A stretch of DNA of 64,000 bases, from contig OZ004610.1 of the NCBI GenBank assembly GCA_963924565.1, positions 12,896,001 to 12,960,000 on the forward strand. Direction: 5' to 3'. The stretch is from Ascidiella aspersa (taxonomy: Eukaryota). Within the stretch, counting starts at the first letter, position 1, and each line of letters begins with the position of its first letter. The position numbers and the translations under genes were made by a program. The notes beneath the pieces are model-generated. The model saw only the letters and a list, made by a program, of their open reading frames with translations. It ran no database searches and was not told the DNA's origin. Shown here one piece after another: positions 1 to 64,000 of this stretch.

Positions 1-37
1 AGACCCATGTCATCAAAGAAATGAAAACGAGCGCCAT
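1..37 (-). CDS. Astacin-family metalloprotease paralog C, exon 1 (signal peptide start; gene continues off the left edge of the window)
   Basis: The reverse complement of 1-37 reads ATG GCG CTC GTT TTC ATT TCT TTG ATG ACA TGG GTC ([12 protein letters not shown]). This is almost identical to the start of copy B at 12077 ([12 protein letters not shown]). The upstream TATA and bZIP motifs are also conserved. Confidence 0.8.
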   Translation of the reverse strand, partial: MALVFISLMTWV

Positions 38-104
38 GTTTTGTCTCGCAGTTTGTTCGATGCAATCAAAATAGTGAACTGCTTTCAATGATGTTGGTTT
101 CTAT

Positions 105-212
105 TTTTATAGGTTTTTACAGAAAACAATAATAAACCGGTATTACGTCATCACTTTTCCACAAGCCATTTTAATCCGCTTAGTCGTTGAGTCAATTGGT
201 TAACGTTAGTCA
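105..212 (-). promoter_or_regulatory. Proximal promoter of astacin copy C (TATA box, CRE-like site, AP-1 sites)
   Basis: Minus-strand TATAAAA at 105-111, TGACGTAA at 143-150, TGACTCA at 188-194 and TGACTAA at about 206-212. Order and spacing match copy B. Confidence 0.6.
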
Positions 213-2067
213 CTGCCGCACCTAAACCCATGTACAGCCATACCCCTTACATCAACCGGGTTTGGTGCAACATAACTTGCTTGCAAACTAGCAACACGAT
301 TGAAATACATAAACTACGCATTTTAAAGGGTTGCACTACGTTTGGCAAGCTATAAGCAAACATGTTTTTAAACCTAAAGCCACCACCGTTTAAACTACGA
401 AACTTATGCTATTAAACTGAACGCTAGATAAATTCGGTTTATTGCAATATTATCTGAAAAACTAATTATTTTTGCCTAGTTTTAAATTTTATTTTATACG
501 TTGTTGTGTTTGTAAATCTTATCTTAATAAAAATTGTTTTTTAAACAATGTATACGAATAATTAGAAATGAGTTTAGTTTGTGTATACACGAGATTATAA
601 TATATTAAGGGCATTAGGATCGCGAAATTTGTTTAATTAAACCACTTTGATTGTTTTTCATATGGCTCAAAACAATGTCCCTGGTGTTGCCGATTTATTC
701 GTTCTCATAAAAAAAAATTACTGCTAAACAAACAAAACTATTTTCGGCACTGATCGAAAAGAAATTCGACAAGAGATTTAAGTTGGTAAAAACGTTTTGT
801 TTGATGTCGCACAATCATCCAGTTTGAACTAGCGGCGACCCTGTTACGCATTACGATGGGATAGCTAACACAGAAAAACAAAAATATTCACCTACTTTAC
901 AGTCCGTTTATCCTTACAAATGTGTTGTCGCCCTTAAAATCTTAAACGCAATATTTGTTAATTGTCTTTGGTATACATTAATTTTCGCCTCGTACAAAGC
1001 GCCTTTTTAAAAGTATTACTATTTGTGGGAAAACTCCAAACGTTCAATTTACTTCGTCTCAAGCCTGTAGTTCAAGTTGCCTAATTGGGATTGTTTCAAA
1101 AGTGTTGGCACAGCTTTGCTTTACCAGCACTGGTTTTAATTATTTTTCGTTGGAAAGTATGCGTGTAATAAATATGACAAACAAACATGTACCTTTATGT
1201 CTATATTCACATGTTATATATTGTCGTATATTAAAACGACCAATTTCAACAAGTTAAAGAAGTTTGATACACTCTGGCTGGATGTATACTTATTTTCAGA
1301 TTTTACTATGAGATTTGAAAGTATGTCTACTCTCGCCCGTAATCCTTTCTACCAGAAGTGTTGTGAATAGTCATTTCCGCTGCACTAATCCAATCCGTTG
1401 ATCCTTAGGTGTGAAAATGCCGCGAATTCAATGCTTTATGGATCGATGAACACATCTGTTATGAACAACAAAACAGTAGGCCATATTTAAACAGTGTGAA
1501 ATATTAGTCATAGGTTTTAAAGGGGGGAGAGGAGCATTAATATTTTTAGAGAAGTCGTACCAAAGTTACTTTGTAATGTTACTTTTTGATTATAGCGATA
1601 TATCATCCAAATCACAAAGAGTCGCATTGGACGGTAAACACAAAATGGGTAGTGTTTCTTGGTTACAAAACATAGATTATTGCATTTCTTGGTTCCAAAA
1701 GTATGTGTCTTAAAAGGTAAAAAGTGGGTCGCGTAGGCACTTTTAAAATCTGCCCCAAATTAGATTGTCATCAATTTATCCATGATATTTTTTCTCTCTA
1801 TTCAAGTTCGTCCTTACCACTGACCGAATTATTGCATCAAACGGATTTATTTGGTTTTGCAGCATTAAACTGAATTATAGTTTTTCACGTGTTTTGGGTT
1901 GCAAAGTGTTGATAAACTTAAATTTGGGTTGCACTAAAAATGTTGGGAAACCACTGGCTTAGCACATTAGTCTATTTTTTAGCTACGTACCACCTCGAAT
2001 ATTTTGCATGTAGGCTATGACTTAGCCCTTTACAATGACGAATATCGCGTGGTTTTATAATTAAATG

Positions 2068-2425
2068 TAGGGATGTCTGAAACTTAGCATTTTAATCGAT
2101 ATCCGTTATTTTAGACAAAAAATATCGCAAACCGATACCATTGACGCCATTTCTATATTCCAACAAGAAAATTGGATGAAATCCAACGTTGAAAAATTTG
2201 CTTCCCGAGTGAGTTGGCCGAAAATCGTTGATCGTTAGGAAGTTTACTTTCTTCCAGTTGATAAGCTTGTGTTGTTTTTATTATTGTACCTTCTTTAGCT
2301 TTAATCGCATAGCATGACTAAAATTTCTATAATAACTTGGTACCTAATAGGCCGATTTTATACCGGACGAATACTAGTACTTGTTACGGGTATCGGCTAC
2401 GATCCGATATTATCACACAAGCCTA
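2068..2425 (+). mobile_element. Degenerate non-autonomous DNA transposon (TAGGGATGTC... terminus; same family as 47105-47568; inverted copy at about 9850-10165)
   Basis: Begins TAGGGATGTCTGAAAC and carries CCGATA/TATCGG subterminal repeats. The 3' part (CGGGTATCGGCT.CGATC..ATATTATC) is shared with the element in intron 2 of the TIR gene. Confidence 0.55.
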
Positions 2426-2960
2426 TATAGGCTTAAACATTCTTCTCGCTCGTCGCATAAGCGTTAGCAACGATTTCATTGCATAATTTTGTTTCTCTCG
2501 GGTATCCCAGTTTGAGAACGCCTGGTTAATGGATTTTGCATAATGGCTGTTGTGCTCAGCTGCATGCCTGCACCTCAATCACACAAGATTGTGAGAAATG
2601 CTAAAACATCAAAAATCGGAATAATTCATATCGGTTCTCTGTTTTACGAGAAAAAAACTAATATGAAAAAAATTAACAGAAAATCTACGAAGTGTTTTGA
2701 GCTGAAAAAGTCCTCGAAATAGGTTCAAACATATATTAGAAAAACCAAGGGGAATAATGCGACCTCGAAAATGTTTTGCTTTTCAATATAGTTAAAATAT
2801 AAAAAAAAAAAAACATAATTTGTAAGGCATATGCCCGTAACAAATATGTAATTTTCCTGTAGGCTGACTTGACGAACTTGTTGTAATTTTATATGTTGTC
2901 ATTTTGCAAGCAAATAATGTTACGAGGATGAGTAATAAAAATACGAATCTGCGAAAGGAT

Positions 2961-3090
2961 TTACGCAAATGACTAACGTCCATCCAGGAACGGTGTGAAA
3001 AAATAGCATCGAAAAATGGTGACGTAATATCCTTTTATTGTTTAAGGTTAGAGCGTATAAAAGCGTCGACGCGATTAACATCATTCAAAG
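2961..3090 (+). promoter_or_regulatory. Proximal promoter of astacin copy A
   Basis: TTACGCAA (C/EBP-like) at 2961-2968, TGACTAA at 2970-2976, TGACGTAA at 3020-3027, TATAAAA at 3056-3062, and Inr-like TCATTC at 3081-3086, 25 nt after the TATA start. Confidence 0.6.
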
Positions 3091-3135
3091 CAGTTTGAGT
3101 ATTTCAAATACATGAACCCAACGTTGAAACAAAAT

Positions 3136-6100
3136 ATGGCGGTCGTTTTCCTTTCTATGATGGTAGCTGTCTTGATAATGGCACCGGCCCTTGGTAAGTT
3201 GTTGTGAAAGTGTTAAATAAAATAAATATACTGAGTTACAAGGCTATTTTTATATTCAGATACAAATATTTGAGATTTAATAAGGTACATTTATTGCAGG
3301 AGTTCCACTTCAAAAGGATATTTGCGAAGAAATTTATTTGTCACTAAGCAAGGAACGATCGAGTGAAGTCAATGCTCCCAACCCGATCGACATAAACTAT
3401 TGTCTTAGTAAGAGTCCTATTTATCAGTATGTTGTTCATATCCTGTATACATATATTCAATGAATGAACGGTTCACAATCGTCTGAAAAGGCCAGTGTTA
3501 CGTCTGCAATACATAGTCAAGATGTTTTCAATTACCGTATCCAACAGTTTTTGAAGCAGTAGCGATGGATTTTTTTATCTATCCTTAACTTTGTATTTCG
3601 TCAGACATCATTCAGAGCCATGATGAAGTTAAATGCACATTTAACGCGACAAATTGCGATCAAGTCTGTTCGTTGTTGGCTTCGAACGCGACCCATTCGG
3701 TTGTCAGGTGAGCTGCGAGTGTAAAAGCGACGGACTCTTCGAGGAAGATATCAGATATGACTCCAAAGATTTGCCGTTCATCGCACAAGTGAGTATGATG
3801 TAGTGTAAAATATGTAAAAATAATAAGTCACATGGGCCAAGCCTAAAAATAGTTTTTACTTGTTGCGTTTTTCATATTATATTTAGTTTGTTTTAGTTTT
3901 TTAACCGTACGCGCGAACCAAACATCACATATCATTCAAAAATAGAATATCTACAATTATGTATGTGTTTTGGATTGATTGGTTTTGTCCACTTTTATAA
4001 AATTTATTCTATTATATTTTTCAATTGTTTCCAGACTTACCTAGGAACGCCAAAAGATGTTCAAGAAGCAGCTTCGACTGGGTTTGGTAAATGGGATGAA
4101 GTTCGTCAAAGCGGGCGTGTTAAAGTTCCCTACACCGTTAGTACAGCAATGAGTAAGTTCTTGTATAATCTGTGGGTTTAATAACTTTTATGCTAACATT
4201 TGTAAGTAAACGAAATACTGAAAAAAGTTAACAATACCTTGGTATTTTCCAGACGACAAAGCGCAAAAAGCCATAACCGACGCCATCGCTCCTTATAGCA
4301 ACAAGACTTGCATCGATTTTGTCGCGAGGAACAGCGAAAGAAATTACATCAATTTCATTTCAAGTGGCGGATGCTGGTAAGTAGGATGCTCGACAGAGAT
4401 ATACTGCCTAAATAAAACAGGTTTACATTATTTTTATGGCTAACTTGCAACGCTTTTTTACGTAGGCTACTCGAAAAACAAGTTTTGACATGGCCATATA
4501 ATTGGAATACATAAAGTAAATAAAAACAACATGTTAGAGAGCATAAACAACTAAAACCCACCACAGGCCATTTTAACAAGCAAAAAACGATCGGGGTTTG
4601 TATATTATCGCAGGTCTTACATTGGACGACGGGGCGGAAGACAGGACATCTCAATCGGCAACGGGTGCGAATGGAAGGGAGTGGTCCAGCACGAACTCAT
4701 GCACGCGCTGGGATTCTGGCACGAACAGTCCAGGCCGGATCGGGATGATCACATCAAGGTGCAACTAGAGAACGTTTCTCCTGGTGAGTTGTACTTTTAC
4801 TCAAACGTCTGAATTCGTTTTTTTTTTAACGTATTGATAACATGGATACGTTATGCTCAGTATTTTAAAAATCATGTTAGAGTTGTTTTAAAACTAAAAT
4901 TAGTGCCGAGATAGATATTTTCTGTGCAATACATTCTAACAAAAAAAAATATTATATCATTTTCGATAAACAGTTATAGCTATGACTCAAAACGATAATT
5001 GTTTTCATACCGTTTACCAATTTTTAGGAAAAGAACACAACTTCAAAAAGCGCACTTCTGTCGATTCGCTGGGATCTCCGTACGACACCAACTCGATCAT
5101 GCATTACGGAGGCTACGCCTTTTCCAAGAACCTTAAGCCAACCATCCTCCTCCGATCCACTAACCTCCCGATCCGATCCCAGAGAAACGGGTTTACAGAT
5201 CAGGATGTCTTCCAGATAAACGCCCTCTATCAATGTACTGGAACAAACGTCATAACTACAACTACAGCTGCACCAACTCGTAAGGGATATTAAAAAAAAT
5301 ACATCAATACTAGTACAATACAATTTTTAATAACTGACTGATTGGATTGTCAATTCGTACATTATTCTCTAGAAACGTGGTCGACGTGGGGATCCTGGGG
5401 CAAGTGTTCCGTCACGTGCGGCGCCGGGGTTCGAACCAGAAGCCGAACTTGCGTCATGAGTAGGACTTCGGGATGCTCAGGAATGTCCTCTCAAGTTGCA
5501 AAATGCCAAGTGAAGGCCTGTGTGGTAACCACAACTACGAGTCCCCCCACCAGCGCATCTTCAGGGTCGTGGGGATCTTGGCAGTCGTGGAGTTCGTGCT
5601 CGAAAACTTGCGGCAGAGGGTACCGCTGGAGGTCAGTGTTTAGTCCAAACTTGGATCACATAGCTCGCTTCTTTATGGACAGTGACCTAATTAAATATTT
5701 TAGAGGATTTGTAGAAAACCTGATTGCCTATGTTATGTTATGATTTTTCACACATTACTTTACTTTATTACAGATATAGACCTTGCCGTGGTGGCTTTGC
5801 TGGCCAGTCTGGATGCCCTGGATCGGCCTGGCAAGGAACAAGTTGCAACATAAAGGAATGCACACCTACACCAGGTATGTGGAAAATATATCAAATAACA
5901 AATGGCGAGAAAACGAATAATGTTTTTGAATGCTTACTATTTCAGTCGCTAAACACCCTTGAATTAAATTGTAAATGTTTTTTTTTAAGAATTTGAGTTC
6001 CTAAGAAACATGTTTTGAATCTTGCCCAAAGATCACATTCATATGAGTGTTTTTTTAAACAATAAAACTCGCATTTCAGAATCGTCGCTATTCAACACCC

Positions 6101-6835
6101 ATGGATGGGAATCAAGCAGGCAAATTTGTCGGTACGGAAAAATCTACTCAGGAGATTTTAACGGCGATGGTCGACAGGATCTAGTTTGCTACTATTCCGA
6201 TCATTGGACGTAAGTTGTCGTTACTCCAGAACCGTTAGTTTTTGATATAATTCTCAAAGTAATGTATTGTTTTGTAGTATCACGTACCTGGCAAGTTCCC
6301 GTGGACAATACCTCATCTCAAGCCAGAAACAAGTTTCCACCTGTTCGACATTCCAGCGACCCGGAAAGATTGTGATCGGCCACCTTAACGGCGATGGAAG
6401 GGACGACTTGTTGTGCCAAGATTTAAGCACTGGGTAGGAATTTAAAAGTTGATCAAAATACTAAGGACACACTGAATTGCATAGCAATAGAAAATAGTCT
6501 GGTATTAATATTTTTCTGTTTCTGAGGGATATCTGGTGCTGTTAACTTTTCAAATTCGAAATAAAGTTTATATACCTTAATTTTAAATTACAAATTTATA
6601 TTTGACATTCAAAACTACAAATAATATATTTTGCTTCAGCAACATCCGAGCTACATTCACGAGCTCAACTGGCTTCAACAACTACGTGAGTTGGAAAGGA
6701 TCCTTCGACAAGTTCTGCGTCAACGACCGCGACGTTCTCATGCTGATTGATGTGAATGGAGACAAACTTGCCGATCTTGTTTGCAAAAGTAGCAGCGGCC
6801 TTGTCACCGTGCTTCGCAACCAGTTCAAAGTTTAA
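3136..6835 (+). pseudogene. Astacin-family (M12A) metalloprotease with antistasin-like, TSP1 and FG-GAP domains, copy A; frameshifted in exon 3 (probable pseudogene or null allele, or an assembly error)
   Basis: 12 GT-AG exons: 3136-3193 (in-frame upstream ATG at 3112), 3300-3407, 3605-3788, 4035-4152, 4253-4376, 4614-4783, 5028-5279, 5373-5631, 5774-5874, 6080-6209, 6278-6433, 6640-6835. The [19 protein letters not shown] zinc motif and the SIMHY Met-turn are intact. Exon 3 is 184 nt versus 185 nt in copy B (TGT TC GTT vs TGT CCC GTT at about 3670), which gives TGA at 3709-3711. Confidence 0.75.
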
Positions 6836-8014
6836 TCATTTTAAAGTTTAATCACGTCTACTTTTAATCGTCTATATTCAGACTAGTCTTTTGTGATGGC
6901 TATTAGGATTTTTGCATGTCAATTTATGATTATAAATGGTAAACGGATATATCAAGCATATGCAGAAATCATGTTTTATTATACTCAAATGTGCTATTTG
7001 TGGTCGTATTTCTTGTTTTTTGTGTGAACTAGATTTACGCTTAACCCATATGTTACAGTTTCTTTGTAATAGTTTAAACCAACTGACAAAGTTAATTTTA
7101 CTTGCAAGGTATGACGCGATAATTCTGTATGATAATTCGATAGGGTGTTTTTATTGGCAAATGCAGCATGAGAGGCAAAAACGTGTATTGAACTGCAGTT
7201 AATTGTTCGACCAACTTTATTTGGGATGTTTCAAATCGGCCTAATTGCATAAACAACACCAACAGTTAGATTTTAAAGCGAATCAAAAATTAAACATCAT
7301 AATTTAACTTAGATAAGTATTGAAGGGACCTTTTTTTTAGTCGTACTATGGTTTACGGGAAAGACGAGAAAATCTATCTTGGGCGAACAATGACAATCTT
7401 TACATTTGCAAGAAACGTTTACATTTGCAAAAAAACTCTTTTACGCTTTGAAAGGAAAAATGGTATTGTTTTGTAGTGTACAAAAAATAACAAAAACTTT
7501 GGCAATAAAAAATAAAATATTGTTTGGTGCCACGATAAAATTTATGAGGCAATTCCTGAAAGTTTATGAAACCATAACTGGCACGAAGAGACTGGGATTA
7601 TTTCATTGGTAATGAATGCTTGAAAGGAAGTTATATTTTAAAAATCCGAATAAAAGGTTTCACTAAAGTTAAATGTGATAACAAAAAATGCAGAACACCG
7701 GTCGGTTTGACGAAAAACAAGTCTCATATAATTATCTACTTATAATAACTTTGACTTGTCAAAAAGTCTTTGTCACAATTAAAAAGTTAGGTGAAAATTT
7801 GTCAAATTTATTTCAAGTTATAATATGCAAATAAATCGTTTACAAAACTAAAAAAAGTATAGTCAGCTTTTTAAAAATGTTGTTTTGTTAAATTTTTTTA
7901 TAAAAGTATAGTTTTAAATTATATTCAGCGCCATTTTAACTGTAATATATCTTCATAAGAGTAATATTACGGTATACGCGAGTCGGCAGAGTGAACCACC
8001 CAGGTGTTTATAGT

Positions 8015-8965
8015 CTGTGTTGTAAACAAGTCATTTTGAAATGACTTAAGTCCCAGTCAAGTCATTCGTAAAATAACTTAAGTACAAGTCAAGTCTTTTT
8101 GAATAAATAACAAGTCAAGTCCCAGTCCATGTTATCGGTTGCCCAAAGTCAAGTCCCAGTCAAGTCATTGTTAGAGCAAGTCAACTTCAAGTCCAGTGTG
8201 GGGCACGAGTTTAGTAGTTGAGGTTTCTGACTCTCGCTTTAAGGTAACTTGAAGGTTGCGTGCGTATAACTCGTTAGCCAACCACAAGACGTATAGGTTA
8301 ATAGAATTGTATTATCTGATAAGCGAACAACCAGTTAAACTATAGAAGGCGGACAAGTTAGCATATAGAAGATGCTACATGCAATATCAAAGTTGCAAAC
8401 AGGAAGACGATAACTGAGAAGAAGTTTTTCTTACAAGCGGAAGGCGGTCTTAAATAGCTACCGACAATCAAACTGCTGACCGCCGAGATAATCGCGGAAC
8501 GGACATTTAGCATTTACACTTTGGTGCGAGTACAATAAATCTGGGGCATAAGCCGTTACAGTATAAATTGCACAATAAACACAAAATCTCTTAGTCGGTA
8601 AATAGCCGTGCGCTCCACCAGCCCTTGTCAAAAAAATAAAACTTTAAATTAATAAAACCGGCAAACTCCTCCGATCATTATGGGCAACTCAAGTCAAAAA
8701 TAATATAAAAGCAGCATATAACAAGCAAATTCTTTTATGTGCAAAGATTGGGCTAAATATCGCAATTTTATAATTAATTGCTTAATTAAAACAATTTATT
8801 TTAACCCAAGTCCAAATGACTTAAGTCAAGTCAAGTCATTTGCCCAAAAGACTTAAGTCAAGTCAAGTCTTTTTGCCCAAAAGACTTGAGTCAAGTCAAG
8901 TCATTTAAAAACAGTGACTTAAGTGCACTTAAGTCAAGTCATTGACCTAAGTCATTACAACACTG
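8015..8965. mobile_element. Non-autonomous hAT-like DNA transposon with (CAAGT/AAGTC)n subterminal repeats
   Basis: Termini CTGTGTTGTAA...TTACAACACTG form an imperfect TIR. They are flanked by 8-bp TTTATAGT/TCTATAGT (7/8 TSD). Dense AAGTC/GACTT pentamer arrays lie at 8028-8195 and 8808-8955. Confidence 0.75.
8197..8560 (+). mobile_element. Possible solo LTR nested in the hAT-like element
   Basis: A 364-bp block interrupts the AAGTC array. It starts TGTGG, ends GTTACA, and contains a TATA-like TTAAATA (about 8450) and AATAAA (8534-8539) about 20 nt before the end. No clean TSD is visible. Confidence 0.3.
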
Positions 8966-10269
8966 TCTATAGTTTATCGTATTAGGTTCAGCTCGAACTT
9001 CGTTTTTGCTTTATATAGTAGAGTTTTCTGATTTGAACAATTATAAGCCCATCGAACAGTATTTGCTGTCTTTTTTGCTTGTGATTTACAATTATCCATT
9101 TTATATTTCGATGCTAGGTCTTTGTTAAATTTGTGCAAATATTTTTACCTTGTATTTCAACGGTTTGCACAACATTCTTCTAAAATAACCAGCGTCTTGT
9201 TTTCTTTGGCTTTTTATAATTGTTTGTCTTTTATAAACGACAAAAATATCGACTAAGCATTTTCATGAGTTTTGCATAAACCCGAAAAAACAACCGACTT
9301 GGTTGCGACCGGTAGGCCTAATCAGTAAAACATCAAAAACCTGTGGTTGAGGACGCCAATACACTAATGTAGTACCTTAAACAACAATATGTTGTTTAAA
9401 TAAAATTTAATTTTAATAGGTTAAAATTTTGTAAAAAAATCGATTTTTAGGTAAAATTTGTCAAAATTTTTTTTAATTTTTTAGGCAAAAAACAAACGTA
9501 CTTTTCAGCGGCGAGTCACTTGTTGTTAATGTCGACAAATCAGCAAATTATCTGTGCATTTAACACGGTTGCGCTCTGGATAATTATTAAATAAAACTGG
9601 GGTACGGGAGATTTTCAAAATCTCCTTTCAAACTGGGGTACGGGAGAGAACCAAAATTATTTAATGAAATCGTTGCTACGCTAATGTAACAAGCGAGAAA
9701 AGTTTTAAGCCTACTAAGTATAACTACAAAATCACTATGCTATTTGTCCGTTTCATAACGAATCAGCTGATGACATTAAAAGTAGTGCATGTGATTTTAT
9801 CTATACGTATTTTGCTAAAGTCAGGACTGAATTAAGTCGCGGCTTTCAACTAGGTATGTATAATAACATTTGATCGGAGCCGATATCCGTTCCAAGTGGT
9901 ATTATTTGTCCGACCTGGAATCGGTGCCTATCCGGTACACAATAATAGAAATTTCAGCTATGCGATCAAACAAAGAAAGTAAACTTTTTAACGATAAAGC
10001 AATTTTCGGCCAATCCACTTAGGAAGAAAATTGTTGAATGCTTGAATTTCATCCAATTTTCTTAATGGAGTATACAAATAACGTCAATGGCATCGGTTTG
10101 CGATATTTTTTGTCTAAAATAACGGATATCGAAATAAAATGTCAAGTGTTAGACATTCCTACATCTAACCATAAAAACACGTGTTATTCGTTATTGTTAA
10201 ATGGTAAGTCAAACATGCAAAATATTTGATACGTAGCCAAAAACCAAAAATAGACTAATGTGCTAAGGC

Positions 10270-10541
10270 CAGTGGTTCCCAAACATTTTCAGTGAAACCC
10301 AAATTTGAATTTATCGACACTTTGAAACCCAAAACACGTAAGAAACAACAACTCAAATTTAATGCGACAAAACCAAAGAAGTGCGCGTGATGCAATAATT
10401 CAGTCGGTTGGGATGGAACGAACTTAAATAGAAAGAAAAAAGTTCATGGATAAATTTTTAACAATCTAATCTTGGGCCAATTTTGGTAGCTTCTGCGCAA
10501 CCCACTTTGTTACCCTTCGAGACACATACTTGGGAACCAAG
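10270..10541 (+). mobile_element. Degenerate hAT (Charlie/Buster-like) MITE; inverted duplicate at about 1685-1955
   Basis: Starts CAGTGGTTCCCAAAC and ends with degenerate TTGGGAACCAAG. It has internal (G)CAACCCA(C) motifs typical of these MITEs. Confidence 0.5.
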
Positions 10542-11888
10542 AAATGCTATACTTTTTGTGTTCACTGTCCAGTGCGACTTAATATGAGTTGAATGATATA
10601 TCGTTTCAATAGAAACGTAACATTACAACGTAACTTTGGTGCAACTTTTCTCAAAATGTTTATGCCCTTCACCCTCCCCCCTTTAAACCCATGACTAATA
10701 GTTCACACTGTTTTAATCTGAAACTACTGTTTTGGTGTTAATAAGAGTTGTTTTCATCGATTCATGAAGCGTTGATTCGGGGCATTTTTACACCTAAGGA
10801 TGAACGGATTGGATTAGTGCAGCGGAAATGACTATTCACAACACTACTGGTAGGAAGGATTACGGGCGAGAGTATAGGCATACTTTCAAATCTCATAGTA
10901 AAATCTGAAAATAAGTATACATTCAGCTAAACTGTATTACACTCATTTAACTCCTTGATATAATGTACGACAAGATAAAAAAGATTATTTTGGACATATA
11001 GGTAGCCTACATGTTTGTTTGTGATGTTTGTCAAACGTAAAGTTTAGAACTAAAAAAATGAAAACCAGTGCTGGTAAAGCAATGCTGAGCTAACACATTT
11101 AACAATCCCAAGTACTTCAACTACAGGATTGAGACATGACTAAGTGAACGGACGTTTGGCATTTGTCCACAAATAGTCGTATACTTTTAAAAAGGTGCTT
11201 TGGCGAGGCGAAAATTAACGCAAACCAAATTTTACGCTTACGATTTTAAGGGCGACAACAAATTTGTAAAGACAAACGGATTGTTTAGTTCTTTGGGTGA
11301 ATATTTTCTGTGTTTCCTGTGTTAGCTATCCTATCATAATGCATAACAGGGTCGCCGTTATTTCAAACTGGATGATTTTGTAGTAACAATTAAAACGTTT
11401 TAACCAACCTAAATCTCTTGTTTAAATTTTCTTTGATTACTGCCGCAAATATTTTTGTTAGTTTTCAAAGTGATTTATTTAAGCAAAATTCGCGCCGCCC
11501 CCAGTTCCTTTTATTCCTTATCTCGTTTCAAGGCGGACCCAACACACGCAACTTTAAGCATGTTGGAAAATGTCATTCAATATAATGGTCTCTAATCGTA
11601 CACAACTAATTGTATTAACTATCAAGAAGCTTACCAATTGAGCAAAAGCAGATTTTTTTCTTAATTACCTATCGGCACCCTTGAGCATTAGAAATGGGCG
11701 CAGGGCGCTAAACGATGGTTTACGTATAAAAAAATGTTTGCTTATGGTATGCCAAATGTAGTGCAATCCTTTGAGAAGCCCACATATTTTATGTATTTTA
11801 ATTGTATTGCTAATTTGCAAGCAAGTTATGTTGCACGAAAGACAGGCAATGTAAGAGGTATTACTGTACATGGGTTTAGTTATGGCAG

Positions 11889-12030
11889 TGACTAACGTTA
11901 TCCAATTGACTCAACGACTAAGCGGATTAAAATGGCCTGAGGAAAAGTGATGACGTAATACCGGTTTATCATTGTTTTCCGTGAAAACCTATAAAAATGG
12001 AAAGCGTCGAAGCAAGAAACATCATTGAAA
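11889..12030 (+). promoter_or_regulatory. Proximal promoter of astacin copy B
   Basis: TGACTAA at 11889-11895, TGACTCA (AP-1) at 11907-11913, TGACGTAA at 11951-11958, TATAAAA at 11990-11996, and Inr-like TCATT at about 12022. Confidence 0.6.
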
Positions 12031-12076
12031 GCAGTTCAATTATTTTGATTGCAACAAACAAACTGCGAGACAAAAC

Positions 12077-15000
12077 ATGGCGCTCGTTTTTATTTCTTTG
12101 ATGACATGGATCTTGACGATGGAAACGGCAATTGGTAAGTTTTTGAATTTAATTGCAAATTGCGCAATAAAGCGCTAAGCTATTTAGAATGAATTAGGTT
12201 GAATCTGCAACTAAGGGTATCTTAAACAAAACATATTTCTTTATAACCACTAGGCTATAATTAAACGTGATTTTTGCAGGAGTTCCTTTGCAAAAAGATA
12301 TCTGCGAAGAAGTTTATTTATCACTAAGTCAGGGGCGATCTGATGAATTCAATGCCCCGAGTCCGATTGATATCAACTATTGTCTAAGTAAGTGTATTCG
12401 TAATATGACTTCTGCATCTTTAAATACAATATTGTGTTATCACACCTGTTTCACAAATAGACGTATTGTAAAACACTTATGTTGCGTTCTATGGTTTCTA
12501 ATTACTATTAATCCTAGCAATTGTTTATCAGGCAAAAAAAATCATTTTTTATGTTTAACTTTCTATTTCGTCAGACATCATTCAGAGCCATGATGAAGTT
12601 GATTGCCCATTTAACGCGTCAAGCTGCGATCAAGTCTGTCCCGTTGTTGGCTTCGAACGCGACCCGTTTGGTTGCCAGGTGAGCTGCGAGTGTAAAAGCG
12701 ACGGACTCTTTGAAGAAGATATCAGATATGACTCAAAAGACTTGCCATTGATCACACAGGTGAGTTTGATGTAGTGTAATACAATATAGGTTACATGGGC
12801 CAAAGAGCAGCCCTAAAAAAGTGTTCACTTGTTGCGTTTTTCATATCATATTTAGTTTGTTTTAGTTTTTTTAACCTTAATCGCGAACCAAACATCACAC
12901 ATCAACATTTAAAAATATTAATATTAACTTTATAATTAATACGTGTTTTGGATTGACTGCTTTTTTCAACCTTTATTAAATTCTTTATTTTAAATTTTTC
13001 AATTGTTTTCAGATTTACCTAGGAACGCCAAAAGATGTTCAAGAAGCAGCTTCGACTGGGTTTGGTAAATGGGATGAAGTTCGTCAAAGCGGGCGTGTTA
13101 AAGTTCCCTACACCGTTAGTACAGCAATGAGTAAGTTCTTGTATAATCTGTGGGTTGAATAACTTTCATGCTAACATTTGTAAGTAAACGAAATACTGAA
13201 AAAAGTTTACAATACCTTGGTATTTTCCAGACGACAAAGCGCAAAAAGCCATAACCGATGCCATCGCTGCTTATAGCAACAAGACTTGCATCGATTTTGT
13301 CGCGAGGAACAGCGAGAAAAATTACATCAATTTCATTTCACGTGGCGGATGCTGGTAAGTAGGATGCTCGACAGAGATATACTGCCTAAATAAAACAGGT
13401 TTACATTATTTTTATGGCTAACTTGCAGCGCTTTTTTACGTAGGTTACTCCAAAAACAAGTTTTGACACGGCCATATAATTGGAATACATGAAGTAAATA
13501 CAAACAACATGTTAGAGATCATAAACAACTAAAACCCACCACAGGCCATTTTAACAAGCAAAAAACGATCGGGGTTTGTATACTATCGCAGGTCTTACAT
13601 TGGACGACGGGGCGGAAGACAGGACATCTCCATCGGTAACGGGTGCGAATGGAAGGGAGTGGTCCAGCACGAACTCATGCACGCGCTGGGATTCTGGCAC
13701 GAACAGTCCAGGCCGGATCGGGATGATCACATCAAGGTGCAACTAGAGAACGTTTCTCCTGGTGAGTTGTACTTTTACTCAAACGTCTGAATTCGTTTTT
13801 TTTTAAACGTATTGATAACATGGATACGTTATGCTCAGTATTTTAAAAATCATGTTAGAGTTGTTTTAAAACTAAAATTAGTGCCGAGATAGATATTTTC
13901 TGTGCAATACATTCTAACAAAAAAAAATTATTATAACATTTTCGATAAACAGTTATAGCTATGACTCAAAACGTTAATTGTTTTCATACCGTTTACCAAT
14001 TTTTAGGAAAAGAACACAACTTTAAAAAGCGCACTTCTGTCGATTCGCTGGGATCTCCGTACGACACCAACTCGATCATGCATTACGGAGGCTACGCCTT
14101 TTCCAAGAACCTTAAGCCAACCATCCTCCTCCGATCCACCAACCTCCCGATCCGATCCCAGAGAAACGGGTTTACAGATCAGGATGTCTTCCAGATAAAC
14201 GCCCTCTATCAATGTCCTGGAACAAACGTCATAACTACAACTACAGTTGCACCAACTCGTAAGGGATATTTAAAAAAATTACATCAATACTAGTACAATA
14301 CAATTTTTAATAACTGACTGAGTGGATTGTCAATTCGTACATTATTCTCTAGAAACGTGGTCGTCGTGGGGATCCTGGGGCAAGTGTTCCGTCACGTGCG
14401 GCGCCGGGGTTCGAACCAGAAGCCGAACTTGCGTCATGAGTAGGACTTCGGGATGCTCAGGAATGTCCTCTCAAGTTGCAAAATGCCAAGTGAAGGCCTG
14501 TGTGGTAACCACAACTACGAGTCCCCCCACCAGCGCATCTTCAGGGTCGTGGGGATCTTGGCAGTCGTGGAGTTCGTGCTCGAAAACTTGCGGCAGAGGG
14601 TACCGCTGGAGGTCAGTGTTTAATCCAAACTTGGTCACATAGCTCGCTTCTTCATGGACAGTGACCTAATTAAAATATTTTAGAGGATTTGTAGAAAACC
14701 TGATTGCCTATGTTATGTTATGATTTTTCACACATTACTTTACTTTATTACAGATATAGACCTTGCCGTGGTGGCTTTGCTGGCCAGTCTGGATGCCCTG
14801 GATCGGCCTGGCAAGGAACAAGTTGCAACATAAAGGAATGCACACCTACACCAGGTATGTGGAAAATATATCAACTAACAAATGGCGAGAAAACGAATAA
14901 TGTTTTTGAATGCTTACTATTTCAGTCGCTAAACACCCTTGAATTAAATTGTAAATGTTTTTTTTTAAGAATTTGAGTTCCTAAGAAACATGTTTTGAAT

Positions 15001-15812
15001 CTTGCCCAAAGATCACATTCATATGAGTGTTTTTTTAAACAATAAAACTCGCATTTCAGAATCGTCGCTATTCAACACCCATGGGTGGGATTCAAGCAGG
15101 CAAATTTGTCGGTACGGAAAAATCTACTCAGGAGATTTTAACGGCGATGGTCGACAGGATCTAGTTTGCTACTATTCCGATCATTGGACGTAAGTTATCG
15201 TTACTCCAGAACCGTGAGTTTTTGATATAATTCTCAAAGTAATGTATTGTTTTGTAGTATCACGTACCTGGCAAGTTCCCGTGGACAATACCTCACCTCA
15301 AGCCAGAAACAAGTTTCCACCTGTTCGACATTCCAGCGACCCGGAAAGATTGTGATCGGCGACCTTAACGGCGATGGAAGGGACGACTTGTTGTGCCAAG
15401 ATTTAAGCACTGGGTAGGAATTTAAAAGTTGATCAAAATACTAAGGACACACTGAATTGCATAGCAATAGAAAATAGTCTGGTATTAATATTTTTCTGTT
15501 TCTGAGGGATATCTGGTGCTGTTAACTTTTCAAATTCGAAATAAAGTTTATATACCTTAATTTTAAATTACAAATTTATATTTGACATTCAAAACTACAA
15601 ATAATATATTTTGTTTCAGCAACATCCGAGCTACATTCACGAGCTCAACTGGCTTCAACAACTACGTGAGTTGGAAAGGATCCTTCGACAAGTTCTGCGT
15701 CAACGACCGCGACGTTCTCATGCTGATTGATGTGAACGGAGACAAACTTGCCGATCTTGTTTGCAAAAGTAGCAGCGGCCTTGTCACCGTGCTTCGAAAC
15801 CAGTTCAAATAA
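12077..15812 (+). CDS. Secreted astacin-family (M12A) zinc metalloprotease: signal peptide, antistasin-like module, prodomain, astacin, 2x TSP1, 3x FG-GAP/VCBS repeats (copy B, intact)
   Basis: 12 phase-consistent GT-AG exons: 12077-12134, 12280-12387, 12575-12759, 13013-13130, 13231-13354, 13592-13761, 14007-14258, 14353-14611, 14754-14854, 15060-15189, 15258-15413, 15620-15812. Motifs: [29 protein letters not shown] (Asp-switch-like), [98 protein letters not shown]. Confidence 0.92.
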
Positions 15813-17424
15813 GTCTTGAAGTTGTGATTTAGCTGAATTCTTATTTTTTTATCCTATATATTCGGAATAGTTTATTGTGTGCAACCTGTTATTGGTGTGA
15901 GTTATATATCTTTAACTGGGATTGTAGCCCATTCAATTAAAAATGATTTACTGCGAAAACGGAGTGACAAAACTACATGCTACTTTAGTGAATATGCGGT
16001 ATTTATACCGCATTGTATTTTAAATTGTTCTTTATGCGGAAGTTCGTTTCGTATTCTGTATTTCTCGACTTTAAAATCTTTTAATGAATATTATTAATTG
16101 ATTACATTCTACTTTATGCTCCAAAAACATTAATTTTAAACTTTCAAAGTAATTCTGTATTCATAAATCAGTCAAAATATTGATTCCAACTTGTTTTTCT
16201 CATTTCCATCGAAAAAAAACAGCTCATAAGCAGAATAGTGTCGAATATATGGCGAACACAGTGAACTGATTTAAAAACAAAATAAACCAAAGTAAAAGTA
16301 GAAGTTCAAGCGTAGTCAGTAGTTTTCCCCATGGAGACGCATCGGTCTGTACATAACGTACACAGCATGTTGTTAGTGAAATAGTTTGGGGGGCAAACAC
16401 ATACATTTACACTCCGAAAACGTAAAGCCATCAAACAGAAATGGCTTTTGATATATCTACGAAAAAAACAAAAAAAACGTTTCGGTGGTTATGAAATTAG
16501 AAAAAGTTGGGCAGTTTACGCGAGATTCGTTCAACAAGTATCGTTTCGCAAAGTAAATATCGACAAACATCAGTGAAATATTTCCACGGCTTTTTAGCAA
16601 CAAATAACCGAGACAATATTGATAAGCGCCTACGTTGCTACAGCAGCTCACATTTGCAATACGTTTATACAAAACAGTATCGAAATAAATTGTGATTCAA
16701 AGTTAAACAAGATATTGATTTGTCAAGCCAAGAGTAAAATTGTTTTAATGAAATTGTTGTCGACTGCACATAGCTTTGTTATATTTTTCCAATAAATGTG
16801 GCTGACCGTAACGAATTAGTTGAAACTAGAGTGATGCAAAATAGAAACAATAACAACGTTTTTAGACGAATACAAAGCCCAACCAACGCAGTAACAATAG
16901 TATGGTCGTCGCATTTTGTTGAACCTAAAGTGCGAACAAACTACGATGGCAGCAAAAATAACTTGTAGAATAGTTCGAGTCTCACGAGCACCAAATTCAA
17001 AACATAGCGCTTTAATAGCAGAACTGAAATCAACAAAAAAACCATTAATAAACTCGTGTACCGGAAGTACTTTTATCCACCAACGCCGTTGGGTAAAATT
17101 CGAACTGAAAACCACGTGAAAACAATGGTCTTGTTCCTTGGAAGAAATGTCGATTTTGGTCACAGTGGGCCAGACAGCAGCTCGGCGTTCAGTAAACGGT
17201 GACATCATTCGCGTGTACAATAGGTCAACAATGACACACCAAGTGCGTAAAATTCTCGCGAAGCCATTCAGTCTTGTATAGGTAAGTAGCTCGTCACCTT
17301 GATTTCACAAGCAAAGGAAAGCCCTGGAATAATTCACAGCCAAATGGAGGGGAAACACCGTTGGTCCACAACTAACGACTTTAAATCGAAACTGGAAAGC
17401 ACAGAAGAGGCAAAACCGCCGTGG

Positions 17425-20400
17425 TCACTTAACGTTGAGCTGCGTGTCCTTGGAAAGCTGGCGTCCAAGACTTCGACTGATTGAGGACTGCAAGTAAAAT
17501 ATGCAAATTAATCAATAAAAAAACGGTTCATATCTGCGATTTATAAAGGAGATTTACCAGCCATGTTCTGTTTATAGCCAGTTACGCTTGATATACCAAA
17601 TAAATTAATCTTCAACACCCATGAAAGCGGCGAATGTCACCCATTAATTTTATTATAAGCGATGTAAATGGCACCTGTTACTCATTTAGGAGTGTAAGTA
17701 CTAGCGCTAATAAGCAATACCTTTACTTAACAGCCAAGGTGCAGCTTTTCCTGTGAAAATGAAAACAAAAATTTGGACTTAGCTTTTTGCTTGTTTGTTT
17801 AAACTGGTAAACAAGATTACCTCATGAAAAGAGATGCAAGTTTAAAAAGTTTCTAAAAGGGAAACATCCAAACAAAATATTTGAATGCTTAGAAATTAGG
17901 CCACAGACTATACGTTGAAACAGTTTCAGTCGACTTACGCGAATGCTTCGCTTGCTCTTTTGGTTGGCAGACCTTATGAAGCTGGATCCTTTTTTGTTGG
18001 CTTCCTCAGCCGCGCAGACCAGTTCTTCATCGAGAGATTCCCTATAAATAAAGCAAATAATGGTAAATCAATGAAATCTATACGAAAAAAAAGTAATTAC
18101 ACCCAAAAAAGTATCGCGTTTCTTATAATATAAGTAACCGATTTATAGCGGGAATGTTAATCGCGGCATGTTGGACATACATTGTTTAAACATCGACCCT
18201 TCCAAAGCAATGCAATTCAGATTTTGAAATAAATTGAAAAATCATGTGATGATATACAAGTAGATATCGAAACATTTTCATCAAGATGATCTCGATTTAC
18301 TCGACTTTTTTCGCTTTGAGATTCATTTTATCAATTTGAAAAACGGGGAAATTTGTTTAAAATAAGATATTTAGACTTTTTACACCACAAATTTAGACTT
18401 TTTAGACAGAGCGTTTGCAAATTAATATTTTCTTTTGAATCGGTCGACCTGCTACTATAAATTATTTCATCTCAAGCTATAAAGCAACCGAACAAACCTA
18501 GCTGGTCTGACGAGGCATTCGAATTCAGAAGCAAGATGTCGTCTCACGGTTGCCTTGTTTACGGGGATTCCCAGTGCGCTTGCCATTTCATCGGGGGTAA
18601 AGTTTGGCTCCAGGACCATGAGGGCCCCATGTACCCCGGAGTCCCTCAGGTTGGTCGAGTATTCTGCGTAACGATCAAAACACAGTGTAAATACGGTGTT
18701 TCGTTGATTTTTATTTATTAGTCCCAAATAATAAACGGGCCGGTCGCACGTTTTAGTGTAGAGTTGTAATTGTTAATGTAAATAAAACATTTTAAGGGAA
18801 TAATTGTAATTGTAATTGTAATTGTAATTGTAATTGTAATTGTAATTGTAATTGCAATTAAACTGAATTAATGTAGTTGATCCAACTCTGGCCGCAACAA
18901 TGCGTTAAGTATTGGAATATGAGTGTGTTTCACATTAGCAGGAAATTTATTGATTTTGAACTATAAAATTAATCGATTCCCTTCGTCACGCTAGCGGAAT
19001 GAGTTTCATCGATTTTAAAGGCGACTAAAGTATAATAGAATCGTGTATAGTTCATTCGCAGGTATAATTTATTGATTTAAAACGAAACAGTAATCAAAAC
19101 CCTTTGTGACGTAACCTAATTATTTTTTTCCCGGTTTTGCAGGCATTTTCTGACTGATATGCTTATTCAGGTTCACGCACACTGGTATCGGTCATTTTAC
19201 AAACGCCATACCTTTCAGGTCGATTGATTTGGCCCACTGGATGAGACGTGTGTTGTTCCACACAAGCAGGTCCGAATCGCACGTCTGGCACATTTGCCTG
19301 CGTTCGTCCAATCTCTGCAACAACAGAAATATAAACTTGGTTAGCTATTCATTGGCACTATGAATTGTTTCGGAGATAAAAAAATTATACACAGTTCACT
19401 TGAGTGAAATTACAATATTAAGTTAAGGCCTCAGTCTACTTTAAACGGTTATAAAAATCGGGAGAATTTAACAGATTTCTAATTGTGTCAGGTCCAGTAA
19501 AGCTGAACATTAAAAATCATGTGTGCAACGTAACAGATTAATCGAAATCAAGAGTTTCTCACATAAAGGAAGATTGGTGCAGCAAGCGGCGGTATTTCTA
19601 GTATAGTTTAAGAGCAGCCTTGGTAGGCCAGGTACAACCTTGACTTCCTAAACGTCTCATTTTATTCGTTAGGGCCATAGCCAAGTGCAAATGGTTACTT
19701 TTTGCGGTGAAAACAAACTCCCGACACCAGCAATCACAAGGCCAGGTCCAATCTTGACCAACCTCGTAAATGCCTCATTTTATTCGTTAGGGCTATAACC
19801 ACGTGTAGTCATCATGGTTACTTTTTACGGTGCAAACCAGCAGTCACCTACCTGCGTGTTAAAGGCGAGCATGCGAAGCAGTTGGATGCTCCTGAGTGCG
19901 CTGTCGAGGTGCGCACGCTTGCCGTCCATGCCTAGGTGCCTCTCCAGGTCTTTGCGCGAGAGAGAGGCGAGAGTCCTCCCGTCGATCAGGTGTTCGCGGA
20001 AGCGCGGCGCGTACTGCGTGAGCCCGATGTCGCGCAGCCACTGCTCGCTCACCCACCAGTGATCCAGCTGGCCCGCCGCCGACATGTTACTGCACGCGAA
20101 TCAGGGGAACAATGTTTACCAAATCATCATGGGAATTGTGTTTTTTTTTATCTCCAAAAGGTGGCGTTACCAGCAATTCGATCACCGTAATCTATAGCTC
20201 AAGGTGAAATCTTAATTTGTTTATCTCCTTAATGTGGCGTTACCAGCAATTTGATCACCTTAATCTAACGCGTCCAGTTAAACTTTTTTATGTTTTTTTC
20301 CCTAGAATAGCATTTTACCTCTTGAAATATTTCGTACCGTAGGAATTTGTTCTAGTATATTTTCTCTACTATAGGTATTTAGTTGGATTAGCAACCTCAA

Positions 20401-23400
20401 GCTGAATACAAGTTCATCTATAGACTCCGGTGGTTTATAAACTGTTTTTTTATCAAACCAGTTTTAATGGAAAACCACAATTGTTTTAAGCAAAATTCCT
20501 AGAGCGGCTATTAAGCTGTATATTAATGAAGCTAAATTGAACGCTTGCTCGTAGCAATTTTCGTGTCTATTCTACATCCAATTTTCAAGAAGGCTCAACT
20601 TACGCGATGGTCACAGAAGGATTTCGAAACTCGTCGACGGCGAGACATATTTTGCGCCTGTGGAGCGGATTCTCGATGTTTAGACAGTTGTCCAATTCCG
20701 CTTCCGTAAGTCCGAGCAAAACCTGTCAAGTAAAAACCGTAGTGTTGTAACTCCTAAGCACCACCATTGCGAATCTCATATTAATCTTATTTATTTCATC
20801 ATTTTCATGGTAATACTTTTAATGGACTATGTTTCCAAGACAGTTGGCAACATGTGCAAAGAACAAAAAGGGCTTTGATTCTTGATTCAAAACAAAACGC
20901 CACACAAACGAACTACGTTTACCTATGTACGCGTCCTGCCGAATAAGGTGGCATATTTTACTGACATACTATTATATCATAAATCTGTGTGTAGGCCTAA
21001 TTAGTACGTTAAAACGTGAGTCAATTTTCCAGACAGTGTAAGTGTATATCATTATCCGTCGATCAAAAAAGTAATCGAATTTCTAAATTTAGAAATAATA
21101 AAAGGTGACGCACTCAGGGTGCTCCTTCCTGTTATTACCCAATTTACATTCGGTATCGCGAAATTCTCTCATCACCACAAGCGTACAGGTGAAACAAATA
21201 TACTGTAGGCGCAGCATGGGGCGAAAGACAGCACAGTGTGTGTCAACATCGCGAATCGAGGCACAGGTCGTAAAGCTAGTAAAAAAGCCTTAATTTACTA
21301 CACAAAGGCAAAGCGAAACCACAGTTACAACATCTTTTCACGCCTTTGGCAAAACTTGTGGACGCCAATACACGCATGTTTAGCCAGCACATAACAACGT
21401 ACCTTGCCACTTTTGATATTCTCAGCGCAACCTCGAACGTACTGACCCATGTGCATAACCACGTCGAGCCACACTAACACTGCGTCGGCTTTCCATCTGA
21501 AAACAAAGTTGACAGTTCAGCAGTAGTAAAAACAATTAGGTCAAATTAAATGAACTGTAGTGCAGCAGTCGGTATCAGATTTTTTTTTAATTCTATCGGC
21601 CTATTCGCTAGGTGTTAAAATTCAAATATAAGCCTAACAACATTATACAAAAATATTTAATTATTGTAATAAAACTTCACATATACCAACACTCCGCCGC
21701 TCGGACAAAGTTTTGCGCTGCCGACTACATTCACATACCGACTGAAACTTATTTTAAGAGGAATTTAAAGGAAGTTTTTCCTGTATTGGAATTGAAACAG
21801 GAGACTTTTTTTAACTCCAGTCAACAATCACATCGATTTTTTATTTATTGCTCATTTCAAAATCCTATAAGTTTGGTCGGACGCCTTTAGTTGTTTTGTG
21901 GGACCAGGCATTACTCTTCGTGTGATATAATATAAAAAAAATGTAATCGCTAGATCCGATATTATTGAATGGCAACAAACGTTTTTCAAAGAACCTTTCA
22001 CAATTATGCGTTTACCCCTGACAAGTTTTATTTTTAATAAGAAGCCATTCAGTGTGAAACTGCGTTAACTGAATTTAAAAGCTGCCGGACGCACACTTAA
22101 ATAATGATTGGTAAACTGACAATATTGAAAAAGGCGTCGAAAAGCTGGCCAAAGCTCAAATTAGCTATAATCCGCGACATGCCATAGGAAAGCCGTTGTG
22201 TGAACAAGTCCCTAATCCCTTAGCGGGTGGCTTTCCCATAACTTGCTGTATCCTAAGCATCCGACGTAATAATTTGCCCAAGCAAAAGCTTGTGGTTTAA
22301 CTGTGGACAATAAGATTTAGACGGGATTTCATTTATGCGAACGGAGGCCGCTGCTATATTTAGATTGGCTAAATCTTATTCGTTTATAAAGGGGTGTTTA
22401 TAAGTGTTATTTGTCATTACCAAGAACGGCAAAAATCGAAAATACCACTTTTGTACTTTGTATAAGAGCAGTTTTGCTTATATTAGGACCTTCCAAAATT
22501 TAGTTGGGCGCTATTTGGCCAATACAGCATTCGCTAAACAACAGAATAAAAAAGGAGAAACCAATGTGCAACGTAAATAGTTCAGGACTTTTTGATGTAA
22601 AACAACAATCGACCTTCAATTGATATCAGAATAGTAAACTGTTGAAAATGTAATACTATGTTAACAGCTGCCGTTTGCTCTTAAAAGCCAAAGTCGAAAT
22701 ATTCCATTACACTTTTCTATGCCCGGGGTGCAATACGTCTTCCCTGAAAAATGTCTTACTTGAACATAGGGAGGTTCTGGTTGCTTTCGAGGATCTCCTT
22801 CTTTTCGTCGTCGGTTCGTTCGTATAGGTTGAGCTGGCTCGACGCCAGGAACACGTCGGCGTCTGGGAGAAAAAAGAAAGTTAGTGCCGATCGACGATCG
22901 CCCTCGCTGTCAACTTATTATCCGACGGACAAAGCTTAACCGGCAAGCGAGGTCAAACGAGGTAAAAGGGTGTTTTCGTCTTGCGGTGGCGCATTCGCTC
23001 TTTTTTTTTTATCTTCACCCGAATCTACCATCTGTCTGTCAAACGTGTCTCTACAGTAACAACACAGAGTATGTGACCCCTGGCAAATCGCCTGGCACGC
23101 ATAATTAATTACTGTTTAAAGTGGTTTAAAAACAGTTTGCCAAAAAGCTTAACTGTCGTATCTAAACGAGTTAAACCACCATTGAAAGTTGTCTCTCATT
23201 ATGCGGACAAATACCACATTGTAAGTAACAGGGAATTTAAAAAAAACATTGAAAAACTGATAATTAAGCGGTTGCTATTCCGCTAGGTTTAAGGCATTTG
23301 TGTGACAAATATACGAAAACTGTAATATTTGCTGAGCAACACCTACGCGAAAAAACACCAACATGTGTCTGACCTTGGCTATAAATACCCTATACACGCC

Positions 23401-26400
23401 AGGTGAACGAAGAACAAGAAAAAAGGGAGCAAACAAATGTGCACGGTAAACACTGCATCACTCTGCAAACGATCAAGATGAATCATGCCTCGTGTGTCGC
23501 GCGCAAAATGGTGCCCGCGAAACGACAACAGATGATGATGAACGTGGTAATGGCGGCGATGAATATGGATGACAAACATTACGACAGAGGCGCTAGAAAG
23601 TGTGGCTATATGCATGTGTACAACACCTCGCCGACTCGATATAAACACGAGGGACGTTTCACAATTTTATAGTCGTTAACATGCACACTTTGATGGAAGA
23701 AACTGCCATAACCCTTTACGGCTAGGTTTAGCTTTGATGGTCACACATCACTATTGTGTATAATATTATGAGGATGGGTTTATGAAAGCATACCGGATTT
23801 TAATTTTTTGACATGTTGGACTAAAATGTATTTAATATCGGCGTATTACTTTGTGAGTACCACAAAACTTTACTACGTGCAAACGACGTTTAAACAATGC
23901 ACAAATAACCCTGCTCTCCTTTTTAACAGCCGCGTATTCCAAGTGACTACTTTTCTAGCCACACTAAAGCGATCTGGATTAGGCTGGCAATCAACTCAAT
24001 CGGGCAATGTACACACAGAAGAAGGTCCCCACTACGGCAGTGTTTAATTGCCCGCCTTCCATTGCGTTTGAAGTTGAATCACACACATCCACTCAAGGTT
24101 AGTCGACCCCGGGTCTAGCGACCAGTCGAAACATGTATTTTTGGCCTTTGTGACTTATGGGAAAGGTTGAAAGCTTGTGAAATCCTAACATAAACAGTCG
24201 GCTCCGCGACCTATGCCAATGGAACAGTAAATCAAGCCAAATCTATTTGATGTAGAATTTTATGGGGCGCGCTAATTAAATGGAGGCCAACAAAGGACTT
24301 GACTGTTGGCTTCTAGAAGAACATTTGCTATTTCAATTCGCAGACATTCGATTGGTTACACAACTCCTTCTTTTAAAAGTAATCGGTAGCCAACCAAATA
24401 CACAAACAACACTCCACACAAAACGAGTAGCAATCATAGGTTTTAAAAACACACAAGCAAAATTTAGGAAAATCAATACGTTTGATGATTGGCACAAACG
24501 CAAACACAAAATCAAATTTCATGCAAAAAGTAACTTGGTGTAAAATTTGCCAGACAGTGGGTAAACAACTTTAATGAAGTGTGCAAAATAGTTTGACCAA
24601 CTCTAGCTAAGTGGTAAATTTTCCAATTAATAAAAACTTCTTTTTGGAGACGACCGTTGTAAAATTGATCATAGAAAAACAGTGTATCAGGCAAGTAAAA
24701 TCAAAACCCAAACAAAAACTGCACAATCACGTGACTGCATGCATGAGTGCAACGACCAATCGGGTCGTGCGAACCAACCTGAGGAAAGCGAACTGACAGA
24801 GAAGGAAGGGTTCCGTGGCAGAAATAGCGGCGTTTCAGGTCCTGTGTGGTGAATTAATGGCCAAATATGGTTATCAACGTTACTTTTTTGACAAGACGAT
24901 TCGAGCGTTTTTGACAAGGTGTTAAGCGGGCGACAAATCGTTAAATGCAATTATTTTTTTAATTGGGTAGATTCAATGAAAGGCTACAAACAAAAATGCA
25001 AAGAAGCACTAGCGAAATACTGTGATTCTCAGCAACATAAAGATATAAGTCATTAAACAACGATGTCTAAAAGCAATATAACTATGATAAAAATAATGAT
25101 TGGTAAACATTAAGCGTCTGCAAAACCAAAACTATTTTGTCCTGTACAGTACGCAAATTATCTTACTGTTTTAGATATTTTCTTTATTATAGGCGTTTAC
25201 TTATTTTTAGGCCAGACAGCGCGACAAATATCGATTTTGCGACGGTCCAACGTAAAAGTCTAAAAGAAGACTGACTAATTAAGAGTTTGAGCTTAAATAC
25301 AGATGCTACTTAGAAATCGACAAGCTCTCACACCACCATTGAATTATTGGATAAAAAAAACCTAATAAAAACAAGGTGGTGCAAACGAGTTGTCGATTTG
25401 AAAATGCAATAAACTTTTGGCAGTGGCGGCCGATAATTAAGCTCTTTTTTGACAATCGTGTAATACGCCTCAATCGTGTAATACGCCTAAGAAAATACAG
25501 GTGTTGCCCAACGACACCCTTGTATTTAAACGTTAGCCGCAAAGGAAGTTGTACACCCAAATAAGCGACCGCAATTTAAGGATGAGGATTTGTAAATACG
25601 AAGTTCCTGTCTTCGGCGTCCCGAGGTAGTGTATAGTTAAGCAATTGCAGTTTTTTACGCGAAGCAAGGTGTCGCTTTTAATTTGCGCGAGGAAGGCGAC
25701 AGTCAAAGTCGGCAAAGAATGTGCTGCGTATTTTCGGCAAGGTGACAATTTTCCGTCGAAATCAGCGTGGAATTGCTGAAGCGCCGTCGGCCTCTATGTG
25801 CACACACTCATCTAATTGCCGCATTCGGCCTGGTTTTAAGGTTTTAATTGTGCCCGGCGATCGTCCGCTGTCGACTGTACAGCGTTATCGGTCATGTTGA
25901 CTAAAAACGATGTTTGTTTTGAAAACGCCATAATATTCGATTAAATCGACATTTGGCTGTTCAGTTTGATAAAATCCACATTTGTTTCCATGAAATCAAA
26001 AGTTTCGCTAACAAACGTTTTTTTCAATAGCTGCCCCCTTTTTATGTGGCACCTTTAAATGCAGTCTCACTGAACAGAAATTAAAGCAAAGGTCGCGGTG
26101 CGTCACGCAGCTAAAACCGGAATTCCTGACATCCCTGAAAAGGCCGTGAGGCGACTTTACTCAAAGTTTCGCGAGAAACAGTATACGTGACGTCACGGGC
26201 GTGACGATCGTCGTCGATCGGTCACAAACTGGGCGACGCGCGCACCTTATCAGCCGATTCGATCAGCGGAGTGCGAACCGTCAGCCTTCGCCGATGATTT
26301 CTTGTGAGAGTCGCTATTTTGGCGAGATTCGGCGGAATTTTGTGGCCCGGGAAGTCGCAGTGCGCTTCGGTGAATTGGACGCCGGGCGTCGCCGTATCGA

Positions 26401-29400
26401 TCTGCGGCCGGGAATTTTAAGGGTCGAAGTTCGCCGTCGCGATTGCGCCGCCGCACCGTATTAACACGCGCTCGACTTTGCTCAGTCCGTGATACCAGTG
26501 CGTTTACAACCGCCTATAGGTTTTGAACGATTTTATTAGCTGCGAACTAACTTATAGACATTTCGGTCGAAACAAGACTTTTTAGTCAACATTTCGAATT
26601 GAGATACGGTACTTACTAGACCTATTAAGTAAATGTGTATAAAACACGTACAGTATTCCCTAGAAGAATCTACTAGTTTGATCGTTGTGCAGATAGAAAA
26701 AAGTTCAGGAAAATATGATTGCCTAAAAGTCATGAGAAAATATATTAAAGATGTAATTTTTGACTCAAAAAGATAACTATATTGCACTTGATAAGTTGTC
26801 AGAACATAAGTCTAACAAGCAATCTTTACTCACTTAAATCGAGACTCTTCCGGTTCCTGCCTCTCTTGAATGCGCGCGAAAGCGAGCCGGAGAGGTGTTG
26901 GACTAGTTTCTTCTTCCTGGTGTACGACTGACCTAGAGAGCCCTCCGGAATGCCGATGGGATCGATCTGTACGTCCTCACTGGAGGAGGAGTGTCCTCCG
27001 GCTGGCTGGCCGAAGCAATGGCGTGGTGAGACTGGGGATGGGGTGGGAACCAGTAGCGGGTCCTGGCTGTGGGAGGATGTGTTTGGCTCGATGTTGACTG
27101 CAACAGAATAGAGCGGTGTTAAGTGAGTTTTGGGTAAAAAAAATCGGAGGCCTATATGGACGTGTTTGGCGAAGAAGATGTCTTGCTCTTCTCAACTGTG
27201 ATCTGAAAGGTACCGAGAGAGCATTTAAAGAACAGATGCGCCTTGTAAGCTCTTTCGGCAGCTTGCAAATGTATTGGTGGAGCGGCACTTCACGTGCTAT
27301 TTATTCAGGCAAATATGATCGATTGTCTTTTAAATTATCGTTGGCGGGAATTCCAGCTTATGTATCTTTATCAATCCAAATGGGTCGCAAGTCATTGTAA
27401 AATTATACGAAATTTAAGGGTTTCCTACCAGTTTTATTACGGGGTAAGTTTTTTGACTTTACGCGATTGGCCCACAGCCGTCACAAAAAGGAGGTTTAGT
27501 TGCAAGTTTCTTGCCAATCATGGTACATATGAAATGCCAGACGATCGCACATTGAACAGTGTGGTTGCGCAATCGCGTGCACAAACTTTTACAAATAAGT
27601 ATCAGCGATTGCGCGTTGTCAGCAGCAGTGGCGGGCGACCGAACAGAGTTCAATTGCGGCTTTCAGTGCAGGCAAATCGACGGCAATAGTTCGCTAATCG
27701 GTAAAGCGCAGAAGCGATAAGGCAAGCTTCGCCACTCGACAGTAAACGACGAGAGAGACCGCGGAATAGTTTGATTTGTTTGCAACGGGGCGTAAGGGCC
27801 CCATTCAGTTGTGGTTTTACGGTAAAGTCCGAAGTCCGACAAAAAAACACGTTCGCCCGGCAGCAAGGAGAAATAGTCGAATGTCTCACCGGCAAGGGTG
27901 ATCTTGTTGTTGAGGAAGCTCTCATCAGCGGAGACGTGCATAGAGCGGCGTTTCGAGCTGCTCTGCGACTGCATGGCTGCCTGGCGGAGCTGCAAAAAGA
28001 CAAGTTCAGATTTTCAAGTGGATTAAGAACTTAACAGGCGCCTGATCGTTCGTCCGAACGACGGCCGGTGCCGTTTTTTAAGAAAAGTACGGCCTTTTCG
28101 CCAAACTCATGGCGGAGGAGGAAAATACTTAAACCTTTCAATTTCGTGGAAGGCCGGTAGGCTTTCATAATGGGCGATTACAAGCACACATAACATTAAG
28201 GCCTATTGATATTGACCCAAATAACTTTAGAATGAAATAACCGAAATGCATTTTTCTGAACAAAAATCTATCGATAAAAGAGCAAAACATAAAATGAAAA
28301 AAATGGTAACAATACATATAAGTTGATGTTTCAAAAAAGAAGGGCTAGATCACAGTTGTTAACCCACATGTGTGTGTGGATGTTTCTTTGTTTCAAAAAG
28401 TGAGATATTTTTCACAACAGAAAGCCACAAAGATCAAATTAGTATCTATTTTCTTTTACACACCAGGATCAGTTCGTTCTCCAGTTCCCTTATCTTCCTC
28501 TCGTTGCACACGAGTTCGCTCCTCTGCGATCCGACCACCTCGGCAAGATCCTGATGACGTCTCGAGAGGTCGTTCCGCTCACGTGACAAGCGCGATCGCT
28601 CCTCGTCAGCTTCGCGCATTATGTCTTCGTTTTCCTGAACGGAATAATGCCATATTGTAGTTTAAAATTAGAAGTCTTGTGTTATTTTCATTTTCAGGGC
28701 TAAAGGATTTTGAGCTTTGATTTTGCTAAGCGGGTATAACAAACACATATCGAAAAATGAGTAAACGAAAGTTGCTGCCGTTCAATATTTCATTATATAG
28801 TTATAGTTTCCGTGATGCCGTTTACTGCATAACACGTTTTTAAGTTTGTCCAAAAGTAAGACGGGCCGATGTAATATTTGTAGTTCTTAGTCTAGATACG
28901 AAGTACAAGCCAAAATTATTTAATAAAATTGCGGGTGGCCAGAAACATCGTGCCTGGAGGTAATATTTGTTTGCCTTAATCGAGCTACCCTTTTCAATGC
29001 GTGACAGGTTACACAAAATTCAAGCAATGTGTTATAAACATTCAAGGCTGGGACGCGTCATGTCGGTTCAACCCAGCTGTGTTGATTTCTCGCAGGGAAT
29101 CGAAATGTGCGACTCCCGCGTAGAAATTCATAACGGCACTTCACTGCGGCGGTAGCGGGGGTCGAAATATTCGTCGCCGCGTGACTTATCGCGGCTTAAG
29201 GCGCTAATCAGCGACGCCGGTCGCACAGCACGGGAGATTTTCACGGAAATTCTTAACGCTACGAGCCATGGAGACTCAGGGGAGACCCGGCAAGCCTTTT
29301 TTATTTGTTGAAATTGATCGCACATCGACCTGTTTCGGTCGGGTTTAAAATTTAATTTCCGCGCACGAGGAGTCGCCCCGTTCCGTGTTGACGCTGCGAA

Positions 29401-32400
29401 TATTGCCCATATTGCCAATATATAAAGACTATTTACATTTCCTTGCCACATGGGCGCATTATTATTGCCTTTTTAGCCTGAATGAAATAACTGGTAATTT
29501 GTAATAAAATTCACGTTGCACTGGCGGTTTGCAAACGTACCTGAATGGGCGAAGTCCAGCTCGGCAAGAGTGCGGAAGTACCACACAGACAAAAGCTCTC
29601 TATAAATACCAGCGAGCAATGCCATTTACAGACCGGCTTATGGGATAATATCCATTTCAAAGGCGCCTGGCGGCATCAAAGGCGCAGCGATTCACGGTTG
29701 AACCGCAAAAGTAAAGGTTGGCTTTGAGATTTTCGTGCAATGGCGAGACAAAAAGGAGAAAAGTTTGGAGCCGCACTCAACTCTGAGTCGGTTCACAAAA
29801 ACACATTTGATTGGAAAATGCTTCCCTGTAAATTGAATCTCATGGAAGAAAAGCCAAAGGCTGTTTACAGCTTAAAAACAGACAGCTGTGTAAAGGTAAA
29901 TAATTTTAAGGATAGAGAGCAATAATAAATTTCGTTCAAAACACAGAGTTTCATTTGTGCACAACTTGGTTTCATACAATGAAAAAAAAACACCGACTAA
30001 CCTTCATCTGAAGTTCAAATTCCCGGATAAAGTCTCTCAATTGCTCTTCCTTGTCCTCCACGGTTTTCTGCATCTCGTTTATCTGGTTTAGCAAGTCAGC
30101 TTTGTCGTTTTTCAGTCGCTGTCGCTCGCTTTGCAAAGCTGCGAAAAGAAGCGAACATTATGGTAAAAAATTTTTTGTCATGCATCGAAAATAAATATTA
30201 AATTCGTAAAAATAACTTAAAAATTGTGTTTAAACACTAAATCATATAACCTAGGTAAACCTTCTTTACGATAAATTGACTGATCAACAAAAACGGTGAA
30301 AGCATCCTTTTACGATAAAGTCTACACAATCGATGACACGTCACAACACTTATTCGTTCGTCAAATTTAACAAACTATTTTCTAAAAATTGGTTTTAAAC
30401 CCATATGAACTCCGAAAATAATTTCATACTACGCCTCCTTATAGTCACAATTTGTGATTAACAACCACACAATTTTAAATAGTTTAACATTTTATAACGA
30501 GCACGATTTTAACTTAAATGTTTGTTAAAGTCAGTCATAGCGGCTTTGTGTTTTTGCTTTGATCTCTAAAATCGAAGGTATTTCGACAAATGCGGACGTA
30601 TTCGATCAGTTGTGGGCAGATGGGAGGGTTAAAAACGCCGACATAAATACTACAGCAAAAAGAGCAGAAGCGTTTAATCCGCTACAAATCCTCGTGTCTT
30701 CGCGCCCACTTACTTTGCACGGCGTCCTTGCTGCGATTTTCGTTGTTGGCAATCTGTTGCTTCAGGTTGTCCATCTCTTTCTGCAGCTGGCGGTTCTGCG
30801 AACTCAGAGACTTGTTCTCCTCGCTAATCTTGTTCATCTCGATCGTACCTGGCAATGTGATAATCATTTCTTTGTAACGCGATTTTGACTTCAAAACTGT
30901 TTAGGCGTTTGGGCTTAAAAGGGAGCATCTCTTCCATATACATGGGAATAAGAATTATTGTTTTTAAAGTAAACTGTAATGAATTTATCTATTCCTGAAA
31001 GGTAAGATAAGGGACAAAAATGAAGTGGAAAATATATAAGTGTATAAGTTACACAACAAATAAACAGAAAGGTGGAAAATATATAACTGAACAAGTTAAA
31101 CATCAAATAATTATTTGTTATAATCAGAGAACTTCGGAGCATAATGTTTGGAGGTTGTAGTAAGACGTAATGAGAATATCAAAGCCCATACAGAAGTAGG
31201 TATCGTTTTGAACGTTTCGAATAACGAAGTAAGTGCCTTCTCTCTATGTTGAAAATGAATAAAGAGTTATTCGAAACGTTTTAAAATGATACCCACTTTT
31301 GTATGGGCTTTGATATTCTCATTACTACAACTTACAACCATTATGCTTCAAAGTTTTAATCGAGGTTTGCGGTTTATACCTTGGCAGTGAGCGCAGCCTT
31401 CTTTGACGATGGAAAGTTCTCGAAGCTTCTGGTTGGTCATGTTCAGTTCCACACGGAGCGTGTTCACCTCGTTGTTGGCCGACTGGATCGTTCCGTCGAT
31501 GTGAGTGGCCAGCCGTTTGTTGTTGTCCACCATCTTTTTAAACTTGCTCTGTGAGAAATTGCCACATTTCGTAAACATTGACCCCAATCCAAACACCAAA
31601 TTTTAAAACTGGCGTTTAATAAAAAAAAACACTAGTAAAGTAATGCATAGATAGAACAGTTTAATTGATAGATTTTAACCATTTTAATCAAATTGATGGA
31701 TTTTTATCAAATTAGTAATTTTTTTAATTTATTTAAAAAATACGGGTTATTAGTATTTCCATTCTAATTTCTAAGGAAAGGTCCTCCTAAACTTTGTTTA
31801 GTTTTAGGGCATAGGGACATCGTTTACATAGCACATTGGTTATGGACTGAGATAAAAGTGAGAGCACACGATAAGGGTTTTGTGAGTATACGACATTGTA
31901 CACATAGCGAACTGCCTCATACCTGTGCGTCCATGAGAAGTCCCCGCATCAATGATAGGGATGCGTGGAGGGCGTCCCGTTGCTGGGGAAGAAGAGCGCT
32001 TTGATCCAGTAATGAAGAAGGGGGAGCGGTCAGGTCGCTCTTCCGTCCTCCCGCGGTCGTATTGAGCGAAGAACTGAAGATGAACTGGAGAATCTGCTCG
32101 CTCAGTGAGTCGAGGGACTGCAGAGCTGAATCGAATAACAAGAAGGTTAAGTTTATTCAAGTCGATCAACTTTTTTATCACACCCTGATATTGTGTTATT
32201 CTACAATGCAGCGGACTTTGGCTTGAAATGGTAACTTTTCGTTAAAAAATGGTAACTTTTTCGAAATTTATACGCCCGGTTGACCATGCGCTATAAACGA
32301 GCAACATCTTACGAAACAAGAAAAATTACATGTCAATGAGCACCGGGTTTACGGTACTTGGTAACTTACCGCCGCGGGATTTGCCCGAATCTGTTGAACA

Positions 32401-35400
32401 GCGACAGCAAAACAACAGCCGAACTTGCACTAGGCTACTGGGAATCGGTTGATGCCAGTTTGTCGCGGCTTCGCTTTTCCGCAAGGAACAACAACAGCAG
32501 CAAGCTTAGCTCGAAAACCCTACGCACGTGCTGTCGAAAACCAACTGATACGTAAACCACAAGAGAGCCGTTTACGTGGCAACTTCTAGAGTATCCGGCT
32601 ACATTTACACCACTCTGTTTTTCGTGGCGTTTTTAACTGTCTTTGAATTTTGCCTAGGAATGGAGAAAGGAACACTTTTCGGTGATATTTTCTAGGTATC
32701 GAGATAACCTTGAAGGCTGCAAGGCGCTATGTTCAGTGGGTGTTGAATTTGCAAAACCGCAGGCATTTGTTCGTGGCGCGGGTGCACTTGAACTAACGCG
32801 CACGGGACCAAGTCGCACATCCTGTTTTCCACCCGGCTTTGGCGTTATTAGCGGGGCCTGTGTAATGATCCGAAAGGAGGTGACCGTCAATCTAACGCCG
32901 GGAAGCCGGCTGACAGCAGTTCACGCGGTTAGCAATATCAACTTCGAACGATTTGCAATGCTTTGTGCTGACATCAACTGTTTTTTGACAAAAATATTTC
33001 AAAGTGATGATCTCAGGCCTTTACTGCACTGAACTGGTCGAGAAATATACCTTAGACTGCAACTATTTCAGTAAATATTTTCGTAGCTATCCTTTACCTC
33101 GCCATGGTAAACACAATCTAAGCTCTGCTATAGTGACATTTCAAGCGATGTTTTTGTTTTTCGCACGATCCACGGAGTCCGTTTTACCTTTTCACCTCCC
33201 AAGTCGTTTTGGCGCCTTAACGCCCTACGAAGATAGAAATCTGATAAGGGCTCTCAATGCTATCTCCGTGGACACGGGTCCAGTTGGGCGACCTGATACC
33301 AGCCAGTATACCTGTACAGCAGAACGGGCTGTCGAGTTCTCACCCTCTTCTCTCCTCCCACCACCTATATACGTCGAACGGCGCGACTACAAGGCAAACA
33401 GCGATTCGCGACAGAACAAGCGATCAAACGCAAAGTCAACAAATCACCTTTGGCCGATCGCTCCGGGAACACAAAGGGGCGCCGGCGACCCGCCCATGGC
33501 ACAAGCTCCTAAGCGGGGTCGAAACAAAGATCTGTCCGTGTACGTTCTGTAGGACCCTGTACAATCGGGTTGGGAGTGCGCAAGACAAACATAGGATATC
33601 AGGGCGCGAACCTTTTGGTGCGAATGACCTGGACGGTTCGAAACGTTTTCAACCTTGAACGATAGACGCGGTGAAAATTCGCGACAAGTGACGCGATATG
33701 TCGCACTTTGGAATTTATGCGCGATTGTAATCCTTTATTTGTTGAATTGCCGAATCTGAACGATCGCACAATTGTTTTCGAATCTATATTTAAACAAAAA
33801 ACCTTTATCGTTGCGGGTTTAAAGGTTTTTCCGATTTTGTAGTGGTTCGCTGGGATTAATCGGCTACACATCGCGCCTTCTCGCGAAATAAATCCTTACG
33901 GCTGCGCAGCTCGATCACAATTGTGGTTTAATCATACTTCCAAGCCAACTCTCATTGTAATGCTGGAAGTATGTGCAGCTTTTTTAACTCGCTATAGGTT
34001 TTATTCTCGGTCTAGTTCTGTAATTTTAAACAAACCGACCTTTCTACACAATTTCATATAACCGGTTACAATTTTGCCACCACAATGAAAATCAGATCCT
34101 TTTCCTAAATATGTGTATTCAGGAAACGGCTGACCAACCGACTGGCGTTTTGCCTTCTGACCAATGAAAAGGCTTGTGCTCAATGCATTTGCGGCCGCGT
34201 CCGAACCTTTGGCATGCGATGCTAAATTATTGATGACCGCGCGGATTGCGGCCTGGTCTGAAAGATTATTAGTGGGCAGCTAAAACCGCGGCCTTCGCAA
34301 CTGACTTTTGAGTGACGGCGACTCGAGTTATGGTTATGAGTCAAAAGGTTCTGCGAAAGTTAATTAACACGTTGCTATTCATTGACGGAATAATTCAAAT
34401 GCAACGAAAGGCGATTTGCAAACAAGGCGTTGTAAAAGTGACAGTTCCTGTTATCAGCGAGTCAAGATGTGAACACGATTTGTAATATCTCGACGCGGGG
34501 CTGATCCTTTAAAATCGAGATTAGGATTCAACTGTGCCAGTCCAATACCTAAAGTCCCAGTTCGCACGCAGCCAAGTTTACGAGCTCGGTATTGATGTCG
34601 TTCCCAACGTCGAACCCGGACGCTGTGGAGAGAGGGGCGGCAGACAGAAGCATATACGAGGCGCCGTGTAAAGTGCGCGGCGGGAGCAAATCACACAGGG
34701 TTTTGCGCGTTCGAGCGGATAAAAGTGCCATTGTGCGCGCTTGCCTGCCCGTAGCAGCAGCAGCAATATCAAGCCGTTTCCTAAAAAGCTCAATTTTCGA
34801 CTGAACTATTTGCCTTCTACCGTGGTGTTGTGCTGCTACTGCCGGTGGCATTCGCCTGGTTTCGTCTAACAACAACAATGCTCGCTCAAGCGCAACGATC
34901 TGTGCAAAGCCCTCCCGCGCAAACACAAAGACACCGACGATGTCTAATCTTTGCCGATGCGCAATTATAGTGGCGGGAAACTTGACAACAGGCATGGGTG
35001 ACGGATCGTGACCACTAAATGTCCATGGACCGTCAAAAGTGTCTCACTTAGTAATCCTTTCCTCGACAATGACTTGCTTAGCAGGTTTTAAATAAACTGT
35101 CTCTACATGGTACTAACTTGTATAAATTCAAAAATCGTTAACAACAAAAGCAATTAGCACCATTTTTATGCAGGGCTCTATTACTTATTTCTCATTTTAC
35201 ATATACGTTTTTTGTTGTTGTCCGGCAAGAGTCCACAACCTAATAAACTCCACGAGACCCGTGCACAAAAGTTAGATACGCCCAATCATTTTCGTCCATT
35301 AGCGGGCAACATTAGACGGCATGAATCTGTTTATAAACATACGTGGCCGCACGTGGCCATTTAAAGCGCAATGCAAGTGAGCCGCAGCCAAGAAACCGCT

Positions 35401-38400
35401 TGTTACTTGATCGACTGCACGTAGACTTGCAATTAGCTACAACAGAGAGTCTCCAATTGTCTGGGTCTACGTGTTGTACTTAACATTGATCCGCACGTAA
35501 ACACGCTATATACACATTAAACAGTGACCGAGCTAAAGACCATTGACTCATGTTCTCAAACCGTTCACAAGCGTAGTTTCGGTTAAAAATTAGCCAAAGT
35601 GTATAGATATTGGTGTTCTTTAATTCAAATCAAGCCAGTTTTTCTAGCGTAGAATTCCAACATTAAACTAAATTGCGCAATAGCCAACCAGACTTCTGTC
35701 AAACACAACTGCTCGCTTCTAGGCTAGCAAATAATATATACCAGCACCGGACTCCTTGAAACCTTCACGGCGCGAGCTGCAACGATATATGCGTGCAATT
35801 CATTAACCATCGACGGCGGCGGCCGCCAATTTTTTTCCCTGCCAGCATATCGACGTTTGCGTTTGTTTAACTTTGAGGGAGGTGGAATCGATCCAGGGAC
35901 AGCACAAGGACGAATCGACTTTCACAGAACCGACAGCGTCCTGGCCTTTACTATAAGTTGCTGCTGCTGCTGGTTTGTTCGGGAGGAGGCGGTCTTTGAC
36001 AGTCGTTAATTTCGTTGATCTCCTTGGCGAATGGATGCCTGTTCGATCGGTCTAGCTTTACGTTGAAAAAAAAAACGGTGCGCCATTTTTGTTCGGGTAA
36101 TCCTCCACACGTGGTGTTTAACGGACCACATGCGGCGTTTTTTATTGTTTGATGATAAAAAGGAATTATCAATTGCCGTGCTGTTTTGACAGAAACACTG
36201 AGGTGTTAATGTATCTTAAATTTGTCAACTACCTAAAACTAGCATTCAAATTCTCTTTGTAAAGCACTTAAAACTGTGGTTCGCTTTATTATAACAGTCG
36301 GTATTGGCAAAAAGAATTGACAGGTGATAGTTTCCCAAGCAAAGGAAGCAATAGCCAATCAGGTGCCAAATATTGATTACAGAGCAGGTGAAAATAATAA
36401 GGATCGGCAAATCGCGTATACATCACAAGACTGACTGACTGCAAGTACTTAACTTCTAACTAGATTTTTAAAAACACACCTAAATCACAATCGCCACCCT
36501 TGCGGTCAAATGATCAAGATAATGTGACACACAGACATAAATGCCCTAGAAGGCCACGCGCAGTTTGCCTTAATCCTAGCTCGGCCGCGTACCGTGGCGG
36601 CACCAAATAAGGCAGAGCTTTGCCAGGGCAGCAGCATCAGCATCTAATCTTTTTCGAATCGCCACGGAACGGATCGGCATCAAACAGGAAAGTCGCTGCA
36701 TCGGGTCAGAAAAAGCGAAAAGGCAACGGCGGCCTTTCGCAGCCCCGCGTGCAAAGCCAAAGGCAAAGAAAGACCGACGTTTCGTGACCATCCATCAAAC
36801 AGGGCCGTTGACGCTTCGTTTCACTGAGGTTAGTAGCACGGTTGCTGTCATACCGACACCTTATCGTCTGCCCGCCCTTATTTCGACTGATGCAGTACGA
36901 AACGTGACGCCTCGCCAGCCGCCCTTTTCCCTTTGACGCGCCAATGCGTAACTTATTAAAGACGCATTAGCCGAGTGTCAAACGCGCCAGACTTTAAAGA
37001 CAAATATTGATTGCCAGTGGCTTGTAGATTTAAGCTTATATACCAGGCCAGAGATCACTCCCTAACGGACACCGACCTTCTGTTGTCGCAATAGGTAACG
37101 TCGCGTGGGCGAATGGGAAGTCACCAAATAACAATTGAATGAGTTACACCGATGGGTATCGACTTACCGCGATTGGATTGGATTTGTCGCTAACAAGCGT
37201 GCCTCGTTATAGTCACAATGCTGCGTCCGATAATTGCTGCCCCGGTCGATCAACAAAACTCGAGTGGCGACGACAGGCTTTCGATTGTAGAAACGTTATA
37301 TGGACTCGCGTGTTGCGAAATCGCCATTTCTCTTAAGGTACACAGTGGTACGGCGATATACTGGTGGATTGTTTGCTTTTAAACGCTTCCGTTAGAACGA
37401 CGCGGGTTCGTATTTCAGGTAACCGAAAGTACAAGACAAGTCGCGTCCAAATTCATTAACATTTTTACAACTTCTGATACAATATAAAGACCCAAGTCTA
37501 TACGGGAGTATAAAACTTGGTAAACGCAAAATGACAAGCAGTATTTTGCCTACTTCAATATAACGTGTGTCACTAATTCTACATGACAGTAAAACTTAAA
37601 AACTCGATGCTTTAAAAGTTTACAAAAACGATATAGTGTTAATGCCACATTACTTCAGTCGACGCTATCTAAAAATTATCATTTTGCATATTGCCGTTGG
37701 CCTTTAGCACGTGAAATTGTTGTTTTTCTTACTCTTTCCCGCTTTTGCATCTATTTACCCATCGTAATTGCCAGTTAGTCAAACTAGGTTTTCCCTCGAC
37801 ATATTGACAAAAGATAAGAACTTTCCTCTACTACTAGGCAGGTTGCACGAGTATACACACCCGCACACACACACACACGCACACGCACAAACACATACGC
37901 GCGTATGTTACCTGATTCCAAGCCGCCATATTTGCTGGCGTAGTTGGCCGCCAGTGCCGCGTCCGAATCACAGCCTTCATGTTTTGCGTGCAAAGCGATG
38001 CCTTTTCCCGGTGGCGACTTTTTCGGTGAATCCACTCTCAACGAGGCTGCTGACGCTGCTGGTAAGTTTGACCGGCCAGAAATCACGGTCACCGTCTCGG
38101 CGAACGACACGCTACGCTTTCCCGCCCCCGAAGTACCTCTGTATGTACTTTCCAGTAGGCATGACGTCATGGCGTTTACCAGTGTAATTCCACTCCGAGT
38201 CAAGGGCACTTGTGGCTTGGCGTTACAACGTCAACTCGGCGCTGAATGGCCCCGACAAGAGGTGTTTCTCCTTTCTTTTCGAAAGTCAAAAACAACCTTG
38301 TTCGCCTATGTCCAGCTATGTTTCCTTATACCTGAATATTGACGACAAATTCACGTTCAACTTGCGGCAAATCACAGCGTACACGCAGCCTTAAGCGGTG

Positions 38401-41400
38401 AACGGCAGTACAGCGGCCACATCAATTTAAAAGTTGACACTATAGTTCCTGAAACTGTAAAACGCCGCTTTAAAGTTAAACTAACTGAGCAAAGATTACA
38501 ATCACACATAATCAGTTGCATGCATGCATGCTGCACAACAGGTCTTCTCGCACAACAGCTCGAACTCCAAATTAGGATAATCGCTCAACAACTGCCAGGG
38601 GCTAACAGCAGAAAAAAGGGCGCCGCAAATGACGCCGTTGCGGCGAAATAGAAACAGTGGAGAGACATAATACGAGAAAAAAAGCGCTGGAAATCTGCGG
38701 CATCCTACAGCGTGCTGCTGGCAGGTCGAGAGACTGCCGTTGGCTTTTATTTGCTTTCGTCCCCGACAAATTAAACACGGCTCCAAAGGCGCGTTGCGGA
38801 AAGCTGGGAAAGCTCGCGCGGCGAAACAACACGTTGCAGTGACGTCACAAAGGCGATTTACCACACGCGCCGCTGTCTGTAGTGAGTCGTTCTCAGGAGC
38901 TTGGAAAATTATAAAACATTACCATGGCTTATTGCGCGCTAAACGCGACCTGAACACATTCCTCACACTAATACTTGAATGAAATATGCGATTTTAACCA
39001 CGGCAAGATTTCCTTTTAAAAATGCCACTATAAACAGTAGTATATGCACTTTACGATAACCTTTCTGTGACATAAAACTAGATTCGGGTGTAGGTACGAA
39101 AAAAGTGTGGTGAATAGACAATATAAATAGCGTGCAATACATGAAACCGTGAAGTATACCGTTTAACTAGCATCGGCGTTTTTCTACTTATTTTGATATT
39201 AGGTATTCACAACTGACCACGTTTATCATTCCACATTACAACGGCACAACAAATCTAGATGTTGCTTGGAGACGACCCCGACTTCCATTGTTTGGCATCT
39301 TGCCGAGAGGCACTTAAGAACGGGCTGATAGGTGTCCCACTCTATGGGAAGAGACCCATTCAAGTTAGAACTGTTCTAGATGCGTGAAGTCAAATCGCCG
39401 AATCTAGGCCGCTAATTGCCCGACGGCAATTCACTAATTGCCACTCGGTCGCGGCGTTTCCCAAGCGACGGGGTTCAAGTCCACGCAACAGGCGTTTCCG
39501 AGTGAAAACAGACCCCTTTCATGCCGAAAAATATCCAGGTTGCTATGCCACCTTTAAAACAGAAATGCATTCGCTGAAACCAACAGCATTATATTCACAT
39601 TACTTTTCACCAAAATTTTTTTCTAGCATTTCGCTAAAGAATATGATTTTTCGATTAAAGTAGTACTGGGCCAAAATAATGCTAACTGGTACTTTCGGCG
39701 GAAACTTGCTTGTTTCAGTTCCTCGCCTCAAAACTGTTGCCCTGGCTGCTGTGTCCCTATGTGTGTTTATCACATTTGACTTGGCGCTACTGCGTGAAAC
39801 AACCTGTCGTTTGCCTCTGTCGAGTTTATTTAGTAGGTGTAATCCTGTCCGTGCCGGATACGAGGGCTCTAAATAAGCATAACACCTTGTCGGGGCGATA
39901 GTGACAGAGACGAGACTGGGTTTGCTTGAACAAACAGACAAACGCGCCGGGTGTTTTTTCCTGCCATGCAATCGACCTGGCGAGTGTAATATCGGGTCTC
40001 GACAAGACCGATTTACGATTGAGGAAATCGCCTTTAAACGCCAAACGTTTGATATTCGATTTTTTCTTTCCGGCTGAGGAGTCTGCTTTGCTGTTTGTTG
40101 TTCTTGGATGCTGAACCTGACGACGCACGACCGCCTGTGAACGGCTTTTGTCTTATTTTTCTATACGCCCTGCTGAGGGACTTTTACCACCTAGGTAGAT
40201 CTTAGGATCGCTCTTCTCTGAACTTTGATAAAACTAACTTTGACGGATTTAACCATTGCAAGTTTCAATAAATCAAAGTTACGATGGCGCGCCCAATGTG
40301 CACTTTGCAGTACATAGCCAACATTATAGGATTAAACGTTCCTGCGAGTTATCACCGCTGATTAACATAAATTTACAGTTGAATAAATATTATTAATAAA
40401 TTGTTCAGCAGTAGACTAAATGGAGAATTTTTTTCAGCAGTAGACTAAATGGAGAAGAATCTAAGCTACAAAAGCTAAACAAGCCTCCAAGTATACTGTG
40501 TGCCTTCAGGAAGACAAGGCTTTCTAAAGCCATACAGTTTGGATCTAAGTTCGATATTCCAATACGGTAATAACTGCGCCAGCCAAATGTTCTTTCAAAG
40601 AGCTCGCTAAAAGGCAATCGATTTTTTTCGAAATCATTCGGCCAACCAAGTCGGTTGAAGCATATGTTTCACATTAGCCCAGGGCCTTCCGAAATCTCAA
40701 AGGCCGCCCCAAGGAAAGAAAATACCATTACACATTCACTTGAGCGAAACGGCCTGACACGTTAATTATAGCTTTCTCAGCGGTTGCCGAACACACCACT
40801 GTAGCGCAATAAAGTCGACTTCCAGAAGGGAACATGACTAATCTTGCCCGGCCAAGACGTCGACCCAGGCGTTATTAGGCACTTCTCGCACCTGTCAAAA
40901 CCAATATAGCGATTTCACTTTTCGCTACGTCTTCGACAATTCACACGTGACAGGTGGCACTTCAACTCGTTTTTCTCGTTCTCCCTCAATCTGTTGCGAG
41001 CTTATTTGCCTTGAAGCAAATCTGAATTTTCTGATAGTTGCACTTTAACAGTATTGTCTCATCCAGTTTTTTGACACATAACGCGTACTAACGGGATAGC
41101 CTTTCTTACAAAATACGATTTTAACTCGTTTGCAAGTCTGGCAATGTTGTCTGATAAACGGTACAAAACAACAACATAATCGATATTCAAGAGGTTGCCT
41201 GAAAGCAGATCGTGGCGAGAACTAAAGAGCACCCCCATATTGGCGAGCCTGCTGCCGGAATACAATCAAGCAAAGCGCAGAACGTGAAGTTCAACAGGGT
41301 TGGAGCAGACAAAAGCGAAAAAAAAAATAGTTCAGCACCGCCCCCTTGCCCGGTTAAATGCCCATCGACGAGGCTCAGTGGCAGCATGGCACCCGTTTGA

Positions 41401-43791
41401 ACACCTGTCAACTCTGCCGGAGTATCTCGCTCGCAAATCCGCCTCAAGCTTGTTCCCTCCCAACGAGGTTCGCTTGGCAAGTACTGTTGAAGCCCTCGAC
41501 GTGCGGCCAGATTACGTGGCCACTTCAACAGCGACCGGCTCCAATTTTCAGGCCAGCTTTTGGGCCAAACTTAACAACTATGAGTGCGTTACACAAGTTA
41601 AGCTTTTTCACTCGTTGCCTGTAAACCATTCTGCAGTGGTGCCACAAAACAAAATCCAGCTTGGAGAAAATATTAATGATTAACCAGTCTCTGCTACCTT
41701 TTTTGTGGATAATTTCCGACGGTAAACAACAACAATGGGAAAAAGCGAAACGCCTGCACTCTCTTTCACCTGTTTTGGCTGCATTTCTTTAAAATGACAA
41801 ACGCTGAGGTTAAATACTTGGTTTTCGTTGGGTGCACTTCTCCAAGAGCTAATTGTAAACACTAATTATTGGATTGAATGCAAGTTGTATACCTTAAGCT
41901 GAAAAGGTTGTTTGCATTGTAACCCTTTAAGCACACATTTTATTAAAAACTTATACGGTTTTTTATAAAATTGTCGATCTGCCAAGCTTGGTCTGATTGT
42001 GTTTATTTGAAAACAAGTTATCAGATCATTCTAAGTTTACTTATTTATTTATTAATTGCAGGTAAAAACTCGCTAGGCCTAATTGACCATTAGTTGTTGT
42101 TAAAATCATCAAGATTTTTTCGGAGGCAATGCCACTAAAAAGGTTAAAACCACTGGCTCAGTGCGCAATTTGCTCTTAAAGCGCAAAAGCAATCCCAACA
42201 TATCGTGGGTTAAGCGTGAGGAAAGCAATGGGAGGACCGAATGGGGTCCTGGCAGCCGTACACAGAAGGCGAGTTCGCCGACACCTTAATTGTTGTTGAC
42301 AAAATAGGTAAACGGAATCCGTTCAAGAGGCGCCCCGGGTCCTAATTTGGCCGAATAGTCATCCTCGGACAAACTGTAAGGTTGGTGCTTGATACCTATT
42401 AATGCTCGTATACGTGCTGAACCCAATATAAAATATTTTTAAATGTGCCTTCCTAACAACTCAATCAGTTTGCATTGGCGATCCAAAGGCCGCCGAGCCC
42501 ATTCTAGCAATATATTTTTAGAGGTATAGTTGAAACGTGCAGTGAAGGCTTTTGTGAAGGGACCATGTAAACAAACCATACAAGGGGCGGAAAAGATAAC
42601 ATAGCTGAAAAGGCTACCGGTCGCGTGTTAAAGTACTGATCAATGTATGCTGTCGTAAACGGTCGGTTATGAGTATTTGAAATGTTAAAAAGAAGGTGGT
42701 GAGCATTGCCCCATTATGTGGGAGTGAGACATATTTGTAACAAGCGAAAATCAAGGTAAAACCGTAAATGCTGGATTTAAATGACTACTGTGTCGGCAAA
42801 GAGAAGCACTTGTTTGGCCGCGTCGGACGCCACTTGAACTAAACGCGATGGATCGAATAATGAAGTGCAATCAAGGCTGCAGACACAACTTCCAAATCGC
42901 ACAGCACGCAGCTAATGGAATTTCCCATCAAATAATGGTGTACACGCGCCGTTAAATCGATAACGCAGACATACAAGGCGCAATTTGTAAGATTACCCCG
43001 AATCCCGAGGGTAATAACAGGCTCTCATCGGTCGTAAATCGAACCGGTGTGTTACAAAAACTGGGCGATGGACGGCGAAATCGAGGCGCAAAAGTTGATT
43101 GTATTGGTGTCTAGTCTTCCAAACACCTTGCTTTGTGGCGCACATACCACGACGTCTAATGGTTAAACTGGCGCGAACAAAGCGCACGGGGCCGGTGCGG
43201 GCCGTAAACACGACTTCAATGTGTCGAGAGACGGGTAATCAAGTGCGGCGATGAGGCCAAATCAAACTCGATACATCGCGATCGGCTTAGCGCACACAAA
43301 GGCACCGGTCGGGAAGAAAGCGACCGCGGGTCGAGTTGCTGACTACTGCCGATGTCTGCCACCGTTCACAGCGGCCGAATTCCTCGCCCGAAGAGCCACT
43401 CGCTGGACAGAGCGATCAAGTGACGCCAACACACTATTTACCGCAAAACAGGCGCTGCGCTTGGCCCGCCGAGTGCCCTCTATCTCGCGTTTACTCGAGT
43501 GGCGCGCAGCGCGTTTTTTTAATGACCGGCTTCGAGGCGAAATCCGTTGCCCGACGAGCAGTTTTCAGCCTGCCTTGTTCAGGCAACGACAATCCCCGGT
43601 TTCCTTTCCTATTCACAATGAAAGCCATTCAAACGTTCACACAAAGAACCGCAATTTCCCACTTTCCGAAGCCAAATGCAAAGGCAAACTGTGAAAACTA
43701 TAAATAAACAAAATAAAACGCTCTTACCTGTGGATAGGTACTCCTTCTGTTGGCACTTTGCTTCATTGTCGATGATAATAGAGTCTCCCAT
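17425..43791 (-). CDS. KAZN: Kazrin (periplakin-interacting protein; liprin-related coiled coil plus three SAM domains)
   Basis: Phase-consistent minus-strand exons: 43728-43791, 31923-32125, 31380-31548, 30714-30848, 30002-30138, 28464-28634, 27890-27989, 26834-27097, 22760-22862, 21403-21496, 20604-20722, 19852-20089, 19212-19314, 18498-18663, 17939-18041, 17425-17487. Kazrin-like segments: MVDNNKRLATHIDGTIQSANNEVNTLRVEL, EDKEEQLRDFIREF, SLSRAFKRGRNRKSLD, SAM1 WKADAVLVWL...ENIKSGKVLLGL...HRRKI, SAM2 LDHWWVSEQWLRDIGLTQY...IDGR, SAM3 VWNNTRLIQWAKSIDLKEY...SGVHGALMVLEP. The first and last exons are the least certain. Confidence 0.88.
18801..18858. repeat. (TAATTG)9 hexanucleotide microsatellite, probably inside a short decayed DNA element (about 18759-18890)
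   Basis: Nine perfect TAATTG units. The flanks TAGAGTTG...CAACTCTG form a short inverted repeat. Confidence 0.85.
19627..19850. repeat. Diverged tandem duplication, unit about 112 bp, in a kazrin intron
   Basis: AGGCCAGGT.CAA.CTTGAC...CTCATTTTATTCGTTAGGGC.ATA.CCA.GTG...ATGGTTACTTTTT.CGGTG.AAAC occurs twice in tandem. Confidence 0.75.
20145..20300. repeat. Diverged tandem repeat, unit about 73 bp, in a kazrin intron
   Basis: GTGGCGTTACCAGCAATT.GATCACC.TAATCTA occurs at 20161 and at 20234. Confidence 0.7.
31130..31355. repeat. Long inverted repeat / fold-back MITE-like element
   Basis: Arms 31167-31225 and 31266-31325 are near-perfect reverse complements (GTAATGAGAATATCAAAGCCCATACA...). They extend outward imperfectly to about 31130 and 31355. 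Confidence 0.85.
32370..32390 (-). CDS. KAZN: Candidate 21-nt kazrin microexon (phase 1-1, adds DSGKSRG)
   Basis: The minus strand reads ...gctgttgttttgctgtcgctgttcaacag|ATTCGGGCAAATCCCGCGGCG|gtaagt. The donor is perfect, and the exon preserves frame between phase-1 neighbours. Confidence 0.5.
37853..37900. repeat. Imperfect (CA)n/(CACG)n simple repeat
   Basis: atacacacccgcacacacacacacacgcacacgcacaaacacatacgc. Confidence 0.6.
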
Positions 43792-45520
43792 TTGGGTTCA
43801 ATTGCGTTCAGACTGAATACGCAAACAACACCGCAGCGAGGCAATTTCAGTCACATAATACGATAAACACTTTAAAATAACAGATGTTAAATTTTAGGGC
43901 TTTAAAAATTGAAATAATTTTGCAATTATTGTGCAAGATAACATAATTTATATCTCAAAGTGGTAAAATGTCATTAACACTTAGCAGCAGATCATACTGT
44001 ACGATTACCAAAATATTAATCCACACAATTAAGATGTTATACTGATAAAAACAATTAAACATTTTACTTTCAGAACAATAAGATATTTTACTAATAAGTT
44101 AATAAACAAAACAAAAACAATACTCTCAAATCCGGTCATTCCTACGCTGTGAGAAATATTAATTGACCCACTCTAGCAAAGCTATATATTACTGTCAGTT
44201 CTGGGCGAATTTCTTTAGAAGCCAAATTATAGAACATCCTCAACACAAGCGGTGCACAAAAGTCACTTTTGACTCTAAACGTCGGCGACAGTACTGTAAC
44301 TTTATCAGGGCAGACAGCTAAGTGTGAAGAAGTGCAACTTGCACGACAGTCAAGCGACAAAGCGTGTGCACTCAGGCACAGCGTGACGCGGATTCTAGCG
44401 ATCACCTGCTGACATCTACCGGTGTATGCCAGAATGGGAGACGTGAGCCAAGGAGACGCTGTTTTGGCAACTCACGTCCCGGTGCTAAACAGGAAAACTA
44501 GATTATAGATATTCCACCTAAAAACGAATTGCTAGTCATTTCATGGACTTTTTTTGAAAATCAGTAGTGTACAATGAAAACACGAAAGCATAGCGAATTT
44601 AATTCTTGATCTGTCGCATCAAACCCGTTTGATTGTTAATCAGTCACTTTTACGATAATACTATCGATGTATTTAGAATCGCTTCCAAAAACCCAAGCAC
44701 ACAACAGCATCAAAGTTACTATTCACCCTGCCCTTTATCTTTCGACTTCCATATAGCACTTCTCCGGTTTTACAACGCGATGCTATACTGAATAAAACGT
44801 TTGTGATAAATTGTACCATTGATCTATATACGATCAACGTCTCTCATTTGAAGTTACCAGTAATCAACTAAGGCGCCCCTTAAAGAATTACAGTTGTATG
44901 GAATATTATGATATTTTACTATGACGAAAGTCTTATTGGGATCTATTTGGCGCTTCACAAGGCTGTATTATTTTTGTCGCGGATTTTTAGTTTTTTATGC
45001 GGTATTTATATTTTGCTCCTAAATGCCCCAATTAAACTCAATACAAACATAAACAAGGTTTGACTGTTAGGCTGTCATTTTGTTTGCTTATCCTATTGAA
45101 TATGGCTAGAGGTTTATAACATTTTACATAGTTTTCTCAAATTTTCCACTATTCGAAACAGCTTTTGTTGGAAATATTTACGCTGAATGAGTCGCGCAAT
45201 ATTACATTTCACGTTGTGAGTGTATCTATTACACTTCACAAACTTTCCTCCGAATATGCTCTAACAAACGAACAAAGAAATAGATCTTAAATTACATTTC
45301 GTGGCTTTCGAAGTTTGTACAATACACAAAGGGTAGAATACCAGTTTCAACGTTGTTGTAATTACACTTGTTTGTGAAGTAGCCCAGGGCGAAACGTTTC
45401 AATTTTATTTAATTATATTTAACTTGAAATTATCTAGAAAAGATGGCGAATAAATTCTGGTCAGTTTGAAATACTATTTTCTTGGCAAAGCAAATAAGGA
45501 ACCTCGTTTCAGCGTCAGAA

Positions 45521-48421
45521 ATGCAAGGAATTAACGTCCAAATAGGCGACAATGCTCAGCTGAGTCACAATATTGTTGGAGCAAGCAATGTTCAATATAA
45601 TGCAAGCTGTAAGTATTAGTTACATTTTGTTGAAAAGCAAGCAATTTACTAAAAATTGTAACTTGACATACATATTTTGATTATTGCTTTGAATGAATGT
45701 TGCCGTGTGTGAATGCGAAATGCGTGGATAACACTATAACACTGATTTTTCATAAAGCTGTATTTCAAAGTTGTGTTTAAATTTTGATTGTATAGAAGGA
45801 ATATTTTCTAGTCCGTACCATGTACATTCTGGCAGGATGATTTCAAGCTCTTGTAGAATGGGAAACAGGTTACCGATAAAACGCCAATTTGCTCCACATA
45901 TTTTTCTTATTTAATAACATTCTGGGGTTAAACTTCATTCAAGCCTTTATCTTAAAAAATTAAATTGAATCAACAATTCAATAAATTTTTGTAGCTTGCT
46001 TTGGGGATTTGATTTAAGTGTTTAGACAAATAGCTTGCTATTAAACGTCTTAATTTAACACATTTTGTGTTGAGTATATATAGTTTAGGGTTTAGGCGTT
46101 ACAGGTTTTAAATGTTAATTGTTTTAGTTTTGTCCATTTGATAGAATACTTGGTACATGTTAGTGAGGTTATCCATTAAAAACATTCATTTTGAATGCTA
46201 TTGACTTAAGTTAGACGAAGAATTAGGCTGTATCCCAGAGGTCGGCAAACTTTTTTTGTCACGGCTCAAAGTACTCTTAGCAGAGCTATTGAAGACGCAC
46301 TACGTAAAACCATTATGAAAACAGTGAAATATTACACCGCCCCCTCAAACACTGCTGTACCATAATGTAATCGTAAAACATACTATGAAACGAAGAGTAT
46401 ACGCACGAAGCGCGAAATTTTTCACTTACATATAGTTGGAGTGGCAAATAATATAGTTCGACAGGCTCTCAGGACTACATTTGGCACGTGGGCCTTTCTA
46501 AGCTGAGCCAATTTTAAAATTCTATTTCACACCAACTTTTAAAATAAAGTGCAATAATTGTACGGCTATCATGCGGTCCACAACTACATGATAACACTAA
46601 ACTATTCAAAATTAACTCGCGGCCCACGGTTTGCCGACCACTGCTGTAACCTAATTCAAATTTTGTTTGGTTTATGTCCATTGTTGTATCCACTGTAATC
46701 CTAGGCCAAGGGAGATTTTTTGAAGCAACAGCAACTTGTAACCACAAAAATTTCCAAAATAAAAATTGTTTACTATTCGAACAATTTAACTTTCCAAGAC
46801 CTGGACGATCATTGACCGTTCTGTCGAGAATGTTTAAGAGCTTCTAAGGTCTGCTGTATCTTGCTTCTTTTTCATTTAATAGTCCAAGGTCCAATGCCCG
46901 GGTTTGCCAATGCTATGGCTGAAAGGATTGATTCAACACCTCAGACTGTCGAACAACCCCAACCTAAACAGAATACAGAGATTTCAGGAGGAACGGAGGA
47001 TCAAGGCAAACCGAAAGTCATGCTCAGTTATCAATGGGATTCCTACGACACCGTTGAAAAGGTTAAAAAGAGTTGTGTCGTTAATAGGGTAAAACAGTTG
47101 TGTTTCGGGATGTCCGATACTTTATATTTTATTCCGATACCGATATCCGATATTTTGAACAATAAGTATCGCGATCTGATCCGATAGCTAATGACGTATT
47201 GCTATACTCCAATAAAAAAATGGGTTAAATTAATATATTCAAGCGGCCCTTTTTGTCGACGCTAATGACGTCTTGCTATATGTAAAATTAATACATTTAA
47301 ACGCGTCTTTTTCAAGGTCTTCAGGCCAAAATTTGCTTTAGGATTAATAAGTTTAGTTACCTCCAATTGTTAACTTACCATAATTAACGATACATTTACT
47401 TTTCAAGTTTGAACCGCTGCGTTGGATCGCAAGAAATTTTTAAGTTTGAAATTCCTATGTGAATTTGGTATCGGATCAGCACCAATATCACCCAAGTATC
47501 GGACAAGTAACGATACTACCACTAGGCGTCGGGTATCGGCTTCGATCAAATATTATCGAACATCCCCAGTAGATTTTTCTATACTATATAAAAACATCAA
47601 CGCCTTTACTAGATGATGTAAACCAGGGGTATTAGTAACACGCTTTTCGTAGGTCCTTTTTTGTATAGATATACAACAGGTTGGTGAGCAGAGGTTTATC
47701 AGTATGGATCGACAGAAAAAACATGGGCGATGACCTTTACAAGGGAATGCAAAACGGAGTAGATCAGTCTGACGTCGTAATAGTTTGCCTTTCAAAAGCC
47801 TACGAGGAAAGCGAAAACTGCATCCAAGAAGCAACCTTCGCGAAACAAAAAAGAAAAAAAATCATTCCGGTGTTTGTGGAGAAGAACTACAAGCCCAGTG
47901 GTGTTGTAGGTAATATATTGCAAAAGATACATTTTTGTTAGTGCGCTATTAATTAAATCGTTAAAAAAATGACGGGGTCATAAGCGTACAGCATTTTAAT
48001 TATTCGTCAGTTAAACTCAAATCTCTGTTTACGTTGTTATTTTAGGAACCTACCGTATGACGTTGCATGACTTCTTTTTGTTAAAGCGTAAACTAGGTCA
48101 CATGTTGTTAAAAACCTATGGAAGGGGCTACGATAAATTTAATTTTTACAAAACGGTTTAACAAAGCATAACAAAATTGTAAGATAAGCAATACTGTTTT
48201 ACGAACGTTTAACACTGTTGATTTGTACGCAAAAAGAAAATATTTATTCATGTTAACCTTGATACTCCTTAGATTTCATCATTGCCGGCAAGATATACAT
48301 TGATTTTACTTCTGGGCGATTTGAGGATAGTTTAACGAATCTACTGGCAAGAATAAGCAATCAAGCACCTCAACCAGACGTCAACCAAAAGAAGAGTTCG
48401 CAATCTTGCGTGATAATCTAA
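45521..48421 (+). CDS. TIR-domain (TIR_2-type) protein, 218 aa, with N-terminal RHIM-like motif and C-terminal CaaX box
   Basis: Four exons with matching phases (1, 0, 1): 45521-45608, 46883-47061, 47669-47909, 48273-48421, total 657 nt. TIR motifs: VMLSYQWDS, LVSRGLSVWID, VDQSDVVIVCLSKAYEESENCIQEATFA, KIIPVFV, IYIDF. The protein starts MQGINVQIGDNAQL and ends KKSSQSCVII*. Exons 2-4 are firm; exon 1 rests on its GTAAGT donor and phase match. Confidence 0.85.
46236..46643 (+). mobile_element. hAT (Buster/Charlie-like) MITE in intron 1 of the TIR gene; same family as 52869-53476
   Basis: TIRs CAGAGGTCGGCAAAC...GTTTGCCGACCACTG. TSD CTGTATCC/CTGTAACC (7/8). Internal blocks (AACGAAGA.TATACGC..., AATATAGTT.GACAGGC) are shared with the 52869 copy. 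Confidence 0.85.
47105..47568 (+). mobile_element. Non-autonomous DNA transposon (hAT-like) in intron 2 of the TIR gene
   Basis: TIRs GGGATGTCCGATA...TATCGAACATCCC, with multiple CCGATA/TATCGG subterminal repeats. Homologous to 2068-2425. Confidence 0.7.
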
Positions 48422-50232
48422 CAGAAAATAAAAATAAACGATTTGCTTGACTTTCTCCTATACATGAAAGTAACGACCGTGACCGTTATGTTTTGCGCAT
48501 ATTTGGTTTAAAATTCTCGACCCGTTGCTATAGTTCAATCTCAAGGCGAAAATTATTTATTGGTACTATTAAATTAACTGAGAGAAAAGATTGCATTTTG
48601 TTTGTCATTAAATTTGTGTTGATGTAAATGGTTAAATGCTATGTCTTGATTAACGGATACTTACCATAATGTAGCTATTTGCCGCTTATGGTACATTAAC
48701 ATTTTTTTGTTCTTGTTTTTTCTTATTTATAAATACAAGAATATCCATGCTGATAGCAATGTGCATCCTACAGATATATGTTGGGGTGTAGTCTAGCAAA
48801 TTTTAACGTTGAACGATTGCAAAAATTTCCTAACGTAGCATTTCAGATGCAGTAAAGCCAACGCTTAAATCACTGAAAATAATTTGTTGCTGGACGGATT
48901 CCGTTCTTGAAACGTTAAGTGGCAAAAATGTAAATGTTAGGCTTCCGCTTTAATATCGGAAAATACGATAAAACTACGAAAAGTGTTAAAACTACGAATC
49001 AAAATCCGATTAAACTACGTTATTTCAAGTGCAACATCGGCATTTTATACGTTTTTAGTTTAGAGAGTAGCAATATGCGCTTACATGTGGGGTCATAAAA
49101 TAATACAATTCTGGTATTATTTATCAATCGTATAAGTTTTTTTTATTTTATGGTTAAAAGTTTCAACTTGGCAATCGTTTAAATAATTGTTGTGACTTTT
49201 GTTATAGGTATGTTAACGACCACCTACAGTGAAAAATAAATAGTGAGCCCATTACTGGTAAATAGCATTTCATAAGTTTAACATAAATACAAACAAATAA
49301 TGTAACTTAGCGTTATTATTTTAGATCCCAGTTGGAAGTCTACCTCGCTGCAGTTTATTAAAACAACAGCCAGTAACACAACAAGTTAAAATGGCAAGAA
49401 AAAAGAGGCTGTCCACGATATTTGTTTAAAAAAAAGTTAAAGATGGCATTACAAAATTACGTCATTACTTAACGTAAAATAAGTAACCTTTAATGCCGAC
49501 TGTGCCTGGAACACCTGGTGCATTTTCTTGGATACAACGGACATATTGCCATGACGTACAAAACACCGGGTAAAATTTCTGAACTAGATCAAGATTGCCA
49601 AAGTTGCATTTTGGAAAGAATCTACGTCCCTCCGGCGCTCGCTTATGTACTTTGACTGATATACATACACAATTAGCTGATTAAGTTTTTTGATTTCTTC
49701 AAAACAATGTATGCGATTAGGGCCCATGTTTATCAAGACTTTCCCAGAGATCCAGGTTAATTATTCTATTTCCGCCTGAACAACTTTTAAAAACATAAAA
49801 GAACTCCAAGCGGTTAGATAAGACAAATAATTCCTTCCGCGGCGTGGCAGTAAAAGTTTCCTAACTCCCAAGGCAGTGTCGTCCCATGACGTCATCAAAC
49901 TTCTTCGATATATTTTGGTCAAGCCCGAGGGATTTCACGTTGGTATTTACCTCACTATTGTTAACAGTTAACTTTAGACTCTGTTGTTGGCCGATGATAG
50001 TTAATATGTAGCATGTATCTAAATATATATATAGCCGAAGCGAAAGGAGAAAGTGGTTGCCATTAAAGGTTTGTGGTAAAACAACATAGAAAAAGGTTAG
50101 CTTACAAAGTTTGAAATAGTAACGTTTTGTCATTTAGGCATCATTCTAGCCGTGGTGTGGCACAGACATCACGCTTAATTTTATCGCCGTTACCTGGTTT
50201 CTATAGGCAGTTCGGTTTACGAGTTGGGCAAA

Positions 50233-53200
50233 ATGCGCCACAATAATCATTGGAATCTCGTGCTTCTCATTGTGTTGGGACTGGCTGCCTGCAAGTTCAC
50301 ACTTGCTGATGAGAACGCCGAAGAAGGTTTGTTATTCTGGACAATTAATACAATTTTAAGAGCACATGTAGTGTATAAGGCAATGGTGATTCTTGAACTA
50401 TCTGCCGTGGCATAAAAGTGTGCCATGAGATTCGTAAAAAAACGTGTGTCGAAGTTTTTGAATTTTGGAAAATAGCATTGTATGATAAACAATCATTTAA
50501 GCAAGCACGTTAAACCTGAATGTACACTATTTATTAGAAAACTTATAATATTATGGCATTCACCTATACCATTGCCAATTATAAAAGCGATTTTTAAGTT
50601 ACAATTTTTTGTTGTTTTGTAAAAAAAATGCTCCGCGAATATTTTCTTAATTTTTTTACTGTACCGCAAGCAAAAAAAGGTTTAAGAACAACTGCGCTGT
50701 AAAGTAAAATCAACCCTGTCGGGAATATTATTTTCGCTTAAAAGAAAATTGGTATAGAAAGTGAGGTGAGAATGGAAATTTTGGGTTTGTCGTTACTTTG
50801 GTTTATAAATAATTTTGTTAAAGAATCGAACACAAACTAAGTTAAATCTTCACGTATTAATTGGATATTCGATAAATTGTGGATAAAACACTTCCCTGAC
50901 AGACGAAAAACACTTCCCTGACAGATCCCTTTGTCAGACGGCTGCGTCAAACAGACACCAAGTACCGATCACGCGCCGGTACAAACAGCGGTCGCAATTA
51001 TCCAAGCGATTTGTCTCAAGAAGATTGAAGGCTTGACGCCAACCCTCGAAGGATATTCGGTTAGACGAGGTGTAGTTCTGGTTTCTAAGTAGCGGATTGG
51101 AGATTCAAAATTAGACATTTCCCCACGGGCGTATGAGGCTTGTTTGATGAGGAAATACACTCGCCCGACGTTCCTTGCATTTAAACCTAAGAGAATGCCT
51201 TGGTTTTGGCGTCCCGCGTTCGCCTAATATCCGCCTTGTAACTATCAATCAGTCTGCTGGCAGCGGAAAAGGCTGAAATAAACTCGACCTTGATTGGGCG
51301 TTGAGGCGTAAATGAATTTGAAAATGACATATGGCTTTTGAGAGGACCAATCTTGGTTCGCGCTTCTATTGGTTTTTAAAAGGTATACACGTTGAAAAGG
51401 TTTGCGAAACATCAACATTGTGCTCCGATTGCTTTAAATTTATTCCACGCCATGTAAACGCCTGTTCATGCAGTTCCTGTGACTTAAAATACTTTAGGAA
51501 TGGTGTTTTATTGAAGAGAAACTACGATGCGGCTATCTGGTTTATCGTTATTTCTGCACACACCCGTAACTAAAAGTATAGTCACACTTGTGATTTATGT
51601 AAATTCTCCAAAAGTGCACTTGTTAATGTTAAGCATCACGAACCTGGTAATTTTCAAAAAGATTGTTATAATATGAATCCTAAATCGGTTAAAATCCTTA
51701 ACATGCCAACGCGACATTCTATCGGCAAGATCGAAACAGGCCAGATGACGTGACCTCTGGAAAAGGCCGGCACCATTTTTCTTCCGGTTTGTTTATCGTT
51801 TATATTGGCAAATCGCAGGGCTTTTCTACGAAGAGCTACATCCTTGTTGTTTCCGCGTTACTGTATGCGTCGGGCATCACCACATTAAGGAACCCAAGTA
51901 GGATAATTAACATTAAAAGTGGGGTGTGGGAAAAGGGTCCGGCCGGGCTAGTGTAGGCCGGCCAGTTCAACCTGCGGTCGAGCGAAAATGAAACGGTGGC
52001 GAGGTCGCATCGCGAGCCCGACGGGGCGCCGGTCCGCCGTGCCCGCGCGCCTTCCGTAAACAAGAATTTCGCCGAAAATCTGTTTTTGTTGGACGACGTT
52101 CGGTTCGCGTAAAGATTGGAATCAGGTCGTCGTTCGGCCGGCGGCTGAAAAAGTCGTCGCAGGCCACGGAATGAACCCGGTCTTCTTCTGTCCCTTCCGC
52201 CGTCTTTCGTACTATCCTAGATGTATTTAGGCTTAAAAAAGCTATTCATCTGGAGTTTTACATTTGTTAAGTAGTTTTGCTCAGTGCTTCCCAACCTTTT
52301 ATAGTTTGCGATCCACTTTTAATGAAAGTTTTATTGTGCGACCCACAATGAGGTATGACCAAACAAATAAAGTTGCATAAAACCTGCATCTTTACTACTG
52401 ACGTACGTATGCTGAAATAGTTATTGCGACACAACACATTTAATTGTTACGTATTTGTGATGTTGATGCATAAATGTTACGTAATGGTAATGCAATAAAA
52501 AAAAATTTCCCGATCTAATAGAAAACTGTAACATTAAGAGAAGCTTTGCGCCCCACCACTGAGCCTCGACCCACTGGTGTGAAGCACTGGTTTAGCTGAT
52601 TGCGTGCTGCTGTTTGTTTCTTCTAAAACAGTTATTAATGGCGATTGCATGTTAAAGCTCATGCAAGTTTGAGTAGGGCCTAACGTTATTTAAAAAACGG
52701 ACATTTCGTAATTTAAAATTCATTCACATTAAACACAATAGAAAAAAATATAAAAGTATACAAGCCTGAATAGAATTTCGCCTGAACTATTGCAAAATTA
52801 GCAACACTTTAATTTGTTTGTTTTTAGCTTGTGCATATCATTTATTTAGGCATATAGACGGCTTACGGCAGTGGTCGGCAAACTGTTTTTTGTCGCGGCC
52901 TAAAATAGTATTCGTTTCAGAGGTATTGACGGCCCACTATACGTAAAACGGGGGTGGCTCGAGGATATTTGTTTTGAGCTGGAGGCATTAAAATGGCGTC
53001 ACAAAGTTGCATCATAAAACAATTGTTTGTTTTTAGAAAATTAGAAAAAAAAATGCATTTTGCAGGGAGACTAAGTGCACACAGCGTTAGGCTTTTGACA
53101 CCAAGCAATGGTGAAATATTACACGTCGCCATGATGCCGAAAACACTGCGACGCCATAATGTATAATTGTATAACATAGGCCTACCATAAAACGAAGAAT

Positions 53201-56200
53201 ATACGCGAAGCGCGAAAAAAATTACATAGTCAAAGTTCGCAAAAAATATAGTTGGACAGGCACTCTCAGGGACACATTTGATACGCTGGCTTGAACCACA
53301 CTTGAGACAATATAAAAATTCCAACTTAAAATACCTTGCAATAAATCTACGCGTACGACTATCACGCGGCCCACGAATACATGATAAAACTAAAATACTG
53401 AAAAGTATCTCTCGGCCCACTAAAAATGGCTCTGTGCCCCACATTTGGGCCGCGGCCCACAGTTTGCCGACCACTGGCTTACGGCATATAGACGACTTGA
53501 CGTAACGCCGGAGCAAAACGATCATCGACATTTTATTGACGCCCTATAACCAAATAAACTTTTATTGATGACTATTATACAGACCAAAAATCTGCGAGGA
53601 GAATCATGATTTAAGAAATGTCAGAACTTCCGTTTCCACGTACTATGTGAAAAACATTCAATTACCAAAAAAAACGTCTATATAAACTATTTATATTTTT
53701 CGATTAAAAGAGTCTTTTAATATTACTATAAGATCTTATCAAATATTATTTCTTAGTTGTGCCTATAAGTAGTGTAGAATCTTATGATTTGGAATTCACT
53801 TTGATGACGCTGTGCGCTATGTTTTAATCGATTGTTCATATTTGTTCTCACAAATGTAAAGCCTGTTTTTGTAGACTGGGCGACAATGTCGTTATAGTCT
53901 GTTTTAATACCTACGCTTTCCGTTTGATCAAACATCTGCGACAAGCATGCAGTTAATTCTTCGGCAGCGTTATTTTTAAATACAAACCATTATTGTGTGT
54001 AAAAGGATGACATTTGGTCCACAGAGGAGTGTGTACCGGACGTCGACCTGATTTTGTTGCTGGACGGATCAAGTTCGGTAGGCACCGCCGACTTCCAGCT
54101 GGTAAAGAAATGGGTGGTGGACCTAGCCGAGGGAATGCATATCGGACACGGGCACATACAAATCGGCGTGGTATGTCAAAATCACTTGATTATTATCAAA
54201 CACTATTTTTTTTACGTGTAACATGAAAAGTTATATACTCCTAGATTCGACGTGAAATTAATGGAAGATTTCGATGGCCAAAATAGCTAGACTTTTTGTC
54301 TGTTTTAACTTTCAAGAGGGTCGTTATTATAAAGATTATACAGACTTAACTATTTTTAGAGCAGCCTATTCTGGGACGAGTTTACCTCTAAACGTTAGGT
54401 CGGTTAATCTGAACTGATCCGCTTATCTGACCGTTAACGCACTGATTAGCATCTAAGCTGCATTGTTTCTTGGCAGAAAGGCGCTTTGAAGTCCGCTGAT
54501 TTGTGAACAATTGAAAGGTGGACGTTATTGGTTACATAGGGAGAGTTGCAAATCCAAAGATTTTCCGCCATAAAACGAGGATTACGGCTTAAAAATACCA
54601 TCTACATACCTATACGCTTCGTTTTAATTGAGAAATATTCATTATTAGCAAGTATTATTAGTTATGTTTTTATAAAATCCATACGACTTGTTTTCCCGTT
54701 TTTTCGCTTAACCAATGTTCAGCTAACTCTATCCTGAAAAATAATACTTTTAATCCCGTATAACATAGTTAAATTAGGCTATATTTAAAAGGGAAATACG
54801 TTGTTGCACCAGATATAAAGGTTTGTGCACTAAATTTTGGAACAAGTCAACGGTTAACCGCAGTGGATGTAAAACTGAGGGTAAAATACGATGTCATACA
54901 GTTTATTTATTTTAGCTACCAGCGCTAACCTTGCGTTTGCTGTAATGTTTTGGTTGAATGGCGAACAACAAGCTCTGGGCTGTCGTCAAATGCTCTATTC
55001 AGGATAAGAAATATATCAGGTTTCCACTGACCAGAATATCTGACATATTTTAGCCAAAAGCTTTATTATACCATTTAGTGTGCACGACAGACTTTTTATT
55101 AACACATTTATGTCCTATATTCATAGGCTTGGTTTAAAGCGATTTAAACCCCAAATTAGTTCGTTTTATTACAGCTACAAAAATCTAGTGATATGTTTAA
55201 TTTCTAGATCCAGTACTCGTACTACTACTCAAGAAGGCCTTTAACCAACCAAAGGTATATCGAGACCCACATTAAGCTTGGCGAATTCACCAACAAAACA
55301 ATTTTTGATGAAGCCGTTGAAGACATAAAGGTGATTCTTCAAGCTTTTTTACAAAGAATAAAAATTTAAAAACAGTAAACGTTGTTTGTGCGGCCTTTAT
55401 AACGCACATGCTAGGACTGCAAGTCATTATCACATATTTCATGTTTGTCAAAGAGATAAACAAACGATTGAATATTTTTTTTATTTAAATTCTACAGGAC
55501 GTTTATAAAAAAATCGCTTTTGTGTTTCTCTGTATGTTTAAAGAGATATTGAACACCTTGAGGGTTTCTTGCCTAGCAAAATGATGCCCTGTGGGCCCAA
55601 ATGGTGTGTTAAGAAAGTGTTTGTTATACTGTTATTATACGTCTCCAGCTTTCCACTATAAGAAGTACATAAATGGCACCTTCAATACCGCAAGACTATC
55701 CTTAAACAGCCTATTGGGCCAGAGGCAGTCTTAGAATGTATTTTTTAAAATAAATTTGAGGTTTGCATTTCTGGGATGAAAGTTAGGGAACAATTTTACA
55801 TATTTTAATACGTTGTTTTTACGTAACAAATACGATTAAAGCGTCAAAGTCCACATTTTATATTTAACTGTTTGTTATGAAAATGCTAATATCGAACATC
55901 ATTGGTTTCCCTGTAGCGTTTTTTGCGCGCGGTTCCTAATGATTTGTTCTCAATAGTACCAAGGCTACCAGACATTCACGGCCCATGCCATAAATAAAAC
56001 GCTCAACGTGGACTTCGTGAGCGACAAGAGTAGATACCCCAAGTCCAAACGGGTCTTGGTGCTTCTTACTGATGGAAAAGCAACCGATTCAAGGTGAGCA
56101 GTTTGATCTCACTCCTTCAACCCTGGTAACGACACGGGGCGATTGTACTTTCGAGCTGACAACTGCCTAATTTACAAACAGACTTTGTCTGGTCGTAGCA

Positions 56201-59200
56201 TTAAAAAGCGCTTAAACGGTCAGCGTATAGTTCCTAAATTAGCACCAAAAACGAAAAATATTGATGCACCTAAAGCTTCTAAAGATGCTTAAACGTGATA
56301 GGATTGTTCAAAGTGTGTTTATTGTTTTGAGTTAAGACATATTAGCGCACAATGTTGCATTTCTATATAGGACCTTCTTTGCGGAACTCCTTACCAAACG
56401 ATTTTACCAAACACTGTAAAAAACAAAAGGTGGAGAATAGCGACGGGAGAAAATGTGTTATTGGTTCTATAATTTACATTAAGTGGATAACGACGGGCGA
56501 TTTAAAAAAATCACGCTTACCGTGGTCGGATTAGCCTACCGCTTGAAAGCGGGGAGAAATTAAGTGTTTTTTCTGTTTAAACGTTGTTTTGCTCGGAGAA
56601 ACTGTCCAGTTTAAATAGGATAATGATCACATAGCCACAGTTTGGTTTCCGGTTAGAAACCATCTGTGCGTTTATGTTAGATTCGTGATGTTCATAAACA
56701 AGAAGATGATGAAAATTCTATATGTGCAAATATAATCAAACGAGCCTAACAAGGATTGTTTCCGAGTTTATTTTATTGTAAACGTATACTGTAAAACATT
56801 TTACTATTAAATTAAGGAGTGTTATTTAACAACATTATAATGATCGGTGCGTGTAACTTTATCCTTTAAAGTGGTTTAATCTAGACAGGTAGGAAAACGA
56901 TTTAGTACAATGGCAATCAAACAGTCCCGTGATTTTCTATCGATTGCCGCAAGCTAAAAATGTTTTAGAACCACGGATTTATGTGCTCCAAAAGTTATTT
57001 CGACCGTTTTACTCGTAATGAAATAATCACCATGAAATCCTTTTTACCCCACAAAACCGTAAACTTTCAGAAACCATTCACAGACCGATTTCAGGGACAT
57101 AATGCCAGTATAATGGAGGATATTCGGTGCCACAACCAAACTATTTTGTTCTTAAGACCGAAGAATGTAATTTTCCAATTTTCCTTGCAGTGATCTACCA
57201 GAGGTGGTAAAGTATGCCATGTCACTCGGGGTAATCATCTATGCGGTCGGGGTGGGAAAATACGACATCAACCAACTTCACCTAATCACCGACAACCACA
57301 AGGACAGGGTGTTCGTCATGGAAAGCTTCGACGACCTTCGTCACATCATACAGGATCTGCAGTTCCAAGTTAGCTCAGGTAAACTGGGGGAAGCTTTCTA
57401 CAGAAAACTTTAGGGTGCACGTTTTGCTAACGATTAAACCAGTGCTTTTCAACCGGGTGTATCGTACACCCCAGGGTGTACCACTTTGATGGGGTGTACA
57501 GGGGTGTACCAGATACCACATGACAATAGGCCGATGACAAGCTATCTCAGGGATGGCGAACCTTTTCATCGCGCGGGTCACAAACATGACTTTAATCTTT
57601 ACAAAATGCACAAGTGGGTCATACATTTAATTATTTGCTAATTTTATGCGAACCTCTGCTGCGTCGTGTTAAGCGTTATTTTGATTTTCAAATTCGGATT
57701 TCCACAAATATTTAGAAGCTAAATAGTTAACAAATACTGCAGCATTTTTATGGGATTACAGGAGTTCAGCAGAAAGCTTTTCAGCATTGTTCATTGGTTT
57801 AACTAGGGTTTTTAGAACTTTTAGTCTGCGAACTTATAGTTTCCCTTAATCTGTGGTGGGTCACTTCGTGACCCGCGGGACAGTGGTTCGCCATCCCTGA
57901 GCTATCTGATAGCAGTTGCGTTACTTTGCCGCCTCTCACTGACCATTGTGAGGTAATATTCCTATTATATTATATAATCGTGCGACCAGTATGACCTGTA
58001 GTAACCTGCTGGTTTGACGTGACTTTGTGGCTATTCGACAAAAACGATGTTAAAGTTAGCATCTGCAGTATTTGCTGTACACGTTTAAGGTTTGCCAGCA
58101 CAAAATAGTAACTTAAGGATGTCTGAATTAAAAGTTTGTGACGTACACTAGTTAGAGCAAAATATGGTTGCAACGATGCCCTGTTCAAAAGCCTGCAAAA
58201 TGTTTTATGATTTGCTATTAATTAAGTTATGTGGTATGCCATGAAATATATCTCGATGTTAGTCATTACATTGTAGTTTCTGACTCGAGATAAAATCTTC
58301 TTAACTCCCGTAAAATAGTCTAAATGGAAAGCAATCATTAGTTACGGTTTCTGCCGAATTACCCCCGAACTATTTGACGCGAGCCTTTTAACGTCGGTTT
58401 GCTAATAATGACTTTGCCACTTTTATGTGCCAATTTTGGCTTTTACACAATTTATGCCCAGCTACCGATGTCCATTTACTGTGCAGAATTGTGTATTAGA
58501 CAAGTGTATAGCCTTGGTTATACTACGTAACGTATTCCGAACGATCGAAATGCAAATAAAAAACCAACAAATAAAAACAATTAAAAAAATAAAAAACCTG
58601 GCAATAACGATAGATAAGGTCTTCTTGCCAAAATACACAACACGGTGATGAATACGCTTGAGCAGGCAGACCTCATGTGATAAACCCACGCCGATTGATG
58701 ATCCAGTCCGAAGGAAACCACCCTTGCTATCTGCAGACTGTGTCGCGCTAACTTTGTCGCTAAATTACTTTAAAACTCGTTGAAGCACACCGAAAGCTTT
58801 GTGTGTTGGGTATTGTAGAGATTGCATTGCATAAATAAGATCTACCAGGTCATCAGGAGTCACATCTAACCTCCGTGAGACTTGCTCTTCCTTTATCGCT
58901 GTTAACGTTTCTCACCGCAGGGACCCTGACAAGGAGATCTTTTTGAACAACCTTCCCAGGCGTGTTAATTCTGATATTATAGAAATAAGTTTTATTTTTG
59001 CGATTAGCATCAATTTTGTAGATTATCTCCAAATTTGTATATCAACAATCGTCACTCCGGCCCTTAAGCCGGCCCTTAATCTGAGGCTTGCTTTTAAATA
59101 TTGCAGATAAAAATCGTTTAAATTAGCTGGCTTTGTCGGTAAAGCATGTTTCATAAACAACTTAAAACCACTGCAAAAAGTTTTAACATCTTTTATTAAA

Positions 59201-62200
59201 CGTTTTGCAAACACTTTTTTAAATTAGCGTTTTATTATTTTCCTAAGCCCAAATTGAATTTTAATTTTAATTGTAATCTACTTCAAAGTCATTGTGATAC
59301 GTAATCATTTTGATACGTAATCTACTTCCAAAGGCATTGGATACAAAGTAAATTAAAAACCCAATATAATGTAACAATTAAATATATTTGCAACACACTT
59401 TCAGCAAGATTTTAGCTTTAATATTGAACGATTGATAAATATAAAAGTATTTTAGACAATACACAACACCTAAAAAGTAACAGCAGCCTTCAACGCAGGT
59501 CAAATTGCCACCCCGATCATATCCATAGCCTACACGCTTTCCGATTTAATGCACTGCGACAGATTGGGGAATTAATTTTTCGTATTATTAAACCTGAATC
59601 TAAACTTGTGTTGTTCGCAGCTTGCGACTGTAACGTGGATGGGAGCATCGGAAACAATTGCGACCCATGTAGTCAAGCGTGCACCTGTAAACCAAACGTA
59701 GTAGGCCGAAGATGCGACCAATGTCAAACGGGATTCTTCGGACTTCAAAGCGGAAATGGATGTTCCGGTAAGCCAACGTGTAGAATAAAGTTGATTTCTA
59801 AAACAAGTTAATCGATTTTTTGTATGTTCTTTAATGATTAAACATTCATTTATAGCACAAATTTGTTTTCAAAATTGGACGAAATTTGTTAGTATGTTTG
59901 CATTTTCAATAGAACTTCACGGCATTAGAAAGGTTCATGAAGTCAAATTATATTTTAAGCAATAAAATCGAATAAGCCACAAGGCCTTTGAAACGATCGG
60001 CGTTTCATTGGCAGATTGTCACCGAAGAAGCTCTATGCCCAATTTTCACGCCAAACGCAAACGCAAAAGCAAGTGGCGCATCAAAATATGCGTTGTGGCG
60101 TAAATGCGATAGACAGACTCGATTTCGATCAACGGTAACTAATACCTTCACAACGGAAAGGAATGCTTTCAGGCATACTTCGTTCTTAATTGTAAAAGTG
60201 AACACGATCGGCTCTTTTCTAACGATCTGCACAGAGGACAATTTTCGACAAGGATTCCTCTAATGTAGCCCACTTTGCTCATCGCGTCAAAGCATCGCCA
60301 AGTTTTAGCGGGGTTACGATGTCTAAATACAAAAATGTTATGGGTGCCTAAGATTTGTTTTTCTTTGTCGCTGGACCCAATATTTTTCCGTTGAAACAGT
60401 GAAGCAAAGTGGTTTTGTATTTGAACTTTGTGTTATAGTAAATTGTGTAATTCCAGTAGCCTACGTATAAACCACAACGACCAAATTAAGGTTACGACAC
60501 AAATAGCGCTTTGCGGCGGCGAAAGATTGCCGAATATTCCCAAACGAATCATAATGTCCTTAATGACGAACGGGGAGCAATTTCGCTTCTCAATAGAGAT
60601 CCATTCACTGGATCGTTATTGATGCCACACACGGCACTATTTATAGATCGTTAGAAATACCACAATTACGTAACTTGCGTAAACTTTTCTCTAAAGCTGA
60701 TGACACAGCTTTGCTTAATTTTTCCTGTGGGACTGGTTTCCCGGTGGGACAAGTTTTCTGTCCGAATATATACCACTTGAAAAGTCTGCGCAAATTTAAG
60801 CTTCGCTGTAATCGAACGCCTAGACCTTAGGAAACTTTCTCCTTCTCGGATTGCGGCTGTGGCACGCCATGGGATCAGTTTACTTCAATGGCGGTCAACA
60901 GATGTACCAAAGCAATTTTCTTAAGCAGTATAGGTTTAACATATTTTTTCCGTATTTCAAATTCCTCGATGAGATCAAAAGCCTCATGTTATTGGTAGCC
61001 CTAATGACTGTTTACAACAACATGCCTTTTGCGAAATATATGTCCCATTTAACGGTGTGATAAATTTGGTAAATTCCCTAACGGCGTATTTTACGAAGCT
61101 TTGAACAAATTTGGCGGCCATGTTGTCACTTACGGAGCTTTACGATTGTCTCTGGTGTGTGTAATTTATGTAGCCCTAGAGAATTTGTAATAGTACGTCT
61201 GTGGTGTGGGTGGCTTTGACGCAACCACCAGATCAATTTCGCCAATCTCCTGATGACGAGATGGCCTCTGAACCCATCAGCGATAAAAGGTTTGCCTAAC
61301 GTTTCAATTGGCAACAACCGCGCCACAGGTTTAAACAGTTAAGCATGATTACCGATGCTCGATCGGCCGTTTTAGCTAGCAATAATATTATCTCGCCGCT
61401 GTCTCGACACACAATTTATTGTCTACTTTATTAAAATAGTGCTGTCGCATCGGTTGCTTTGGTTTCATAGCCCGCGGGTACCGAGAAAAGGTACCACTTT
61501 TGCGGTAAAAATACACTTGTATTCCTACGGGTTTGAGAAATTCCACTTATTGAGGTTGATCGCTGTTAACAACAATCACCTTGTCACATATCATTTGAAA
61601 GGGGCCTTTTGGAGCATTTACTGAAACTGTATATGCTACGACTTACCACGTGCTCTGTCGCATATGCCGTCTGACAACTGTGTGTTTAATATGTTTGGAT
61701 ATTGTACGTTTTCCTTATTCTTTGTTTTTCGAAATGTAGTCAAACACTGTGCGGCAAAATGCAGTCAAACAAATAGCGGGGCGAAAACTCAAGATCACGG
61801 TCTGTTTAAGCATTTTATCAAGCATGACAAACGGTCACAATTGGACCATCTGCACTGCTTTCCGATCTTGTCTGTGGAGTGGGGCGTCTTTTGGCTTCAA
61901 AAGGAAACCACAGTTCCACAAAAGAGCGAGCGCGGCCTACTGATGAGTCACTTATGGCAAACCCTTATTAAAAATTGCAACACATATCTAGACGGCTGCC
62001 CAGCTGTAAATCGTTTCTCAATATTGCGAATTGAAAAGTTTAATGCCAAATATTTTGTTGAGGAGGTGAAATGTATGAAAAGCCCTGTGATGTTTCTATT
62101 GAAGTGTAGTTTAAAGCATGGCAGCTTCTTTAGGTATCTGTTTGAAGAAATAAACGATCACATCGGTTTATCCAGACGATCACAAAATCGATTAGGCGTA

Positions 62201-64000
62201 TATGCCGCCGTCTGATGACATTTTAAAACCGACAAACGAAGTGGTGACAATGTAAATCGACTAGTTTTAAGGGGGCTATATGTAAACCGACCCACGGTGA
62301 AAAGACCACAAATATCGAACAAATATATTGTTGCGACCATGTAAATCGACCAAATTTAAGATGGCAGTGCAAGTCTTCCACTTTTGATACGGTCTTCTAC
62401 AAACTAAGCATTTTTTTGTCCACAGCGTGCGATTGCAGCGAATTCGGCTCGACCAACCTGACGTATTGTGACCCGAGAAGCGGCCAGTGCTTGTGCCGGG
62501 ATGGCGGTTTGTCCGGGCGCCGGTGCGACGAGTGCGCCGACGGGTTCCACGGGTTCCCAGAGTGCCGAGCGTGCAACTGCAACGGATTCGCGACCTCTTG
62601 CGATGACGTCACTGGCGTGTGTCGCAACTGCAGCGGCGGAAGGACGGGGGACCACTGCGAAACGTAGGCGGATGAATATATGCGTAATATGAACGTGTGT
62701 TTATTTAAGTCTGATACATAAAAATCGTTATTTGTGCTTTTCAATTTTTAAAGTTAGCACACATTTTATAAACCAGAAAAACAAGGTTTTTTTAATATTA
62801 CTTGTTTTAGACGTGCCGTTATGACGTAAATTTGTGACGTCATCTTGGAGAATTTTCATGCGTTTCCGTAAGAAAATATTTCAACGTTTCGTGAGAGAAA
62901 TTACTTACTTTAATCCTGCTTTCGAGTTAAAGTTTTAAATAACTGTTTAACTGCGTGTCTTCTTTGGAAGTGTCTTCATAGACGTTGGATATATGTTAGA
63001 TATAAACAAAAGTATAGGACCACAATGTCGAACACTAAGCCTATATGTAAGAAGAGTTACAATGGGTATAAAGAATGGTACCGTATACACCAGCATGACA
63101 AATCACGAACTTTTTCTTAGCTAAATATATTTCTACATTAATTTAGCTAAACGAACCAACAGCAACATAGTTTAAGAGTGAAAATAATAAATTTTAAAAC
63201 GAACCACCTCGGTAATAGTTAAGAAGCCCCACGTGTCTCGGATGATATAGCACTTATTATCTCAAGCTAGGTTTTGGCAAAGTAGTGCTTTTACGGAAGC
63301 TCACAATCCGCTAGGCTTAGTTCTCACTGACTTAAAAGACTCTTTTACCGTGCTTGTCAACCTGTATGCCATCTGTTGGTGATTTGCTTGGAAATGTCGG
63401 TTTATGACGCACTGATCACCAGTACTTTCATCACTAAAGTGGACTTATCTTTTCAAATTATATTAAAAATAATAAAGCATCGGTTTGGTGCCGGAATAAG
63501 AAAACTTCACGGAATATGCCTATTAATTTAATTGCGGTTTACATTTCAACAAAGCAAACCGATTTTTACGGTATCGTTAAAACGAACACACCGATCTACC
63601 GCGCAATTTTGATTGCACAGCTCACTTAAAGTAGAGCTGATTGAATAACAAATAATATAAAAATAGTGTATTATTTCCACCACTGCAACTATGCCTGGAA
63701 TTCAGTTTGCTTTGTGGAAATGTAAACCGCAATTAAATTAAAAGGCATATTTCGTTTCATTACTACTCGCATAGTTGTAATCGCTATATTAATTTCGACG
63801 CCGATTTTTGTATTCAGTTGCCCACCGGGCCACTACTGGAACATCAACCGGGCGGTATGCATGGAGTGCGAGTGCAACAACAACATAAATGCAAGCGACC
63901 CAGAGGCTTGTAATCCCGTTACCGGGATGTGCGAACGATGCCTTCACAACACTGCCGGCAAGAATTGCGCAAAGTGCGCTAAGTTCTATCACGGGAATGC
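50233..64000 (+). CDS. Secreted VWA-domain plus laminin-type EGF (LE) repeat protein, laminin beta-like; 3' end beyond the window
   Basis: Phase-consistent exons: 50233-50326 (signal peptide MRHNNHWNLVLLIVLGLAACKFTLA), 54025-54170 (DLILLLDGSSSVG, MIDAS DxSxS), 55208-55330 (IQYS), 55957-56093 (TFTAHAI; VLVLLTDG), 57191-57378 (IYAVGVG), 59621-59767, 62426-62663, 63818 to >64000 (8-Cys LE repeats, e.g. CTCKPNVVGRRCDQC, GFHGFPECRAC, CECNNNINASDPEACNPVTGMCERCLHNTAG). Confidence 0.88.
52282..52589 (+). mobile_element. hAT (Buster/Charlie-like) MITE
   Basis: TIRs CAGTGCTTCCCAACC...GGTGTGAAGCACTG. TSD GTTTTGCT/GTTTAGCT (7/8). Internal (G)CGACCCAC repeats. Confidence 0.75.
52869..53476 (+). mobile_element. 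hAT (Buster/Charlie-like) MITE, young insertion
   Basis: Perfect TIRs CAGTGGTCGGCAAACTGT...ACAGTTTGCCGACCACTG and perfect 8-bp TSD GCTTACGG (52861-52868 and 53477-53484). Confidence 0.92.
57548..57899 (+). mobile_element. hAT (Buster/Charlie-like) MITE, young insertion, next to or nested in another hAT-like end starting at 57440
   Basis: Perfect TIRs CAGGGATGGCGAACC...GGTTCGCCATCCCTG and perfect TSD AGCTATCT (57540-57547 and 57900-57907). CAGTGCTTTTCAACC with GGGTGTAC repeats lies at 57440-57510. Confidence 0.9.
63512..63753. repeat. Inverted repeat / MITE-like fold-back element in an intron of the VWA-LE gene
   Basis: About 48-bp arms at 63512-63559 (GAATATGCCTATTAATTTAATTGCGGTTTACATTTC.ACAAAGCAAAC) and 63706-63753 are near-perfect reverse complements. 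Confidence 0.8.

Follow-up and report, generated by a model that had tools for sequence, protein, structure and literature searches.

We identified a small, stand-alone gene on the forward strand of the ascidian Ascidiella aspersa that encodes an immune-type TIR protein with a CaaX end. The reading we favour, with a probability of roughly 0.6, is that the product is a cytosolic single-TIR protein tethered to membranes through a probably prenylated CaaX box, where it would act as an adaptor or as an NADase.

Gene structure

The window, meaning the whole stretch of 64,000 nucleotides that was analysed (contig OZ004610.1, positions 12,896,001 to 12,960,000), contains the following features, numbered from its first letter.

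45521..45608, + strand: putative exon 1, an ATG, 29 codons and one base, rich in Asn, Gln and Gly
45533..45604, + strand: four hexads, NVQIGD, NAQLSH, NIVGAS and NVQYNA, with Asn every 6 residues
45536..45547, + strand: VQIG tetrad, residues 6-9 of the model, fitting (I/V)-Q-(I/V/L)-G
46883..47061, + strand: exon 2, a linker rich in Pro, Gln and Glu, then the first TIR strand, MLSYQWD, from 47020
47669..47909, + strand: exon 3, the TIR core, continuing straight from exon 2 in alignment A1
47828..47830, + strand: GAA, Glu 143 of the model (NCIQE), at the catalytic position of TIR NADases
48273..48421, + strand: exon 4, the last TIR strand and helix, a short tail, the CaaX box and the stop
48389..48418, + strand: KKSSQSCVII, a basic and Ser-rich stretch with the CaaX box (Cys 215), at the very C-terminus
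48427..48438, + strand: two adjoining AATAAA hexamers, 6 and 12 nt past the stop, a likely poly(A) signal

Inspection of the four exons revealed AG/GT borders at all introns and matching phases of 0/1/0/1, with a summed length of 657 nt corresponding to 218 aa and a TAA stop. The initial annotation had proposed four phase-matched exons encoding 218 aa, and the borders, the phases and the N- and C-terminal peptides it quoted are all present. Searches were run exon by exon rather than with the joined 218-aa model. In alignment A1 of small TIR proteins, the last part of exon 2 is followed in adjacent columns by exon 3 and then by exon 4, with one column remaining for a split codon. The end of exon 2 aligned with the MISYxW start of the family TIR domains, and FIIAGKIYIDF of exon 4 aligned with the family motif IxAGKLYxDF, one column past the end of exon 3. 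Because these segments tile adjacent columns, two of the proposed junctions (47061/47669 and 47909/48273) are backed by homology, whereas 45608/46883 has no such backing.

A T-rich tract and an AG lie upstream of exon 2 as an acceptor. AATAAA is frequent in the AT-rich window (163 matches), so the pair of hexamers past the stop points only faintly to a poly(A) signal. Searching the window by tblastn with the domains of relatives returned no further domain exons, and its five longest open reading frames had no match in Pfam.

A complete TIR domain with a conserved glutamate

Exon 3 alone matched Pfam TIR_2 (PF13676) with an E-value of 1.5e-18 and 67.9 bits, above the cut-off of 28 bits, and matched PF01582 TIR at 29.4 bits. 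The TIR domain assigned in the initial annotation is thus borne out by the TIR_2 comparison that the annotation itself had suggested. In alignment A1 the domain is complete from its first strand to its last helix, is contiguous across the exons and retains every position conserved in the family. On sequence grounds we place the protein in the invertebrate 'MISYxW' branch of Pfam TIR_2. HMMER recovered 2862 relatives of exon 3 in the representative library, and the full search of 1.84 billion representatives contained no orthologue above 50% identity. Word-index searches for close relatives or fragments, using residues 24-82 of the exon 2 open frame and exon 3, returned nothing. The animal's own genome holds 8 distant paralogues of exon 3, at most 45% identical, and no paralogues of exons 1, 2 or 4; the fetched flanks around the 8 loci contained no convincing CaaX-stop exon or tetrad exon.

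The Glu of NCIQE aligned with C-W-D-E of Cat1 and C-V-R-E of RPS4 in a C-x-x-E profile column, which we take to hold the catalytic Glu of TIR NADases. A phmmer search of the PDB with exon 3 alone matched no solved TIR. A family profile run against solved structures matched Cat1, a CRISPR-associated TIR NADase, best (3e-11), followed by RPS4, a bacterial TIR, SARM1/TIR-1 and MyD88; the C-x-x-E column was preserved. The solved structures that this profile matches best, namely SARM1/TIR-1, the plant TIRs RPS4, RPP1 and Roq1, and Cat1, have this Glu in common with the window protein. In contrast to SARM1/TIR-1, plant TIRs and Cat1, the window protein carries no SAM, ARM, NB-LRR or CARF partner domains, and its activity is a prediction only. 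With the catalytic-position Glu retained and NADase TIRs as the closest relatives of solved structure, cleavage of NAD+ by a clustered TIR appears slightly favoured over adaptor assembly through TIR-TIR contacts.

The putative first exon

Putative exon 1 is followed by GTAAGT, a perfect donor, in a phase that fits exon 2. Of the two GTRAGT sites in the 3.1 kb upstream of exon 2, it alone lies behind an open frame that begins with ATG and has the required phase. The encoded peptide is self-similar at a period of 6 (z 2.9, p 0.004 at that period, or ~0.05 after the 12 periods tested), while the DNA of the hexad units is alike at 5-9 of 18 bases. A pattern kept in the protein but not in the DNA is consistent with translation of the exon. 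No homologue or paralogue of exon 1 was found in the animal's own genome or the representative library, and the top score for its unspliced open frame in the Atlas, 0.80, was uninformative. Splice logic and the period-6 repeat, the two lines of evidence at hand, make it probable by a little that exon 1 is translated. A phmmer search of the PDB with exon 1 returned weak, non-significant hexapeptide-repeat transferases (E 0.6-1.1); with this result, no Pfam match and only four hexads, we rejected a hexapeptide-repeat protein, that is, a left-handed beta-helix.

The initial annotation had read VQIG as the core of a RHIM and had suggested a scan for partner RHIM proteins; the searches lent the RHIM reading no support and revealed no partner. 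A six-frame translation of the window contains the pattern [IV]Q[IVL]G 5 times against ~7 expected, which is chance frequency, and 0 of the 150 best TIR relatives have it. Assignment to RHIM (PF12721) was set at 20 bits or more over the 22-position motif. An hmmscan of exon 1 against Pfam at E<=10, which covered RHIM and Pfam's fungal amyloid motif families, gave no match, although HMMER filters hide very weak ones. Similarly, neither RIPK1 nor RIPK3 was among the phmmer matches of exon 1 in the PDB. A genome-wide RHIM scan yielded only a dispersed repeat (...SGVQLGKNNFLS...) in open frames of 17-56 aa, and exon 1 was absent from the 20 candidates scored. DNA-pattern scans for N-h-Q-h-G-x-N (189 matches versus 153 in the control) and N-h-Q-h-x-x-N-h-Q (50 versus 56) were at chance; the two look-alike places retrieved from the genome are bounded by stops and were rejected as non-genes. 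The genome has no second copy of exon 1, and since neither the exon nor its hexad pattern recurs above the control count, no partner is visible. Overall, exon 1 is not a demonstrable RHIM, and an amyloid module is unproven.

Alternative explanations

Exon 1 might be non-coding, in which case the mRNA would start in exon 2 or carry a spliced untranslated leader, and translation from the ATG at 46894 or 46915 would produce a TIR-CaaX protein of ~180 aa without the N-terminal motif. We consider this a serious contender, at somewhat less than even odds. Exon 2 has both ATGs in frame, the latter carrying G at positions -3 and +4, and its open frame reaches back to 46816; yet a good T-rich acceptor lies upstream of 46883. 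An alternative GTGAGT donor at 45216 could close a non-coding leader, to be set against the perfect GTAAGT donor, which comes after an ATG-started frame in exactly the phase needed. Furthermore, many relatives begin only a few residues ahead of MISYxW, and exon 1 is without a homologue in the animal's own genome, the representative library and the Atlas, but a period-6 pattern in the protein and not in the DNA fits translation. A different alternative makes the locus an unexpressed or decaying lineage-specific TIR duplicate whose terminal motifs have no function. It is single-copy, with distant paralogues no more than 45% identical and no orthologue in the HMMER and word-index searches, and both long introns contain repeat-like inverted repeats. 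Four exons with an intact frame and canonical splice sites, retention of all family-conserved TIR positions and AATAAA after the stop speak against this alternative, which we consider highly improbable.

The model put forward in the initial annotation goes further: exon 1 would be translated into a RHIM-type amyloid whose templated polymerisation clusters a prenylated TIR on a membrane, like fungal and bacterial amyloid-effector systems. VQIG is followed by D-N and L within residues 6-14, a stretch resembling the RIPK3 core, which we treat as no more than a lead. Stacked short strands could form from a further N-V-Q stretch together with the exact period-6 Asn, and a disordered linker comes next. 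TRIF (TICAM1), to our knowledge the sole vertebrate protein that joins TIR and RHIM, has its TIR ahead of its RHIM and no lipid anchor, and the window motif is not recognised by the Pfam RHIM model. RHIM proteins of immune architecture are known among invertebrates, in Branchiostoma and others (PMC4262963), and amyloid signalling motifs occur on bacterial TIR effectors (PMC7889193). In bacterial BASS and fungal HET-S systems, a short terminal motif sits beside an effector, TIR being among the bacterial effectors (PMC7889193), and the window protein would fit that design. What defines this class, however, is that an NLR encoded next to the effector bears the matching motif, and neither such a motif nor an NLR partner was found for the window protein. 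With the Pfam, PDB, genome-scan and relative-based results above, just 5 residues N-terminal to the tetrad and an exon that is itself putative, we regard the RHIM model as unlikely. The amyloid idea, if true, would be far more consequential than our preferred reading; its support is one short motif in one putative exon.

A related proposal, which we rate as a long shot, is that a translated exon 1 contributes its four N-h-Q-h-s-x hexads, VQIG included, as a self-stacking beta-solenoid or amyloid-like element that polymerises a prenylated, NADase-competent TIR on membranes. Such an element would lie outside RHIM by sequence, with a partner not visible so far. Were it true, the hexad-TIR-CaaX protein would be an animal counterpart of the bacterial and fungal modules for cell death that pair an amyloid motif with an effector.

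A CaaX ending shared with distant TIR relatives

In the single-TIR reading that we prefer, the membrane tether would lie at the C-terminus. The last residues of the model, C-V-I-I, come directly before TAA, so that the Cys stands at -4, has two aliphatic residues behind it and belongs to the true end of the protein model. A terminal K-S-[KS]-[ST]-C-a-a-[LIM] is found in about 30 of the 150 best TIR relatives. The terminal CaaX that the initial annotation had reported is present here and has similar counterparts elsewhere. These relatives come from Mytilus, Mercenaria, Aplysia, Lottia, Pomacea, Ylistrum, Dimorphilus, Adineta, Rotaria, Antedon and Ptychodera, and thus span molluscs, an annelid, rotifers, a crinoid and a hemichordate. 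That so many TIR relatives from other phyla share the ending strengthens the CaaX reading. Other TIR relatives begin with MGQC or MGCS, resembling myristoyl or palmitoyl signals; together with the CaaX endings, these starts suggest that lipid anchoring is recurrent in this TIR group. In the tree, the window TIR lies outside the main CaaX clade, on the opposite side of a 99% branch, and its nearest neighbours have no CaaX, which indicates that its own CaaX is independent or patchily retained. Ile at the X position is not the commonest prenyl-transferase signal. Cys 215 is probably prenylated, with geranylgeranylation the more likely modification, and the CaaX box probably anchors the protein to a membrane.

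From the gene structure, the TIR domain and the recurrence of CaaX endings, we infer a simple sequence of events. Prenylation of the Cys in CVII would hold the TIR at a membrane, on its cytosolic side. Two modes of action are then conceivable for the TIR, adaptor-type assembly with further TIR domains or, once clustered, hydrolysis of NAD+. Exon 1, if translated, would add a short hexad-repeat stretch (N-h-Q-h-s-x, four times) ahead of the disordered linker.

Comparison with known TIR proteins

Mytilus XP_071171147.1, Aplysia XP_005098116.2, Ptychodera XP_070570166.1 and Adineta CAF1424241.1 share with the window protein a MISYxW-type TIR_2 domain, a low-complexity tail and a terminal K-S-x-S-C-a-a-L/I. 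As a group, the uncharacterised invertebrate TIR-CaaX proteins are 400-1500 aa long, mostly with tandem TIR domains, some arranged as ARM/Death-TIR-TIR, and often with a Death domain. In contrast to the tandem-TIR CaaX proteins, the window protein has one TIR and a far shorter tail, and its TIR is placed apart from their main clade, in the opposite, 99%-supported half of the tree. The initial annotation knew of no described animal protein with this order of modules. This novelty holds only in part, since uncharacterised invertebrate proteins in public databases commonly have a TIR and then a CaaX.

TRAM (TICAM2) and MAL/TIRAP are small vertebrate TIR adaptors that need a membrane-targeting signal outside the TIR. 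They use N-terminal myristoylation or PIP2 binding, whereas the window protein has a C-terminal CaaX, and they have no sequence relation to it beyond the TIR fold; MyD88-type TIRs were weak profile matches. Our literature search found no paper describing a prenylation or CaaX route for targeting TIR proteins to membranes. TIR proteins act by being concentrated at the right place, and CaaX prenylation would be a third route to this end beside myristoylation and lipid binding. In molluscs, annelids, rotifers, echinoderms and hemichordates, numerous uncharacterised TIR proteins have a CaaX end, and the CaaX Cys, with its predicted prenylation, gives simple and testable access to TIR signalling in invertebrates.

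Gene model and flanking sequence

Window positions 45401-48600, in a window sequence containing zero N, were read for the gene model and the proposed exons were checked by script. Exon-by-exon translation reproduced the four phase-matched exons and peptides of the initial annotation, with AG...GT at all internal borders and a summed length of 657 nt, equal to 218 codons plus TAA.

Exons of the TIR gene (window positions)
45521-45608, + strand: exon 1, 88 nt, entry phase 0
46883-47061, + strand: exon 2, 179 nt, entry phase 1
47669-47909, + strand: exon 3, 241 nt, entry phase 0
48273-48421, + strand: exon 4, 149 nt, entry phase 1

All searches used single exons as queries, not the joined 218-aa model. 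When every fetched relative was compared with the window by tblastn, only these TIR exons matched, so the gene appears to be small and to stand alone. Introns 1 (46236-46250/46629-46643) and 2 (47133-47192/47456-47479) each contain inverted repeats of 15-20 nt, 75-93% complementary and flanking about 300-400 nt, which look like remnants of small inverted-repeat transposons. Window 26001-44000 has a G+C of 0.42-0.48 versus 0.34-0.40 in its surroundings, and none of the long ORFs in it matched a Pfam family.

The TIR domain resembles NADase TIRs

The predicted TIR domain was confirmed by exon 3 alone, which scored 67.9 bits on Pfam TIR_2 (E 1.5e-18, cut-off 28) and 29.4 bits on Pfam TIR. With exon 3 as query, HMMER run in full over 1.84 billion representatives returned 2862 relatives, none more than 50% identical to the query. 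The peptides of exons 2, 3 and 4 were aligned separately with 13 small single-TIR relatives. The end of exon 2 (MLSYQWD plus seven residues) occupies the column immediately preceding the exon 3 start, and the start of exon 4 (FIIAGKIYIDF) lies one column past the exon 3 end, the spare column corresponding to the split codon. Because the exon peptides tile adjacent columns, junctions 47061/47669 and 47909/48273 are supported by homology, whereas the third proposed junction, 45608/46883, rests on splice logic.

Against solved structures, the alignment profile matched best to Cat1, a CRISPR-associated TIR NADase (3e-11), followed by RPS4, a bacterial TIR, SARM1/TIR-1 and MyD88. A family column, C-x-x-E, corresponds to C-W-D-E in Cat1 and to C-V-R-E in RPS4; it reads NCIQE in the model, with the Glu encoded at 47828-47830 (residue 143), the position that holds the catalytic Glu in NADase TIRs. 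Elsewhere in the genome, five TIR core exons (L002, L004-L007) lie within about 60 kb at G000:C4:7860337-7918745, all on the + strand, with 35-45% identity to exon 3 and two pairs of identical scores; this cluster is an array of TIR genes formed by tandem duplication.

A CaaX ending that recurs among TIR proteins

The proposed terminal CaaX box held up, as the frame ends in KKSSQSCVII directly before TAA and TIR relatives have endings of the same kind. Two AATAAA hexamers sit 6 and 12 nt past the stop, but with so many AATAAA matches in the window they support this end weakly. An ending of the form K-S-[KS]-[ST]-C-a-a-[L/I/M], behind a long low-complexity tail, is shared by about 30 of the 150 best TIR relatives, which are spread over bivalves (Mytilus, Mercenaria, Ylistrum), gastropods (Aplysia, Lottia, Pomacea), an annelid (Dimorphilus), rotifers (Adineta, Rotaria), a crinoid (Antedon) and a hemichordate (Ptychodera). 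All are annotated as uncharacterised at source; most have two TIR domains, in some cases with a Death domain N-terminal to them. No description of prenylated TIR proteins was found in the literature searched.

In a tree of 315 TIR segments, the window TIR falls in a 99%-supported half almost devoid of CaaX proteins, two rotifer proteins being the exceptions. It shares an ending with the invertebrate CaaX TIR proteins but stands outside their main clade, which lies in the opposite half. The CaaX label requires at least three changes on this tree. CaaX on TIR proteins is therefore recurrent, and it would be wrong to regard the window gene as just a shorter version of the tandem-TIR family. Two small single-TIR relatives, P0064 and P0073, begin MGQCQS and MGCSGS, probable N-myristoylation/palmitoylation signals that would place a lipid anchor at the end opposite to that of the CaaX proteins. 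Membrane tethering through lipids seems to recur in this group of TIR proteins.

The product is most likely a prenyl-anchored single-TIR protein. From the observed motif and its recurrence, we infer that the CaaX cysteine would receive a lipid and that the lipidated tail would hold the TIR domain at a membrane. There it might assemble with further TIR domains in an adaptor role, or cleave NAD+ when brought to high local concentration; the enzymatic option is slightly favoured, given the retained Glu and the NADases among which the best structural matches fall. TRAM and MAL are likewise small TIR proteins whose membrane signal is separate; that of the window protein would be of another kind and lies at the opposite end.

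Exon 1 and the RHIM proposal

Exon 2 is preceded by a good T-rich acceptor, and only two GTRAGT donors occur in the 3.1 kb upstream of it. Of these, only the one at 45609 lies behind an open frame that begins with ATG and has the phase needed; a purine occupies position -3 of this ATG. Within exon 1, Asn at residues 5, 11, 17 and 23 defines four hexads (NVQIGD, NAQLSH, NIVGAS, NVQYNA), with period-6 similarity at z 2.9 (p 0.004 for period 6 taken singly, about 0.05 corrected for 12 periods). The units share 5-9 of 18 bases, and such a protein-level pattern over divergent DNA fits selection on the protein. Translation from an in-frame ATG in exon 2 (46894 or 46915) is a plausible alternative that would yield a shorter protein; the acceptor, the in-phase donor and the hexads favour exon 1. 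No second copy of exon 1 was found in the 308-Mb genome. If translated, exon 1 would be a short hexad-repeat extension that might aid self-association. An eight-codon upstream ORF (45443-45469, ATG GCG AAT AAA ... TGA), 78 nt upstream of the start codon proposed for exon 1, contains AATAAA at 45449 and is relevant only if transcription begins further upstream.

The initial annotation read the VQIG tetrad of exon 1 as a RHIM-type amyloid motif, a specific mechanism that we now consider improbable. Only five residues precede the tetrad, whereas known RHIM cores use flanking residues on both sides. Exon 1 matched no Pfam family at E<=10, including RHIM and other amyloid motif families, and phmmer against all PDB sequences recovered neither RIPK1 nor RIPK3; the only matches, hexapeptide-repeat acyltransferases (E 0.6-1.1), reflect the hexad pattern. 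The tetrad or a similar N-terminus occurs in 0 of 150 TIR relatives, and no orthologue of the gene was found in which the tetrad could be sought. When the window is translated in all six frames, the tetrad class [IV]Q[IVL]G is no commoner than expected (5 seen versus about 7 expected). Resemblance to TRIF would hold only under this RHIM reading, which fails the Pfam family test. Since invertebrate RHIM proteins with immune architectures (PMC4262963) and amyloid motifs on bacterial TIR effectors (PMC7889193) have been reported, an amyloid role, even if correct, would extend known designs.

The search for partner RHIM proteins fared no better: a whole-genome Pfam RHIM scan gave 14 weak matches, exon 1 not among them, from one dispersed repeat in open frames of 17-56 aa. 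This repeat (L011-L020), which translates to ...EFSGVQLGKNNFLSYFKFTNNFTCCY and scores 17.8-20.3 bits, gives rise to false RHIM calls here.

Examples of the dispersed repeat (Pfam RHIM matches)
G000:C2:19665904-19665939
G000:C4:22126173-22126208
G000:C1:37912121-37912156

Two degenerate DNA patterns of the hexad motif found no more matches genome-wide than reversed controls. Two hexad look-alike places were fetched and rejected as not being genes. G000:C8:19892363-19892425 (L028) was rejected as a gene; it is a short tandem repeat whose 18-nt unit encodes NVQLF[CF], within an open frame of 45 aa bounded by stops. The pattern search also met a long tandem array at G000:C3:14291840-14652158, whose units of about 5.2-5.8 kb are grouped in oppositely oriented blocks; more than 60 copies each carry the identical 21-mer AATGCCCAGTTTGGTGCTAAT.
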